This document shows, one piece after another, positions 1 to 64,000 of a DNA stretch of 64,000 bases. The stretch is from Nitrospirales bacterium. Its GTDB lineage: Bacteria > Nitrospirota > Nitrospiria > Nitrospirales > UBA8639. The notes beneath the pieces are model-generated. The model had not been told where the DNA came from. It saw only the letters and a list, made by a program, of their open reading frames with translations, and did not search any database. The stretch covers positions 672,001 to 736,000 of the forward strand of contig CBDCWC010000002.1 in NCBI GenBank assembly GCA_965223295.1. The letters are read 5' to 3'. Every line of letters starts with the position of its first letter. The stretch's first letter is position 1. Both the position numbers and the translations under genes were made by a program.

Positions 1-537
1 AAAGCCCACACGCGCCAAGAGAGAAAGGACTAATGGAATTTCAAAGGCAAAGCCAAAGGCCAAGAGAAATTTGACATTGAAATCAACATAGGTCCCCACC
101 GCCAATTCAGGAGTAATCGCTCGGTCCATCCCAAAAGTGACAAAGAAGTTGATGACGAGCGGCAAGATAATCAAGTTACAAAACACCAGCCCTAAGAGAA
201 AAAATCCTAGCCCCAGAAAAAACAGTGGAACAGCCCACTTCTGCTCTTTCTGGAGCAAGGATGGCTCAATAAACTTCCAAAATTGATAGAGAATCATGGG
301 CACACTCACAACCACAGCCGCTAAAAAAGAAATTTTAATAGAAGCGAATAGGGCCTCGGCAGGTGCGTAAAAAATTAAATCGTCTTCGAATGGCCGCTTA
401 AACCATTCGATCAACAAGGATGAGTAGGAAAAGGCCACGACAAAAAACACCATGATCGTGGCCCCCACGATAATAAGCCGACGCTTGATCTCTTTGATAT
501 GGCGCTGGAGGGGGTGCACCACCATATTCATGGCCAT
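1..537 (-). CDS. tatC: Twin-arginine translocase subunit TatC (runs off the window start)
   Basis: Manual translation MAMNMVVHPLQRHIKEIKRRLII...FYAPAEALFASIKIS...PMILYQFWKFIEPSL...FGFAFEIP; absent from ORF track because it is truncated. Confidence 0.9.
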   Translation of the reverse strand, partial: MAMNMVVHPLQRHIKEIKRRLIIVGATIMVFFVVAFSYSSLLIEWFKRPFEDDLIFYAPAEALFASIKISFLAAVVVSVPMILYQFWKFIEPSLLQKEQKWAVPLFFLGLGFFLLGLVFCNLIILPLVINFFVTFGMDRAITPELAVGTYVDFNVKFLLAFGFAFEIPLVLSLLARVGF

Positions 538-601
538 AGTTGGAGAAAAAGCAGCCATTATTCAGATACAAACCAGTGACGTGAGCAATGACAAAAGGTC
601 G

Positions 602-844
602 TTAGCTAGGCGTTCCAGCCTGTTCTAAGCTTGCACGATATTCCCGAATAAACGCCGCCATCCGATCTTTTTTTCCAAGCTTCTCTTTTTGAATGTGTTT
701 TTTTAAAAGTTCTTCTTGAGGGGTAAGTACATGGTGCTTCAGCAATTGCTGCAATTCGGCGTCTAACCGGTGGTGAGATTCTTCTAATTCGCGATACTCA
801 TCATTTGAATTCCGTAAATTCTCAATAATGTGATCATCGGTCAT
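602..844 (-). CDS. DUF465/YdcH-family small coiled-coil protein
   Basis: EYRELEESHHRLDAEL...KKEKL-like...KDRM pattern; start at MTDDHII preceded by a purine-rich RBS. Confidence 0.7.
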   Translation of the reverse strand: MTDDHIIENLRNSNDEYRELEESHHRLDAELQQLLKHHVLTPQEELLKKHIQKEKLGKKDRMAAFIREYRASLEQAGTPS

Positions 845-922
845 AGTGGGTTTCCCCCTTTCACCTGGTTCATGTTGAAATTGTGTGAATAGCGGTCTCA
901 TTCTTCACGACACATCCCACGC

Positions 923-1486
923 TCAGACCTCCTTTCTGTTTCGCGTGGCAATAGGTTCCAACGCCATAAGAATAGCATCCTCCGTAGGATTCGTATAGTA
1001 GGATTTTCGCGTGGCGTAGGATTGAAAATTAAAGCTTTTATAGAGATTAATGGCAGAATCATTAGACTCTCGAACTTCCAACATTCCTCGGCATGCGCTA
1101 GACTCGAGACCAATACTCAGGACTTCATGAATGAGTCGTTTAGCAAGTCCCTGACGACGAAATTCGGGATGAATGGCCAAATTGAGAAAGCGAATTTCCT
1201 CAAAAATAATCCATGCACAAATATAACCAATTGCTTGAACTTCAAGTCCATACTCCGGATGAGGGATGATAAGTACGTGGCTAAATTGATTGTCTATCAA
1301 CTCGGCCTCAAAACTTTTTCTGGACCAGGGGTAGGAAAAACAGGTTTCTTCTAGAGCCACTAGCACATCAAGATTCTTGGGTGTTGCTTGAAGAATATTC
1401 CATCGCGTCGGGTCATGCATAATGCAACCCTGTGACTGTTTTCTTTCTAAAGCTAATCGTGATATCTCCTCACGCTCATCTATCAT
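923..1486 (-). CDS. rimI: Ribosomal-protein-alanine N-acetyltransferase
   Basis: GNAT motifs FSYPWS, NLAIHPEFRRQGLA, LEVRESN, RKSYY; abuts tsaB. Confidence 0.9.
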   Translation of the reverse strand: MIDEREEISRLALERKQSQGCIMHDPTRWNILQATPKNLDVLVALEETCFSYPWSRKSFEAELIDNQFSHVLIIPHPEYGLEVQAIGYICAWIIFEEIRFLNLAIHPEFRRQGLAKRLIHEVLSIGLESSACRGMLEVRESNDSAINLYKSFNFQSYATRKSYYTNPTEDAILMALEPIATRNRKEV

Positions 1487-2194
1487 TTAGGGAGTCCTAG
1501 ATGCATCCGGAACTTGAGAGAACGACTCAGAAGTTTTTGCATATGACGGCTGAATATAGTGAGGCGCACAACCTTCAGGAAGATAGCGTCTTTCCTCGAG
1601 CAGTTTTTCCCCAGCCTGCCCGACGCTTTTTGCGGACGGCCACACGGCCTCTGAAGGAGCTTCCACAATAGGAAAACTCTGAACAGACAACCGTTCCTTA
1701 TTTCGCAGCCATCCATCCCCCAACAAGACTGTTGGTTCGGTCAACTCCTCAGAGATCTGACCAATCGTTCCGATTTGATCTGGTGTTATTCTCATGAGAG
1801 TCTGCTGTTGCCATCGGAAACGACTCCAATAGACCATATCTGCGCGAATGGCCACGGTACACATAATCGGCAACTCTTCAACCGGTAGATTCCACGCCAA
1901 ACCTTCTAACGTCGGGACCCCAACTAAGGGAATACCTAATGCCAGTCGAAAAGCCGTCATGGTCGCAAGCCCAACACGCAAACCCGTAAATGTTCCAGGC
2001 CCAATTGAGACAGCTAACCCTTCAAGGTTAGTCATTTTGAGCGAGGTTACCTCAAGAAGCTTATGAATGGCAGGAATGATTTGTGTGGTCAAAGAACGGG
2101 AAGAATCGCATTCTACATAGCCCAGAAGTTCATCATTCTGTAAAATGGCGACACTAGAGCATGATGTTGCCGTTTCGAGGGCCAAGACAATCAA
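1487..2194 (-). CDS. tsaB: tRNA threonylcarbamoyladenosine biosynthesis protein TsaB
   Basis: LALETAT and AVSIGPGTFTGLRVG motifs. Confidence 0.92.
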   Translation of the reverse strand: MIVLALETATSCSSVAILQNDELLGYVECDSSRSLTTQIIPAIHKLLEVTSLKMTNLEGLAVSIGPGTFTGLRVGLATMTAFRLALGIPLVGVPTLEGLAWNLPVEELPIMCTVAIRADMVYWSRFRWQQQTLMRITPDQIGTIGQISEELTEPTVLLGDGWLRNKERLSVQSFPIVEAPSEAVWPSAKSVGQAGEKLLEERRYLPEGCAPHYIQPSYAKTSESFSQVPDASRTP

Positions 2195-2246
2195 CGCAAA
2201 ACCATATTCTTATTCGTATGCCACATTCTTAAACATAACGGACTCC

Positions 2247-3056
2247 CTATGTCGCATTCAGAATGAGCTCTTGGAAATTCAAAGTAATCGAGCCTCCGCT
2301 TGGCCGATGATCTGTGGCATTCACCACAAAAGGCAATCGAAAAAGATCTCCCTCTGTGACAGAAGGCATCTTCACCTCCCGGTAATCTTCACATTCCACA
2401 GAGACAATCACATCGTCATACGATTGCCGATATTCAATAGCAGTCAATTCTAAAGTCTTCGCATCAACCCAGGTACGGACATGATACGTCTCTTCGCTTT
2501 TGTGATCCTCAGTCTGTCGAGCCGCCATATCTAAACGATAATGCGTAGAAGATTTCGAAATATGGATATCTTCTCTTGATAACCCTTCGATTTTCCCCAA
2601 GACGGCATCAAGGGCTCGAATACTCAAATGAACAGTTTGATCCCATTGAGTGCCAGCACTTCCCTCATCTATTTCGCCGGTAATAAGATTATTTTCAGCT
2701 GGAAAATAGAGTTGATACTGACTTCCTTCACGATGAAAATCCATCATAGGAACCCCGACTCGTAAAAACCCCCGTAGATGCACTCTGTCAGGACTCACAT
2801 AGGACACCATCCCATTAAAGCCCTGTGAAAATGGAAGCCCTGACCCGGAAATGGAGGCTCGAAAGAGTCCTCGAAGCGTGCGGATCATGCTTTCTTTTTG
2901 ACGCAACGTTTCAAGCACAACACGGCTTTGCTCGTGAGATAGAGGAGTAAACGCCCCCTGGTTCATGGCGGTACAACCCACCAGCCACACCATGAATGTG
3001 ACCACCATGCCTTTAAGAAAAACCGAAGATTTTCTCAAAAAGTGTCTATCTCTCAC
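2247..3056 (-). CDS. Putative lipoprotein, possibly LolA/LolB-like beta-rich fold
   Basis: 269-aa ORF with LVGC lipobox, abutting radA; fold is a guess. Confidence 0.55.
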   Translation of the reverse strand: MRDRHFLRKSSVFLKGMVVTFMVWLVGCTAMNQGAFTPLSHEQSRVVLETLRQKESMIRTLRGLFRASISGSGLPFSQGFNGMVSYVSPDRVHLRGFLRVGVPMMDFHREGSQYQLYFPAENNLITGEIDEGSAGTQWDQTVHLSIRALDAVLGKIEGLSREDIHISKSSTHYRLDMAARQTEDHKSEETYHVRTWVDAKTLELTAIEYRQSYDDVIVSVECEDYREVKMPSVTEGDLFRLPFVVNATDHRPSGGSITLNFQELILNAT

Positions 3057-4436
3057 TTACACCACCGGAGATAAAACCACATCCCAAATTTCCTCAATTT
3101 CCTGAATGCCCAACACCTCTATTCCTTCAATGGGCTTCCATTGCTTAAGGTTCGAGTTGGGCACCACGCATCGTGTAAACCCCAACTTCATGGCTTCTCG
3201 AATGCGAAGATCGGCATGTTGAACGGGCCGCACTTCTCCGCCAAGACCCACTTCACCCATGACAGCAAGACGGGCATCAAGACCCGTTTCTCGAAAACTC
3301 GATAACACCGCACACACAATTCCGACATCGACTGTAGGCTCATCAATTCGCAGCCCGCCCACAACATTGATATACACATCATGCCCGGTAAAATGCAGGC
3401 CTAACCGTTTTTCCATCACCGCCAATAATAACGCAACCCGATTGTTTTCTATTCCCTTAGCCATTCGTTTGGGCATGGGGTAACTGGTTTCAGCCACCAG
3501 AGCCTGTAGCTCCACCAATAACGGACGAGAGCCTTCGACACTGGACACGACAACAGACCCCGGACTTGTTCCGATGCGGCCAGTTAAAAACATAGCTGAA
3601 GGATTATCCACTTCAGTAAGACCTTCATCTTTCATTTCAAACACGCCGATCTCATTGGTCGGTCCAAACCGATTTTTGACAGCACGAAGAATGCGGTAGC
3701 TTTGGCCTTTGTCCCCTTCAAAATACAACACCGTGTCAACAATATGCTCCAACAAGCGTGGCCCGGCTATCACTCCTTCTTTTGTGACATGACCAATGAT
3801 GAATACAGGAACATTCATACGTTTGGCATACCACATGAGTTGGCAGCCAATTTCCTGAACTTGACTCACACTTCCCGGAGCCGAAGTCAACTCTCCCGAG
3901 AACACAGTTTGAATGGAATCGACGACCAAGACATGCGGCCTTACGGTTTCGGCTACTTGAAAAATTTCTTCAAGGGCCGTGGCAGCAACAACGTATAAAT
4001 TGGGAGGCCGAATTCCTAACCGGTCGGCTCGCATTTTGATTTGCTGAGGAGATTCTTCCCCCGAGACGTACAGACCAATTTCTGCCGACTGCTCTAAAGA
4101 ATTGAGGGTTTGTAGCAGTAAGGTGGTTTTGCCAATACCTGGATCGCCACCGATGAGAACAACCGACCCTGGCACCACCCCACCACCAAGTACGCGGTTT
4201 AATTCTTCTATCCCAGATTGCAGACGAAATTCGTGTGTCTGATTGATCGCCCCGATCGGAATCGCTTCCGGGGTACTGCCAGCGACCGTGCGCTGCTTTA
4301 GGGCCGAAGCATTTCGCTGGACTTCTTCCCGCAGAGAATTCCATTCCCCACATTCTGGGCATCGGCCACTCCAGCGAACACCCTGGTGACCGCATTCCTG
4401 ACAGACAAAGCGTGTTTTAGATTTAGCCGCTTTCAT
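3057..4436 (-). CDS. radA: DNA repair protein RadA/Sms
   Basis: C4 zinc finger CQECG...CPECG, Walker A GDPGIGKTT, KNRFG motif. Confidence 0.97.
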   Translation of the reverse strand: MKAAKSKTRFVCQECGHQGVRWSGRCPECGEWNSLREEVQRNASALKQRTVAGSTPEAIPIGAINQTHEFRLQSGIEELNRVLGGGVVPGSVVLIGGDPGIGKTTLLLQTLNSLEQSAEIGLYVSGEESPQQIKMRADRLGIRPPNLYVVAATALEEIFQVAETVRPHVLVVDSIQTVFSGELTSAPGSVSQVQEIGCQLMWYAKRMNVPVFIIGHVTKEGVIAGPRLLEHIVDTVLYFEGDKGQSYRILRAVKNRFGPTNEIGVFEMKDEGLTEVDNPSAMFLTGRIGTSPGSVVVSSVEGSRPLLVELQALVAETSYPMPKRMAKGIENNRVALLLAVMEKRLGLHFTGHDVYINVVGGLRIDEPTVDVGIVCAVLSSFRETGLDARLAVMGEVGLGGEVRPVQHADLRIREAMKLGFTRCVVPNSNLKQWKPIEGIEVLGIQEIEEIWDVVLSPVV

Positions 4437-4456
4437 CGTGTTCTGTTAGTGATACT

Positions 4457-4647
4457 GGGTCTGTTGAAAAAAGCCGCCAGCGGCGTTCTCGCCATTGTTC
4501 CGTGCTCACGTCGTGCCAGGACGCTCCGCGCGCAACAATGGCTGCGGCCTTACTGGACGAACTTTTTTGAACAGACCCGACGTTGTTGATCGCCAAGGGC
4601 TTCATGGCGAAATATGGCTCTTGATATCTTCATTATTCAACACTCCC
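4457..4647 (+). mobile_element. ~190-bp MITE, copy 1
   Basis: Ends GGGTCTGTTGAAAAA...TTATTCAACACTCCC; flanks ATACT/ATGCT (4 of 5 match). Confidence 0.85.
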
Positions 4648-4668
4648 ATGCTGAAACGGTCTCCTTCA

Positions 4669-5535
4669 TTAGAGATGGCGGCGAACACGGGACCAATCAG
4701 TCAAAATAATAGCTCGCCGTGGAAAGCGCTCATCGTTTTCAGGGAAAGGTAAAATAAGGGTTTGCAAACGGTTTTTCACGAGCACTTCGGCAAAGTCTGC
4801 GGTGCGCCCGATTCCGCCGCTGACGTTTTCCCATCCTTCTTCCTTAAAGTGCATGAGCAATTCACTTAAAGCCGTCGCTGTACCGGGAAGAATACGAATC
4901 ACGCCTGGTGGAAAATGCTGTGCTCGCAACCATGATTGAATCCCATCCAACTTTCCCTTTCCAGTCCGATCCAAATACACAAGGTTATAATAAAACTTTG
5001 CTAATTTATGAAGTTCCGCAGGGGCAGCAGCATTCGGAGTCCCAAAAACCAATCCAGGATCTGGAAACAGATCGGGAGGGGGAGCCTGGGTGTCAAATTC
5101 ACGGTCGACCAACACTGCCAAATCAATCAGCAATATAGGCCGTCGTCTCTCCCAGGACAAAACGACACCGTTTCCTGACACCACATTGGCTTTTGCAGAA
5201 GTTGCCCACTTAGCTTGTAATGATAAATTGCCCCGCATTTTAGGGGTAAACTCTAGATGCGCCCAACCATTGTCATTAGTCGAGGCTTGGCCAATCTTAC
5301 GCCCCTGAATGGAAAACTCCACCGGCTCTTCAGACATTCCGATTTCACCATTTGGACCCTGTTCAGTCAGGCGGGCTTGCAATTGGACAGTCTTACTCGG
5401 GAATGTCAGAGCATCAGTTACGAATAGTTCAATATTCCGGTCTCCCGGCCACACCATAAAAGGGCAAGCGAAACACATCATTACGATAGTGCTCCAAACG
5501 AAACTCCATCTCAAATCTTTTCGTATGTTCCACAT
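4669..5535 (-). CDS. Hypothetical membrane-anchored protein with Ig-like domain and degenerate HAD-like C-terminal domain
   Basis: N-terminal hydrophobic helix; QARL...PVEF...STNDNGWAHL Ig-like segment; ILLIDL and GGIG motifs. Confidence 0.5.
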   Translation of the reverse strand: MWNIRKDLRWSFVWSTIVMMCFACPFMVWPGDRNIELFVTDALTFPSKTVQLQARLTEQGPNGEIGMSEEPVEFSIQGRKIGQASTNDNGWAHLEFTPKMRGNLSLQAKWATSAKANVVSGNGVVLSWERRRPILLIDLAVLVDREFDTQAPPPDLFPDPGLVFGTPNAAAPAELHKLAKFYYNLVYLDRTGKGKLDGIQSWLRAQHFPPGVIRILPGTATALSELLMHFKEEGWENVSGGIGRTADFAEVLVKNRLQTLILPFPENDERFPRRAIILTDWSRVRRHL

Positions 5536-5559
5536 GATTGTAGAGCGTTCACTTCATAG

Positions 5560-5799
5560 CTAAAAAAGTCCCCGCCCTCTCTTGCCAAAAGCAAACGCAT
5601 CGACTCCAGCAAAAATGCATAGTTGCAGATAAAACAACCAGCCCATCGGCCAGAAAAATTTGGAAATCACCAGCATGAGAACCCCACACACAAGAAAAAT
5701 TGGCGCACGCTTGACGCCTAAATACATATGTCCCATACCAGGCAGAATCGACAGCAGCGCAGCGCCCAGACCATTTAGCGTTTTTTCACGTTCATCCAT
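5560..5799 (-). CDS. Small membrane protein (TM2-like)
   Basis: AALLSILPGMGHMYLG signature. Confidence 0.6.
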   Translation of the reverse strand: MDEREKTLNGLGAALLSILPGMGHMYLGVKRAPIFLVCGVLMLVISKFFWPMGWLFYLQLCIFAGVDAFAFGKRGRGLF

Positions 5800-5879
5800 A
5801 AAAAATAGTCTTGCTGTATCTGGCCAGTAAACCGAAGCTATGGTCAACCATACCACGCACCCTGGCAGAGTGCCAAAGC

Positions 5880-6066
5880 GGGCCTGTTGAAAAAACCACC
5901 AGCGCCGTTCCCTGGCTTTGCCGGGCCTACTTCGCCGCAGTGGCTACGAAGGCTGAAAGCGGCTTCGTGCAGGCGAGCAGACTTTTTTGAACAGCCTCGG
6001 AGCTCTTGAAACCAAGGTCATTATAGGCAAATTTGCCTCTGGTGCGTTGTAATATTCAACACTCTC
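5880..6066 (+). mobile_element. MITE copy 2, degenerate; core replaced by nested palindromic modules
   Basis: GGGCCTGTTGAAAAAA...CTTTTTTGAACAGCCTC...ATATTCAACACTCTC; no clean target duplication. Confidence 0.7.
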
Positions 6067-6142
6067 AAGGAGGGCCACAAGCCAGAATATCTGATGAACC
6101 AAGTTAACCCAGAATACAAAAGTAGGACTGGCGGGAAAGAAT

Positions 6143-6427
6143 TTAGCCAAGCTTGCGCTTGCGTAACTCTTCTTCAAATGTTTTGTGATAGAGCACATCC
6201 CATTCCTGGGAACCTTCGGGAATATTGCGGGAATAGGATGCCAAACGGCCGCGAACATGTCGATCCAGCTCGGCTTCAACTTTCATATGTTCGGCAATGA
6301 CAAGTTTGACTTCACGAAGGACTTTGGCCTGACCACCAACCAACCTGGCTTGCGGCGCACTTTTCAAGCGGTCCAAAATGACATGAGATAAATGCATTTG
6401 CTTATCGTCACTGAGTGAAAGCGCCAT
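6143..6427 (-). CDS. DUF507-family protein
   Basis: LSDDKQMHLSHVI...RLASYSRNIPEGSQEWDVLY pattern; tandem with next gene. Confidence 0.7.
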   Translation of the reverse strand: MALSLSDDKQMHLSHVILDRLKSAPQARLVGGQAKVLREVKLVIAEHMKVEAELDRHVRGRLASYSRNIPEGSQEWDVLYHKTFEEELRKRKLG

Positions 6428-6472
6428 AGGAAGATTAGTTCCAATCAATCTGAATTGCGGCTACAGGTATCA

Positions 6473-6754
6473 CTATAAAACAAGTCCGCGTTCCTTAATC
6501 AGTTTTTGTTTGACCATTGAAAACATTTTCTGATAATCCGCGCGGCCTTCCGTAAACTCTCGATCAAACTGTTTGAGCATCTCACGCACATCGGCGTTCA
6601 ACCGATCTTCAACTTGCAATTCTGTTGTAATCGCCGACTCTACCTGTTGAATCACGGGATCGGGTTTTCCGTCGACTTGCAAAAGGCCTCGCTCCATCAA
6701 ACGTTCCACGACGATGGTAGCCATATGACGAACACGTGTGGTATTTAGTCGCAT
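6473..6754 (-). CDS. DUF507-family protein
   Basis: EDRLNADVREML...DYQKMFSMVKQKLIKERGLVL pattern. Confidence 0.75.
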   Translation of the reverse strand: MRLNTTRVRHMATIVVERLMERGLLQVDGKPDPVIQQVESAITTELQVEDRLNADVREMLKQFDREFTEGRADYQKMFSMVKQKLIKERGLVL

Positions 6755-7149
6755 GAGGTTCCCTCAGGAAGCAATTCGACTTGCATGGTGGTGGCCCCCA
6801 CCGCCTGTTGTAAGACTTTCGCGTCACCCTCTATCTTACCAATGACATTCACACGATCGGCAGGCACAGGGTCTTCTCCTAAACTCATGGGCGTCCGTCC
6901 AAAAAAAATGGCTAGCATTTCCCCTATGCCCCAAAACGCAACATCCCCTATTTTTACCTGATTTTTCGCGGTTTCCCGATAATCTTTCACACCTGGAACT
7001 TTACAATAAAATTCTTCTCCCCATTGATTCACCGGAGCATTGAGTGGAAGCGCATCGACGATGGCTTGAGCCGTCCGATTGGGTTTTAATTCAGCAACGA
7101 CTTGAATGCCACCAATAGTAATCTTGATCTTTTGTGCACGAAATTCCAT
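6745..7149 (-). CDS. Cyclophilin-like fold protein
   Basis: TAQAIVDALP...WGEEFY...GDVAFW...LAIFFGRTP...VNVIGKI. Confidence 0.75.
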   Translation of the reverse strand: MEFRAQKIKITIGGIQVVAELKPNRTAQAIVDALPLNAPVNQWGEEFYCKVPGVKDYRETAKNQVKIGDVAFWGIGEMLAIFFGRTPMSLGEDPVPADRVNVIGKIEGDAKVLQQAVGATTMQVELLPEGTSCD

Positions 7150-7264
7150 ATAGCCTCAATTTTTGTTGATATCCTGATACATGAACAATGAACAACTGCC
7201 GAATGTAGCTTGTCCTCTTGATGAAATCAAGGCTAGAATGAAATGCAGTTTGACCTGACTTTCT

Positions 7265-8041
7265 ATGTTGCCTTCGACATTTATCTTTTTACAGGGAATT
7301 GGAGAATCTACTGAAAAGAAGCTTTGGGAATATGGTATTCTCAACTGGGAGTCCTTTCTTCAAGAATCATCAATTCCCTTTATTTCTCCTGCTCGCAAAG
7401 CCCTGTATGATGCCATCCTGCAAGAAGCCAACGAGCAATGGCATCAAGGCAATTCCCGTTATTTCGCGAAATTATTAAAAGCCAGAGACCATTGGCGCCT
7501 GTACCCTCATTTTCGAACAAATACCGCATTTTTAGATATTGAAACTAATGGCCTTCCAGCACCACATGGAAAGATTACGCTTGTTGGAATTTATGGGCGG
7601 GGCCACATGACCACCTTGATTCAGGGGGAGACACTTTCCGAACATCGCCTGAAAGATGAACTCTCGTCATATGATTTATTCGTCACCTTCTTCGGCTCAG
7701 GATTTGATTTGCCCTTTCTGAAAGCCACTTACCCCTGCCTTCACATTGATCAACCTCATCTGGATGTCTGTTTTGCAGCAAGAAGGCTCGGCATGAAAGG
7801 CGGATTAAAAGCCATCGAATATGAAATAGGATGTCATCGGAAAAGCTCATTAGAAGGCTTAACGGGATGGGATGCCGTACGGCTGTGGCATGAATGGCAG
7901 AACGGGAGTCAAGCTTCGCGAGAAACCTTAATGGCCTACAATGAAGCCGACTGCAAGAACTTAGAACCCTTAACAGATCTGATTTGTGAGCGAATGGTCC
8001 AAGCATATGGTCCACCTGAAATGACGACTAGTTTTTTATGA
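7265..8041 (+). CDS. YprB-like RNase H-fold exonuclease
   Basis: AFLDIETNG, TFFGSGFDLPFL, GGLKAIE, YNEAD motifs; N-terminal GIG hairpin-like segment. Confidence 0.8.
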   Translation: MLPSTFIFLQGIGESTEKKLWEYGILNWESFLQESSIPFISPARKALYDAILQEANEQWHQGNSRYFAKLLKARDHWRLYPHFRTNTAFLDIETNGLPAPHGKITLVGIYGRGHMTTLIQGETLSEHRLKDELSSYDLFVTFFGSGFDLPFLKATYPCLHIDQPHLDVCFAARRLGMKGGLKAIEYEIGCHRKSSLEGLTGWDAVRLWHEWQNGSQASRETLMAYNEADCKNLEPLTDLICERMVQAYGPPEMTTSFL

Positions 8042-8853
8042 CTACCGTACCACCACAAACCTGGATTGGAGTTGGGCTCACCGATATCGGTCGAGTGCGC
8101 AAAATGAACCAAGATGCTTTTTCAGTTCATCACGATCAACAGTTGTGGGTTTTAGCAGATGGCATGGGAGGACATGCCGGTGGAGAAATTGCAAGTCAAA
8201 TTGCGGTGGAGACTATTCCAGAAGAGTTTCAACGTCTCCTAGCGGCAAGTCCAACGACTTCACTTGTTATAGAGACAGTTGAATCCTATCTTGTACAGAC
8301 TATAGAAACGGCGAATCAGCGTATTCGTACGCTAGCCAGCCAAAAAAGCGAACTAAAAGGCATGGGCACAACTATTGTAGTAGTCGTTATCACGCAGCAT
8401 AACAACACAAGTTACGCGGTAATCGCACATGCTGGAGATAGCCGTGCTTACTGCTTTCGCCAGGAAACCCTGACTCTCTGGACCAAAGACCATACGCTCA
8501 TGGAAGAGCGGCTGGCCCTCAAGATCATTACCCCGGAACAGGTTCGTACACATCCGCTCCGTCATGTGCTGACCAAAGGACTCGGCATTGATGTCCAAGC
8601 CCTTCCTACAGTTCAAACATATGAGTTAGAAGCTATGGACCTCCTCTTGCTCTGTTCAGATGGGCTCACCAAGATGCTCAGTGATCTAGAGATTCAAACA
8701 CTCCTCAAAAGGGGTGCGCCAAAATTGAAAGAAGTTGCGAACTCACTGGTGGATACAGCGAACCGCTTAGGAGGCGAAGACAATACAACGGTGATCGTGA
8801 TTGGGGCTGACTCAGACGCAACCCTGGTCAATGTGCCGCAGTCTACCGACTAG
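8038..8853 (+). CDS. PP2C-type Ser/Thr phosphatase (Stp1/PrpC family)
   Basis: RKMNQD, ADGMGGH, GDSRAY, CSDGL, GGEDNTT. Confidence 0.93.
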   Translation: MTTVPPQTWIGVGLTDIGRVRKMNQDAFSVHHDQQLWVLADGMGGHAGGEIASQIAVETIPEEFQRLLAASPTTSLVIETVESYLVQTIETANQRIRTLASQKSELKGMGTTIVVVVITQHNNTSYAVIAHAGDSRAYCFRQETLTLWTKDHTLMEERLALKIITPEQVRTHPLRHVLTKGLGIDVQALPTVQTYELEAMDLLLLCSDGLTKMLSDLEIQTLLKRGAPKLKEVANSLVDTANRLGGEDNTTVIVIGADSDATLVNVPQSTD

Positions 8854-9583
8854 GCCGTCGGAACAACGCCGACCACCCAAAATATCCAACTGCATCTTTC
8901 ATATTGGAAAACCAGCGGTGTGCGAACCCCATAGCGGGGTCCGTGACATACTGCATTGTCAAGACAATGCGCTCTTCTCCCTTAGCCGATGGGGTCACCG
9001 CATGATGCAATTTATCTCCATTGAAAAAAATACACGTTCCAGGTTCAGTGGCTAAGGAGAGCTCTTTGACCTGCTTCCCCGCATCTTTTGTATGAAGACG
9101 GCAAACTAGTCGACTGCTAGAATGATCACGCAAACCGATCAACACCGTATACCGGGCCCCTTTGTAATAGGAAGTATCATAGTGATAGCCAATATGATCG
9201 CCAGGCTCGGTATAAAAATAGAGCGCACAGGCATGGGGATCTTCATCTGGGCAGAGCAACAGGGGGGCTCCAGCCACCTGACTAAGAACACTGATCCAAT
9301 CGTTATTCTGATACAAGGTCAGCATAGAAGGAGCAGAATCTTGAAGAACATAAGAGCTTACGCTTCCGCCCTTTTTATGCTTAGGAATAAAGTTACGATT
9401 GATTTTTGGGCGGACAGTATCAACTTCCTGCATCAACTCATCGATCAAAGACGTTGGCAATAATCTCTCCAATGCCAAAAATTCTCCCTGTTCCCAATAC
9501 TGTCGTGACCAGTCGTCTCTATCGACCTGAGTTATAAGGTCTGAGACCTGCTGACTAGTACTATTGACTAAAATTGGCGACAT
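8843..9583 (-). CDS. 2OG-Fe(II) oxygenase (HalD/BesD-like scaffold)
   Basis: HYD facial motif, distal HHAVT, downstream Arg (ERIVL). Confidence 0.75.
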   Translation of the reverse strand: MSPILVNSTSQQVSDLITQVDRDDWSRQYWEQGEFLALERLLPTSLIDELMQEVDTVRPKINRNFIPKHKKGGSVSSYVLQDSAPSMLTLYQNNDWISVLSQVAGAPLLLCPDEDPHACALYFYTEPGDHIGYHYDTSYYKGARYTVLIGLRDHSSSRLVCRLHTKDAGKQVKELSLATEPGTCIFFNGDKLHHAVTPSAKGEERIVLTMQYVTDPAMGFAHRWFSNMKDAVGYFGWSALFRRPSR

Positions 9584-9772
9584 CTAAAATTCCTCTGCCT
9601 TACCGTTTTTCTCGACAGAAACTCACATATATATCTGGCTTTCTATCATGCCAGTAAAAAAACTGTATCGTCCAGCTAAATATCGTAGGTGACTTGACCA
9701 CCACCAGCTCAGACTTTTATCGTCTCGCTTGATGAATAAATATTTCAGATACATTTCTCACATTAAGGACTG

Positions 9773-10450
9773 ATGAAACCTATGAGTCTTCTCCCCTATC
9801 GTGATCTTATTCTTGGCCAAGATTACTGGATCCAAGACAATGTGTTGCCCAGTGCTCTTGAAGTCGCTCAACGCTGCATGACATTTACAACATGGACCCT
9901 AGGTTCGCCATGGCGTCAAGAACCTTGGCCTGGCATGAGAGCCCCTCAGGCGTTGCTGCCTCAAGAAATGCACACGATTGAAACCTGCGTCAAACAACAC
10001 TTGAACGTCCCAACCCTCACCCCTCAGACAGATTCGGAAGCAGGCCTCTCTGGACATAACCATATTCAGATTTGTGGTGGATCAGAAGGGGTGGCACGCC
10101 CCCATGTCGATTCGGCCAGAATCTGTGACTATGCGGCCGTCCTTTATTTGCATCCAAACCCGCCCACCACTCACTGTGGAACTTCATTTTATCGCTTACA
10201 TCTTCCTGGAGAAACGCCGGATGGAAATTACTGCCCGAAAGAACATGAAAGTCTCAGCGAAGTACCTGGGATCTCCCGGGAAATGGACCCCACGATGTTC
10301 GAGGAAATTCTAGAGGCACCCTATGTCTTCAATCGTCTGGTCGCCTATAAAGCTGACCTCATTCACTCCGCCACTGGCTATTTCGGCTGGGATCATGCCT
10401 TAGCCTCAAAACGGATGGCCGTCGTCTTTTTCTGGAAAGCTCCGACGTGA
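9773..10450 (+). CDS. DUF6445-like 2OG-Fe(II) oxygenase
   Basis: WPGMR, PHVD, AAVLYL, GTSFYR, FNRLVAY...IHSA, KRM. Confidence 0.75.
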   Translation: MKPMSLLPYRDLILGQDYWIQDNVLPSALEVAQRCMTFTTWTLGSPWRQEPWPGMRAPQALLPQEMHTIETCVKQHLNVPTLTPQTDSEAGLSGHNHIQICGGSEGVARPHVDSARICDYAAVLYLHPNPPTTHCGTSFYRLHLPGETPDGNYCPKEHESLSEVPGISREMDPTMFEEILEAPYVFNRLVAYKADLIHSATGYFGWDHALASKRMAVVFFWKAPT

Positions 10451-10466
10451 TAATGGCAAATTTATG

Positions 10467-11003
10467 CTATGGACTTTTCTGAGAAAATATTTTTATTTTG
10501 AGTATGTAGGCCGCGCTAAAGCCTAAGGCCAAGCCAATTCCCCATCCTGCTAACACATCCGTCATGTAGTGGGCGCCCAGATAGATCCGTGAGAGACCGA
10601 TAAGACCCATGAGCGGCCATAAGATCCAGCCCAGCGTAGGATACAGCACAACCAGGAATGCGATGGCCGTGCTGGAGTTCAAGGCATGGTTGGACGGCAG
10701 GCTGAAACTTCCACCACAGCCTACCAGCTCATGAACCTGTGTAAGAATTTGGCAGGGTCGCGGACGCGCAATCAGATTTTTTAGTTGCCCGCCTAGTAAG
10801 TCACTGAACCCGATCAATAGCCCTAAAGTCGGTAGAGCAAACTTTGCTTCGTCCCATCTACGCCAACCCCAATAGGCCATGGCCAATATTCCGGGAATAA
10901 TTAAATTGCTCTCTTGGGAGCATTGGAACATGAGCCAATCCAATTCAGGCAACTGCCCGGCCCATCCGTTAATGACTCGAAACCATTCTTCGTCAAATGA
11001 CAT
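10467..11003 (-). CDS. PAP2-family membrane phosphatase
   Basis: K-x6-RP, PSNHA, SRIYLGAHYMTD. Confidence 0.9.
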   Translation of the reverse strand: MSFDEEWFRVINGWAGQLPELDWLMFQCSQESNLIIPGILAMAYWGWRRWDEAKFALPTLGLLIGFSDLLGGQLKNLIARPRPCQILTQVHELVGCGGSFSLPSNHALNSSTAIAFLVVLYPTLGWILWPLMGLIGLSRIYLGAHYMTDVLAGWGIGLALGFSAAYILKIKIFSQKSP

Positions 11004-11123
11004 GGATGAGACTCACGATATGTGTACATTCTGGATTCAAGAACGACGATCTTTGCCTTACTCTCTGCAGCAAATCTGTTTGATATGCTACCATGCTCTT
11101 TTGAATAATAAAGGAGTGATTGC

Positions 11124-11906
11124 ATGTTGATTGATACCCATGTGCATTTAGATGATGCCCGATATGACGCTGACCGTGAAGCCGTGTTTCAGCGCGCAGA
11201 AGCAGCAGGTGTCGGGGCTTTCATTACGATTGGTTGTGATTTGACCACCAGTACAGCAGCCGTGAAATTAGCCGCTGAGCGTTCGAATGTCTATGCCACG
11301 GTAGGAGTGCATCCCCACGAAGTCAAACGAATCGAGCCTCACTGGTATGAAGAACTCCAACAATTAGCTCAGCAACCTAAGGTTGTAGCGTTTGGAGAAA
11401 TTGGTTTGGATTATCATTATGATCATTCCCCACGTGAGATCCAACGCCAGCAATTTCGAGAACAAGTCACCATAGCCAAATCTCTAAACCTCCCCCTGGT
11501 CATTCATACACGGGAAGCACAGGAAGATACGATGACCATTCTTCAGGAAGAGCAAGCTGAATCCGTCGGAGGCGTGTTTCATTGTTTTTCCGGAGATCCG
11601 TGGTTGGCCAAAGAGGCTCTAGATTTAGGTTTCTACCTGTCGTTTTCGGGAATCATCACGTTTCGTAATGCCACGCTGCTTCGAGATGTGATCCGCACGG
11701 TGCCTGATGATCGCATCTTAATCGAAACAGACGCTCCGTATTTAACGCCGGTTCCCTTTCGAGGAAAACGCAATGAATCGGCCTATGTCAAACATGTTGC
11801 CGAACAGATCGCGGAATTAAAATTTGGCGACTCGACAACCGGGCTCTCCGAAATATCAGAACTCACCACACATAACGCCCAGCGTCTCTTTAAAATTTCT
11901 TCATAA
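11124..11906 (+). CDS. tatD: TatD-family hydrolase/DNase
   Basis: DTHVH, GVHPH, GEIGLD, HCFSG, ETDAPYL. Confidence 0.93.
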   Translation: MLIDTHVHLDDARYDADREAVFQRAEAAGVGAFITIGCDLTTSTAAVKLAAERSNVYATVGVHPHEVKRIEPHWYEELQQLAQQPKVVAFGEIGLDYHYDHSPREIQRQQFREQVTIAKSLNLPLVIHTREAQEDTMTILQEEQAESVGGVFHCFSGDPWLAKEALDLGFYLSFSGIITFRNATLLRDVIRTVPDDRILIETDAPYLTPVPFRGKRNESAYVKHVAEQIAELKFGDSTTGLSEISELTTHNAQRLFKISS

Positions 11907-12438
11907 TACGATTCCGTTGACGTAGTTTTTTGGGCAATTTCCGCGGATTGCCTTTCTTCTCTTTTGGCCGTGTTGACATATCTTCACTGGCCTCTTTTCC
12001 CTCCGGTCCGGCTCGAGAAGACCGAGCAGACGAACGTGCTTGACTCCCCCTGTGCAAACGAGTGAGAAATTCCTGTGACCGGATCACAAACGCGCCAAAG
12101 GCTCGCGCCACGTTGGCAACTTCAAGATCGGATGATACCACAGCCGTCTCTTTTCCAAACCTCCGAATTAATTGTTGAATGACTTGATCGGCTCGTTCCC
12201 CTTCCGCCGAATATATCACAGTCACTCCCGTATGATGAGACGTCTGTCGGTTATTTCCTGATTGCCGCCACGCATCAAACACAACGGTAATAGGACAATG
12301 TATACTCTGCCCATACAAACCGAGACGCGTGACAAATTGTTCGCGGTGGACTTCTCCTGATCCAATAACTTTCTGAGGAGGAAGCCCCGTGGCCCCTAAC
12401 ACATTATAGCCATCAATGATAAGATGTTGTGGTGTCAT
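11890..12438 (-). CDS. NYN-domain (YacP/Rae1-like) ribonuclease
   Basis: IIDGYNV, VVFDA, ADQVI, VVSSD. Confidence 0.85.
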   Translation of the reverse strand: MTPQHLIIDGYNVLGATGLPPQKVIGSGEVHREQFVTRLGLYGQSIHCPITVVFDAWRQSGNNRQTSHHTGVTVIYSAEGERADQVIQQLIRRFGKETAVVSSDLEVANVARAFGAFVIRSQEFLTRLHRGSQARSSARSSRAGPEGKEASEDMSTRPKEKKGNPRKLPKKLRQRNRIMKKF

Positions 12439-12574
12439 ACTTGAAAGCTAGGCCCTATACAATGACAAAGTTCTAATGTCCAGTCTACACTTCAATGAGC
12501 GACGATGCACCTCAACCTTATCTTGACAAGAAATAAATCATCTGCGAAAAAATAGAGGAACGGTTGAATTTTCT

Positions 12575-13852
12575 ATGTTTTACTTGCGAACGATAGTTTT
12601 CTATTCCTATCTGGTGCTTCTTTTTTCCACCTTTGCTCCAACCTGGGCGGGGGAAGGTGGGCTCCGTCTGCCGGTGCAAGAAGAATCATTCCCTCCGTTC
12701 CAATTAGTGGCAAAACGTTCGAACGAGAGCATGGTTCGAAATATTCGAACCCACCAGCATAAAACCTACACTCGTTTAGTCTTGGACATCGATCAAGATA
12801 TTCATCCCGCACCATCCGACCAGCACAGGAATCAATCATTTCAACTCAAGCTTCCTCATACACGTATTCTCAAACGAGCGCTGTCAAAAACGAACGGCAA
12901 AAATTTTCCGATTACCATACATGTGTCAAGAACGAAGCAAGGATCTCTTGTCCTCACCATACCCACCAAATCTTGGAAGAAATACAAGTGGTACGTCCTG
13001 CAAAATCCTGCTCGGCTGGTCTTAGATTTATATCCGGATTCATCACAACCCACTACAGTTGTGAAAGCACCGAAAGCTTCGGCAAAATCATCGGTGACAC
13101 CTCAGGTAACAAAAAAGACTCCATCGTCTCCTGTCGTTGTGCCTCCTCCTAAAGCCCTCACGCAGAAAAAACAGATGATCATTGTGCTTGATCCGGGCCA
13201 TGGAGGGAAAGACCCGGGTGCTTTAGGTGGAAAAGGTACGAAAGAGAAGGATATTGTTTTAAAAATTTCTCGTCATCTTCGTGACCTGTTAGCAAAACAA
13301 ACTGGCGCCAAAGTATTAATGACGCGCGAAAAAGATATGTTTATCGAATTAGAAGATCGAGCGATCTTTGCCAACAAACGCAAAGCCGACTTGTTCGTCT
13401 CAATTCATATTAACTCCAATACGAAAAAGTCTATAAGAGGGCTGGAAATGTATCACTTCGGAGAAGCCAGCGATCCGCGGGCCCTTGAAGTGTCCGCGCG
13501 AGAAAACGGCACACCGCTTCAAGATAATGGACCAGCCTGGCAATTCATCCTTGCAGATAAGCTGCATGACAAAAAAATTGAAGATTCCCAGGAGTTTGCC
13601 TGGACGACGAAAAAAGCGCTTGTGAATTATTTAAAGCCTTTTTACAAAGTCAAAGATCACGGGGTTAAAACGGCCCCCTTCTTTGTCCTTCGCATGACCA
13701 CCATGCCAGCCATCTTGGCCGAAATTGCTTTCATCTCAAATCCCACTGAAGAAAAACTTCTCAAAAGTTCAAAATATCAAAAACGCGTGGCTCAAGGAAT
13801 CTTTGAAGGCATCAAATCGTACATCAAACCTCTACAAACCGCCTCTCGATAA
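12575..13852 (+). CDS. N-acetylmuramoyl-L-alanine amidase with AMIN-like N-terminus
   Basis: LDPGHGGKDPGA, ADLFVSIH, LAEIAFISN; RLVLD repeats. Confidence 0.92.
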   Translation: MFYLRTIVFYSYLVLLFSTFAPTWAGEGGLRLPVQEESFPPFQLVAKRSNESMVRNIRTHQHKTYTRLVLDIDQDIHPAPSDQHRNQSFQLKLPHTRILKRALSKTNGKNFPITIHVSRTKQGSLVLTIPTKSWKKYKWYVLQNPARLVLDLYPDSSQPTTVVKAPKASAKSSVTPQVTKKTPSSPVVVPPPKALTQKKQMIIVLDPGHGGKDPGALGGKGTKEKDIVLKISRHLRDLLAKQTGAKVLMTREKDMFIELEDRAIFANKRKADLFVSIHINSNTKKSIRGLEMYHFGEASDPRALEVSARENGTPLQDNGPAWQFILADKLHDKKIEDSQEFAWTTKKALVNYLKPFYKVKDHGVKTAPFFVLRMTTMPAILAEIAFISNPTEEKLLKSSKYQKRVAQGIFEGIKSYIKPLQTASR

Positions 13853-13977
13853 CTTCCCCCCTTCTCACTCCACTTTTCCCCAACTTCTATTCGATCTTTT
13901 CTTCTGGCTTGGGGTTCGGTACCATCCTTCCAACTTTTCGCTGTCTCGGCAGAGCGTTACAATAGCCTAACTTTACT

Positions 13978-14712
13978 GTGGCAATCATTAGACTCACGAT
14001 TGAATACGATGGTACGGCCTACGCGGGATGGCAACGCCAACCGAACCACCCAACCATTCAAGCTGTTCTTGAAGAGGCATTGTTTAGAGTTACGCAGGAA
14101 CACATTCCAATCGTGGCAGCAGGACGAACGGATTCAGGGGTGCATGCTTTAGGACAAGCAGCTAGCTTTCAGTCCAATAAAAGTTTGCCTGGCGCACAAT
14201 GGTCCTCGGCACTCAATAACTATCTTCCCAAAGATATCTCCGTGCGCTCTAGCGAACAAGTTCAAGAAGATTTCCATGCTCGATTTAGTGCTAAAGGAAA
14301 AACGTATGAATATCGAATGACTCTGCGGTCGTCTCGCCCGGCCTTGGACCGTTATCGAACTTGGCATATCCCCTATGTTTTAGATACGGAAGCCATGAAA
14401 CAGTCCCTTCCTGAAATCTTAGGCACTCATGACTTCTCTTCGTTTCGCGGTCAACGATCCCAGACGAAAAACCCCATCTGTACCATTACAGACCTTTCTC
14501 TTGATCTCGAAGGATCTTCATTGAAATTTCGTATTGAGGGTGATCGTTTTCTGAAGCAAATGGTTCGGGCTATTGTCGGCACTTTAGTTGAGATAGGCTT
14601 GCATAAGCGAAGACCCGGTACCATCTCTGACGTCATTCATGCCAGAAATCGTCGAGCCGCCGGTCGCACTGCCCCGCCCCATGGGCTATATCTTACCAAG
14701 GTGAAATACTAA
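13978..14712 (+). CDS. truA: tRNA pseudouridine(38-40) synthase
   Basis: YDGTAYAGWQRQ, GRTDSGVHA, FLKQMVR. Confidence 0.96.
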   Translation: MAIIRLTIEYDGTAYAGWQRQPNHPTIQAVLEEALFRVTQEHIPIVAAGRTDSGVHALGQAASFQSNKSLPGAQWSSALNNYLPKDISVRSSEQVQEDFHARFSAKGKTYEYRMTLRSSRPALDRYRTWHIPYVLDTEAMKQSLPEILGTHDFSSFRGQRSQTKNPICTITDLSLDLEGSSLKFRIEGDRFLKQMVRAIVGTLVEIGLHKRRPGTISDVIHARNRRAAGRTAPPHGLYLTKVKY

Positions 14713-14805
14713 TTCCATGGACATCCAAGCTTTATAAATTCGAGTCTGACCCCTAAATCATTGGCATGACGTGCCCCCAGTGATTGTTCCAGTGTGCATG
14801 CAGCT

Positions 14806-15651
14806 TTAAGCGCATTTTGGAATTAATGCCTCAGGGGTTGGTGGTTTGTATCCTAAAGCGCTATGGGGACGCACCTGCTTATAGTGTTGCCGCCACCATT
14901 CGATGAGCACTTGCGCTTCCCGGAGCGTATAGAAGATTTCCCCGTTCAAGAGCTCATCCCGCAGTTTGCCATTCAAACTCTCATTATAGCCATTCTCCCA
15001 GGGGCTGCCTGGTTCGATAAACAAGGTGCCGACCCCTAGCTGGGCGAGCCATTGTCGAACAGCCTTCGCGGTAAATTCTGGGCCGTTATCCGAACGAATA
15101 TATCCCGGACAACCGTGCTGCAGAAACAGCTCAGCCAGCCGATGTAGCACATCATCGGCTCGAAGATGCCGAGCGACCTCAATAGCCAAACATTCTCGGG
15201 TATATTCATCGACAATGGTCAGCAAGCGTACCGGGCGACCATCATGGGTCCGCGTGGCCACAAAATCGTAGGCCCAGACATGATTTGGATGTTGAGGCTG
15301 GAGCCGCACACAGGAGTCCTTGTTGATCCAGAGTCGCCCCCGTTTGGGTTGCTTCTTCGGCACTTTTAAGCCTTCCCGCCGCCAAATCCGTTCCACGCGT
15401 TTATGATTCACGTGCCAGCCCTCGACTCGAACCAACGCGGTGATGCGTCGGTAGCCATAGCGCCCATACTTTCGAGCCAGCCGCACAATCGTTTTAGTTA
15501 ACGCTTCTTCGTCCCCTCGGACCTGAGCCTGATACCGCTGTGTCGATCGAGGTTGCCCCAGCACCTGGCACGTCCGCCGTTCCGCCACCCTCAGTCGTTG
15601 CCCAATGGTGTGAACGGCTCGGCGGCGTCGGGTGGGGCTTAGAAGTTTCCC
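14806..15651 (-). CDS. IS3-family transposase OrfB (DDE), reached by -1 frameshift
   Basis: [23 protein letters not shown]; frame is open back to G_GGA_AAC at 15651-15645. Confidence 0.9.
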
Positions 15652-15917
15652 TCAGCTGCTTCCTTCAGAATCAATTTATCCAGGGTGAGATCTGCCACGG
15701 CTCGCTTCAAGCGGGCATTCTCGCGCTCCAAGTCTTTGAGTCGTTTCGCCTGATCAAGCTTCAGTCCACCATATTCCTGCCGCCACCGATAGTAGGTGGG
15801 ATCGGTGATATTCCACTTCCGACAAATGTCTTTGACGGTCTGCCCTTGCCCCAACAGGACCTCCGCTTCCCGCAGTTTGTGAATGATTTGTTCAACCGAG
15901 TACTTCACACGTGCCAT
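15639..15917 (-). CDS. IS3-family transposase OrfA
   Basis: [14 protein letters not shown] and leucine zipper [12 protein letters not shown]. Confidence 0.92.
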
Positions 15918-15986
15918 GATACCCTCCTTTTTTATATGCCCTAGCCTGTAACATAGGCCTCGGAGCCGTTTAAAGGGGGCACGCCA

Positions 15987-16153
15987 ATGTCGCGATGGGG
16001 CAAACGATCAACACGACGTACGTGGATCAATCGCCACTCTCGTCTGCCATCTACACCATCACGGCTCACGATGCCGCTGGCAATGTTTCGCTGCACAGCA
16101 ATCCTGTTGAACACAGTAATGGCGGAGGGAATGGCGGCAAGGGGAGAAAATAG
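15987..16153 (+). pseudogene. C-terminal remnant of a fibronectin type III domain protein
   Basis: Manual translation ...TTYVDQSPLSSAIYTITAHDAAGNVSLHSNPV...GGGNGGKGRK*, beginning at the IS end. Confidence 0.65.
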
Positions 16154-16178
16154 ATAAGGCACTAAACTAAGTTGTTCA

Positions 16179-16203
16179 TTGGATGCTCTTCGCGAGCATC
16201 CAA
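16179..16203. terminator. Hairpin between convergent FN3 remnant and fbaB
   Basis: Perfect 10-bp stem TTGGATGCTC-TTCGC-GAGCATCCAA; no clear U-tract. Confidence 0.4.
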
Positions 16204-16263
16204 GCGTAGTAGGGGGTAAACTGTTGGTTAGATAATTTACTGCGCGGCATTGGGTGTGTAAGA

Positions 16264-17187
16264 TTATTGCAACTCTCCTGAATAGATTTTCATGACGGTT
16301 GACAGAAATTCCAATGCCTCCGGTTTCTTACGCTGAAAGGAATTCCGTCCAATAATTGATCCAAACCCGCCCCCATCCCGAATGGCTCGGGCTTCATCAA
16401 AAATCTTATTATCTTCGCCCCTGGCCCCGCCTGAAAAAATGACGATGCGTCGACCATCAAACGTACTTTGCATCACATGTCGAATACGTTCAGCGGGTGT
16501 ACTGATGGGTATTTTTTCCGCTTCATATACTTTTTTTGCAGCCGCCTGCTCTACATGAGCGCTGGGAACTTTTACTTTGATAATATGAGACCCTAACTGA
16601 GCCGCGATTTGAGCCGCATAAGCGACAACATCCATGGCCGTCTCCCCTTCCTTGCTCAACCCTGAACCACGAGGGTAGGACCACACCACCACGGCAAGGC
16701 CATACGACTTCGCTTCTTCAGCAATCTCACGCAATTGCTGATACATGGTTTGGCTATGAGCTGACCCAGGGTAGATAGTATAGCCAACAGCACAACAACC
16801 TAATCGCAGAGCATCTCGCACACTTCCCGTAATCGCGGAATTAGGGTCTTTGGTCTCTTGCAAGGAGTCATTGTTATTTAGCTTGAGGATGAGAGGAATT
16901 TGTCCGGCATATTCGGCAGCCCCAGCTTCAAGAAACCCAAGAGGCGCAGCATAGGCATTACAACCAGACTCAATTCCCAATTGAAAATGTGAAAAGGGAT
17001 CATACCCCGCCGGGTTCGGAGCAAATGATCGAGCTGGACCATGCTCAAAGCCCTGATCAACAGGGAGAATCACTAAACGTCCCGTCCCTCCCAATGTTCC
17101 ATTCATGAGTAACCGAGCCAGATTCATTAATACGCCGGGAGAATTGCCTTCATAATTTCGTAAAATTTCTCTCACACGAGGTGTCAT
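16264..17187 (-). CDS. fbaB: Class I fructose-bisphosphate aldolase (DhnA/FbaB type)
   Basis: ILPVDQGFEHGPARSF, WSYPRG, IIKVK, SIIGRNSFQR. Confidence 0.92.
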   Translation of the reverse strand: MTPRVREILRNYEGNSPGVLMNLARLLMNGTLGGTGRLVILPVDQGFEHGPARSFAPNPAGYDPFSHFQLGIESGCNAYAAPLGFLEAGAAEYAGQIPLILKLNNNDSLQETKDPNSAITGSVRDALRLGCCAVGYTIYPGSAHSQTMYQQLREIAEEAKSYGLAVVVWSYPRGSGLSKEGETAMDVVAYAAQIAAQLGSHIIKVKVPSAHVEQAAAKKVYEAEKIPISTPAERIRHVMQSTFDGRRIVIFSGGARGEDNKIFDEARAIRDGGGFGSIIGRNSFQRKKPEALEFLSTVMKIYSGELQ

Positions 17188-17307
17188 CTCAACTGCTCCT
17201 TCCACAGACCATACAGAAAATTTTTATAACCCTAAACATATAAAAATGATCAACATCTAGTGTAAAAGAGCATGGCACCGAAAACAACATGAGCCATCAC
17301 TCTTTTT

Positions 17308-17497
17308 GGGTCTGTTGAAAAAAGCCGCCAGCGGCGTTCTCGCCATTTTTCCGTGCTCACGTAGTACCAATACGCTCCGCGCGAAAAAATGGCTGCGGTC
17401 TTGCTGGACGAAATTTTTGAACAGACCCGAGGCCTCTGACATGTGACGCCACAGAGGCTAAATGTGGCCGTCGATATCATCATTATTCAACCGTCCC
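17308..17497 (+). mobile_element. MITE copy 3
   Basis: Same ends as copy 1; flanks TTTTT/TTTTT. Confidence 0.85.
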
Positions 17498-17517
17498 TTT
17501 TTCCAAATTTATGATGA

Positions 17518-18204
17518 CTAATCTGTCTGTTCGATTTTTTTTCGAAGCGTGATTAGTTCTTGCTCCATTGCTTCAAAACGTTCAGCGATAGGATCTGGAA
17601 TATTTGTATGATCCATCGTGGCCTCGGGTAAACGGGCTCCATCATATTTGACGATACGGCCAGGATTTCCCACGACTGTTGAATTTGCCGGCACTGACCG
17701 AAGCACAACAGCATTGGCCCCAACCTTCACGTTATCCCCAATGGAAATTCCTCCCAAAACTTTGGCTCCTGCCCCCACGACGACATGATTCCCCAATGTT
17801 GGATGGCGTTTGCCGCGTTCTTTCCCAGTTCCTCCTAACGTGACTCCCTGAAACAACGTCACGTAATCTCCGATTTCTGTGGTCTCCCCGATGACCACTC
17901 CCATTCCATGGTCAATGAAGAATCCAACTCCAATTGTCGCGCCCGGATGTATTTCCACTCCAGTCAGCCAACGTGCAAGTTGAGAAATCAGCCGAGGGAA
18001 AAATGGCACATGCTGCTTCAAAAGCCAATGGGAAATTCGATAGGCCAGAAGGGCATGAAACCCAGAATACGTGAAAAATACCTCTAATCGGCTCGTCGCA
18101 GCCGGATCCCGCTCAAAAACCGCTTGAAGATCTTGTGCAATTTGCGACATGTTCAACATTCGAGCACCTGGGCCAACGGCCAAAATCAATGGACCTTCTC
18201 TCAC
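17518..18204 (-). CDS. cysE: Serine O-acetyltransferase
   Basis: RDPAA, EIHPGA, IDHGMGVVIGET, KRHPT. Confidence 0.95.
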   Translation of the reverse strand: MREGPLILAVGPGARMLNMSQIAQDLQAVFERDPAATSRLEVFFTYSGFHALLAYRISHWLLKQHVPFFPRLISQLARWLTGVEIHPGATIGVGFFIDHGMGVVIGETTEIGDYVTLFQGVTLGGTGKERGKRHPTLGNHVVVGAGAKVLGGISIGDNVKVGANAVVLRSVPANSTVVGNPGRIVKYDGARLPEATMDHTNIPDPIAERFEAMEQELITLRKKIEQTD

Positions 18205-18210
18205 ATTCCC

Positions 18211-18690
18211 TCAAGCTTTCTGAGACTCTATCAAACAGATGGCCATGACCGCGATGCCTTCTTTCCGGCCAATCATGCCAATTCCTTCGCCACTTTTGAC
18301 TTTGATATTCACCTGATGACGATCAACCCTCAACACTCGAGCCAAATTCTCACCCATATCATTCAAATAAGGCGCCAGTTTCGGTGCCTGGGCACAGATC
18401 ACGGTATCCAGATTCATCAGGGCATAATGCTCTTCTCGGAGAGTTTGCACAACATTTTCCAACATTAGCAAGCTGGACATATCTTGAAAGGCCGGATTAC
18501 TTGCTGGATACCGCGTTCCAAGATCGCCTTTTCCCAATGCGCCCAAGACCGCATCACAGACGGCATGCGTTAACGCATCGGCATCAGAATGGCCATCCAA
18601 CCCGTGCGAATGAGGTATCGTCACTCCGCCTAAAATTAACACCCGCCCTTCAGTTAAAGGGTGAATATCATATCCTTGACCAACTCTCAT
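18211..18690 (-). CDS. ispF: 2-C-methyl-D-erythritol 2,4-cyclodiphosphate synthase
   Basis: GQGYDIH, GHSDAD. Confidence 0.95.
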   Translation of the reverse strand: MRVGQGYDIHPLTEGRVLILGGVTIPHSHGLDGHSDADALTHAVCDAVLGALGKGDLGTRYPASNPAFQDMSSLLMLENVVQTLREEHYALMNLDTVICAQAPKLAPYLNDMGENLARVLRVDRHQVNIKVKSGEGIGMIGRKEGIAVMAICLIESQKA

Positions 18691-18747
18691 AGGTTTTGGC
18701 TCTTTTGATTTCTCACTTCACCATACTCCTCAACACCATCACCACCG

Positions 18748-19452
18748 TCAGGATTGCATATGGTCTCTCTTCAATATCGCTTCGCCAAAAATTAGGTCAT
18801 CAGGCTTGGTGATCTTAATATTAAAACAACTCCCCTCTACAACAGAAACCGGATAGCCCTTTCGTTCAATCAAAGCCGCATCATCCGTAACATTCCAATG
18901 TTCGCGCTCGGCTTGTCGATGCCCCTCGCAGAGCCAATCATATCGAAAAACTTGTGGCGTTTGAATATGCCATAACTCTTCTCGCTTTAGGGTTTCTTGA
19001 ATCATATGGGATGTATCAACTCGTTTGACGGTATCATGAATAGGCATAGCCACTACCGCAGCACCCGTTTGTTCCGCGCGGGCAATACTTTGTGTAACCA
19101 TGTCCTCTTGAATGAAAGGGCGCACACCATCATGAACTAAGACCAACTCGGGAGGCTCAGTAATAGCGAAAAGTCCATGACGCACCGAATCCTGACGACG
19201 TGCTCCACCGGCCACAATCTGAGTCACTTTCTCCAACCCAAATGGTTTCACAATTTCACGCCAACAATAGTCTTGATCGTCTTTTGGAACAGAGAGGATA
19301 ATTTCACGTATTGCTGGAATCTGCTGAAAAACCTTGAGGGAGAGAACTAGAAGAGGGATACCGCCAAGAGTCAGATATTGCTTACGGGCCGTTCCGCCCA
19401 TGCGAGTCCCCAGGCCCGCGGCAGGGACCACCGCCACAACAGATTTAGACAC
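18748..19452 (-). CDS. ispD: 2-C-methyl-D-erythritol 4-phosphate cytidylyltransferase
   Basis: PAAGLGTRM, VHDGVRP, QTPQVF, TDDA, NIKITKPDD. Confidence 0.95.
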   Translation of the reverse strand: MSKSVVAVVPAAGLGTRMGGTARKQYLTLGGIPLLVLSLKVFQQIPAIREIILSVPKDDQDYCWREIVKPFGLEKVTQIVAGGARRQDSVRHGLFAITEPPELVLVHDGVRPFIQEDMVTQSIARAEQTGAAVVAMPIHDTVKRVDTSHMIQETLKREELWHIQTPQVFRYDWLCEGHRQAEREHWNVTDDAALIERKGYPVSVVEGSCFNIKITKPDDLIFGEAILKRDHMQS

Positions 19453-20470
19453 GTGCCAGGCTTAACTCTTCGCGTTCAGTTTCTTCTTTGAGGCGTGTAA
19501 AGATCATCCGGCCTGCGCTGGTTTGCAAGACGCTGGTCACCACGACATCCACATTTTTCCCAATAGAGGCCCGGGCATGATCGACAACAACCATCGTACC
19601 ATCGTCTAAATATGCCACACCTTGGCCCGACTCTTTGCCCTCTTTCAAGACGAAGACGCGAATAGTTTCACCGGGCAAGACGACCGGCTTCAGTGCATTA
19701 CACAAGTCATTAATGTTTAACACTTCCACACCTTGAATCCCAGCAACTTTATTCAAATTAAAATCATTGGTCAGGACCTTGCCATTCATTTGCTTCCCTA
19801 ATTCAATTAATTTTGTATCGACTTCTTTGACATGAGGAAAGTCATCTTCAACTAATTTGACTTGGATGTTCGTCATTTTTTGGAGCACGTTCAGAATATC
19901 CAATCCTCGTCTTCCGCGAGCTCGCTTTAAGCCATCCGAAGAATCCGAAATATGTTGCAGTTCCTGGAGAATAAAATGCGGAACAACTAAGGTCCCTTCG
20001 ATAAAACCAGTTTCACATAAATCAGCAATTCGTCCATCGATAATGACACTGGTATCCAGCAATTTCATCGTCAACGCTTGGTCCGCACTACCCGAGTCCT
20101 GGTCTAGTTCGGTCAGCCCATCTTTGCCAAATCTTGTCCCCATGCTCAACCCCCAATAGGGTATGCCAAGAAATATGAGCAAGGTCGCAATGAGAGAAAA
20201 GGCCGACTGCTGCGAATTTCCAACGAGACCAGTGGAAAAGGCAATCAGTCCCGCAACCAAAAGACTGATAACGAGACCCAACCCTCCCCACAATGCGACA
20301 GGAAAGGGTATCGACTGCAATCGTTGCTCAGCAGCAAGTATGCCAATTGCCACAGCCACTCCGATAGCCGCACCGACACCAAGAATTTCAGTTTGGCCAT
20401 CCGAAAAACTCCACCCCAGGGACATGCCCAGCACCATCCCAACGACAAGGAACATAGCTCGTAATACCAT
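19445..20470 (-). CDS. PIN/TRAM-domain membrane protein (YacL-like)
   Basis: Four TM helices, LLDTSVIIDGRI, TNDFNLNKVA, YLDDGTMVVV; upstream of ispD. Confidence 0.92.
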   Translation of the reverse strand: MVLRAMFLVVGMVLGMSLGWSFSDGQTEILGVGAAIGVAVAIGILAAEQRLQSIPFPVALWGGLGLVISLLVAGLIAFSTGLVGNSQQSAFSLIATLLIFLGIPYWGLSMGTRFGKDGLTELDQDSGSADQALTMKLLDTSVIIDGRIADLCETGFIEGTLVVPHFILQELQHISDSSDGLKRARGRRGLDILNVLQKMTNIQVKLVEDDFPHVKEVDTKLIELGKQMNGKVLTNDFNLNKVAGIQGVEVLNINDLCNALKPVVLPGETIRVFVLKEGKESGQGVAYLDDGTMVVVDHARASIGKNVDVVVTSVLQTSAGRMIFTRLKEETEREELSLARV

Positions 20471-20997
20471 ACGAGATTCTCCTTCCCTTAGGTTTGCAAT
20501 CCAGCCAAGGTTTGTGATCCACACATAAAAAAATCTTCCATGTACTTCCAATTTTCTTCTAAAGCAACAATTCTCGATTCAATTGTTATCATCCTCCCCT
20601 CATAGCCTTTCTTCACAATGTCACAGCCAATACTTTTCGCGACAGAAGAAACCACGTCACATACCAACCCGTTCATTGACTCAAAGGCGAGAAAAAATTT
20701 CGACCGCATATGGGAAAAAAAGGAACGGAAAGACTCATCGGTAGACCTATCTTCCATGATAGGATGCGCTATTATAAGCTTTTTAGTTTTTAGGAGCAAT
20801 CATCGATTCGACAAATTTATAGATACGAATTCAGAATGTCAAAAATGCTCATTCGATCATTGTGGAGGTCATGCCTCATGCTGACATGTAAAAGATGATA
20901 GCACTGACAGGCCTAGAACGTCTTTAGGACAATGCGATCTTATGATCACTTCGAACGTTAAAGAAGAAGGAAACAGTGAGGAACCATTAGAGACTAA

Positions 20998-22392
20998 TTA
21001 TGCGGTGAGAGCCTGACTTACCTCATGCAATTGGGCCTCCAAAAATTCCCGCATCTGAGATAATTGATCCTGAGACACCGCTTCAAACCGTAGGACCAGC
21101 GCAGGTTGAGTATTCGAAGCCCGAATCAACCCCCACCCCTGTTCGAACCTGACCCGCACTCCGTCAATCGTAATCAACTCTTGAATAGGTAGTGCTGTTG
21201 TCACGTCTTGCGAAGTGGCCAGATCTTGAAAATGTTTTGTCAGCGCGACAACAAGCTGAAACTTTTGATCATCCGGACAGTCAACACGAATTTCCGGGGT
21301 GACAACTGTTTGAGGCACACCAGACAAGAGACTCGAAAGCGGTTTCTTTTGCTTGACCAAAATTTCAATCAATCGACATGAAGCATAAATCGCATCATCA
21401 TAGCCATAGTACCGATCAGCAAAGAACACATGCCCCGACATTTCCCCTGCCAAGACAGCTTTTTCTTCTTTCATTTTGGCTTTAATAATAGAATGCCCGG
21501 TTTTCCACATAATCGCACGTCCGCCATGCTTAGGAATATCATCATAAAAAACTTGCGACGCTTTGACTTCAGAGATAAACGTGCTCCCGGGCTGTTCCGC
21601 TAATACATTTCGTGCAAACAACAACAATAAACGATCACCCCACAAGATGCCACCCTGCTCATCAATCACGCCTATTCTATCGGCATCGCCATCATAACCA
21701 ATGCCAACATCTGCCTTGACCTCGTGAACCTTGCCGATCAAATCTTCTAAATTTTCAACAACTGTAGGATCGGGATGATGATTAGGAAAACGTCCATCCA
21801 AATCACAATATAAGCCCGTTACCTGGCACCCCAATTGTTCCAGAGCTTCTTTCGCGACAAGTGAAGCCGCGCCATTCCCACAATCAATAACCACTCGCAA
21901 ACCATTCGCCTTCACGGTGGAAAATTGTTCTTTCAGAAATTCAAGATACTGAGGAATAATTGGCTGTTCAACAATCGTTCCCTGACCAGAATCAAATACT
22001 TCTTTCTCAAAAATTCCTCGCAAACGCTGAATGTCCTCGCCATATAAGGCTTCTTTTCCCACACACATTTTAAAGCCATTATATTCTGCAGCATTATGAC
22101 TTCCGGTAATCATAATGCCTCCGTCCACCTCACAATGAAAGAGGGAAAAGTACAACAGCGGAGTAGCACATAGACCTAAATCAATGACATTGACACCAGC
22201 TCCTGTCAATCCGGCAACTAATGAGTCTCGAAGCGAAGGAGAAGTCAAACGACCATCCCGGCCAACTGTGATCGTCTTCACATTTCGTCCGCGGGCCAAC
22301 GTGGCATAAGCACGTCCAATTTTTTCCACAACATCTGGGGTGAGATCATGCTCAACAATCCCTCGAATATCATATTCCCGAAAAATACCCAT
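20998..22392 (-). CDS. Phosphomannomutase/phosphoglucomutase
   Basis: FREYDIRG, TGSHN, DGDADR, GEMSGH, RASNTQP. Confidence 0.95.
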   Translation of the reverse strand: MGIFREYDIRGIVEHDLTPDVVEKIGRAYATLARGRNVKTITVGRDGRLTSPSLRDSLVAGLTGAGVNVIDLGLCATPLLYFSLFHCEVDGGIMITGSHNAAEYNGFKMCVGKEALYGEDIQRLRGIFEKEVFDSGQGTIVEQPIIPQYLEFLKEQFSTVKANGLRVVIDCGNGAASLVAKEALEQLGCQVTGLYCDLDGRFPNHHPDPTVVENLEDLIGKVHEVKADVGIGYDGDADRIGVIDEQGGILWGDRLLLLFARNVLAEQPGSTFISEVKASQVFYDDIPKHGGRAIMWKTGHSIIKAKMKEEKAVLAGEMSGHVFFADRYYGYDDAIYASCRLIEILVKQKKPLSSLLSGVPQTVVTPEIRVDCPDDQKFQLVVALTKHFQDLATSQDVTTALPIQELITIDGVRVRFEQGWGLIRASNTQPALVLRFEAVSQDQLSQMREFLEAQLHEVSQALTA

Positions 22393-22431
22393 CACGATTC
22401 CTTTCAGATGTTTTCCTGTCAATACCGTCTA

Positions 22432-23877
22432 TCAAACTGGCCGCAAACGGTCAAAATCATCCTTGAGCCGCACAATATCGTCTTCACCTAAATACGGCCC
22501 ATTTTGAATCTCAATAATTTCTAATAAGCCTTGCCCAGGATTTTCTAATCGATGAGGTGTTTCTTTGGGAATACCTGTACTCATGCCGGCTTGCAGATCA
22601 TACACTTCTTCGCCCCGCGTGACTCGTGCCGTCCCAGTAATTACGACCCAATGTTCACTGCGTTGATGATGCAACTGCAATGAAAGCCGCTTGCCAGGCA
22701 TCACTTCGATCCGCTTCACTTTATACCCTGGTCCTTCCTCCAAAACCGTATAGGCCCCCCAAGGACGTTGAACCGTTCGATGTTCTAGATGTTCAGGAGC
22801 CTGCTGTTTTTTGAGTACGTTGACGACGGCTTTGACATCCTGTGCTCGATCTTTCGGGCAGACAAGCGTCGCGTCAGGGGTATCAACAACCACCATATTG
22901 TCCAGTCCAATCGTGGCTACCATTCGACGATCAGCAAATAGAACGGACTCTCGACTTCCCATATCAACAATATTGCCATTCCGGACGTTTCCAGCTTTAT
23001 CCAATGGAGCCACTTCCTCCAAACTTCCCCAACTTCCTACATCCGACCACCCAAACTCTACCGGGACAACCACACTATGCGCTGAATGTTCCATCACGGC
23101 ATGATCAATAGACAGAGAAGGCAGTTTCGCATAAGCTTTTCGAAGCTGTGCGGGGAATTCTGATGTTCCAATATATCGTTGAAGGCGTTGTAGAATCTTG
23201 GACAATTTGGGTTGATGGAGAGCCATCTCCTCAAGAATCGTCGAAGCTTTCCAAATAAATATTCCGGCGTTCCAGAAGTAGTTTCCTGACCGACAATATC
23301 GCTTAGCCGTGGAATGGTTCGGTTTTTCAACGAATCTGGCGACTCCATACCCCGCCAGCCCTCCTTGTGTTCGCATTCGTTTGCGCTTGTTAGGTTGAAT
23401 GTACCCATAGCCAGTTTCAGGGCGTGAAGGCTGAATGCCAAATGTGACCAAATACCCGTCTCTCGCTAAGGTTGTGGCATAGTTCACAGCTTTGACAAAT
23501 TTTTTCTCTGCTTTGACCACATGATCCGCTGGCACAACAACCATAATCGCCTCAGGGTCTCGAGCTAGAAGTTGCAGCGCCGTCAGTGCAATTGCTGGAG
23601 CCGTATTTCTTCCTTCGGGCTCAAGAATAATGTTATCAACGAGATCATCTTTCCAAGCGCTTAACTGAAGCCTGATAGACTCTGCTTGCACAGCATTAGT
23701 GACGACCGTCATCTGTTTAGGAGAAACATGAGGCAGAAACCGCTCAAACGTTTGTTGCAAGAGCGTTCCTTCGCCAATAATCCGCAACAACTGCTTAGGA
23801 AAGCGCTCCCGACTCAACGGCCAAAATCGGGTCCCACTACCTCCCGCTAAAATGACTCCATACACATGAGCATTCAT
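22432..23877 (-). CDS. manC: Mannose-1-phosphate guanylyltransferase/mannose-6-phosphate isomerase
   Basis: LAGGSGTRFWPLSR, WSDVGSW, RPWG, cupin HHQRSEHW. Confidence 0.95.
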   Translation of the reverse strand: MNAHVYGVILAGGSGTRFWPLSRERFPKQLLRIIGEGTLLQQTFERFLPHVSPKQMTVVTNAVQAESIRLQLSAWKDDLVDNIILEPEGRNTAPAIALTALQLLARDPEAIMVVVPADHVVKAEKKFVKAVNYATTLARDGYLVTFGIQPSRPETGYGYIQPNKRKRMRTQGGLAGYGVARFVEKPNHSTAKRYCRSGNYFWNAGIFIWKASTILEEMALHQPKLSKILQRLQRYIGTSEFPAQLRKAYAKLPSLSIDHAVMEHSAHSVVVPVEFGWSDVGSWGSLEEVAPLDKAGNVRNGNIVDMGSRESVLFADRRMVATIGLDNMVVVDTPDATLVCPKDRAQDVKAVVNVLKKQQAPEHLEHRTVQRPWGAYTVLEEGPGYKVKRIEVMPGKRLSLQLHHQRSEHWVVITGTARVTRGEEVYDLQAGMSTGIPKETPHRLENPGQGLLEIIEIQNGPYLGEDDIVRLKDDFDRLRPV

Positions 23878-24030
23878 AATGTGTCTTTCTGAGTTCTGTC
23901 ACATCCAATACAATTGCTCCCAAACATGGGATGGCTCGGCGTTAGTGACAGGGTTAGGGTTCTATCGAGTCATTAGTCTTATCGGATTTTCTTCATCAAA
24001 CTAAAAACAGGACCAACAGTCAGACTACTC

Positions 24031-24297
24031 GGGTCTGTTGAAAAAAGCCGCCGCCTACTCCGCCGAAGTAACTCGATGGGCTACGAAGGCCGGGAGCGGC
24101 GTTCTCGCCATTGTTCCGTGCTCACGTAGTGCCAGTATGCTCCGCGCGCCACAATGGCTGCGGCCTTGCTGGACCTGGCTTCGCCGAAGCGGCTTCGCAC
24201 AGGCGAACGAACTTTTTTGAACTGACCCGACGTTGTTGATCGCCAAGGGTTTCATGGCGAAATGTGGCTTTTGATATCTTCATTATTCAACACTCCA
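24031..24297 (+). mobile_element. MITE copy 4 with two internal palindromic insertions
   Basis: Flanks TACTC/TACTC; insertions at 24053-24094 (42 bp) and 24175-24208 (34 bp). Confidence 0.85.
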
Positions 24298-24302
24298 TAC
24301 TC

Positions 24303-24875
24303 TTATCTCGCAGCCAAAATCATATCAATAACTTCCCTGACGGCCCCCTCTCCACCTTTTTTTTGGCAAATGTAATGGACGACTTGGCGAACTTGCTCGA
24401 CACAATCGGCTGGGGCTGCAGCATATCCCACCGTCTGTAAGGCGGCAACATCATTCACGTCATCGCCCATATAGGCCATCTGTTCAAAGGGAATACCAAA
24501 TTTTTCGGAAAGATGCCTGAGCACAGCGACTTTGTCTTTTGCCCCCTGAAATACTTCGGGAATCCCCAATTTTTTCGCACGGCGAGCCACAATCTTGGTC
24601 TGTTCCATTGTAATGATAGCTGTCAGCATGCCCTCCGCTTGCAGCAGCTTGATTCCCATGCCGTCCCGCGTATGAAATTTTTTGAATTCCTCACCGGATT
24701 CACCATAATACATGCCGGCATCTGTCAAAACCCCATCAACATCGGTAGCAAAAAGCTTCAATTCCTTAAAAACTTTTCTTGGACTTTTTACAATCCGCAG
24801 ATGCGCCGGTTTTTTTATGGACTTGAGATTCCGAAGCACTTTCCCAGATGACCGGCTGGTCTTATCATTTTTCAT
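24303..24875 (-). CDS. kdsC: KDO 8-phosphate phosphatase (HAD)
   Basis: DVDGVLTD, RDGMGI, MGDDVND, GGEGAVRE. Confidence 0.88.
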   Translation of the reverse strand: MKNDKTSRSSGKVLRNLKSIKKPAHLRIVKSPRKVFKELKLFATDVDGVLTDAGMYYGESGEEFKKFHTRDGMGIKLLQAEGMLTAIITMEQTKIVARRAKKLGIPEVFQGAKDKVAVLRHLSEKFGIPFEQMAYMGDDVNDVAALQTVGYAAAPADCVEQVRQVVHYICQKKGGEGAVREVIDMILAAR

Positions 24876-25036
24876 ACGCCCATAGGCCCTTCTTCAGAAT
24901 AAAAAAAGGCAACACTCCCTTGCACCTCACTCATAAGTATTCCCCCACAGCCGACAAGAGAGTATAATATATGACTGCTGACCAGAGACGTTCTTTTAAA
25001 AAACAGCGCATAAAAAGGAACAGCTAATTCCACATA

Positions 25037-25573
25037 ATGTCTTTTCTCAAGATTTCCCTCTTATGCATTCTTACAGTCTTTTTTATTGGATGCTCGACAC
25101 CTGAATCCAAAGGCAACCTGGATGTTGTTTTATGTTGGCTCCGCCCGTCCTGCCAGCCACACCATCCACCAGATCAACCCATCACTCCAAGAAAGACGGC
25201 TTCAAGAAAAAATTTTCCTGCCCCTCCTCCCCCGCAACAGCCTCCTCCTAAAAAAATCATTCCACGATCAGGCTTCTCAACTCCGTGTGTAACGTCAGCC
25301 CAGATCACCGTGCAGAAATCCAAGCCTTACGTGACCGTATCGTATGAAGAACCTACAACCAAAGCTAATGGAACACCGTTAACAAATTTAGCTAAAACGA
25401 CAATTTATCATGATGTGGGAAAGGGAAGAGTGAAATATAAGGATATTCCTGCAACCAGTCCACAGGGAGGGGGGAAAGTTCACGAAAAAATCGTATTTTC
25501 AATGAAACAGCAAACAAGCATTCAGGCAACGATTTGCGTCACGGCTACAGACACAAATGGGTATGAAGGGTAA
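25037..25573 (+). CDS. Putative lipoprotein with Pro-rich linker and FN3-like C-terminal domain
   Basis: FIGC lipobox; EPTTKANGTPLTNL...VTATDTNGYEG. Confidence 0.55.
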   Translation: MSFLKISLLCILTVFFIGCSTPESKGNLDVVLCWLRPSCQPHHPPDQPITPRKTASRKNFPAPPPPQQPPPKKIIPRSGFSTPCVTSAQITVQKSKPYVTVSYEEPTTKANGTPLTNLAKTTIYHDVGKGRVKYKDIPATSPQGGGKVHEKIVFSMKQQTSIQATICVTATDTNGYEG

Positions 25574-25615
25574 GATATCTAGCTGACTTTGTAAATAGAT
25601 GCCAATGACTCTTTC

Positions 25616-25966
25616 TCATTGTTGCAACACAAACCCTTTTTTTTCCATACAATTTCTCACTTCGAGACCTTTGGATACGGAATCCTGCCACCAGCCATTT
25701 CCGTGAAGCTGATCAACGTATGTATCGCATTGTTCTTTGGCTTCAAAAAAATTCATATTGTTTCCATCGATGGCTATCCATTCTCCCTGTGAACAATCTC
25801 CATAAGGATGGCACAAACGCTCTGCCCTTGTAGATTGGTAGTCAGGGTCAAGATTTGACTCCCAGATACTACATCCGCTTAAACAAGAGAACAGGATCAA
25901 CCAAATAGGCCACCCCCGCATTACCTTCCATTGATCTTGTTTCTCATCCTGATCAAATTGTGTCAT
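25616..25966 (-). CDS. Hypothetical Cys-containing lipoprotein
   Basis: LSGC lipobox; CMEKKGF terminus. Confidence 0.55.
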   Translation of the reverse strand: MTQFDQDEKQDQWKVMRGWPIWLILFSCLSGCSIWESNLDPDYQSTRAERLCHPYGDCSQGEWIAIDGNNMNFFEAKEQCDTYVDQLHGNGWWQDSVSKGLEVRNCMEKKGFVLQQ

Positions 25967-26073
25967 CGGGCTCTTTCCTCCTCTGTCTTAAAAAACCTCT
26001 GCCCCCCCTATCGGACAGATGAGGCTTGAAAAATAGCCCTACAATTAATGAATATGCCACCTTTTTTCCCCCA

Positions 26074-26865
26074 CTATATTTGACCTCGAACCCATGCCCA
26101 CGTCAGCCCCATATATTCATGAACAGCCAGCTCGGCCAATCGAAGTCCTGAGGCGCTAGGAAAAAGGTTGCTGGGAGACACAAATTCTTGAGAAGGTTTC
26201 CATTGACCAGCAGGAGCAGGGATTGGAGAAAGCCCTTGTTTTATAAACAGTTTCATCGCACGCGGCATATGAAACGCACTGGTCACTAACACAAATGGTT
26301 CATTATGAATAAGATGTCGAAGGTATAAGGGATGATCTTTAGTATCTCGTGACTCAACTTCTAATACCATATTCGATTTCTTAACCCCCAATTCTTCAGC
26401 CACCCGACTCAATGTGGTGGCTTCCGGTGCCCCATCAAACCCAATACCGCCCGTTAAAATAAGCTTACTGCAGGGAATACGATGATGGAGCCGAATCCCC
26501 TCTACAAGGCGAACACGTGAATGATGAGAAATCTGTAGTTGAATAGGTAGTGTCGGGTCCCTCGAAACTCCACCTGCTAACACCACAATCCACTTCACAG
26601 CACACGTCCCCGTTCCTCCATTTTCCGGCGGTGCTAGTTTCGCTAAATTTAATGGAGGATATTGTGATTCGAGCGTCTGCAAAATTCGACCCGAAATACC
26701 TTCGAAACTACAGATCACGAGGACCAGCATGCTCAGAGCAACAAGAAGTTTTCCTGTTTTCTGCTTTCTCGAAAAGAATAACAACGCCACTCCCAGTGCC
26801 ATCAACTCCAAGCAAATTGACACCGGAGAGAAAAGAGGAGCCAGAAATTTTTTTAGAGTAAACAT
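26074..26865 (-). CDS. YdcF/ElyC (DUF218) envelope protein
   Basis: IVVLAGG, ESRDT, LVTSAFHMPRA, VHEYMG. Confidence 0.88.
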   Translation of the reverse strand: MFTLKKFLAPLFSPVSICLELMALGVALLFFSRKQKTGKLLVALSMLVLVICSFEGISGRILQTLESQYPPLNLAKLAPPENGGTGTCAVKWIVVLAGGVSRDPTLPIQLQISHHSRVRLVEGIRLHHRIPCSKLILTGGIGFDGAPEATTLSRVAEELGVKKSNMVLEVESRDTKDHPLYLRHLIHNEPFVLVTSAFHMPRAMKLFIKQGLSPIPAPAGQWKPSQEFVSPSNLFPSASGLRLAELAVHEYMGLTWAWVRGQI

Positions 26866-27146
26866 GAACCTCTTCCGCAAAGGAAATGTTCTGAAAAAAA
26901 ACAGTGAGAACCCGTAGGTAATTTACAGGATCGGTGCCATTTACACAAGAAGTTTCAGGTTTGGTTCAATAAGGATGGCACATTAAGGTTGAGACCAAGC
27001 GGAGATGGAAAAACGCCAAGAAAGAGGACAAGACAAGCGATACATGCCGATACTTCTCGACATCAATTGAGATACAGCAAGCAGGAAGACTTTTGAAGAA
27101 CAAGCTGATGGAGCAAGAACTCCGTAGAGGACAATACGGTCAAAAA

Positions 27147-27518
27147 CTAGTATTGAGAAACAGGGCAGGCTCGAAGCACCTCTTGAATATGCCGATCAAA
27201 ATCTTTCTGTGCCCTTTCAAGGCTTTGTTGAGCCACAAGAATATCTTTGAGCATATTCCCATTTCTGGATTGATGGTTGACACAATAAATTTTTCCGCCA
27301 TCAAATCCCCGACGACTTCGTCGACAACCATCAAATTCTTTCGGAGCATGCCGAAGACTGAATTTTGCCTCTTGGAGTTGATCATGTTTTTTGACAACAC
27401 GATCTTGGGCTGATTTGAGCAAAGAAACCGCTTCGGTGCACGAAAAATTCCAGACCTCGGTTCCTCCCACTTGAGGTAAGACAAGAACGAGTCCTATGAT
27501 GAGAAATCCAATACGCAT
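27147..27518 (-). CDS. Hypothetical secreted helical protein
   Basis: Signal-peptide-like start after GGAGG RBS; four Cys. Confidence 0.5.
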   Translation of the reverse strand: MRIGFLIIGLVLVLPQVGGTEVWNFSCTEAVSLLKSAQDRVVKKHDQLQEAKFSLRHAPKEFDGCRRSRRGFDGGKIYCVNHQSRNGNMLKDILVAQQSLERAQKDFDRHIQEVLRACPVSQY

Positions 27519-27714
27519 AATCCCCCTCCTTCCAAAACTACCTGACCCCACCACTGAGAACACATCATCGAAGATGATGTACTGCCTAACCTACTGCTGG
27601 GATCAGCGTGCAACAATAACTCAAATGGGTGGCGAGGAAAGGAAGAAAGCGTGACGGATTAAATTTTGAAAGAACCTTTGCAGAACAAACAAGAACACAT
27701 CGGTAACAGTTTTT

Positions 27715-28335
27715 TTATTTGAGAACAAAGTGGGCACGTCGGTTATGTTGAAAGCAGGTCAATGAACGTTGCGAGCAAAATGGCTGACTCTTTCCCAGAC
27801 TAAGGACCCGCAACTGCGAAGCGCTCACGCCTAAATTAACCAAATAATTCTTTACGGCGAGAGCTCGCCGTTCACCTAAAATGAGGTTGTACTCTTCAGT
27901 TCCGCGTTCATCACAATGCCCTTGGATGAGGACTTGGCGATTCGGGTAACGCTTAAGAAGCACTTTGGCATTTTGTTCAAGGATCAGCATTGAATCTCTC
28001 CGAATCCTGATTTGGTCATAATCAAAAAATACATCTTGTAATGTCCAAGGTAGTATCGTGTCCTCTGCGGATTGCGTGAAAATTTCCTTCGTATCTTGCT
28101 CAGAGATACTGGATTGATCAGCAGGGGAAGATCTTGAGATATCTTCAAGGTTAAGACTTTCAAGAGCTGCCACAGGCTCCACCTCTAATGCTTCTACCGG
28201 AGATACTTCCTCGCTATGACTCACGACAGCGACTTCATGGAAGGAGCCACAACCCACAGGCAACAGCAACACAAGAGGAAGGAACATACCTTTCCAAGAA
28301 CCTCTCTTTTTTTTACGTGATAGTCGGTATTTCAA
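27715..28335 (-). CDS. Pal/OmpA-family peptidoglycan-associated lipoprotein (start uncertain)
   Basis: VFFDYD, QGHCDERGTEEYNLILGERRA, NRRA. Confidence 0.85.
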   Translation of the reverse strand: MKYRLSRKKKRGSWKGMFLPLVLLLPVGCGSFHEVAVVSHSEEVSPVEALEVEPVAALESLNLEDISRSSPADQSSISEQDTKEIFTQSAEDTILPWTLQDVFFDYDQIRIRRDSMLILEQNAKVLLKRYPNRQVLIQGHCDERGTEEYNLILGERRALAVKNYLVNLGVSASQLRVLSLGKSQPFCSQRSLTCFQHNRRAHFVLK

Positions 28336-28455
28336 AGTAGTTGATAGACAGAATAGTCAAAAATAGGCGTGAACCCATATGGTCTCAGATTTTTTGAATC
28401 ATACAACATTCAAAAACACTGTCAATGTGCAAGCAACGCATTCTTTTACAATACC

Positions 28456-28485
28456 TTGACGGGTTTTTTTTTACACCTGTATGAT
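28456..28485 (+). promoter_or_regulatory. Sigma70-like promoter of the ABC operon
   Basis: TTGACG-N18-TATGAT upstream of 28560. Confidence 0.45.
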
Positions 28486-28559
28486 TTGGCTCCTATCAAA
28501 ATGACTGTCTCAACGAGTAGAGCCTTCCCTTCTCACGACACAATTTCTGGATATTTGTC

Positions 28560-29498
28560 ATGATTGATGTTCAGCATGTCACCAAACAGTATGGCCAGGT
28601 CACGGCCTTGGATGATGTCTCTTTTTCCATTGCCAAGGGAGAAATTGTTGCATTTTTAGGTCCTAATGGAGCAGGCAAAACCACGACCATGCGCATTTTG
28701 ACCGGATTCATGCCTCCAACATCAGGAACCATCCAAGTCGCAGGCTTTGACTGCCTAGAAGAGCCATGGGAGGTGAAGAAGCATATTGGGTACCTTCCGG
28801 AAGCGCCTCCGCTGTACTTAGAATTAACCGTGACCGAGTATCTGACATTTGTCGGAAGGATTAAACGACTAGAACCAGCGAAACTGCAAGAGCGCATGGC
28901 CCTCATCATCCAGCAAACAGGATTGACGGAAGTGCAGGGACGCGTCATCGGACATTTATCTCGAGGATATCGCCAACGGGTCGGCTTAGCGCAAGCCTTA
29001 CTTCATAATCCTCCTGTGCTCATTTTAGACGAACCAACAACCGGCTTAGACCCCAATCAAATTATTGAAATTCGAGATTTAATCAAAAGCCTGGCGGGCT
29101 CTCATACCATCATTTTGAGTACGCATCTTCTAGCAGAAGCCACTACGATATGCCAAAAGGTTATCATTATCCATCAAGGGCACATTGTCGCCATTGATAC
29201 ACCAGAACAACTCGGAGCCAAGCTCCGGCAATCAGAAATTTTACATCTGACCGTCAAGCAATCTGACCCCGGCCTTTTGGCTGCCCTACAGAAGATTTCC
29301 GGAGTGCTTCAGGTGAGACCGGGTGAAAAGCCTCACACGTATATGCTGGAAACCCAAGCCGGAGAAGACATCCGGGAAAAATTGACCACTCTAATTGTCG
29401 ACAGCGGTGCAGGGCTCTTAGAGTTGACCACACAACCCGTTAGCTTGGAGGATGTCTTTAAGGTTCTAACCACCGAAAATCATTCACAAACCACATGA
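28560..29498 (+). CDS. ABC transporter ATP-binding protein (GldA-like)
   Basis: GPNGAGKTT, LSRGYRQR, ILDEPT. Confidence 0.92.
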   Translation: MIDVQHVTKQYGQVTALDDVSFSIAKGEIVAFLGPNGAGKTTTMRILTGFMPPTSGTIQVAGFDCLEEPWEVKKHIGYLPEAPPLYLELTVTEYLTFVGRIKRLEPAKLQERMALIIQQTGLTEVQGRVIGHLSRGYRQRVGLAQALLHNPPVLILDEPTTGLDPNQIIEIRDLIKSLAGSHTIILSTHLLAEATTICQKVIIIHQGHIVAIDTPEQLGAKLRQSEILHLTVKQSDPGLLAALQKISGVLQVRPGEKPHTYMLETQAGEDIREKLTTLIVDSGAGLLELTTQPVSLEDVFKVLTTENHSQTT

Positions 29499-29535
29499 CA
29501 CAATCCTGCACGCATTTCTTCTTTCTAACATTGCC

Positions 29536-30306
29536 ATGAATCCCGTTCATACCATTATTGCCAAAGAACTCCGGAGCTTCTTTGTCTCGCCAGTCGTCTA
29601 TGTGATTGGTGCAATTTTTTTAGTTGTCGTGGGACTGCTTGCCTACCAAGCCGTGGCAAGCGCCAGCAACCAAGCCATTCGACTCATGCAACTACAAAAT
29701 ACCTATGCGCAACTCAATCTCAATGAAATGATCTTTCGTCCCTTGTTTCAAAGCATGAACCTTATTCTGATGATTATCTTACCGCTTCTAACGATGCGCC
29801 TATTTGCGGAAGAACGAAAACTTCGCACATTTGAGTTGCTTCTCACGTCGCCTATTGGCGTGAATGAAATAGTGTCGGGCAAATTCCTGAGCGTGGTGAT
29901 TGTGTATGCAGGGCTTCTTTCACTGACCGGCCTCATTCCTTTGACCCTAGCAGCCTATGCCACATTTGATTGGAATCCTATTATCCTTGGATATGTAGCC
30001 CTCCTGCTCCAAGGCGCTCTGATGTTGTCCATTGGCCTTGTTGCCTCGGCCCTTACTGAGAACCAAATTATTGCGGCATTTCTTAGCTTTGGGATTATTC
30101 TGGGACTTTGGGTACTCGGAGCTCTTAGTGCGGCTTTTGGTGATTCACCAGCAGGTCATATTCTTTCTTATCTCTCCTTCACAGAACATTTTGAACGGTT
30201 AATCCGTGGACTTCTGAATATGAAAGATCTCATGTACTACATATCAGGGATCGCCTTTATGTGGTTCGCGGCGCACCAAGCCATAGATGCCTACCGATGG
30301 AAATAA
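29536..30306 (+). CDS. ABC-2 permease (GldF-like)
   Basis: KELRSFFVSP, TMRLFAEERK, ENQIIAA. Confidence 0.88.
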   Translation: MNPVHTIIAKELRSFFVSPVVYVIGAIFLVVVGLLAYQAVASASNQAIRLMQLQNTYAQLNLNEMIFRPLFQSMNLILMIILPLLTMRLFAEERKLRTFELLLTSPIGVNEIVSGKFLSVVIVYAGLLSLTGLIPLTLAAYATFDWNPIILGYVALLLQGALMLSIGLVASALTENQIIAAFLSFGIILGLWVLGALSAAFGDSPAGHILSYLSFTEHFERLIRGLLNMKDLMYYISGIAFMWFAAHQAIDAYRWK

Positions 30307-31820
30307 CACGCCTCGCCACAATACTTGGAGTAGGCGGACTGATCCTTACCTTAGGAGGATTTGGCCTTCCCCTCCTCATGCCCGACGCGGAGAACGCCGG
30401 GTCTATTTTTCTGGGAATCGGAACACTTTGTTTACTTGGCTATGTTGGTATTCATTTTCAAGGACTCGTCCAAGGCTCCCGAAAGCGCACAGCCCAATTA
30501 GGCACTCACAGCATTCTTGCTATTTTCCTTGCCGCTCTGGCCGTTGGACTCACGAACTTTCTTGCCAATAAACATGCTCCGGAATGGGATTTTTCAGAAA
30601 CCAGAAATTTCACCTTAAGTCGTCAGACCTATCAAGTCCTTCGGGCCTTACCACGCGAGGTCAACATTCATGTCTTTACGCGAGAGGGCAGCCCCGGCTA
30701 TGGCGCTTACCAGGACCTCTTAACGACCTACGATAAAGAAAGCGCTCTGTTGACAGTGGAATTCATCGATCCCGAGCGACATCCCGATAAAGCCAAGGCC
30801 TATCAAGTGACACGCATTGATACCGCTGTGGTTGAAAGCGGTCCACAGAAGATTTATCTCCAGCGCGCCGTTGAAGCTGATGTCACCAATGCTCTGCTAC
30901 GGGTGACACGAGACCTCAAAAAAGGCATTGCCTTTACAACCGGGCATGGAGAAAAAAGTTTTTCGGATACCGAAACTCCGGGAATGTCACGCGCCGCAGA
31001 TGCCTTAAAAAAGCAAGGGTATGAGGTTTCCACAGTCGAGTGGAACAAAATCGTACCCAGCAATGCGTCATTACTCGTGATTCCTTCACCAACCCAAGCC
31101 ATAGCCGAAGAAGATCGTGAACAGATCACCAAATTTCTTAGAAGAGGAGGCCGGCTGTTAGTCATGAACGACCCGAGCAGCCAAAATTCGTTAGATCAGC
31201 TCCTCGTACCCTGGGGAATTCAACTAGGAACAGGAATTCTTGCCGATGAACAAGATCGGTTAGGCCGCGGCAGTCCCACAGCCTTAATGGTCCGCACGTT
31301 TACCACACACGATATCACTGAAAATTTTACGACGCCTATTATTTTCCCAGTTTCGCGATCCATCACCTTCGACCCCGCGCTGGGCAAAGATTGGGACTAT
31401 GAATCATTAGCCCAAACCTCTCCCAAAAGTTGGGAAGAAACGACACTGACAAATACCGAACCCGTCTTTGATGAAGACCGGGACCAGGAAGGTCCATTCA
31501 CCGTTGCTGCTGTTTTAACCTCAAAACGTGTTGGGCAAGATCAGAAGCCAGAATCAGCTATCGTCGTCGTCGGCAACGCGGCCTTCGCGACAAACGGATG
31601 GCTGACCTATCCCGGCAACACCGACTTTTTCTTAAAAACCATTGCCTGGCTCACACAGGAAGAAGCACTCGTGTCCCTTACACCCAAAGAGCCCGCATTT
31701 CATCCTTTCGTTCCCAACCCCTCCCAGGAACAGGCCTTAGTCTTTTTTCAGGTGCTGGTGCTCCCCCTGATGGTACTCTTTTTAGGCCTTTCCGTATGGA
31801 AGAGGCGACGAAGCCTATAA
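30297..31820 (+). CDS. GldG-family ABC auxiliary protein
   Basis: DFSETRNFTLS, EFIDP, FTTGHGEK, C-terminal TM followed by KRRR. Confidence 0.85.
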   Translation: MEITRLATILGVGGLILTLGGFGLPLLMPDAENAGSIFLGIGTLCLLGYVGIHFQGLVQGSRKRTAQLGTHSILAIFLAALAVGLTNFLANKHAPEWDFSETRNFTLSRQTYQVLRALPREVNIHVFTREGSPGYGAYQDLLTTYDKESALLTVEFIDPERHPDKAKAYQVTRIDTAVVESGPQKIYLQRAVEADVTNALLRVTRDLKKGIAFTTGHGEKSFSDTETPGMSRAADALKKQGYEVSTVEWNKIVPSNASLLVIPSPTQAIAEEDREQITKFLRRGGRLLVMNDPSSQNSLDQLLVPWGIQLGTGILADEQDRLGRGSPTALMVRTFTTHDITENFTTPIIFPVSRSITFDPALGKDWDYESLAQTSPKSWEETTLTNTEPVFDEDRDQEGPFTVAAVLTSKRVGQDQKPESAIVVVGNAAFATNGWLTYPGNTDFFLKTIAWLTQEEALVSLTPKEPAFHPFVPNPSQEQALVFFQVLVLPLMVLFLGLSVWKRRRSL

Positions 31821-31823
31821 TAT

Positions 31824-32014
31824 GGGTTTGTTGAAAAAAGCCGCCAGCGGCGTTCTCGCCTTTTTTCCGTGCTCACGTAGAACCAGTACGCTACGCGCGC
31901 AAAAACGGCTGCGGCCTTGCTGGACGGACTTTTTTGAACAGACCCGAGGCTTTTGATCACCCAGGACTTCCTAAAGAAATATGGCCTTTGATATCTTCAT
32001 TATTCAATACTCCC
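31824..32014 (+). mobile_element. MITE copy 5, inserted within the ABC operon
   Basis: Flanks AATAT/AATAT. Confidence 0.88.
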
Positions 32015-32017
32015 AAT

Positions 32018-33376
32018 ATGTTCAATAACCCCACTCGTCTGACCATTGTCTTAGTCCTCATCGTGCTCGGGTTAGGAGGCTATATCCTGTTTGTAGACAT
32101 TCCTCAAACCCGTGAATTTAAAAAACAAGAAACAGAAGAACGGCAAGTCATCCCATTTGATGATCGAGATATCACCGCAATCACCTGGGCCACAAGGTCT
32201 GAAACTATTCAACTGGAACGTGACGACAAATATCGATGGAAAATTACCGAACCCATTCAATCTCCAGCCGACAATAAAGAAGTGCGGCGCATCCTCCGTG
32301 CCCTCACGATTGGAAAAATCAAACGGGTAATTGAAGATGGTCCAGAAACCTTGGAGAAGTACGGGCTAGCACCTCCCTATCTGACACTGACGCTTACGAC
32401 TCCAACTCTTAGCCATGAACTCGCACTCGGTGATCGTGGGCCTTTTGCGCCCTCCCTCTATGTCCAAACGAAATCAGACCGCCAGGTCGTGATCACGACC
32501 TTGGATGTCATGACGTTTGCACAAAAAACTTTGCCGGATTTTCGATTGAAAGACCTCTTATTCTTTGAACGCGAACGCGTTCAAGAAGTCCATATTCAAC
32601 ATCCTGATACGACCATGGTGATGGCCAGGTCGGCGGGAATCCACAGTCTCTCCCCTAATTGGATGTTTACCAGTCCAATGAAAGCTCCAGTCGATAAAAT
32701 TACGATGGGCACATTGCTTATGGAACTAAGCGGACTCCACGCGACAGGGTTTATTGATTCCAAAGAAGATAAAGAACGCATTCTCGGACAACCGAAGCAG
32801 GCTCATATCGGTATCACCATCTTAGAAGGACCTCACACACATTACATCAGCCTTTATCAATTTCAAAATCCAGAAAAAGCCTATGCCATGACATCCGAGA
32901 CAGGGCCGCTCTATGAAATCTCTCCAAATATCCTGAAGCCAATGACTCAAGGAGCCTTTTATTTTCAAGACAAGCGTCTCTTCGGCATGGACAGTCAGGA
33001 TGTGATCATCCTGGAGGTCATCACGCCGCAAGACATGTACGTCCTCATTAAACAACACGACGACTGGACACTCGACAACCATCCCAATCTGGCTTTAGAC
33101 CAAGAATTAGTTAACCTCTTTGTTAGCCGCGTCACGGATCTTCCTACAGAAATCGCACATCCCGAAGGATCAACAACCTCTACCCAAACAGCATTAGACA
33201 CTCCAACTGCTACAATTCGAGGGCGAGGCCGTCAAGGGCAAAAGATCGGCTTGCTCATGTTAGGAAAACGAGAAAAAGGCCTCGTCTATGCTAAAGGCGC
33301 AGCACTCAAAGGCATCTATCAAGTCCGCTCCACCATCCTGGACCAAATTCCCACTCAAGCTGAGCTCACCCAATAG
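32018..33376 (+). CDS. DUF4340-like protein
   Basis: N-terminal TM, WKITEP..PAD, KYGL..P, repeated domain; start moved from 31934, which lies inside the MITE. Confidence 0.75.
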   Translation: MFNNPTRLTIVLVLIVLGLGGYILFVDIPQTREFKKQETEERQVIPFDDRDITAITWATRSETIQLERDDKYRWKITEPIQSPADNKEVRRILRALTIGKIKRVIEDGPETLEKYGLAPPYLTLTLTTPTLSHELALGDRGPFAPSLYVQTKSDRQVVITTLDVMTFAQKTLPDFRLKDLLFFERERVQEVHIQHPDTTMVMARSAGIHSLSPNWMFTSPMKAPVDKITMGTLLMELSGLHATGFIDSKEDKERILGQPKQAHIGITILEGPHTHYISLYQFQNPEKAYAMTSETGPLYEISPNILKPMTQGAFYFQDKRLFGMDSQDVIILEVITPQDMYVLIKQHDDWTLDNHPNLALDQELVNLFVSRVTDLPTEIAHPEGSTTSTQTALDTPTATIRGRGRQGQKIGLLMLGKREKGLVYAKGAALKGIYQVRSTILDQIPTQAELTQ

Positions 33377-33605
33377 CCCAAGACAATTTTTAATAGGGGT
33401 CAGACTCGAATTAAACTAGTACGCTTCTAACGTGAAGTCGCTATAAGGGGCTGCGACAATGCAGATACCTGTGTCCAAACCGAATCGAAGAGTCCAAACA
33501 CAGTGCAATTCATAAGTTGTGCCTCAGTCCGAATGCGCGACGTAATGGTGATAGCACCGAATAGATCATAGAGCACAGCTTTCCATCACACATTCGCTTG
33601 TTTTA

Positions 33606-34006
33606 CTATTGGACAAAGAATTTTGGAGTCATAGCCACATTTGGGAAAGCTCGGAGGACCTGCCGATCAGCCGTAATCAATGGGATTTCTAGATCTATCG
33701 CAAGGCTAACGAATTCACAATCATAGGTAGAACAACCAGACTTTTTCGCCAACTGCATGACTTGCTGCGATACAATTGAAAATCACGCCCAGCCATCCAC
33801 TGCTCTGCTTCAGCTACGATGATCCGAACATCGGCAAAACTCACTTGTTGATGTCGCTCTAAACCGATCAAAGTATTCCGAAATTCTGAACGCCAGAGGA
33901 GAGGAGCGGCCCAGGCTGGGTCTTTGCGCAACACTTCTTCAGCTTCTCCAGTGCGTTGTCCCGTGACATAGAGATAGATCAACTTATTCGTTTCCGCAAC
34001 AATTAC
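33606..34006 (-). pseudogene. VapC/PIN toxin pseudogene
   Basis: Start codon reads GTA; VAETN in place of VDTN; frameshift near 33778, after which SGCSTYDCEFVSLA...LITADRQVLRAFP continues in another frame. Confidence 0.8.
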
Positions 34007-34245
34007 GGCCTTCCTTTGCTCTTTAATTCCTGGAGCGTTTTATCGGTGAGGCGTGCGTGAATGGATGTCGGTCTGATGGCATGAACCTTGGCTAACAAGC
34101 TGTCAGGATCAAGAGGAACACTTCCCGCTGCACATTCTAGGCAGCGGATGACTTCATTGTTGAGACTACAGCGACACAGAGATGCTTGAAGTTTTAACTT
34201 CTCTACAAGAGTCTGAGGAATGTTTTTAATCGTCAAGTTCGCCAT
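34003..34245 (-). CDS. FitA/Arc-like ribbon-helix-helix antitoxin
   Basis: MANLTIKNIP...LKLQA...SLNNEVIRCLE; AGGAG RBS; overlaps the toxin start. Confidence 0.8.
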   Translation of the reverse strand: MANLTIKNIPQTLVEKLKLQASLCRCSLNNEVIRCLECAAGSVPLDPDSLLAKVHAIRPTSIHARLTDKTLQELKSKGRP

Positions 34246-34277
34246 GAAGGCCACTCCTATTTTCTGTGATAACATAC

Positions 34278-34294
34278 GGTTCCAAAAAGGAACC
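34278..34294. promoter_or_regulatory. Putative TA auto-operator
   Basis: GGTTCC-AAAAA-GGAACC just downstream of TTGGCA-N17-TACGAT on the minus strand. Confidence 0.55.
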
Positions 34295-34405
34295 ATAATG
34301 AAATCGTAGGCCACAATACCCTATCTGCCAATGAGGCAGCTAAGAAAGTTAGCTATAACGACTTTGTCAGATGAGATTTTTCTTCCAAGATTCTAGGAAA
34401 TGCTC

Positions 34406-34606
34406 TTATTCTGGGTAAGGCGATTGACTTTCTTCTTGTTTCATCTTGTCAAAGAATCGGTCGGCGTCTTGCTGGATCTCGTTTTTTGAAGGTTCCGGCT
34501 GAGGGTCCGGAGCTGACGAACAATTCACCACCAGCATTCCCGCCAATATGAGGCAAGCCATTGCTATTCCTTTGACCTCTAAAACAATTGATTGCATCTT
34601 GATCAT
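34406..34606 (-). CDS. Small putative lipoprotein
   Basis: Hydrophobic stretch then VNCSS; GAGGAG RBS. Confidence 0.5.
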   Translation of the reverse strand: MIKMQSIVLEVKGIAMACLILAGMLVVNCSSAPDPQPEPSKNEIQQDADRFFDKMKQEESQSPYPE

Positions 34607-34705
34607 GAGTATTCTCCTCTCACTACGATCTCGGCACTTACTTTAATTCGACTTTCATCATACCCTACCGTGATCATGAATTGACGCACAAGAAACTGTT
34701 GAAAA

Positions 34706-34734
34706 TTGACTGGGGTAGAGGGGTCTGCTACGGT
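34706..34734 (+). promoter_or_regulatory. Sigma70-like promoter of tkt
   Basis: TTGACT-N17-TACGGT with TGn extension. Confidence 0.4.
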
Positions 34735-34784
34735 TTGAGACAACCTCAGGTGCTATCCCAAACTCAGAAAAAAAGGAGTCGTGT

Positions 34785-36641
34785 GTGACCACTATTGGAG
34801 CTACCCAATTACCTGAACAGCTTCGTCAAAAAGCCGATCAACTGCGTATTCATAGCATTCGAGCCACAACCCAGGCTGGAAACGGTCACCCAACCAGTTG
34901 TTGCTCCGCTGCCGATATCGTCGCCACACTGTTCTTTTCAGTGATGCGGTACGAGCCGAAAAATCCGCGTAACCCTGATAATGATAGATTTATCTTATCC
35001 AAAGGCCATGCCGCACCACTGCTGTATGCCGCATGGGCTGAAGCTGGGCTCTTTGACCCTAAAGAATTACTTGAGCTTCGTACATTAGAGTCAGATCTTG
35101 AAGGACATCCTACCCCCCGCCTCTCGTTTGTGGATATGGCTACTGGTTCACTCGGACAAGGCCTTTCTGTGGGCATTGGTATCGCCCTGAATAATAAGTA
35201 TTTAGATAAAACACCTGCTCGGACTTATGTGGTCTTGGGTGATGGCGAATCAGTAGAAGGCTCGGTCTGGGAAGCAGCTGATGTGGCCCGCCAGGCTCAA
35301 TTAGATAACCTCTGCGCCATCATTGATATCAATCGGCTTGGGCAATCAGACCCGACCATGTTGCAACATAATGTGAATGCCTACAAGGCACGTTGGGAGG
35401 GATTTGGCTGGAAAGCCATCTGTGTCGATGGTCATGACCATGCGGAATTACTCCAGGCTTTTGCAACGGCAGAACACACCGCCCAGCAACCCACGATGAT
35501 TTTAGCCAAAACCTTTAAAGGTAAAGGAATTTCATTTGCTGAAGATCACCCCAGCTGGCACGGCAAACCGCTCAACGCTGAGCAAGCCGAAGAAGCCATT
35601 CGCGTCTTAAGCCAAAACCTGACATCTCCCGCACCGGGTCTCGACATTGTCGAACCAACAACCGTGCAGCGGACAAACGGAGCCGCCACAGCGCTACCAG
35701 CTCCATCCTACAAACCAACAGATTCTGTCGCAACACGCGAAGCCTTTGGCGAAGCCTTAGCACAACTCGGTGAGGTGAACCTGCATGTCGTTGCTTTAGA
35801 TGCGGACGTCAAAAACTCAACGTACACAGATAAGTTTGGCAAACGATTTCCTGAACGCTTCTTTGAAAATTTTATTGCTGAACAAAATATGGTCGGCACA
35901 GCCGCCGGACTTGCCGCTTGTGGCAAGATTCCTTTTGCTGCCACATTCGCTGCCTTTTTCTCACGAGCCTATGATTTCATCCGCATGGCCGCCATCAGCC
36001 AATCCAATATTAAATTGATGGGCTCCCATGTGGGCGTGAGCATAGGAGAAGATGGTCCATCGCAAATGGGCTTAGAGGATCTTGCGATGATGGCTGCTCA
36101 GCCTGGAGTGGTCGTGTTATACCCCTCCGATGCCGTGTGTGCCTATCGGCTGGTGGAAACGATGGCTACCCACAAAGGCATGGTATACATGCGTACTGGA
36201 AGGCCTAAAACGCCTATCCTGTATGACACAAATGAGACCTTTACGATTGGAGGCTCCAAAGTCCTCCGGCAAAGCGACAAAGACCAACTCACCATTGTTA
36301 CAGCCGGCGTCACGCTCTTTGAAGCACTAAAAGCCTACGACGAATTACAGAAGGCCGGCATCACCGTGCGCATCATCGACCTGTATAGCATTACTCCCAT
36401 TGATACCGCCACGCTCAAGCAAGCTGCCATCGCTACCAACAAACGTCTCCTCACCATTGAAGACCATTACATTCATGGCGGATTGGGGGATGCCGTCCTG
36501 AGCGCTTTGTCAACAGAAGGCGTTTGCCTCCACAAAATGGGCATTCAGGAAATTGCCCATAGCGGCAAGCCCGCCGAACTGTTAGATCATTACGGTCTCA
36601 GTGCCCGAGCCATCATCGAAAAAGTTAAACAACTTGTTTAA
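34785..36641 (+). CDS. tkt: Transketolase
   Basis: GHPTS, SKGHAAP, TGSLGQG, GDGE..EG, IGEDGPSQM. Confidence 0.95.
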   Translation: MTTIGATQLPEQLRQKADQLRIHSIRATTQAGNGHPTSCCSAADIVATLFFSVMRYEPKNPRNPDNDRFILSKGHAAPLLYAAWAEAGLFDPKELLELRTLESDLEGHPTPRLSFVDMATGSLGQGLSVGIGIALNNKYLDKTPARTYVVLGDGESVEGSVWEAADVARQAQLDNLCAIIDINRLGQSDPTMLQHNVNAYKARWEGFGWKAICVDGHDHAELLQAFATAEHTAQQPTMILAKTFKGKGISFAEDHPSWHGKPLNAEQAEEAIRVLSQNLTSPAPGLDIVEPTTVQRTNGAATALPAPSYKPTDSVATREAFGEALAQLGEVNLHVVALDADVKNSTYTDKFGKRFPERFFENFIAEQNMVGTAAGLAACGKIPFAATFAAFFSRAYDFIRMAAISQSNIKLMGSHVGVSIGEDGPSQMGLEDLAMMAAQPGVVVLYPSDAVCAYRLVETMATHKGMVYMRTGRPKTPILYDTNETFTIGGSKVLRQSDKDQLTIVTAGVTLFEALKAYDELQKAGITVRIIDLYSITPIDTATLKQAAIATNKRLLTIEDHYIHGGLGDAVLSALSTEGVCLHKMGIQEIAHSGKPAELLDHYGLSARAIIEKVKQLV

Positions 36642-36653
36642 CATTGAGGTGCC

Positions 36654-37418
36654 ATGGCTTCACACACCTCCTTTGATTCTCTTCCGCTATTTGCCTGCCT
36701 TTCTGAACAAGACAGACAAGAATTGGCCCAACATGCCGTCGAAATGCCCATGCAAAAGGGCCAGTTCATCTTTCGGGAAGGTGACGCGGCTGACTGGTTT
36801 CATATTGTTCAAGAGGGCAATGTGAAATGCGTGAAATCCAATGCCGACGGACGCGAAGTAACCCTTAAAGTCCTCATGCCCGGAGATCTCTTTTGCTGTG
36901 AAGCCTCTGCGTTTTCAGGTGAATCCCATCCCGGCTGCGCCCAATCCATGGGTGAGGGAACCGTCATCAAAATTCATCGCAAGGCGATGCTTGATGTCAT
37001 CCAACGCAATCCCGAGGCGGCCGTCAGTATCATCAATTATTTAAGCCAACGCCTTCGCGAATCACAAGATAATGCCAAAGCCTTTGCCTTAGACCGCGCC
37101 GAACAACGCGTGGCTGCACTTCTTGTCAACTTAACCGAACGTTCAGGCGTGCAAGAAGACAATGGAATTCGCATTTCGGTCCGACTCACCCATCAGGACC
37201 TAGCTGATATGGCCGGACTTACCAAAGAAACCACCAGCCGGATTCTCAGCCGTTTCAAAAAAGAAGAACTCATCGCCGGGCACGGCAAGCAGCTCGCATC
37301 CTCAATCTCCCTCACCTCCAAGCCATGGCCCCACACGCTATTCCCTAAATACATAGAGACAAAGACACAAGCAATTCTGCTCTCCTCACGTTCCTTTCGC
37401 ACATTGTCAGCCAGCTAG
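36654..37418 (+). CDS. Crp/Fnr-family transcriptional regulator (possible C-terminal frameshift)
   Basis: cNMP-binding-like domain IFREGD; HTH LTHQDLADMAGLTKETTSR. Confidence 0.9.
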   Translation: MASHTSFDSLPLFACLSEQDRQELAQHAVEMPMQKGQFIFREGDAADWFHIVQEGNVKCVKSNADGREVTLKVLMPGDLFCCEASAFSGESHPGCAQSMGEGTVIKIHRKAMLDVIQRNPEAAVSIINYLSQRLRESQDNAKAFALDRAEQRVAALLVNLTERSGVQEDNGIRISVRLTHQDLADMAGLTKETTSRILSRFKKEELIAGHGKQLASSISLTSKPWPHTLFPKYIETKTQAILLSSRSFRTLSAS

Positions 37419-37500
37419 AACTGCTCCTTATTGGTCACCAATTCGCTCTTGAGATATACAGCAAGATTTACGCAACAAACATGGCTCGCCCGTCGCCTCC

Positions 37501-37538
37501 TTGACAGCCAAAAGCCAATATGTAACCATTGGATACAT
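37501..37538 (+). promoter_or_regulatory. Promoter and putative auto-operator of the LexA-like gene
   Basis: TTGACA at 37501; imperfect palindrome ATGTAACCA-T-TGGATACAT (37520-37538) over the -10 region and ATG. Confidence 0.6.
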
Positions 37539-38079
37539 GACCCCTCAAGCTCTCAAACAGATTCGCGGACGCCTTGGATTCACTCAATCGGAATTGGCTG
37601 AACGCCTTCACACCACTCGCATGACCATTACCCGCTATGAATGCGGAACGCGCCGCATTCCTGGGGTGGTCGAAGCCCTTCTTTCACAACTTGATCCCTC
37701 TTCTCAAATTCCAATGCTTGGGGTCGTTGCGGCTGGAATTCCAATTGAACCCATTCTTCAAGTGGAACAGGTGGAGGTCCCACCATCCATGCTGCGGACG
37801 GGCGAAAACTTTGCGTTAGAGGTCAAGGGCGAGTCGATGCGTGATGAAGGGATTCTGTCTGGTGATCTCGTGATCGTCCACAAACAACAGGCCGCTCAGA
37901 ATGGACAGACCGTGGTCGCCTTAGTCAACCAAGAGGCGACAGTTAAGAAGTATTACAAAAAAGACAACCAGATCGAATTGCATCCTGCAAATCTAACCAT
38001 GAGCCCCATTATCGTCACACCAGCAGATGAGTTTGCCATTGAAGGAGTTGTCATCGGCGTAATTCGCCACTGCGGATAG
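37537..38079 (+). CDS. lexA: LexA-like S24 repressor with XRE-type HTH
   Basis: Cleavage site VAAG, catalytic GESM and TVKK; N-terminus IRGRLGFTQSELAERL...ITRYECG. Confidence 0.8.
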   Translation: MTPQALKQIRGRLGFTQSELAERLHTTRMTITRYECGTRRIPGVVEALLSQLDPSSQIPMLGVVAAGIPIEPILQVEQVEVPPSMLRTGENFALEVKGESMRDEGILSGDLVIVHKQQAAQNGQTVVALVNQEATVKKYYKKDNQIELHPANLTMSPIIVTPADEFAIEGVVIGVIRHCG

Positions 38080-38149
38080 GTCTCTGCTTATGCCTATTTT
38101 GTATTTTTCACTCATGAATCATGTTCTCACCTAGAGTTAAGAGGAAAAT

Positions 38150-38452
38150 ATGCGCCTCACAGCTCAAACTCGGTTTCGTGCCTACTTTCAACGACGAACT
38201 CATATACGTTCTCTGATTATCCGAAGTAATAGCTTTACTCCCTCTCCCGAACAACTCTCACTCTTTCCACCACAGGGCTTAGAGGCAGCTTCTGCTGACC
38301 TAAGACCTCATCAGACAGACTCCACTCCTGCCTATCGAGATACTCGATTGTTTATGAAAATCATTCAATGGGGACGCTCTCATATGGATAATTATAAAGA
38401 TAAAATAGGCAATATTTATAAGGCTTTTTCTATTTTTATGAGACAAAATTAA
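38150..38452 (+). CDS. Hypothetical protein with QLSLF motif
   Basis: GAGG RBS, 100 aa, directly downstream of the LexA-like gene. Confidence 0.4.
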   Translation: MRLTAQTRFRAYFQRRTHIRSLIIRSNSFTPSPEQLSLFPPQGLEAASADLRPHQTDSTPAYRDTRLFMKIIQWGRSHMDNYKDKIGNIYKAFSIFMRQN

Positions 38453-38886
38453 AAGCTATGCATTAATAGATGGAGTTATCAACAAGCAGAAAACTTCAAG
38501 CAATTTATTTATCAACAAGTTATCAAATTTTCAGAAAATTCATGCAAATTATTAGATTATTCATACCAAAAACTGGCAACATCTTATCCCAGACAATCAA
38601 GACCTACTCCACTTTCGTTAAACCACTAATTGGGTAGCTAGTAGCCTGCTTAAGAGTCATCTATTCAGAGAATAGTAAAGCTGGCACAAGTATAATACGT
38701 ATCCCACCCCTAGGATGAGTCAACAGGCTATGACATAGCATGCTTCAGCCTCAGAGGAGTTACGCACTTTTATATTATTTCAAACTACGCTGAGGCAAAA
38801 AATTGAAATCCATGAGCCAAATAAAAGTATGAACAGTTCATACGCTGTGGTATTATGAATGAGAAACAAAGAAGGAGGTCTTTATC

Positions 38887-39150
38887 ATGATCAGAAAAAC
38901 AATCGCTATTCCCGATGAGATGGGCGCATGGGTCGGTAAGCGCATTGAATCCGGCCAGTATAACAATGAAAGTGAATATTTTCGCGACCTGGTGCGTCGC
39001 GACCAGGAACGCCAGGAAGTCATCAGTCAATTACGACAGATGCTTGAAGAAGGAGAAACCAGCGGGATGAGCCCACGCACAGTTCCTGAGATCATGGATA
39101 ATGTAGAAAAGCGACTGCGATACGATGGCCGATTACCAACTCTCGAATAG
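38887..39150 (+). CDS. ParD-family antitoxin (CC2985-like)
   Basis: IESGQYNNESEYFRDLVR...LEEGETSG; AGGAGG RBS. Confidence 0.88.
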   Translation: MIRKTIAIPDEMGAWVGKRIESGQYNNESEYFRDLVRRDQERQEVISQLRQMLEEGETSGMSPRTVPEIMDNVEKRLRYDGRLPTLE

Positions 39151-39418
39151 CGCGGAAAAAGCCGTTGACCATATCTATGAATATTCCATTCTCACTTTTG
39201 GGTTAGAACAGGCCAGAGAATATGTTCAGGGACTCCATGAATGCTTTGTGACTCTGGCCAACAATCCCAAACTTGGCCGGAATGTAGCGGAGCTGAAAAG
39301 AGGGTATCGTCGGCATCTCTACGAACGCCATGCAATCTATTACACCATCACGAAAACCGGCATCTTCATCACCCGCATTTTGGGGCCTGGACAGGACCCA
39401 GCCATACATTTGTTGTAG
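39125..39418 (+). CDS. ParE/RelE-family toxin
   Basis: YQLS..A...IYEYS..FG..QA..Y, LANNPKLG, HAIYY, ITRIL. Confidence 0.88.
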   Translation: MADYQLSNSAEKAVDHIYEYSILTFGLEQAREYVQGLHECFVTLANNPKLGRNVAELKRGYRRHLYERHAIYYTITKTGIFITRILGPGQDPAIHLL

Positions 39419-39530
39419 TTCTTCTTCTGCTTGCTACCACGACGCCATTGAGCTGTCCGATGCAAACGCTCTAAGCCTCTTGTAGTGCCACCGTGACAAT
39501 ATACGGCGCTTAAACTCGCACATGTGTGAC

Positions 39531-40631
39531 TTATTGAGGGCAGGCTTTGCGCTTTTGTTGTAGCACAGGGCTATTGTTCTTCATATCAAATATCGATTGG
39601 GTGAGCAGATGCGCGACTTTTTGGCTTAAAACCTGTTGCATTCTGCCGTGAGCTCGGACTTTGGCCTCCTGCTCAGTGACATGACCTTCTCGGCCGGTTT
39701 CAGAAATGATGCCAATAAGTCGTTGGGAAGGATGCTCATATATATCGATATCTCCACACCAACGGACGTATTTGAATAGCGGGTCAGGTAAATCTATCGT
39801 CCAGAGCTTTCCCTGGCCGACAATCGCCATATCTACTGTTTTGTGTGAATCCACGTCTTGACTAGAAACCGCCACACCCATCAGCCCTTCACGCTCTAGA
39901 CCTTGGACAATTGCCCGTTCCAGTTCTTCCTGGTACTCCCCAGTCATGGCAATGGAAACAACAAATTCTTTTGCAACAAAATTTTGAAATTCTCTTTGAA
40001 GATCTGAAAGGCGATACAGTGCGGGCTGACTTTTTCCACTTGATCGAATCACTTGCAAATCCGCATTCAGAAATTCTCGATCAGCCAAACGAGCCATTGC
40101 TTGTTTGTATCCACGGATTCGTTGAATTTTCTGAGAGTGAGCCCGACCTTGGTCAACAAAATTCTTGATGCTTTCATCTATGTTTCTTAACCGATCAATT
40201 ATCGCCTCCTCTGCTTGCTGCCGGTTCAACCCTGCCAATGCAAAAAAATGTTTCGTTAATGGTTGCCGCCACACCTCTAAGATTTTGACATTTTCTAATA
40301 TTTTGGTGGTCGTCACGCGCGTGCGTTGATCCAACTGCACAGTTCGCTTGGCTCGACTCCCACTATCAGTTTCCTTCATCGCATAGGATTCATAATCCAT
40401 TGACCGTGATTGGACATTAGCCGAAAATATTCTGGCTACGGCTGCATAAGCTCGTTTTTCAGCTTGTCCCCGGGAGTCGCCTTCTGCTAATCCCGTGAGA
40501 TATTGTTCTGAAGGGTAGAGACTATGTGGAGATTGAATCCATTCAGGGCGAGCGTTAGCACTAAACCAGGCACATCCACCAATGAGTACGGCACACACTA
40601 TACTCAAACATTGGGTGGGTTGGCCCCTCAT
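39531..40631 (-). CDS. LPP20-family lipoprotein
   Basis: IGGC lipobox, RPEWI...YLTGLAE...AEKRA. Confidence 0.7.
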   Translation of the reverse strand: MRGQPTQCLSIVCAVLIGGCAWFSANARPEWIQSPHSLYPSEQYLTGLAEGDSRGQAEKRAYAAVARIFSANVQSRSMDYESYAMKETDSGSRAKRTVQLDQRTRVTTTKILENVKILEVWRQPLTKHFFALAGLNRQQAEEAIIDRLRNIDESIKNFVDQGRAHSQKIQRIRGYKQAMARLADREFLNADLQVIRSSGKSQPALYRLSDLQREFQNFVAKEFVVSIAMTGEYQEELERAIVQGLEREGLMGVAVSSQDVDSHKTVDMAIVGQGKLWTIDLPDPLFKYVRWCGDIDIYEHPSQRLIGIISETGREGHVTEQEAKVRAHGRMQQVLSQKVAHLLTQSIFDMKNNSPVLQQKRKACPQ

Positions 40632-40637
40632 GGTTCT

Positions 40638-42188
40638 TTAAGGCCCATTCTGTTGAAGAAGAAAGCGGGTCTCACCTTTGTCAAGATGGAGAGAATATCC
40701 TCGCACCGCTTCTTCACTCGATGCTTGAAGGGCCCTAGAACCAATACCGACTGAGTAATTTCCCGGTTCGACCCACATTCGAGCCAATTGAATTTCTCCT
40801 GGCAGCGTCCGCCAAGAGCGGACATCCGCTTCTTCGGTGGCTAAAGCCACCACTCGTGCGAGTCCTCCAACGAGGGGTCCAATCCAATCCCGATTTTTTC
40901 TTCCTCCTGCTGCTCGTGCGCCAATACGAATGCCTTCGGCTGCAGCCATTTTCATCGCCGTTCGGGCAACGGCTCGTAATACCAAACCATCATAATCATC
41001 AGCTAAGGTTTTTTCAGCCACCGCATTAACGTCATACATGCGTTGGGATTGTACCATCATGGTCGTCTGCGGACTTGTTAACCGAATAGTGCTCTCAATC
41101 CACGGCTTTTTGTTCAGGGAGAAACGAGGCAACGCAATGCGGGCAATACGACCATGGATACCATAGAGAAGCGCCTCCCCTCCCCTTGTTCTTCTATTGC
41201 TGCCACGAAACCCGGGCTTCGCGAGCGCCACGAGTTGCAGCGCATCGAGACTCACCGGCACATCGATGAAAAGATCTTCTTTTTTGGGACCTTTGCCTTG
41301 ATAGGTCACGATAACTAATTGAGCGAGGTCTCGATGACCGGATGGCAAAGATGTTCTAGCGATATTGGGATATTTCTTCTGATAGCGTAAGACATCTTCA
41401 TGTAAGCCTAAACGATTGGCCGTATGAATGAGATCGCTCTTCAGCACATCCGGAAGGGCGACCCGCGTCCAGGCCTGCCCCTGTTCATAGACCTGTTCGG
41501 CTTTTCGATATCCCACATACGCATTGTTGAGATCACCTGTAATGTCATACAACAGCCCAACGATATACCGCGCAAAGGGATCTTCTTGGTACGAGTCTTT
41601 GTCTTCAACTTTATCGCTCAAGACATTTAAACGATGGTCGATTCTTCTTGCTTCAACGAGAGCCTCACTCCATTGCTGTTGCAATGCATAGTTCAAGGCT
41701 TTGATCACATTTACCATGACATGCTCATGCGGAGCCCCTTCATAGGGCTGACGGGCCTCATTCACTAACATCGCCGAAGCTTCATCCCGTATACGTTTGG
41801 TGTAGAGATCTTCGATCAGAAGATGGGCGTCTTCTAGTACTGCATTGCTTTCGCCATATTTTCCCGCTAGATGGAGCACCATTCCATAATCCATGAGATA
41901 CAGCAATTGGCTTTTCTTTCCGTATTTATTTTTTGCGGCTTGCATGACTTCAACCGCTTGCGCAGGCTGTCCAGCTAACAAGCTCTGTTCGATGTCAGCA
42001 TAGTGAGCCATTGGCCCACTACAACCCACAAACAGAATGGCACCGAGCACTAACGCAACTATTCGAAAGTGGCGAAAACTAGAGAGACACGGAAGGCTAA
42101 ATGGGCATGCCGTTGAATCAGAAAATCGGAGAAGCTCGGATTGTGAACAGCAGGAGTGAAAGACGTGAAGACTAGGAAAGAATGACAC
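40638..42188 (-). CDS. COG3014-family TPR lipoprotein (start uncertain)
   Basis: FVGC lipobox, PYEG..HE, EALVEARR, ADVRSWRTLP. Confidence 0.75.
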   Translation of the reverse strand: MSFFPSLHVFHSCCSQSELLRFSDSTACPFSLPCLSSFRHFRIVALVLGAILFVGCSGPMAHYADIEQSLLAGQPAQAVEVMQAAKNKYGKKSQLLYLMDYGMVLHLAGKYGESNAVLEDAHLLIEDLYTKRIRDEASAMLVNEARQPYEGAPHEHVMVNVIKALNYALQQQWSEALVEARRIDHRLNVLSDKVEDKDSYQEDPFARYIVGLLYDITGDLNNAYVGYRKAEQVYEQGQAWTRVALPDVLKSDLIHTANRLGLHEDVLRYQKKYPNIARTSLPSGHRDLAQLVIVTYQGKGPKKEDLFIDVPVSLDALQLVALAKPGFRGSNRRTRGGEALLYGIHGRIARIALPRFSLNKKPWIESTIRLTSPQTTMMVQSQRMYDVNAVAEKTLADDYDGLVLRAVARTAMKMAAAEGIRIGARAAGGRKNRDWIGPLVGGLARVVALATEEADVRSWRTLPGEIQLARMWVEPGNYSVGIGSRALQASSEEAVRGYSLHLDKGETRFLLQQNGP

Positions 42189-42202
42189 GGTGACGCATAG
42201 GA

Positions 42203-42856
42203 TTAAAACAACGTGCGTTTTCGCTCAACAACTTTTTTAATTTTTTTCTGTCCGTACCAGGACTTAACATTACTTTCTAAGTCAATCAAATCTAAATCAA
42301 CTTGATAGTAAACAGCTTTGGTACCAGCCGATTCATCCAAGATTGTCGCAATAGTGCCTTTCAACATGTAATCGGCACCGAGCTCCTGTCCTGGACGTTT
42401 TTGTGTATCTTCGCGAGCAAAGACGCCTTGCTCCTTACGTTCTTGTCGCACTTCTTCCCGTTCACTTTGGCTCGCGACAAATAGGACTTTCTGGGAACTC
42501 GTCATTTCACGTTCCAAGTCGGTGATAAACGTACCCACATCAATGTGTTCATGACTTTTATTGAGAATAGTGCCCACAATGACGACTGGTTCCCGGCCTT
42601 GGGATTCAGTAAATTTTTGCAACCAGGGCTGCTTCACCATTTCTTCAATCATCGTTTCAGCCACAAGCTTAGAATCGGTATCATTCCAACGACCACTCAA
42701 ATCCGTCACCACACCAGGATCCACCCGTGTCACTCGCTTTTCTTTCCCACAACCAATTACCGTCAGCAGGCAGAGAGCGGCACTGCATAACACAAGGAAT
42801 CGAAAGGGCCAGGATATCACGTTCTTCATGAGATATTTACCAGCACCAACAATCAA
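42203..42856 (-). CDS. Penicillin-binding protein activator LpoB-like lipoprotein
   Basis: DLSGRWNDTDS, NKSHEHID, GADYMLKG, WYGQKKIKK. Confidence 0.75.
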   Translation of the reverse strand: MIVGAGKYLMKNVISWPFRFLVLCSAALCLLTVIGCGKEKRVTRVDPGVVTDLSGRWNDTDSKLVAETMIEEMVKQPWLQKFTESQGREPVVIVGTILNKSHEHIDVGTFITDLEREMTSSQKVLFVASQSEREEVRQERKEQGVFAREDTQKRPGQELGADYMLKGTIATILDESAGTKAVYYQVDLDLIDLESNVKSWYGQKKIKKVVERKRTLF

Positions 42857-42859
42857 GCC

Positions 42860-43423
42860 TCAAAGCCCTCCTGGACGTTTGGCTTCTTCCTGCTCGAGTT
42901 TATTAAACACACGTTCTGCGTTTTTTCGAACATACTCACGTACTTCCGCATCCAGTTCCTGCGCTTGTTGAAGCACTTCTTTCATTTCTTCAAAGGAGAG
43001 TTTCGTGAGCACATAATAGGTGGTATTGTCCTCATCCTTATAGCGGTCCACCGGCCGTACCCCATTGAGGGTAATCGCTGTGAAGGTTTTCACGGCACGC
43101 TCAACATTTTGTTCTTCGGTTGATTTCGTAAAATCTCCTGCGGTTGTCGAAGCCGCATAATCTTCCATCAAATACGCGGTATAGGCGCGAAATGTCTTGG
43201 CCAGTTCTGCTCTCGCTCGATTTTCGGCGGCTTCCCATGCCAGCGGTTCATTTTTGACACCCACAATCGAGCCTACACCATAAATCGACTTTTCTTCATC
43301 TTGATTAAGAGCACCAGAGCCTTCTTCCACCCAATCAGGAGGTCCTCCACAGGCCACGAGGCCTAAGCTGAATAGTGCACAGATGACGAATCGCAAAGGA
43401 TGTTTCATATTGAAATTGTTCAA
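42860..43423 (-). CDS. LPP20-family lipoprotein
   Basis: LVAC lipobox, PDWV, YGVGS, AENRARAELA. Confidence 0.75.
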   Translation of the reverse strand: MNNFNMKHPLRFVICALFSLGLVACGGPPDWVEEGSGALNQDEEKSIYGVGSIVGVKNEPLAWEAAENRARAELAKTFRAYTAYLMEDYAASTTAGDFTKSTEEQNVERAVKTFTAITLNGVRPVDRYKDEDNTTYYVLTKLSFEEMKEVLQQAQELDAEVREYVRKNAERVFNKLEQEEAKRPGGL

Positions 43424-43620
43424 TCTTAAAGTATAGCTATTTGCTGTAAATGCGGGAAAATCTTGAACTTTCGGTAGAATTCTTGTATCCGAGGGGCTAA
43501 GAAAATGCTAGCATTGCCCCTAGAACCTGTCAAGAAAATTAAAACGTCGACTCATTCTCTATGTACGGCTATGATCTTATGTCTCTCGGATAAGGGTTGA
43601 CTTCAACAAAGGGGGATTCA

Positions 43621-43791
43621 GTGGCTGATGTGAAAGTCGAAGATGGCATTATTCGAATTAAGGAATTAGATATTCAGGATCTCAAATCTGCCAAGGTGTT
43701 AGCTGAATACCCTGAATCCCGTTGGCCGGAAATTACCCGACGAGCCTTGAAAATTGGACTGGGATATTTGCAGGGAGGAGCTCAGGACTGA
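43621..43791 (+). CDS. Small hypothetical protein
   Basis: GTG start after AGGGGG; VADVKVEDGII...RRALKIG. Confidence 0.5.
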   Translation: MADVKVEDGIIRIKELDIQDLKSAKVLAEYPESRWPEITRRALKIGLGYLQGGAQD

Positions 43792-43902
43792 GACGGAAAT
43801 TCGAACAATACAGCAGACTGTTGCACCACTCAAAAGAAAAAACCTTTTGAGCGGCGCAAGCAAAAGGACTGCTTGTTCAAACTATTTAAAGCGAAGTCCT
43901 GC

Positions 43903-44310
43903 TTATGATAGTGGCGAAGAAGGGGATTTTGTAGCCAACGCCACTTGATTTATGAACGTCGCCAAATGAACACCGCCTTGCTTCACATTAATGCTCGATA
44001 GATCGGGGAAATTCTGCTGCAACCGCGCAGCAAAGGTCTGTTGTTCTGACGAAGGGACATTGAGTACCTGACCGAAAGCCTGGAGATATTCACCTTCTCC
44101 TTTGGCAATATCTTGAAGCAGGTTTTCATGGTTTAATGCGACAAATAATTCTGCATGTTGTCCCTGCTTCACCAGACCGTCACTTGTCCACCATGTCTCT
44201 CCTGTACTGGAAGAAGTCATATCGGTAAGACCCTCGACGGTTGCCGTCGTACTACATCCACTGAAGAGTAATGCCACCATGGCAAAAGCTAGTAACATTC
44301 GAAATGTCAT
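43903..44310 (-). CDS. DUF3015-family lipoprotein
   Basis: NHENLLQDIAKGEGEYL motif; FSGC lipobox. Confidence 0.75.
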   Translation of the reverse strand: MTFRMLLAFAMVALLFSGCSTTATVEGLTDMTSSSTGETWWTSDGLVKQGQHAELFVALNHENLLQDIAKGEGEYLQAFGQVLNVPSSEQQTFAARLQQNFPDLSSINVKQGGVHLATFINQVALATKSPSSPLS

Positions 44311-44651
44311 GATTCTCGCTCCTTACTGGTATCATACCGATTGACAAAAAAAAGCTCTTGCCCAACTTCTAAATGAAATGGGGCTCAGCTAAAAATTTAA
44401 AGAAAAACTTTAGATCAATTGCGTAATTATATTTAAACTGATACGAATTCGCTATACAATCGTGTACTTAAGTAGTTATCTGCCAAAACTAGCTCTTGGT
44501 TCGTCTCTGACGGTCGGCAGAAATAATTTCAAAGAGATGGAAGACATCCCTGATCAATGAAAACCCTACGGCAAAGACAACACGAGAATCATATGCTTAT
44601 AAAAAGATATCAGATTCTCTTCTTCTTCAGTTCATAACCGAAAATAATCAT

Positions 44652-46199
44652 ATGCTTAATCTTAGCCAACACGATCACCAGACTCTTCAGAAACATGGCT
44701 TATCAATCGAACAGATTGACACCCAGTATCAGTTGCTTCAGCAGGGAGTTCTCCCACTTCATCTCATACGCCCTTGTCATGTTGGCGATGGAATCAGGCA
44801 ATTTTCTTCTCAAGAATTGTCTAACTATCAGAAACCATTTCACAGAGCGCATGCCGCAGGAAGAATCAGTAAATTTATTCCAGCATCGGGGGCCGCTACC
44901 CGTATGTTTAAAGATTTGCTTCAATTTGTGGAAAAGGCAGACACTCTCAACCCTAGCGAGCAAGAGGATCTACAATCTCCTGAAGTCGTTACTGAAGCCT
45001 GGGAACACTTGCATCAATTTCCGTTTTTTGAAGATCTTAAACGGCATATTGAAAAAGCAGGAATGGACTTCAACAATCTTTACGACTCAAAACACATGGC
45101 GCAAGTTTTTCACATGCTTTTACAGAAGCCAGGGTTAAACTATGCCAATCTTCCTAAAGCCTTACTTCCCTTCCACCACTATTCAGATGGGACACGGACC
45201 TCACTCGAAGAGCATGTGCACGAAGCCATAATGTTTGCAGAGACCAGTGGTGAGAACATTCAGATCCACCTGACGGTATCAGCACAATTTGAGGACCAAG
45301 TAAAAGCTCATTTAGAAATAATTCGCAAGAAGGTCGTTGCAACTGGAATAAATTTTAACTCGACGGTATCTATTCAAAAACCCTCAACGGACACAGTTGC
45401 CCTTGATTCCAACGATCAACTCTTTCGGAATACCCAAGGCGATATCATTTTTCGACCCGGTGGGCACGGAGCACTATTGGAAAATTTACATGATTATCAA
45501 GGCGATATTGTGTGTATTTCCAATATCGATAATGTCGTACCGGACCATCTCAAAAAACCAATTGTGGAATGGAGAAAGGCCTTAGGCGGGTATTTGATCA
45601 CGATTCAAGATCGCATTTTCGATCATCTTCAACAACTTAGCTCCCCGCAATCTGAGACAATTGAGAATGTCAAAACCTTTGTACAAGACGAAATCCAACT
45701 CATACTTTCTGAATCATTTACCCACTTAGATATTCAGGAGCAAGCGAATCAGCTCAAACAATTGTTGCATCGGCCCATCCGCGTCTGTGGTGTTGTGCCA
45801 AATACCGGTGATGCAGGTGGCGGACCGTTTTGGGTACAACATGTCGATGGGTCCCAGTCACGACAAATTGTTGAGCAATCGCAAGCTGACCCGACATCTG
45901 AGTTGCAGCAGCAGTTATTTGCCACTGCTAGCCATTTCAACCCAGTCGACTTAGTCTGCGGGGTCCGTGATTATCAGGGCTCACCCTTTAACCTGCTAGA
46001 ATTTAGGGATCCCACTACGAGTTTTATTTCGCATAAATCGTATCAAGGACGTCCGCTTAAAGCGTTAGAATGGCCAGGGCTGTGGAATGGCGGCATGGCA
46101 AACTGGAATACTCTCTTTGTCGAGATCCCCCGCTCCACCTTCAACCCCGTCAAAACCTTCATGGATTGGCTCCACCCTCACCATCAGCCTCCGAACTAA
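44652..46199 (+). CDS. DUF4301-family protein
   Basis: KFIPASGAATRMFK, FRPGGHGAL, GGGPFW, PGLWNGGM. Confidence 0.85.
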   Translation: MLNLSQHDHQTLQKHGLSIEQIDTQYQLLQQGVLPLHLIRPCHVGDGIRQFSSQELSNYQKPFHRAHAAGRISKFIPASGAATRMFKDLLQFVEKADTLNPSEQEDLQSPEVVTEAWEHLHQFPFFEDLKRHIEKAGMDFNNLYDSKHMAQVFHMLLQKPGLNYANLPKALLPFHHYSDGTRTSLEEHVHEAIMFAETSGENIQIHLTVSAQFEDQVKAHLEIIRKKVVATGINFNSTVSIQKPSTDTVALDSNDQLFRNTQGDIIFRPGGHGALLENLHDYQGDIVCISNIDNVVPDHLKKPIVEWRKALGGYLITIQDRIFDHLQQLSSPQSETIENVKTFVQDEIQLILSESFTHLDIQEQANQLKQLLHRPIRVCGVVPNTGDAGGGPFWVQHVDGSQSRQIVEQSQADPTSELQQQLFATASHFNPVDLVCGVRDYQGSPFNLLEFRDPTTSFISHKSYQGRPLKALEWPGLWNGGMANWNTLFVEIPRSTFNPVKTFMDWLHPHHQPPN

Positions 46200-46415
46200 G
46201 CAATTCACTCCTTGGCACAAAAATTCAATTGCCTATACAATTCTTGAAGAAATTTTTCCGTTAGTGTTAGTTATTGCATAGGAAAATAGTTTTCTTAAAA
46301 AATCTCCCCTCAATCGATTTTTCTCACTCAGATCTTTCCTGATCTTAGCCGACAAACAAAGAATTGCCTTTCCACATAAATTTTTCACCAATTTGGATCA
46401 GTTGGATCACACACT

Positions 46416-47105
46416 ATGACCGATCAAGAATTTTTCGCCTTATGGCAAACACTTGGTTTTCCATGTAAATCTCATCCTTGGCATGGCGTTGAGATTGGAG
46501 CGGACGCTCCAGAATGCCTAACCGTCTATATTGAAATCGTCCCAACTGACAATGTGAAATATGAACTGGATAAAAAATCTGGACATTTACGTGTGGATCG
46601 CCCCCAACGCTATTCCAATGTCTGTCCAACCCTCTACGGCCTGATCCCTCAGACCTATTGCGGCCAATCCGTGGCAGAGTTCAGTGCCGAGAAAACCGGA
46701 CGGCCTGGGCTCATCGGCGATCATGATCCACTTGATATCTGCGTACTCACAGAAAAAAGTATTACCCACGGAGATCTCTTGCTTGATGCGATTCCGATCG
46801 GCGGATTGCGTATGCTTGATGGAGAGGAAGCCGACGATAAGATCGTGGCAATTCTGAAAGGTGATGCCATGCATGAGCAATGGCAAGATATTAAAGATTG
46901 TCCCATCTCCTTCGTAGAACGCCTCATGCATTATTTTCTCACCTATAAAGATGCGCCAGGCTCAGAGAAAAAGAACTGTGGGATTACCCATGTCTATGGA
47001 CGTGAAGAAGCTCACGAGGTGATTCGCCGCAGCCAAGCCGACTATGTTGCGAAGTTTGGACAATTGCAAAATCAACTAGCGTCTCTCGGATCAACTTTAA
47101 ACTAG
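46416..47105 (+). CDS. ppa: Inorganic pyrophosphatase (family I)
   Basis: HPWHG, KYELDK, YGLIPQT, GDHDPLD, EADDK. Confidence 0.92.
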   Translation: MTDQEFFALWQTLGFPCKSHPWHGVEIGADAPECLTVYIEIVPTDNVKYELDKKSGHLRVDRPQRYSNVCPTLYGLIPQTYCGQSVAEFSAEKTGRPGLIGDHDPLDICVLTEKSITHGDLLLDAIPIGGLRMLDGEEADDKIVAILKGDAMHEQWQDIKDCPISFVERLMHYFLTYKDAPGSEKKNCGITHVYGREEAHEVIRRSQADYVAKFGQLQNQLASLGSTLN

Positions 47106-47310
47106 CACGTAGACAATTGGGATCCTACTATTTTTGTTTTGAACAAAATATCGCTAAGAACCCCTGTTTATTCCTTTCACAAACACCCTCAATTTTTCAT
47201 CCAACTTTTTTACTCTACTTGAAGGAAAGAACAGGGGCTTGCATAATGGGCTAAGATTCAGTACTTAGTTATAATCTTTTGCGCCAAATAGACAAGAAGG
47301 AGTTTTCTCT

Positions 47311-49197
47311 ATGAGTGAAAACATTGAAACCCTGCAACGCTCAACCCGTGTGATCCCAGCTCCTCCCGAGGTAAAAGCACAGGCCCATATTCAGGATTAT
47401 GACGCAGCGTACAAAGCCTCTATCGCTGACCCCGAAAAGTTTTGGGAAGGCATTGCTAAAGAACTGCATTGGTTCTCTCCCTGGAATAAGGTTTTAGAGT
47501 GGAATTACCCCTGGGCTAAATGGTTTCTCGACGGGACGTGCAACATTGCCTACAACTGTTTAGACCGCCATGTGCAAACATGGAGAAGAAACAAAGTTGC
47601 AGTAATTTGGGTCGCCGAAAACGGCGAAGAACGAATATTTACCTATGCCGAGCTCTATCGACAGGTAAATAAATGTGCCAATGCCCTCAAAGGCCTTGGA
47701 CTCAGGAAAGGCGATCGTGTCACGATTTATCTCCCTAAAATCCCGGAACAAATTGTGGCCATGTTGGCCTGTGCCCGAATCGGCTTGATTCACTCTGTTG
47801 TCTATTCTGGCTTCAGTGCGCCAGCTCTTCAAACACGTATTCATGATTGTGAAGCCAAGGTCGTCATTACCGCTGATGTAAGCTATGACCGGAGCAGGAC
47901 CATTGCATTAAAGCCCGTTGTTGATGAAGCCGTAGCCAGTTGCCCGACCGTCGAAAAGGTGATTGTTGTTCAACGAGAATCACCCCCAACTCCGCTCCAA
48001 GACTCAAAAGAAATCAATTGGGATGATTTCATGAAAGATCAATCACCCAAATGTGACGCGGAACAGCTTGATTCAGAAGATCCTCTGTATATCCTCTATA
48101 CCTCGGGAACAACCGGCAAACCCAAAGGTGTCTTGCATGTGCACGGCGGCTATATGGTCGGGACCTATCTCACAACCAAATACGTCTTTGATCTCAAGGA
48201 AGAAGATCTGTTCTTTTGTGTAGCGGACCCAGGCTGGGTTACGGGACATAGTTATATTGTGTATGGCCCGCTCCTGAATGGCGCCACTATCCTTACAGCC
48301 GAAGGCAAACCCGATTATCCCAATCCCGGGCGCTGGTGGGATCTCATCGAACATTATGGTGTCTCTATTTTCTACACCACACCTACGGCCATTCGGCTAC
48401 TCATGAAATATGGAGAAGATTGGCCTGCAAAATATGATCTCTCATCGCTGAAAGTTCTGGGGTCTGTTGGCGAACCTATTAATCCAGAAGCCTGGGAATG
48501 GTTTCATCGCGTCACCGGCGGCACGAAGCCCATTATGGATACTTGGTGGCAAACAGAAACCGGCGCCATCATGGTTACGCCTCTCCCATGTGTCGATCTC
48601 AAACCCGGTTCGGCGACACGACCGTTTCTGGGCATTGAAGCCGACGTCACCGATCGAGAAGGTAAGAGCATCCCTTCTGGAGGTGGCTTTGCCGTCATCA
48701 AAAAACCGTGGCCATCAATGATGCGTACGATTTACAAAGAACCCGAACGCTACGAGCTCTATTGGAATACTATCCCTGGGGTCTATACCGCCGGAGATGT
48801 CTGTCACAAAGACGAAGATGGTTACATGTGGTTCATGGGTCGTGCAGACGATGTCGTGAAAGTCGCGGGCAACCGAATTGGAACAGCTGAAGTGGAAAGT
48901 GCGTTAGTCAGTCATGAAGCCGTCGTGGAGGCAGCAGTCATTGGTAAACCCCATAAAACAGCTGGAGAAATGATCAAAGCCTTTGTCATCCTAAAACAGG
49001 GACAAACGGAATCGTCTGAACTGATCAAAAGCTTAAAAAACCATGTTCAACAAGAATTAGGAAAGATCGCCACGCCACGGGAAATTGACATCGTACCTTC
49101 ACTTCCCAAAACGCGCTCAGGAAAAATCATGCGCCGCGTGCTAAAAGCTCAAGAACTCGGCCAAGACCCCGGCGACATTTCCACATTGGAAGAATAA
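47311..49197 (+). CDS. acs: Acetyl-CoA synthetase
   Basis: YTSGTTGKPKG, DTWWQTETG, PKTRSGKIMRR. Confidence 0.96.
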   Translation: MSENIETLQRSTRVIPAPPEVKAQAHIQDYDAAYKASIADPEKFWEGIAKELHWFSPWNKVLEWNYPWAKWFLDGTCNIAYNCLDRHVQTWRRNKVAVIWVAENGEERIFTYAELYRQVNKCANALKGLGLRKGDRVTIYLPKIPEQIVAMLACARIGLIHSVVYSGFSAPALQTRIHDCEAKVVITADVSYDRSRTIALKPVVDEAVASCPTVEKVIVVQRESPPTPLQDSKEINWDDFMKDQSPKCDAEQLDSEDPLYILYTSGTTGKPKGVLHVHGGYMVGTYLTTKYVFDLKEEDLFFCVADPGWVTGHSYIVYGPLLNGATILTAEGKPDYPNPGRWWDLIEHYGVSIFYTTPTAIRLLMKYGEDWPAKYDLSSLKVLGSVGEPINPEAWEWFHRVTGGTKPIMDTWWQTETGAIMVTPLPCVDLKPGSATRPFLGIEADVTDREGKSIPSGGGFAVIKKPWPSMMRTIYKEPERYELYWNTIPGVYTAGDVCHKDEDGYMWFMGRADDVVKVAGNRIGTAEVESALVSHEAVVEAAVIGKPHKTAGEMIKAFVILKQGQTESSELIKSLKNHVQQELGKIATPREIDIVPSLPKTRSGKIMRRVLKAQELGQDPGDISTLEE

Positions 49198-49272
49198 AAA
49201 CCAACAAACAAGAACGCATACCAGAGGAAGAAAGTCATTAACATATGCCTTGAGAGAACCGATATCAACATC

Positions 49273-49548
49273 ATGACCGCCTATAAAAAATATTGCGACA
49301 GGCGAGCCAGACGAAAAGGACCAGAACCAGCTGACATTCCCTGTTGTCCATCTAGGATGCCAATCATCGGCCCTATCCTCTTTAGTCTGTTAATCTTCAG
49401 TCCCTTCATTTTTCCATCGAGTGAAACAGAACAAGATTCAGAGTTAGATCTTGCACGTATTACTGAAGAACCATTCCTCTCTGATCAACAATCTTCAACG
49501 ATCATACAAGTTCCTGAACATAGGCAGGATGCTTCTTTCCGCGAATAA
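49273..49548 (+). CDS. Hypothetical single-pass membrane protein
   Basis: 91-aa ORF with one hydrophobic segment; no family recognised. Confidence 0.3.
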   Translation: MTAYKKYCDRRARRKGPEPADIPCCPSRMPIIGPILFSLLIFSPFIFPSSETEQDSELDLARITEEPFLSDQQSSTIIQVPEHRQDASFRE

Positions 49549-49594
49549 AAATCGCTTCTGCAACTTTGCTCTCATTATTGTAAGCTGCACATTC

Positions 49595-49635
49595 GTCTCC
49601 ACCCTCACCTCTGTCCCTCCCTGCAGAGGGAGAGG
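49595..49635. repeat. REP-like purine/pyrimidine hairpin element
   Basis: GTCTCCACCCTCACCT matches the reverse complement of 61155-61170 at 15 of 16 positions. Confidence 0.45.
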
Positions 49636-49793
49636 AGGCATGAATTGGTTCATAGAACTCTCCCGAGTCAATGACCCAACACCAGTTGTCCAACCCACTG
49701 GGCGACTGCTTAGATATATTGGTTAACCTTGTTTAGGTCTTTCGAGAAGGCTCAAGACAGGCTCTGCGAATTAGACCCCTTACCTTGTTGTTT

Positions 49794-50639
49794 TTAGAGG
49801 GCGATGGATTCGATGGTTTGGAGATCGTCTGAGGAGAGTTTGAAGTGAGTGAGGACGGCAAGGTCGTCTTTCATGTGCTGTTCGTCTGTCGTACCTGTGA
49901 GTGGGAGCATGCCGATTTGTAACGCAAAACGGAAAATGACCTGAAGAGGATTGGCCCCTATCCGCTTGGCAATATCCCAAACCTGTGGTTCGCGTAAGAC
50001 CTCTTGATTGGCAGTCAGGAGCGAAAAACCTTGGTAGACAATACCCTGTGCTTGGCAAATGTTTCGCACTTCTTTATCCCAGCCCATTGACGCATAGCAG
50101 CGATTTTGTACAACCATCGGTTCCACGGTAGCCTTTTCGCAGAATTCTTGAAGTTGATCAGCATGGACATTGCTCACACCAATGATCTTGGTCTTTCCTG
50201 CTTCATACAAGGCTTCCATGGCATGCCACACCTCCCAATCCCCTTGGCTTAAACCCCAACGAGAAGACGGGCCATGCAAGACATACGAATCAACATAATC
50301 TGTGTGGAGATGTTGTAGAGAACTCTCAAAGGATTGCTGTACTTGAGTCGCAAGGTCTGCAGAGGGGTCATAGGGTGTACGGTGATCTTGGCCTGAGACA
50401 GACGTAAATTTCGTTTGGAGAAAAAGAGATTCTCGCTTCATGCCTTTTTTGGCTAATGCCAACAGTGCCTCTCCTACCATGGCTTCTTGGTAATGAATGA
50501 GCTGGTTGGCCGTGTCGATGGCAGTAAACCCAGTATCGACAGCTAGTTCAACTAGTCTGGCGGTCTCCTCTTTTTTCCAGGCGGTACCATACATGAAAGC
50601 TGGAATCTTGACGTGATTATAGGTGCTGACTGTTTCCAT
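49794..50639 (-). CDS. Aldo/keto reductase
   Basis: YGTAW, IDTA..Y, FLQTK, DSYVLHGP, IGVSN. Confidence 0.9.
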   Translation of the reverse strand: METVSTYNHVKIPAFMYGTAWKKEETARLVELAVDTGFTAIDTANQLIHYQEAMVGEALLALAKKGMKRESLFLQTKFTSVSGQDHRTPYDPSADLATQVQQSFESSLQHLHTDYVDSYVLHGPSSRWGLSQGDWEVWHAMEALYEAGKTKIIGVSNVHADQLQEFCEKATVEPMVVQNRCYASMGWDKEVRNICQAQGIVYQGFSLLTANQEVLREPQVWDIAKRIGANPLQVIFRFALQIGMLPLTGTTDEQHMKDDLAVLTHFKLSSDDLQTIESIAL

Positions 50640-50659
50640 AGCGTTTTAATCCTCGAGGC

Positions 50660-50836
50660 TTACGGTGTCCTACGCGGACGAGCCATGCCTTCACATCCCC
50701 CCAACCAGGCACACAGAACTTCATAGAGTTGCACAATCCCCCATAATGTCGCGGGCACAACGATGACAAAAATTGTCACAATCCCAAAAAGACGCCACAG
50801 TGGATGCCTGGCTGCAAATGAAGAATCACTCGGCAT
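50660..50836 (-). CDS. Small membrane protein (58 aa), below ORF-track cutoff
   Basis: MPSDSSFAARHPLWRLFGIVTIFVIVVPATLWGIVQLYEVLCAWLGGC...; fills the gap between co-oriented genes. Confidence 0.5.
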   Translation of the reverse strand: MPSDSSFAARHPLWRLFGIVTIFVIVVPATLWGIVQLYEVLCAWLGGCEGMARPRRTP

Positions 50837-50847
50837 AGATCAATGAA

Positions 50848-51504
50848 TTACATCAAGCCCCGTTTTTGAAGATAGTCTTTATCAATGATGGGGGCGGAAG
50901 GTGGAGACAAGGTGCCATTGGCTTGCAGCAGACGTTCAACATATTTGCCAATCAGGTCAGATTCAAGGTTCACAGAATCTCCAATTTGCTTAAGACCTAT
51001 CGTGGTCACTTGTGCGGTATGAGGGATAATCGCCACCGCAAAAGAACGGTCTCTCACGCCATTGATCGTTAAACTAATGCCGTCCATTGTAATTGATCCT
51101 TTGACCACGCAATAGCGCATAATTTCTTCTGGCGCTTCGATGGTAAGCTGGATCGCATTCCCATCCTGTTCACGTGTACGCAATACGCCTAGGCCATCGA
51201 CATGGCCTGTGACAAGATGGCCTCCCATTCTCGCATTTAACTTCATGGCCCGTTCGAGATTGACGGGCGTTCCAACAGCAATATTTCCTAAAACCGTACG
51301 ATTCAAAGTCTCGGTCGAGACATCGACAGAAAAACCCTGCTCTTCAATGTTCGTCACCGTCAAACAAGTACCGGAAACGCTGACGCTATCCCCCACATGC
51401 AGATCATCTAAAATCACGGAGGCCAAAATAGAAAACTTAGCACCAGCGAGACCTTTATCCATAGACTGGATTGCGCCCATTTCTTCAACAATCCCACTAA
51501 ACAT
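50848..51504 (-). CDS. ribE: Riboflavin synthase (alpha chain)
   Basis: MFSGIVEE, GTCLTV, GGHLVTGHVD, KGSITMDGISLT. Confidence 0.95.
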   Translation of the reverse strand: MFSGIVEEMGAIQSMDKGLAGAKFSILASVILDDLHVGDSVSVSGTCLTVTNIEEQGFSVDVSTETLNRTVLGNIAVGTPVNLERAMKLNARMGGHLVTGHVDGLGVLRTREQDGNAIQLTIEAPEEIMRYCVVKGSITMDGISLTINGVRDRSFAVAIIPHTAQVTTIGLKQIGDSVNLESDLIGKYVERLLQANGTLSPPSAPIIDKDYLQKRGLM

Positions 51505-51518
51505 ATGACTCCTGAGGG

Positions 51519-51653
51519 CTATTCATCCGTCTCTTCATCTTTTTTCAATAGAACGGTTTTCACAACCACAAGAAAGACGATAATTAATACCACCACACCT
51601 AATGCCGCCAACACGCCAATGACGATGTCCCCAGTTCCCATTGGTTCGTCCAT
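51519..51653 (-). CDS. Small single-pass membrane protein (44 aa), below ORF-track cutoff
   Basis: GGAGG RBS; MDEPMGTGDIVIGVLAALGVVVLIIVFLVVVKTVLLKKDEETDE. Confidence 0.6.
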   Translation of the reverse strand: MDEPMGTGDIVIGVLAALGVVVLIIVFLVVVKTVLLKKDEETDE

Positions 51654-51679
51654 AAGTCTTTTCCTCCATTCGGAAACCA

Positions 51680-52867
51680 TTATAGCATGGCCGGTTTCTT
51701 GATCCCTATCATCATGACGCCAAAATACACTGCTGTGATCAGTAATATCATGCCAATATAAAAGAACCCTTGACCATAGCCAAGCTGCTGAATGAGTAAT
51801 CCCGCCACCAATGGCCCACCGGCATGTCCGGTATCCATAATCGTTCCGCGCAATCCCATACCGGCACCAAGACTTTTTCCTTCTGACAAATCTGCGACTA
51901 ACGCGGTGGTTGAGGACGTCACGACCGCTTCTCCAAATCCGAAGGCACCCGCCACCAAGAGTAACAACCCATAGGCTTCAATATGAGGAATGCACATCAT
52001 CATAAAGGCACACAAACACAATCCGCCAACAATGAGCAGACGCCGGGAACTTCGATCGGATAGACGGCCCATGAACGGTTTTGCGATAAAGGACGTGAAG
52101 GCTTGGACGCCAAACAACACGCCAATCTCTGCAGCATTTAATCCAATTAAAAGGCCATACAAAGGAAGGAAGGCCATGAGTGTCCCATTGCCCACCATTT
52201 TCGCAGCTTCAACCAAACTCGTCATGAGAATTGAAGTATTTTGACAAACACGCCGCAGGCCATCACGCATTTCTAGCCAGAGCGTCGCAAATGAATGTTG
52301 TGGAGAAGATCTAACGGCGGAAGAGGAAGGGATCAAATAAAAAAAGCCTACCGCCAACAAGCCAAACATTCCCGCTAGGATAAATGCGGGGATAAATCCA
52401 TATTCATAGACGATGAGCCCGCCAATCATCGGGCCTAGCAACCCACCACCTTGAGCCGCAGAAGTGTACCACCCAAACGCTTCACCACGCTGTTGTACAA
52501 ACCATTCACCAACCATCGCTAAGGCTAATGGTGTATACATGGCCGTGGCTAATCCATGAACCAAGCGCAGGGCTCCCAACGTGGACAAATCAGAAATAAA
52601 GGGATAGAAAAATGGCGGGATTGTAAACGCTAAGACTCCGCCTATCATTAACCGCTTCCGGTTTACGACATCTGACAGTATCCCCATGGGCAGTTTCAAA
52701 AATATTCCTGTGATAGTCGAAAGCGCGATCATCATTCCCACCATAAAAGGACTCGCTCCCAGGGAATCAGCCAGTAAGGCCAAAGCCGGACGACGCACCA
52801 TGTCGTAACTGACAAAACAACACAGTCCCACAAGACACAGGTAAATAAAAGAGCGTGAAGGCTTCAT
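51680..52867 (-). CDS. MFS transporter
   Basis: About 12 TM helices; motif A GILSDVVNRKR and GRLSDRSSRR. Confidence 0.9.
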   Translation of the reverse strand: MKPSRSFIYLCLVGLCCFVSYDMVRRPALALLADSLGASPFMVGMMIALSTITGIFLKLPMGILSDVVNRKRLMIGGVLAFTIPPFFYPFISDLSTLGALRLVHGLATAMYTPLALAMVGEWFVQQRGEAFGWYTSAAQGGGLLGPMIGGLIVYEYGFIPAFILAGMFGLLAVGFFYLIPSSSAVRSSPQHSFATLWLEMRDGLRRVCQNTSILMTSLVEAAKMVGNGTLMAFLPLYGLLIGLNAAEIGVLFGVQAFTSFIAKPFMGRLSDRSSRRLLIVGGLCLCAFMMMCIPHIEAYGLLLLVAGAFGFGEAVVTSSTTALVADLSEGKSLGAGMGLRGTIMDTGHAGGPLVAGLLIQQLGYGQGFFYIGMILLITAVYFGVMMIGIKKPAML

Positions 52868-53151
52868 ACAACGTTCAACGGTTGACGTCGCTCGGCAAAC
52901 CACTGTGTGGCAAATACTGAGAAAAGAGCAATGGAAGGCGGGACTGTATAGAGTAAGAGATTTCTACTTTCCCAGTTCAAGCTACCAATGGTCGTCGATA
53001 TAGTCAACGAAAAGACTCCATCCGATCCTCTCCCGCATGAAACTTGTTCGTGTGACTCAACACAATCTTCATCATTCTGTGTCAAAAGTAAGAAGTGCTA
53101 TCGTTAAGATTTTAAGCCTGTTAAGGTGAACCGATCAGACCCGATTCACTT

Positions 53152-54456
53152 ATGACCCGTCAACTCCCCGAAGAACTCATTCTCCTCATTCATGTCCTCA
53201 AATGGCTGATCCTCGCAGCAGGGATTGGTGCGTGCGTGGGCCTCACAAGTACAGGCTTTGTCTTGTTCTTAAATCTTTTTATTAGCCAAATGCAAAGCGT
53301 GTCTTGGACGTTTTGGCTATTGCCCCTAGGCTTAGCGCTGTCAGCCTGGATTACCACCGCCCTAGTCCCGGAAGCCGGCGGGCAAGGCGTGGAACGAGTG
53401 ATCCGGGCAATCCATTTACAATCTGGAAAAATTTCATGGCAAGTCATCCCAGCCAAAATCGCCGCCACCATTCTCACAATCGGCAGCGGAGGGTCGGCAG
53501 GGAACGTGGGACCCTGTGTACAAATAGGCAGTGGGTTCGCTTCCCTGATCTCTGATATTCTTCAATTTGACGCACCAGATCGAAAGACATTGGTCATTTG
53601 CGGATTAAGTGCAGGCTTTGCATCTATCTTTGGTACTCCCCTCGCTGGAGCGTTTTTTGGGATCGAGGCCCTCTTTGTTGGCTCATTAACGTATCATGCT
53701 TTGTTTCCTTCCGTGGTCGCCGCTATGGTCGGCTCCATAACCGCACAATTTGCTGGAATGCCAGCCATGGGGTTTGTGGCCTCAGCCTTTCCGATCATGG
53801 ATGGCACGCTTTTATTACTGGCCTTATTGGGAGGCATGATTTTTGGCCTTTGCTCACTAGTGCTTGTTGAATGTCTTAACGGCGCTAAGCGGCTAACCTA
53901 TTATTTGCCGGTTTCACCTTTCCTCCAAGGTGCTATTGGAGGAGCTCTCCTCTTTGGGATCACCTGGCTTGCTTCGCCGGAAGTCCTCGGATTGGGGAAG
54001 GAGACGATTCAACGAGCGTTGGAAGGAGGCTCGATTGCCTGGGGCTTGGTATTGGGAAAAATCCTGACCACAACCCTGACACTGAATACCGGTGGGAGCG
54101 GCGGGATTGTTTTACCGATATGTTTTGTTGGAGCAACGGCAGGGTCTGCACTTGGATGGGCTCTCGGTCAAGATCCCAGTCTGTTTGCCGCGTTAGGATT
54201 GGCGGCACTCTTAGCCGGTTCCATTAACACACCTGTGACAGCGGTTCTGTTGGGGCTCGAATTATTTGGGATGGCGAGCGGACCCTACCTCTTACTGAAT
54301 TGCACGATGGCCTTTTTACTCTCTGGGCATCGCAGTGCTATTCCAACTCAACTGCTGCAATTCCAAAAGGCTCCAGCATTGCAAGCACAAATCAATCAGG
54401 AAATTGGAAGTCTTGAGAGAAGAAAGTCAGACACGTTCCAGGATGGAAACACATAA
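53152..54456 (+). CDS. ClC-family chloride channel protein
   Basis: GQGVE, GGSAGNVGP, FGTPLAGAFFGIE, GGSGGIVLP, INTPVTA. Confidence 0.88.
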   Translation: MTRQLPEELILLIHVLKWLILAAGIGACVGLTSTGFVLFLNLFISQMQSVSWTFWLLPLGLALSAWITTALVPEAGGQGVERVIRAIHLQSGKISWQVIPAKIAATILTIGSGGSAGNVGPCVQIGSGFASLISDILQFDAPDRKTLVICGLSAGFASIFGTPLAGAFFGIEALFVGSLTYHALFPSVVAAMVGSITAQFAGMPAMGFVASAFPIMDGTLLLLALLGGMIFGLCSLVLVECLNGAKRLTYYLPVSPFLQGAIGGALLFGITWLASPEVLGLGKETIQRALEGGSIAWGLVLGKILTTTLTLNTGGSGGIVLPICFVGATAGSALGWALGQDPSLFAALGLAALLAGSINTPVTAVLLGLELFGMASGPYLLLNCTMAFLLSGHRSAIPTQLLQFQKAPALQAQINQEIGSLERRKSDTFQDGNT

Positions 54457-54584
54457 ACCGGAAGGGAAAACGACGGCCTATACCTTTCGCGAATCTGAAA
54501 CCTCTTCTTTAGGTTTCAAACAACGCCGCACGAACCACATGAATCCCATAAACAAGTGAGAAGACTCCCGTCTGATGAAAACAA

Positions 54585-54917
54585 TTAGGAAAGAGCATCC
54601 TGCTCGGTTGGACAAATCACAATCAGATCATGAAGTTGTAAATTTTTCACCAAGTCCCCAACAAAACCTTGAGGTTCAATCCAGGAAATTTTGCGTCCCA
54701 GGTCTTTGAATTGTTGCGAACACAATATGAGAAATCCCAGACCTGCACTGTCCACAAATGTTAATCCTTGCAGATTAAGAATCAGATGTTCAAATTCGGT
54801 CTGGCAACATTGATTAATGATCGCTTTCATATGCCATCGGGAATGCATATCCAACCGGCCATGAAAGTCTACCACCGTGGCCCCTGGACAACCTCGTACA
54901 ATTACATCTATCGCCAT
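54585..54917 (-). CDS. STAS-domain anti-sigma-factor antagonist
   Basis: GRLD, LTFVDSAGLG. Confidence 0.85.
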   Translation of the reverse strand: MAIDVIVRGCPGATVVDFHGRLDMHSRWHMKAIINQCCQTEFEHLILNLQGLTFVDSAGLGFLILCSQQFKDLGRKISWIEPQGFVGDLVKNLQLHDLIVICPTEQDALS

Positions 54918-55074
54918 GATCTTATGAATCTTATCGGCTTCCTGAGAAGAAGCTTGACAGTTTTTCGTATACATTGGTGGTTCACTTCTCTTGTACCAAC
55001 ACATCGTCATCTGCGGGATATTTCACCTGTTATCCCGATTTTTATAGTTTTACCTATATAGAGACACATTAGGA

Positions 55075-55264
55075 GGGGCTGTTGAATACTGATGATATTA
55101 ACGGCCAAATTTTCATCTCTGCGACGTCACATGTCAGAAGCCTCGGGTCTGTTCAAAAAGGTTCGTTCAGCAAGGCCGCAGCCATTCTTGCGCACGGAGC
55201 GTACTGATTATGTGAGCAAGGAAAAAGGGCGAGAACGCCGGTGACGGCTATTTTCAAAAGACCC
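55075..55264 (-). mobile_element. MITE copy 6, reverse orientation, diverged
   Basis: Reverse complement matches the family; tail resembles copy 3; no clean target duplication. Confidence 0.8.
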
Positions 55265-55307
55265 GTTAGTGTTTTTTCCGATCACTCCTGATACAATTTT
55301 ATTGTCC

Positions 55308-57167
55308 ATGCCGCCTGCCATTCATCCGATTGACCTCATTGAAATCCTTCGTGAGCACCAGTTAACTCCCGCCATTATCTTTTTGACTTCTCGACGCGGA
55401 TGCGACGAGGCTATCGACACCTTTCTCCATACGTCAGCGGGTATCTCAGCTTCTCATTCCGTAGCCATTCAGACATTTTTTGAACAATTTTCTCAAGAAT
55501 TCCCAAGTATCGCGGATCATCCCCTCATCCCTGTCGTGCAGGAATATGGCGTAGCCGCCCATCATGCAGGACATTTGCCTTCCTGGAAAATGGCTGTTGA
55601 AGAACTGATGCGGCGAGGGCTTCTAGATGCGGTGTTTGCCACCACCACTCTCGCCGCTGGTGTAGATTTCCCCGCCCGAACCGTAGTTGTGAGTCAATCC
55701 AGTGTCCGTAAGTCACAAGATTTTACAGATTTAACGGTCAGCGAAATTCAGCAGTTAGCTGGGCGAGGAGGACGCCGGGGAAAAGACTTTGTGGGATTTG
55801 TCGTCATTACCCCATCGCCATACATCGATTTGCATGTGTTAGGCAAGGGCCTCACGGGCCATCCTGAAGCCATTGATAGTCAATTTTTGGTCTCCTACCC
55901 TATGGTCTTGAATCTCCTCAAGGCTCATACAGTGGATCAAATCGAAGGACTGTTGGCCAAAAGTTTTGCACAGTTTCAACTGAATCAACGCGCCACGGTT
56001 CACCAAGATCGGTTGGATGACATAAACGAACAACTTGTGCCCTATGGTCCCAGAGAATGTGCGGATTGGGTGGCACAATGGAAAGTGTTCGATTTGGCCC
56101 GCCGCCGCAAAGCTCATCGCCGGCCAGTCCTGCATACTGATACACCCTATCTCAAGGCCTCTTTGCCATTCCTGACTCCAGGCCGCCTCGTTGCCTTGGC
56201 CAAAGGTCCCGCCATTATTCTTCGCCAATATCGAAGCCGCGGCACAGGCACCCCAATGTTGTCCGTCCTCCATGCAAAGGGGACCATTGGGGAATGCCAG
56301 GCACAACGCGTGGCACAGATCTACGATCAGGTGTATGACTTTCAACCCATTCGGACTTTACCGTGGTGTCCACCTCGCACTCTGCATCATTTTAAAACCG
56401 TCTTGACTCAATTGCCGTCCAGGCTGCCGACCGTGCCGATTTTTGAAGCCAAGCAAGACATGGAAGATCCGATGTTAACCGCTGTGCTCACAGATGAATT
56501 TGCCTGTCCGTCCTGCCCCTCACATGCCGCATGCAAGAAAGATTTCCCCCTCGCCTCACGCCTACGACTAAAAGCCCAACAACTCACGAAAACGATTCAG
56601 GCTTTACGTGATGGTCTGTGGCATCAATTTCAACAAAAGGGTGATGTGCTCCATAAATTTGACTACATCACTGCAAGCCTGCAATTAACACAAGACGGCG
56701 AATGGGCTCGTCTCATTCGCATTAACCATTCCCTGTTGATCACCGAACTCATTCGGATGGAGGCATTTTCCGGCGTAACGCCAGCTCTTCTGGCAGGAGT
56801 GATGGCAAGTATCGCCCATGACGATGATCGCCCTAGTTCCTATATGCGCCTATCGGCTGGGATGAGTTCAATGCTTTCTCAAGTGAGGCAGGTCGCCGAT
56901 TCACTTCATGCCTATGAACCAGCTCCGCTCCTGCGATCAGATGTCGCCGCGATCGCGGAACGCTGGATTGGACAGACCGATCTCAGTTGGACTTCCCTGG
57001 TCAAGTCCACTTCAATGGCTGAAGGTGATGTCTATCGTCTTTTAGCCAGAACCTTGGAATTTCTTTCACAAATCTATGGGCTTAAAGCGACCCATCCAGG
57101 GTTGGCAGATTCCGCTCATGCAGCCATGGTGAATATGCGACGGGAAGTCTTGGCCGAATTACCCTAA
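55308..57167 (+). CDS. HelY/Ski2-like helicase, C-terminal half (RecA2, winged helix, arch, DSHCT)
   Basis: PAIIFLTSRRGCD, HHAGHLP, FATTTLAAGVDFPA, QLAGRGGRRG, EGDVYRL; no Walker A/B; TGa-TACAAT at 55289-55297. Confidence 0.85.
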   Translation: MPPAIHPIDLIEILREHQLTPAIIFLTSRRGCDEAIDTFLHTSAGISASHSVAIQTFFEQFSQEFPSIADHPLIPVVQEYGVAAHHAGHLPSWKMAVEELMRRGLLDAVFATTTLAAGVDFPARTVVVSQSSVRKSQDFTDLTVSEIQQLAGRGGRRGKDFVGFVVITPSPYIDLHVLGKGLTGHPEAIDSQFLVSYPMVLNLLKAHTVDQIEGLLAKSFAQFQLNQRATVHQDRLDDINEQLVPYGPRECADWVAQWKVFDLARRRKAHRRPVLHTDTPYLKASLPFLTPGRLVALAKGPAIILRQYRSRGTGTPMLSVLHAKGTIGECQAQRVAQIYDQVYDFQPIRTLPWCPPRTLHHFKTVLTQLPSRLPTVPIFEAKQDMEDPMLTAVLTDEFACPSCPSHAACKKDFPLASRLRLKAQQLTKTIQALRDGLWHQFQQKGDVLHKFDYITASLQLTQDGEWARLIRINHSLLITELIRMEAFSGVTPALLAGVMASIAHDDDRPSSYMRLSAGMSSMLSQVRQVADSLHAYEPAPLLRSDVAAIAERWIGQTDLSWTSLVKSTSMAEGDVYRLLARTLEFLSQIYGLKATHPGLADSAHAAMVNMRREVLAELP

Positions 57168-57186
57168 CTAAAAAAAAAGAGCACTG

Positions 57187-58224
57187 ATGAATGATGCCGA
57201 TCTACAGCGTGAATTAGCTTCTCTCCCTGTCAAGTATTTACATCAACTCGCGAAAGGGCATATCCATCGGCATTTTCGACTTGGCAAGCGTCGCCTTATT
57301 GACAATATTCTGGCTCTCCCTCCTGATCAAAAAATGGCCATCGCCAGCGCATTAGAACAGAGATCTCCCATCCCCAAAACATCTCCATCTGAGCCAACGA
57401 CAGAAGAGGATCATACACTTTTTTACCCTCAACCTCGCTCGAAAAAAAGATCCCACCATCTCAAAGCCACATCTCCAGTCGTTGAACTGCCTGAGCTTCT
57501 TGACGGAATAGGAGTACCAGAACCCAAACCATTTGTTCCCGATCCTTGGCAGCAAGAGGCTGTGGAATCCATTGCTCAGACCGACGTCATTGTCAGTGCG
57601 CCAACAGGAAGCGGAAAAACTTATGTCGCACTTGAAGCCATCAAACAAGCGATGGCTGCGAATCAAACCGTGATCTACACCTCTCCACTCAAAGCACTTT
57701 CCAATACAAAATATATGGAATTCTCGCAATGCTTTGGATCTGATCAAGTGGGCATTCTGACAGGAGATCGGCGAGACAACGCACAAGCCCCGCTTCTGGT
57801 CATGACAACCGAAATTCTAAGAAACGTCCTCTATGACTCGGCCAGCGGAGATCTTGACCTTCGTCTTCATATGTTAGGATTAGTTATTCTTGATGAGTCG
57901 CAGTATTTAGCAGATCCGGAACGAGGAGTGGTGTGGGAAGAAACGCTTATTCTTTGTCCACCGCAAACTCGTTTGTTGTTGCTTTCTGCGTCAATCGGCA
58001 ATCCTCAGGAATTGGCTGAATGGTTGACCTCCATTCGTCCAACCCGGTGCCATCTCATTCGCCATACGACTCGATCTGTTCCTCTACGGGCACTCTATTT
58101 ACATCCCACAGGACAGCTTGTCCCTCTTCTCGACAAACGAGATATTCAGCAGCAAAAGAGCTATCGGTTTCACCCAGAAACCAAACGTTTATTTGCCCAT
58201 TATGAATTTAAATCTTCACGTTAA
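57187..58224 (+). CDS. HelY/Ski2-like helicase, N-terminal half (RecA1)
   Basis: DPWQQEA, APTGSGKT, SPLKALSN, MTTEILRN, DESQYL, LSASIGN, RSVPL. Confidence 0.88.
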   Translation: MNDADLQRELASLPVKYLHQLAKGHIHRHFRLGKRRLIDNILALPPDQKMAIASALEQRSPIPKTSPSEPTTEEDHTLFYPQPRSKKRSHHLKATSPVVELPELLDGIGVPEPKPFVPDPWQQEAVESIAQTDVIVSAPTGSGKTYVALEAIKQAMAANQTVIYTSPLKALSNTKYMEFSQCFGSDQVGILTGDRRDNAQAPLLVMTTEILRNVLYDSASGDLDLRLHMLGLVILDESQYLADPERGVVWEETLILCPPQTRLLLLSASIGNPQELAEWLTSIRPTRCHLIRHTTRSVPLRALYLHPTGQLVPLLDKRDIQQQKSYRFHPETKRLFAHYEFKSSR

Positions 58225-58437
58225 TATTTCAACTTCCAACATCATCAGCCTGCGGCATTTATCGCACACCTTGTGGTATAGAAAAGACGACGCTAAGTCA
58301 GTAATCCCATAATATATTATTAACTATCTTATAAATACTTGATTTTCTTTTGATTTCATTTCAAGCATACAATTTGCTTAATTTTTAGGCTGACGTTTAA
58401 GTCAAGAGGATAAGAGTGCCAAAATTATTAAAATAAT

Positions 58438-58977
58438 ATGAAGTTTTATAAACCCCCAAAAATATTCAAAAAACAAGCTACAATGCTGGCTGGAATGGTG
58501 CTTCTGAGTTTCAGCATCATGGGCTGTCAGAGCTTTCAGCCAAAAAATCCTGGAGAACTTGCCCTGCAAAATGATGCGTTTATTAGCTTGTGGGATGAGT
58601 ATAATCATTGCGTAGTCGGCTCGAACATCGAGGCTATGCAAGAAAGCCTTAAGGTCTTACTTGCAGCTCCATCACCCATTTCGCTTGAGGACTCTCCCAT
58701 CCCTATTCCTGATTTCCTGAAAGGATTAACAAGCAGCAGGAATTCTCGTTTATCTGTTGACCCACGCGCTATGGCGGCCTCTTGCTCCATGCATCTTGCG
58801 GAATCTGCCCGTCAGTCATCGGACTGGCATACCGCTCTCTCCACATTACAATCCATCGTCAACAATTACCCTGAGCCCCAGTATGCCTTCTATGTGTCAA
58901 AGGCCACCCAAGCCATTGAACAATTTTCCTCTATCCAACCCGTCTCACTACAATCTTGGGACGCTTTCGTTCATTAA
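58438..58977 (+). CDS. Hypothetical lipoprotein with TPR-like C-terminus
   Basis: IMGC lipobox; IVNNYP..QYA. Confidence 0.55.
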   Translation: MKFYKPPKIFKKQATMLAGMVLLSFSIMGCQSFQPKNPGELALQNDAFISLWDEYNHCVVGSNIEAMQESLKVLLAAPSPISLEDSPIPIPDFLKGLTSSRNSRLSVDPRAMAASCSMHLAESARQSSDWHTALSTLQSIVNNYPEPQYAFYVSKATQAIEQFSSIQPVSLQSWDAFVH

Positions 58978-59013
58978 GCTTTCTATCTCCCTTTCCTCAC
59001 AATTCCCATTCCC

Positions 59014-60459
59014 TTGATCAATAGACGCCATGGTGCCAACACTGGCTTTGTTCAGGGACGAGTTGCGATGCAAGGTTCGCGCAGGCGTCCCATCCGCTGT
59101 GTCTCATACTATATGTCCTGGCTTATACCGATGCTCATCCTGTTCGCGCCTCCGGTGGTGGCCGAAGAGAGTGCTCCAAATTCGGCCGAAACTGAGAGAG
59201 AAGTCGCCTACGACCCTTATCGTGGCGTAGATGACGATGGCCGGATTCCTAAGATCGACAAGGCCGCTCTGGTCGAGAGGCCCGAACGTTGGCGTTACGT
59301 TCCCGAAGGACGACTCAAACCCGGCGGGTTCTTCCAGCGCTTCCTGGTCTCAAGCTTCCTCGTTCCAATCGTCTTCGCCAAATCCGATGTTGGAACTGGA
59401 TTAGGTGTGGCACTGACCGATATCGATTTTCGCGCCCAACGTCGTCGCGAATTCATGGGCGTGTTCCTCTCCTACACAACTGAGGGCCAACAGAGTTATG
59501 TGGTGCGTTGGCGACGCTGGCTCAAACATCTTGAAGTCTCCAGTGGTGGCATACTCCAGGAGGAACGCAGCTTCGTTAGCATGGGCGGTGGATATCGCAA
59601 GACCCTGACCCGCCGTTTCTTTGGGATCGGTCCGTCGACTAAAGAACGCGAGGAGACGAGCTTTACCGACCAAATGGCTTTTATTGACATAGGGCTATCC
59701 ACCTCTCTCGAGGACTCGTTCCAAGATGTCGTTCTCGAACTGGGTATACGAGGGGAACACCACAGGCTCAGCCGGGGACAGGTCGGGAATGCAGGACAAA
59801 CCAGCACCGAGTTTCCCGAGCTCTTTGCCGAGGCGGACCCTTATGGTCTCGGCTGGTTGGCTGCAGGCCTTCGCTGGGACACGAGGGATAGCCTGCGCAA
59901 CCCCTACCGCGGAACGGTCCTAGGAGCAAGGATCGATGCCGCGCTGCTTCAGAATAATTGGAACCGTGGGGCGATCTACAAACTCTTCGGCGACCAGTTG
60001 ATCCCCGTCCCGGGACTCTTTCACAGCGGAGGAGATGAGGAAGAAGAGCATCCGCCAACCGACACCATCGCGCTCCACGCCGAAAGTCAACTCAGCTCCG
60101 GCGACTTGCCGTTCTTCGCCCGGCCAACGCTCGGAGGCAATAAGGTGCTGCGCGGGTATATCGCTGGTCGATGGCGAGACGATGCGGCCTGGACAGCAGC
60201 GACGGAATATCGCTTCTGGGTCTTTCCCCGCGGTTTCACCGTCTGGCGGCATATTCGTGTTGAACGCCTCGGACTGGCGATCTTCTACGAAGTTGGGGGT
60301 GTCGCGGAGAACGGAATAGGCCTCTTCCAGGAACGCGTGCGCCAGAGCTACGGGATCAGCGGTCGTTTTACCCTAGAACGTGCCGCGATCTTTCGCGCCG
60401 ATTTCGGGTTCTCGGAAGATGGCTTCAATTTTTCTGCAGGTTTCGGCCTCCCCTTTTGA
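59014..60459 (+). CDS. Omp85/BamA-TamA-like beta-barrel outer-membrane protein (start uncertain)
   Basis: WDTRD...PYRG, LGG...LRGY...RWRD, terminal GFGLPF; no POTRA-sized region. Confidence 0.8.
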   Translation: MINRRHGANTGFVQGRVAMQGSRRRPIRCVSYYMSWLIPMLILFAPPVVAEESAPNSAETEREVAYDPYRGVDDDGRIPKIDKAALVERPERWRYVPEGRLKPGGFFQRFLVSSFLVPIVFAKSDVGTGLGVALTDIDFRAQRRREFMGVFLSYTTEGQQSYVVRWRRWLKHLEVSSGGILQEERSFVSMGGGYRKTLTRRFFGIGPSTKEREETSFTDQMAFIDIGLSTSLEDSFQDVVLELGIRGEHHRLSRGQVGNAGQTSTEFPELFAEADPYGLGWLAAGLRWDTRDSLRNPYRGTVLGARIDAALLQNNWNRGAIYKLFGDQLIPVPGLFHSGGDEEEEHPPTDTIALHAESQLSSGDLPFFARPTLGGNKVLRGYIAGRWRDDAAWTAATEYRFWVFPRGFTVWRHIRVERLGLAIFYEVGGVAENGIGLFQERVRQSYGISGRFTLERAAIFRADFGFSEDGFNFSAGFGLPF

Positions 60460-60491
60460 AAAAATTCGCGCTGCAGGAAAACTCTGTCTCC

Positions 60492-61100
60492 TCACGATAT
60501 ATAGTCGATTAACTTTTTATTGATAAGCAAGAAAACCTGATCGAAAGCTTGAGCAAGAGGTCGTTTTGGAGTCATGATTTTACGCACCCGCACTCTAAGC
60601 ATACCCCAATAGTGTTCAATCGGATTGAGATCAGGGGAATACGTGGGCAAGAACTTGAGGGGACAGCCTCTCCTGGCGAGCAGGCTGTAAGTTTTCGGCG
60701 ATTTATGGCACGACGCGTTATCTATGATCACCGTTTGTCCGGGCTTGAGCTCAGAGAGTTACACCTCTTCCACCCACGTATTCAAGACTTGCGTAGCACA
60801 GTACCCTTCAAATCGCATGGAGCCAGCAGAGGGGAACCATTCAAAGCGGCAATGAGACTGATGCGGTGGGCTCGAGTCCCCGAGACTTCACCCATCACTT
60901 TGGTGCCGCGAAGCGCGTGCCCGTATGGACGGTGGAACGAGGCATCAACGCCACTTTCATCTAGGTACACAAGGCTTTTCGGTTCTAACCCTGCCAGCTC
61001 TTTTTGAAACTGACGGCGAGCCGCCTCGTTGCGCTCGCCGTAAAGTACAGTTTTTTTTCGAGTGATCGCCAGACGCTGACAGGTTTTCCAGACGGCACTA
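60492..61100 (-). pseudogene. IS630-family transposase remnant
   Basis: TRKKT, YLDESG, IDNASCHK, LPTYSPDLNPIE; frameshift near 60818, in-frame TAA, N-terminus missing. Confidence 0.88.
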
Positions 61101-61196
61101 TAGTATTTTAACTTTCAACTGATGTCTCATAAAATTCCTTCTCCTCGAGGGAGAAGGTGAGGGTGAAGACCCACTTGTTGATTAAAACACCATAGT
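61097..61196. repeat. 100-bp element with 15-bp imperfect terminal inverted repeats and internal hairpin
   Basis: ACTATAGTATTTTAA...TTAAAACACCATAGT; internal CCTTCTCC-TCGAG-GGAGAAGG. Confidence 0.5.
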
Positions 61197-61427
61197 AGAG
61201 GCTAAATGACAGGGAATCGAGGAAAATGCTAGAGGGAACCAAACATGACAAATAGCCAAACTGTCTCATAGAAAACTGTGTTATTCATTGATATTGTACC
61301 ATTTTCTGTCAGTTCTGAACCCATGTTTTTAACAAAATTATGAAGTTGCAAAATGAGAAGAGACATCTAATAACGCCTCTTAAAACTTCTCTAGTGCGCT
61401 CGAAGTGACATAGAATCAAATCAACAG

Positions 61428-61778
61428 CTACATAAGCTCTTTCTTTTTGGGTTTGTTAGGGACACAGATGTCGCATTGGCACATGTTGCGAAGAGAGGTA
61501 TAGCTATAAATGCCCGTGTCATGACCATCACTCCATTTGAAACGAAAGGCATAACGTCCGACCGGTTCAATATCTTCTAAGAGGATAAGCAATGGGATCG
61601 AATCGGGCTTGAGACGCCGCTCCCCTGTCCACTCATCTACGCAACCTGCGCATGGACAATGCTGACGAAGATACCGCACAGGGTACACACCTTTATGCCC
61701 ATCACTCCAAGTGATACTCAACACTCCCTTGTCGAGCCATTCCATATCAGTTGGTTCAAGTGATTGTTCCCTTGTCAT
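61428..61778 (-). CDS. DUF971-family (GBBH N-terminal-like) protein
   Basis: WSDGH...LRQHCPCAGC, VGRYA, WSDGHDTGIYS. Confidence 0.88.
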   Translation of the reverse strand: MTREQSLEPTDMEWLDKGVLSITWSDGHKGVYPVRYLRQHCPCAGCVDEWTGERRLKPDSIPLLILLEDIEPVGRYAFRFKWSDGHDTGIYSYTSLRNMCQCDICVPNKPKKKELM

Positions 61779-61805
61779 TCTCGCATTTCCTTCTCGGGCA
61801 ATTGC

Positions 61806-62555
61806 CTAAGAGACCCACGGCTCAAATGTGGGAAGCGATTTTCCGACAACTGCATAAAAATAGGCTTCCATCGCCGCTTCAACTTCGACACGCACACTCC
61901 CGATGGCTTTGAGGCGAGACAGGTTCGGCATGGATAGCCGTCGTGCTTGCTCAATAAATGCCACACTGCCTTTCGATAACAACAACATACGACCCACGTC
62001 CCGCGACCCACAATCGCGGCAGACAATGCCTCCAAGGCGTGGAGAAAACCATTGAGAGAGCTGTTGCTGCGCGATCGTTCCACATTCCGTACAGGAATTG
62101 AATTGTGGACGAAATCCCGTATGGCCCAGCACATGTATTTGGAACAAGAGCGCGGTGAGGACCACATCGTCGTCTGACCGCAATGATTCCAGCCCATGAA
62201 CTAGCGCGGCATACATGTTCGGATTGGGGTCACGATCCGCTGTAATGGCGTCAACCATTTTGACCATCCTAGCCGCTGCGGTCATCACAGTTAAATCTTC
62301 TCGAATCGAGGCATAACTTGTCACTAAATCAATTTGACTAATTTGGCCAAGAGACTCCGGTGTTTTTTGAAAAAGAGTCATATCCACCAAACCAAAGGGT
62401 TCCAGAACTCCCCCAAATCGAGTTTTCATCCGTCGGGCTCCACGGGCTACACCCCGCACTTTTCCCAAATTGGGAGAATATACGGTGATGATGCGATCTG
62501 CATCGCCCCATTTTAGGCTTCGAAGAATAATGCCTCTGGTGCGGACTAAGGGCAT
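61806..62555 (-). CDS. recO: DNA repair protein RecO
   Basis: GDADRI, GKVRGVARGAR, CTECG...CRDC; downstream of era. Confidence 0.93.
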   Translation of the reverse strand: MPLVRTRGIILRSLKWGDADRIITVYSPNLGKVRGVARGARRMKTRFGGVLEPFGLVDMTLFQKTPESLGQISQIDLVTSYASIREDLTVMTAAARMVKMVDAITADRDPNPNMYAALVHGLESLRSDDDVVLTALLFQIHVLGHTGFRPQFNSCTECGTIAQQQLSQWFSPRLGGIVCRDCGSRDVGRMLLLSKGSVAFIEQARRLSMPNLSRLKAIGSVRVEVEAAMEAYFYAVVGKSLPTFEPWVS

Positions 62556-62713
62556 ATCTCGAATTTAGTGTTGAACGTGTTTGTAAAGTTTCCAAGAGTC
62601 ATTGTTCAACTCAGTGAAAAGTGAGTAACAACAAGCCCGATAATACAGCAATTCATTTTCGTAAGCTCCTGTTTCACCTCTCTCCTCACCACTTAGTTTT
62701 TACTTCTCACTAT

Positions 62714-63610
62714 TCACAAGCCATAGCCTAAATCGGATAAGACGCGTGGATCATCACGCCATCCAGCCTGGACCTTGACCCACATCTCTAAAAAAATTTT
62801 CATCCCAAAGAGGCCTTCCATTTCTTCACGCGCCTGTTGACCGACTTCTTTCAGTCGTCGTCCACCTTTCCCAATAATAATCCCTTTTTGACTCGATTTC
62901 TCAACCATGATCACCGCGTAAATAGTTGTGAGTTTTTTGGTTTCCTCAAATTGCTCAATGAAGACTCCCACGGCATATGGCAATTCAGCATGGGTTGAGG
63001 CCAGGACTTTTTCACGAATAATTTCGCCCGCCATCTGGCGCATGGATTGATTGGTCAAAAAATCTTTGTCATACAATACATCTCCCGAATCTTCCAAACA
63101 GGCAAACGTGAGCTCAACTAATCGAGGGACATTTAATCCTGTTTTGGCTGAAAGCGGGACAATTTCTGTCCATGAATATCGAGTGCGGTACTGTTCTATG
63201 AGAGGCAACAAACGAGACTTCTCCACAGCATCGGCTTTGTTCAAAAGTAGAAAGACCGCTTGAAACGGTTGTTCCTTGTTCGTTTCTTTGACTTGGTCAA
63301 TGACAAATTGATCACCTGGCCCAAGTGGCACTTGACTATCCACAATGACATATACCACATCAGATTCTGTCAAAATGCCCAAGGCAGACTGTACCATTTG
63401 AGCATTGAGTCGATGATGCGGGGTATGCAACCCTGGCGTATCAACCAAGATTAACTGTCCATCGGGATAGTGCCCGACACCCACAATCGGCATTCGGGTA
63501 GTTTGAGGTTTATCAGAAACAATCGCAACTTTTTCTCGCACTAGGGCATTCAGCAAAGTCGACTTGCCCACATTGGGACGACCGAGGATCGCAAGTTGAC
63601 CCGACTTCAT
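62714..63610 (-). CDS. era: GTPase Era
   Basis: GRPNVGKST, KPQTTR, DTPG, KH domain IIGKGG. Confidence 0.96.
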   Translation of the reverse strand: MKSGQLAILGRPNVGKSTLLNALVREKVAIVSDKPQTTRMPIVGVGHYPDGQLILVDTPGLHTPHHRLNAQMVQSALGILTESDVVYVIVDSQVPLGPGDQFVIDQVKETNKEQPFQAVFLLLNKADAVEKSRLLPLIEQYRTRYSWTEIVPLSAKTGLNVPRLVELTFACLEDSGDVLYDKDFLTNQSMRQMAGEIIREKVLASTHAELPYAVGVFIEQFEETKKLTTIYAVIMVEKSSQKGIIIGKGGRRLKEVGQQAREEMEGLFGMKIFLEMWVKVQAGWRDDPRVLSDLGYGL

Positions 63611-63695
63611 AAGAGGAATCTGGAGTAGGAAAAGAAAAAATGGCTCTTAGATAAACGCCTCTGAGGATAAAAAAAGGGAGAGGGTAACACTCAGA

Positions 63696-64000
63696 CTACG
63701 GCCTGGCCGTCAGAGAAGAGGGCGAGGGCTCGACAAACTGATACACTTTTTCACCGGGACGAACCATACCCAATCGATCTCTCGCAAGTTCTTCCAATCG
63801 CTGGGGATCATGTTGGATACGAGTGATATCCCCTTGCATAGCCGCATTCATATACTCTAATTGCTCAATCTGCTTCACGAGATATTGACGGTTCTCCCGC
63901 ATCTTAAAATACCGTGGCAATCCATCTTCACTAAAAAACATGGTTCCTGCCAGCATGCTCATGATAAAAAATGCACCGACTACCGGAAGCCGGCAACCCA
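63696..64000 (-). CDS. ftsB: Septum formation initiator FtsB/DivIC (5' end likely beyond the window)
   Basis: TM, coiled coil, LEELARDRLGMVRPGEKVY. Confidence 0.85.
   Translation of the reverse strand, partial: GCRLPVVGAFFIMSMLAGTMFFSEDGLPRYFKMRENRQYLVKQIEQLEYMNAAMQGDITRIQHDPQRLEELARDRLGMVRPGEKVYQFVEPSPSSLTARP

Follow-up and report, generated by a model that had tools for sequence, protein, structure and literature searches.

Order-reversed half-genes in Nitrospirales for a candidate two-subunit HelY/Ski2-type SF2 helicase

Two adjacent genes in a 64,000-nt stretch of a Nitrospirales genome (hereafter the window; contig CBDCWC010000002.1, positions 672,001 to 736,000) probably encode a two-subunit Ski2/HelY-type SF2 helicase, a reading to which we give a probability of about 0.8. 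Gene A (55308..57167, + strand, 619 aa) is the C-terminal half of the helicase, with RecA2 motifs IV–VI, a middle region containing an invariant Cys cluster and a C-terminal DSHCT domain. Gene B (57187..58224, + strand, 345 aa) is the N-terminal half and consists of an N-terminal domain, a linker, RecA1 and a C-terminal tail. Whereas HelY is one chain in which RecA1 precedes RecA2, the locus holds two ORFs, with the C-half first. To our knowledge, every Ski2/Mtr4/HelY helicase characterised so far consists of one chain, and word searches of open-access papers found no report of a split HelY/Ski2 helicase. A first-pass annotation of the window had proposed a maintained two-subunit helicase, and the proposal stands: neither a contiguous gene in close relatives, nor a misassembly, nor neutrally evolving halves were found. 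Alignments and Pfam also bear out the division of motifs that it described, with IV–VI and the C-terminal domains in the first gene and Q and I–III in the second, and both halves are open frames without internal breaks.

The longest ORF for gene A (55269..57167, + strand, 632 aa) begins at a GTG that sits within an interspersed repeat. Judging from alignment, the conserved start is not this GTG but the ATG at 55308 (619 aa). In 22 of 30 gene-A rows of relatives, the gene is 618–621 aa long with its start at the matching ATG, and the N-terminal MPPxIHP is present in all 27 aligned A proteins, with M1, P3, H6 and P7 invariant. Pfam detects Helicase_C (5.3e-6) and DSHCT (PF08148, 1.4e-22, profile positions 3–170 of 172), the latter at A residues 459–615 (56682..57152, + strand). 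The RecA2 core, delimited by alignment and the complex model, spans residues 1–215 (55308..55952, + strand) and includes motifs IV (residues 21–30), V (TTTLAAGVDFPART, 112–125) and VI (QxxGRxGRRGKD, 149–159), located by alignment and invariant across 27 sequences from four families; motif names in both genes follow general helicase usage. The alignment further places C400, C403 and C409 in a CPxCPxxxxC motif (56505..56534, + strand) and a fourth cysteine at C251 (56058–56060, + strand). All four are invariant in the 27 Nitrospirales sequences and form a putative zinc site. The CPxCP motif is common to Desulfobacterota-type relatives and was not found in the Acidobacteria clade.

In gene B, a DEAD domain (2.3e-23) was detected by Pfam at residues 120–274, preceded by an N-terminal extension. 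RecA1 occupies residues 98–298 (57478..58080, + strand) and carries motifs Q, I, Ia, Ib, II (DESQ) and III, together with RSVPL. Motifs Q, I (PTGSGKT), Ia, Ib, II and III (SAS), read from the alignment, are invariant in 27 sequences of four families. Motif II departs from the DExH form expected of Ski2-like and HelY helicases, being DESQ in 12 of 15 and DEAQ in 3 of 15 Nitrospirales B proteins; in non-Nitrospirales rows it is DE[A/V]H in 65 of 69, with no motif found in 2. That the Nitrospirales form supports ATPase activity is assumed by analogy with the Suv3-type DExQ helicases, in keeping with a match to the Pfam profile DEXQc_Suv3. The C-terminal tail (residues 299–345; 58081..58221, + strand) combines a strand, PLRALYL, with a conserved HPExKxLFxxYE motif, and its entire length touches A in the complex model.

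The pair lies among genes for an MFS transporter, a ClC channel, a STAS protein and an Omp85-like protein, all unrelated to RNA metabolism. Between A and B is a 19-nt spacer (57168..57186, + strand) composed of an A9 run and a purine-rich stretch ahead of the B ATG; the run, which is intergenic, varies by 1–2 A among public runs. Gene A is terminated by the TAA at 57165–57167, and B, which is in the +1 frame relative to A, has a TAA in its own frame (57169–57171) upstream of its ATG. The stops at 57165 and 57169, from which the absence of a fused product had been deduced, are thus both in place. Among relatives the spacer ranges from a 4-nt overlap to 147 nt (18–24 nt within the genus, 4-nt overlaps in family f3) and the relative frame varies; at none of 25 adjacent loci that were examined do A and B share a reading frame. 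This variation in spacer length and frame indicates that there is no conserved fusion or recoding, and recoding or fusion between A and B was ruled out from it and from the stops, which likewise vary among relatives.

Together, B and A tile the 911-aa single-chain relative P0085 without gap or overlap, B 104–334 aligning to residues 41–268 and A 9–607 to residues 283–899. A split-intein (trans-splicing) pair was rejected since the end of B and the start of A align to contiguous P0085 residues (268, 283), with no extra sequence. The cut does fall between RecA1 and RecA2, as first described, but not in a clean linker: in the model, the B tail strand 299–305 pairs with A strand 162–168. Among the best 150 of 7326 representatives matched by A, no permuted single chain with an A-like start was found in long proteins. 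Judged by length (654–977 aa) and Pfam content (DEAD with DSHCT and/or Helicase_C), which are what was listed for them and do not give domain order, the 120 best longer relatives of B (7999 scored) are ordinary single-chain HelY-like proteins.

HelY of M. smegmatis (MSMEG_3885) and M. tuberculosis (Rv2092c) resembles the two halves taken together in being a Ski2-like SF2 protein with RecA1, RecA2 and a DSHCT C-terminal domain. The pair appears to differ in motif II of B, which is DESQ and not DExH, and in the added, putatively SAP-like N-domain. HelY was the subject of a 2015 study, as cited in PMC8931766. Full-length relatives of both halves carry database names such as 'ATP-dependent RNA helicase HelY' and 'DEAD/DEAH box helicase', and the closest single-chain relatives among the matches listed belong to Desulfobacterota and Acidobacteriota, with 50–58% identity to the B core and about 30–35% to A. 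The present reading flags two 'DEAD/DEAH box helicase' annotations in Nitrospira, which are key nitrite oxidisers, as parts of a single enzyme. Among solved structures, both halves have their best relatives in Mtr4, Ski2 and FRH. In profile comparisons with Mtr4, B scored E 6e-55 and A E 3e-51, and Foldseek matched the B RecA1 fold to Mtr4 at E 1e-16. Unlike the two proteins described here, these relatives are single chains of about 1000–1290 aa (solved constructs or chains) that also have an arch domain and an extended N-terminal region. A defence role was rejected: PADLOC matches to Hachiman HamB or other defence helicases cover just 90–180 residues of helicase motifs at 45–57 bits, and no partner gene stands among the MFS, ClC, STAS and Omp85-like neighbours. 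Helicase genes kept as two separate ORFs are, according to Table 1 of PMC3655853, also a feature of Nanoarchaeota, in which reverse gyrase and a 'large helicase-related protein' are divided at conserved or lineage-specific sites. In contrast to those tiny symbiont genomes with many split genes, the genomes considered here are of 2–5 Mb, with no general splitting trend as far as examined.

Modelling of the A–B complex, which the first-pass annotation had put forward as a check, supports binding. An ipSAE of 0.84 was obtained in all three runs, against 0.00 for the best of three controls; 58 of 80 solved complexes attain this mark, compared with 2 of 110 mismatched pairs, counts that hold only roughly here because self-made alignments were used. 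At least 87% of contacts agree between runs, and the partner pLDDT is at least 76. Given that Mtr4 and Ski2 have been solved as single chains, the pass may reflect memory of their fold rather than binding of the two chains. In the proposed enzyme, B would provide RecA1, whose motifs (Q, I, Ia, Ib, II, III) bind and hydrolyse ATP, and A would provide both RecA2, with motifs IV and V and the arginine-bearing motif VI, and the C-terminal domains, which close a ring round the nucleic-acid strand in Mtr4 and Ski2. The ATP site would then lie between two proteins, so that neither subunit should hydrolyse ATP alone. As modelled, assembly would involve the B tail strand 299–305 joining the edge of the A RecA2 sheet (A 162–168), cleft contacts of B motifs I, II and III with A motifs V and VI, and packing of RecA1 against the N-terminal helix and C-terminal helices of A. 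The analogy to M. smegmatis HelY, Mtr4 and Ski2 makes RNA-dependent ATPase and 3'-to-5' RNA helicase activity, in RNA turnover, the most likely function of the enzyme. Such a motor would work as a pair of proteins that, as modelled, are held together by beta-strand donation, and may offer a natural design for split helicase constructs.

The N-terminal extension of B, initially described as about 110 aa long, is present and could be refined: the structure model shows a confidently folded four-helix domain of about 57 aa followed by a disordered linker of some 40 aa. The domain (residues 1–59; 57187..57363, + strand) may be SAP/Rho_N-like by predicted fold, and the variable Pro/Ser-rich linker (residues 60–97; 57364..57477, + strand) has pLDDT below 50. 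For the domain, with a model pLDDT of 87.6, VIA-align gave the SAP region of FAN1 as the best match (Z 7.9, rmsd 2.2, 57 aligned), followed by the Rho N-domain (Z 6.0) and the SAP domains of PIAS1 and SIZ1 (Z 6.0 and 5.8), values of a size (Z below 8) that small helical models often reach. Atlas leads scored 0.81. Foldseek with the domain model returned nothing at E<=0.001, and eight N-domains searched against Pfam gave no relevant match at E<=10. An hhalign comparison with the 150–190-aa N-extension of three Acidobacteriota N-halves showed no supported homology (probability 0.3%, E 0.19). Residues 1–59 may, going by the model, be a tethered SAP/Rho_N-like module. On its flexible tether it would be accessory, probably binding nucleic acid or a partner rather than serving as glue. 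The earlier idea that the dimer assembles through the extension found no support, as the residues listed for the predicted interface include none of B 1–103. The domain is found in families f1–f3 and absent from f4, and this family and the Acidobacteriota split forms keep both halves without it.

Of the 86 Nitrospirales genomes in which both halves occur, 80 independent genomes, many of them closed, have A directly followed by B. The exceptions include family f4, where none of five genomes has the genes adjacent (four have them on different contigs and one has 13.5 kb between them), and a Nitrospira-family genome (G267) with A and B on different contigs, which a contig end does not explain on the A side. 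In the lone genome with A only, the contig stops 160 nt past A, and three genomes (G002, G011, G217) lack both halves. In none of the Nitrospirales genomes searched did a contiguous single-chain gene turn up, nor did a second copy of either half in the bacterium's own genome. The halves are under purifying selection: within the genus, dN/dS (NG86, 12 genomes, only pairs with dS 0.02–1.5 kept) is 0.063 for A (9/66 pairs) and 0.089 for B (7/66), and by part 0.034 for RecA1 (9/66) and 0.23 for the N-extension (9/66), estimates that rest on few pairs, since dS is near saturation and 54–59 of 66 pairs were dropped, and on kin that are not independent. The values of about 0.06–0.09 for the two genes do not fit neutral evolution. 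The arrangement is neither unique nor a misassembly, as its recurrence in 80 of 86 genomes is matched by contigs from three runs of two studies that bridge the junction. The single RNA run examined contained no part of this stretch.

Considering this recurrence, the idea that the gene is decaying, or that the layout is an artefact of a sequencing frameshift or of assembly, can be given almost no weight. The unusual layout and the run-to-run variation in the length of the A9 tract might suggest as much, but the tract lies between the genes, the frames are open, the motifs are invariant and dN/dS is low. It is quite unlikely, though far less so than an artefact, that A and B are maintained without forming an obligate helicase, each with a function of its own (A for example as an RNA-binding adaptor, B as a nucleotide-binding or SAP-tethered factor) and with adjacency reflecting shared regulation only. 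Halves that are unlinked, as in f4 and in 11 of the 16 Acidobacteriota genomes with the split, point that way, as do neighbour genes without ties to RNA metabolism and the shift of motif II to DExQ in the Nitrospirales lineage. Against this, all ATPase motifs on both sides are invariant, which is hard to explain with an unused composite ATP site; moreover, the halves are co-present or co-absent in the genomes searched, and the B tail and A N-terminus that form the modelled interface are conserved. We therefore favour the two-subunit helicase, while separate or extra roles of the halves are conceivable, above all where they are unlinked. A stronger version of the two-subunit reading, in which the split is itself functional, is doubtful. 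It would tie ATP hydrolysis and helicase activity to subunit assembly, with the SAP-like domain bringing the ATP-binding subunit to nucleic acid or a partner where A waits, and with the A-then-B order selected because A must fold before the C-terminal strand of B, made last, docks. That operon order follows assembly order is a known principle.

The same split occurs in a second phylum. Among 251 Acidobacteriota genomes, 16 encode the two halves in separate ORFs, which are adjacent in N-then-C order in 5 genomes and unlinked in 11, and one genome has a fused close relative. A lone C-half of 554 aa, P0127, hints that stand-alone halves may be more widespread. An SF2 motor evidently tolerates this cut, kept as it is through the whole history of an order and in a second phylum. 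With normal-order and unlinked forms in Acidobacteriota, the older split is seen in three states, of which the swapped order is one. It had been argued that a simple nonsense or frameshift break cannot reverse gene order; the reversal was probably not the primary event, given those forms and the unlinked f4. The origin of the split is weakly resolved by the sequence trees. In the N-half tree, Nitrospirales group with the Acidobacteria-type clade (SH-aLRT 97), while the C-half tree has a polytomy at this point and the best reduced C-half tree recovers the grouping with a support of just 39. The distribution of the CPxCP motif, shared with Desulfobacterota-type relatives instead of the Acidobacteria clade, adds to the uncertainty. 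We suggest that the gene underwent fission in the basic RecA1–RecA2 linker, beside a pre-existing Met (MPEMPP), after which the halves would have become independent genes, the A-then-B arrangement of Nitrospirales being most likely a secondary juxtaposition of separated genes.

Alternatively, the swapped order arose in place, by tandem duplication of the whole helY, after which the first copy lost its N-half and the second its C-half, the unlinked state of f4 being derived. Duplication followed by reciprocal loss is a classical route to permutation, and the tight adjacency of the genes (short spacers in the genus, overlaps in f3) would fit it, as would the position of f4, which is basal in the C-half tree alone (97) and placed differently in the N-half tree, so that rooting within Nitrospirales is uncertain. 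This course is possible but the less probable one: the Nitrospirales genomes searched yielded neither a fused gene nor a duplicate or remnant, and the identical split point in Acidobacteriota, in normal order and unlinked, means that the split could have come about without a permutation. Moreover, the MPP start of A corresponds to a linker motif of fused relatives. The fused, adjacent, unlinked and swapped states found among relatives form a rare natural series for the study of gene fission, partner re-linkage and operon order in relation to assembly. Within it, the MPEMPP of the fused Acidobacteria relatives stands exactly at the start point of the split C-halves.

Gene A (ORF 55269/55308-57167, plus strand) matches the Pfam families Helicase_C and DSHCT, and gene B (57187-58224, same strand) has a DEAD match at residues 120-274, preceded by an N-terminal extension. 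NCBIfam matches are partial only, with A and B covering the back and front halves, respectively, of Hel308-type models. Residues 104-334 of B align with residues 41-268 of P0085, a 911-aa single-chain relative named Desulfarculus baarsii, at 51% identity, while residues 9-607 of A align with its residues 283-899 at 31% identity; A and B therefore each encode one part of a single helicase. Relative to P0085, no missing part and no intein-like insertion were detected in A or B, and by sequence the cut falls after the RSVPL region, ahead of motif IV. Sequence comparison also indicates that the true start of A is the ATG at 55308: the gene has a length of 618-621 aa and starts at the matching ATG in 22 of 30 gene-A rows of relatives, and all 27 aligned A proteins begin with MPPxIHP, in which M1, P3, H6 and P7 are invariant. 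The upstream GTG start falls inside a repeat. The TAA stop of A (57165-57167) is followed by a 19-nt spacer, comprising an A9 run and a TAA in the frame of B, and then by the ATG of B, which lies in the +1 frame relative to A. In contigs from other runs, the A-run (57170) lacks 1 or 2 of these bases; as it is intergenic, this length change affects neither frame. Contigs of three public runs from two studies bridge the junction, and no other copy of A or B was found in this genome (3.78 Mb, 3 contigs, 100% complete). The split, swapped helicase described in the first-pass annotation is thus confirmed as two open ORFs that tile a single-chain homologue.

Both halves were found in 38 of 41 relatives, the genome under study included. 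In this sample, A is directly followed by B in all 23 genomes of the genus (which sits within family f1), in 5/5 genomes of family f2 and in 5/5 of f3. Adjacency was found in 0/5 genomes of the fourth family, f4, with the halves on different contigs in four and 13.5 kb apart in one, where a contig end truncates B. Neither half is present in two incomplete genomes (66% and 83% complete), and one genome has A only, on a contig that stops 160 nt past the gene. A phylum-wide sample of 251 genomes (18 of f1, 39 of f2 and 194 of other families) was searched at E<=1e-20. The pair is present and adjacent in 18/18 f1 genomes; both halves occur in 37 of the f2 genomes, A only in one, and neither in one, G217 (99% complete, 2.0 Mb). 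Adjacency holds in 36 of those 37, the sole exception being G267, with A and B on different contigs; on the A side a contig end is no explanation, as 3 kb of sequence lie beyond the gene. None of the 194 genomes of other families gave a match at this threshold. Counting each genome once, the A-then-B layout occurs in 80 of the 86 genomes with both halves. A and B are 18-24 nt apart within the genus and 56-147 nt apart in the remaining f1 genera and most of f2; they overlap by 4 nt (ATGA/GTGA) in f3 and two f2 genomes, and their relative frame differs among relatives. Given this variability of frame and spacer, there is no conserved fusion or recoding.

Both genes show low dN/dS within the genus (Nei-Gojobori, 12 genomes): 0.063 for whole A (9 of 66 pairs), 0.089 for whole B (7 of 66), 0.034 for the RecA1 part of B and 0.23 for its N-extension (9 of 66 each), values that come from few, related pairs, since only those with dS of 0.02-1.5 were kept and the saturated remainder was dropped. 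Across 27 sequences from the four families, motifs Q, I, Ia, Ib, II and III of B are invariant, as are motifs IV, V and VI of A together with C251 (56058-56060) and C400, C403 and C409 (56505-56534), four cysteines that perhaps form a zinc site. Motif II of B (residues 237-240; 57895-57906) reads DESQ in 12 of 15 Nitrospirales sequences and DEAQ in the other three, the latter being the variant of f4. Outside Nitrospirales, 65 of 69 rows have DE[A/V]H and in two no motif was found, which marks DE[S/A]Q, at the level of sequence, as a lineage-specific change of Nitrospirales. Conservation, co-occurrence of the halves and low dN/dS support the proposal that the pair is maintained.

The predicted fit of the halves was assessed with a complex model built from our own alignments of both. 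It reached an ipSAE of 0.84 in 3/3 runs, the best of three controls scoring 0.00. Among solved complexes, 58 of 80 attain that mark, as do 2 of 110 mismatched pairs; these counts hold only roughly here because of the alignments used. The runs share at least 87% of contacts, with a partner pLDDT of at least 76. In the model, the most confident contacts join B 299-305 (PLRALYL, just past RSVPL) to A 162-168 (VGFVVIT, the strand that follows motif VI), and B would thus donate an edge strand to the RecA2 sheet of A. The cut as modelled reaches into RecA2, the second motor domain. The rest of the B tail, up to residue 343, is also predicted to contact A, the regions of motifs I, II and III of B to face those of motifs V and VI of A, and residues 1-19 and the last ~40 residues of A to belong to the interface. 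Mtr4 and Ski2 have been solved as single chains, and the pass may therefore reflect memory of their fold; the model indicates that the halves can lie together like a normal Ski2-like core and is not a demonstration of binding. Taken with conservation and co-occurrence, the controlled model supports the reading of a two-subunit helicase. The further suggestion that assembly proceeds through the N-extension of B finds no support, as no B residue before 104 is named in the predicted interface.

Residues 1-59 of B are modelled as four helices, both within B (pLDDT ~85-90) and alone with 24 sequences (87.6), directly followed by a stretch disordered in the model (60-97). Structurally, the four-helix part is best matched by FAN1, in its SAP region (Z 7.9, rmsd 2.2, 57 aligned); the Rho N-terminal domain (Z 6.0) and the SAP domains of PIAS1 (Z 6.0) and SIZ1 (Z 5.8) come next. 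Foldseek listed the same proteins, none at E<=0.001, Pfam gave no relevant match for the extension, and the Atlas gave weak leads only, to Rho_N/SAP clusters (0.81). As Z values below 8 are common for small helical models, the SAP/Rho_N likeness of the modelled domain is a lead rather than membership. The domain is found in f1-f3 and is absent from f4 and from Acidobacteriota N-halves.

Lone C-halves also occur in other lineages, as a search of A against 1.84 billion representatives returned P0133 (621 aa), P0129 (446 aa) and P0127 (554 aa). The P0133 cluster contains eight proteins of 621 aa, seven encoded on contigs of 3.2-10.9 kb, and the P0129 cluster includes a member named Acidobacteria, on a 3.1-Mb contig. 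In a sample of 251 Acidobacteriota genomes, 16 encode the N-half (~292-455 aa) and the C-half (~423-650 aa) as separate ORFs, and none has a single split half without its partner. In five of the 16 the halves are adjacent in the normal N-then-C order: two pairs overlap at an ATGA, and about 30, 155 and 385 nt separate the other three. In 11 they are unlinked, lying on different contigs or at a distance of 200 kb. A fused 908-aa close relative is encoded by one genome of the sample, G434, and six others have more distant full-length forms only. Three unlinked N-halves (L113, L115 and L120) carry their own N-terminal extension of 150-190 aa, with no detectable similarity to the Nitrospirales N-domain (hhalign E 0.19). 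Fused Acidobacteria-type proteins have an MPEMPP motif within a basic linker, the point at which the split C-halves start; Nitrospirales A starts with MPP[A/S]IHP. Among 17 non-Nitrospirales rows examined, a CPxCP cysteine motif is missing from 14/14 split Acidobacteria-type C-halves (P0133 and P0129 included) and from two fused proteins (P0023 and G434); it is common to Nitrospirales A, Desulfobacterota-type relatives (P0085) and P0127.

Quick IQ-TREE phylogenies, with SH-aLRT support alone, recovered the Nitrospirales halves as monophyletic in both trees (100), on long stems. In the N-half tree (84 rows), Nitrospirales falls into one clade with the Acidobacteria-type proteins, fused and split (97). 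The C-half tree (83 rows) comprises three groups without resolved branching, with the unlinked family f4 basal inside Nitrospirales (97); a reduced tree of 30 rows groups Nitrospirales with the Acidobacteria-type, at a support of only 39. We conclude that the split is older than, or independent of, the swapped order, which is best seen as one arrangement among those of an older split.

HelY of M. smegmatis is cited in PMC8931766 as an RNA-activated ATPase and 3'-to-5' RNA helicase, and Table 1 of PMC3655853 records split helicase genes for Nanoarchaeota. No description of a split HelY/Ski2 helicase turned up in a word search of the open-access literature, and in public annotation B appears as 'DEAD/DEAH box helicase' or 'superfamily II RNA helicase'. 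New here are the unlinked arrangement of family f4, the Acidobacteriota series, the DESQ change and the putative SAP-like domain.

The neighbours in the window encode an MFS transporter, a ClC channel, a STAS protein, a lipoprotein-like ORF and an Omp85-like protein; in f4, sugar-nucleotide and carbamoyl-phosphate genes flank the two genes. PADLOC gave motif-level matches only, and neither these matches nor the neighbours give any sign of a defence system or of an operon dedicated to RNA decay. Directly upstream of A lies a ~190-bp interspersed repeat (55075-55265); 249 first-look candidates in this genome yielded 40 scored matches, which lie on both strands and are 80-91% identical. Public contigs break there, with word depth rising to ~900-13,000, and the repeat could be a MITE-like element. 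At 60492-60970 (minus strand), two short ORFs, each similar to part of a DDE_3 transposase (E 8e-14 and 9e-5), look like a broken IS copy. NTP-transferase genes adjoin A-B in one f2 locus (L074) and lone B in two f4 genomes (L080 and L082), which could be the trace of a common neighbourhood or a coincidence.
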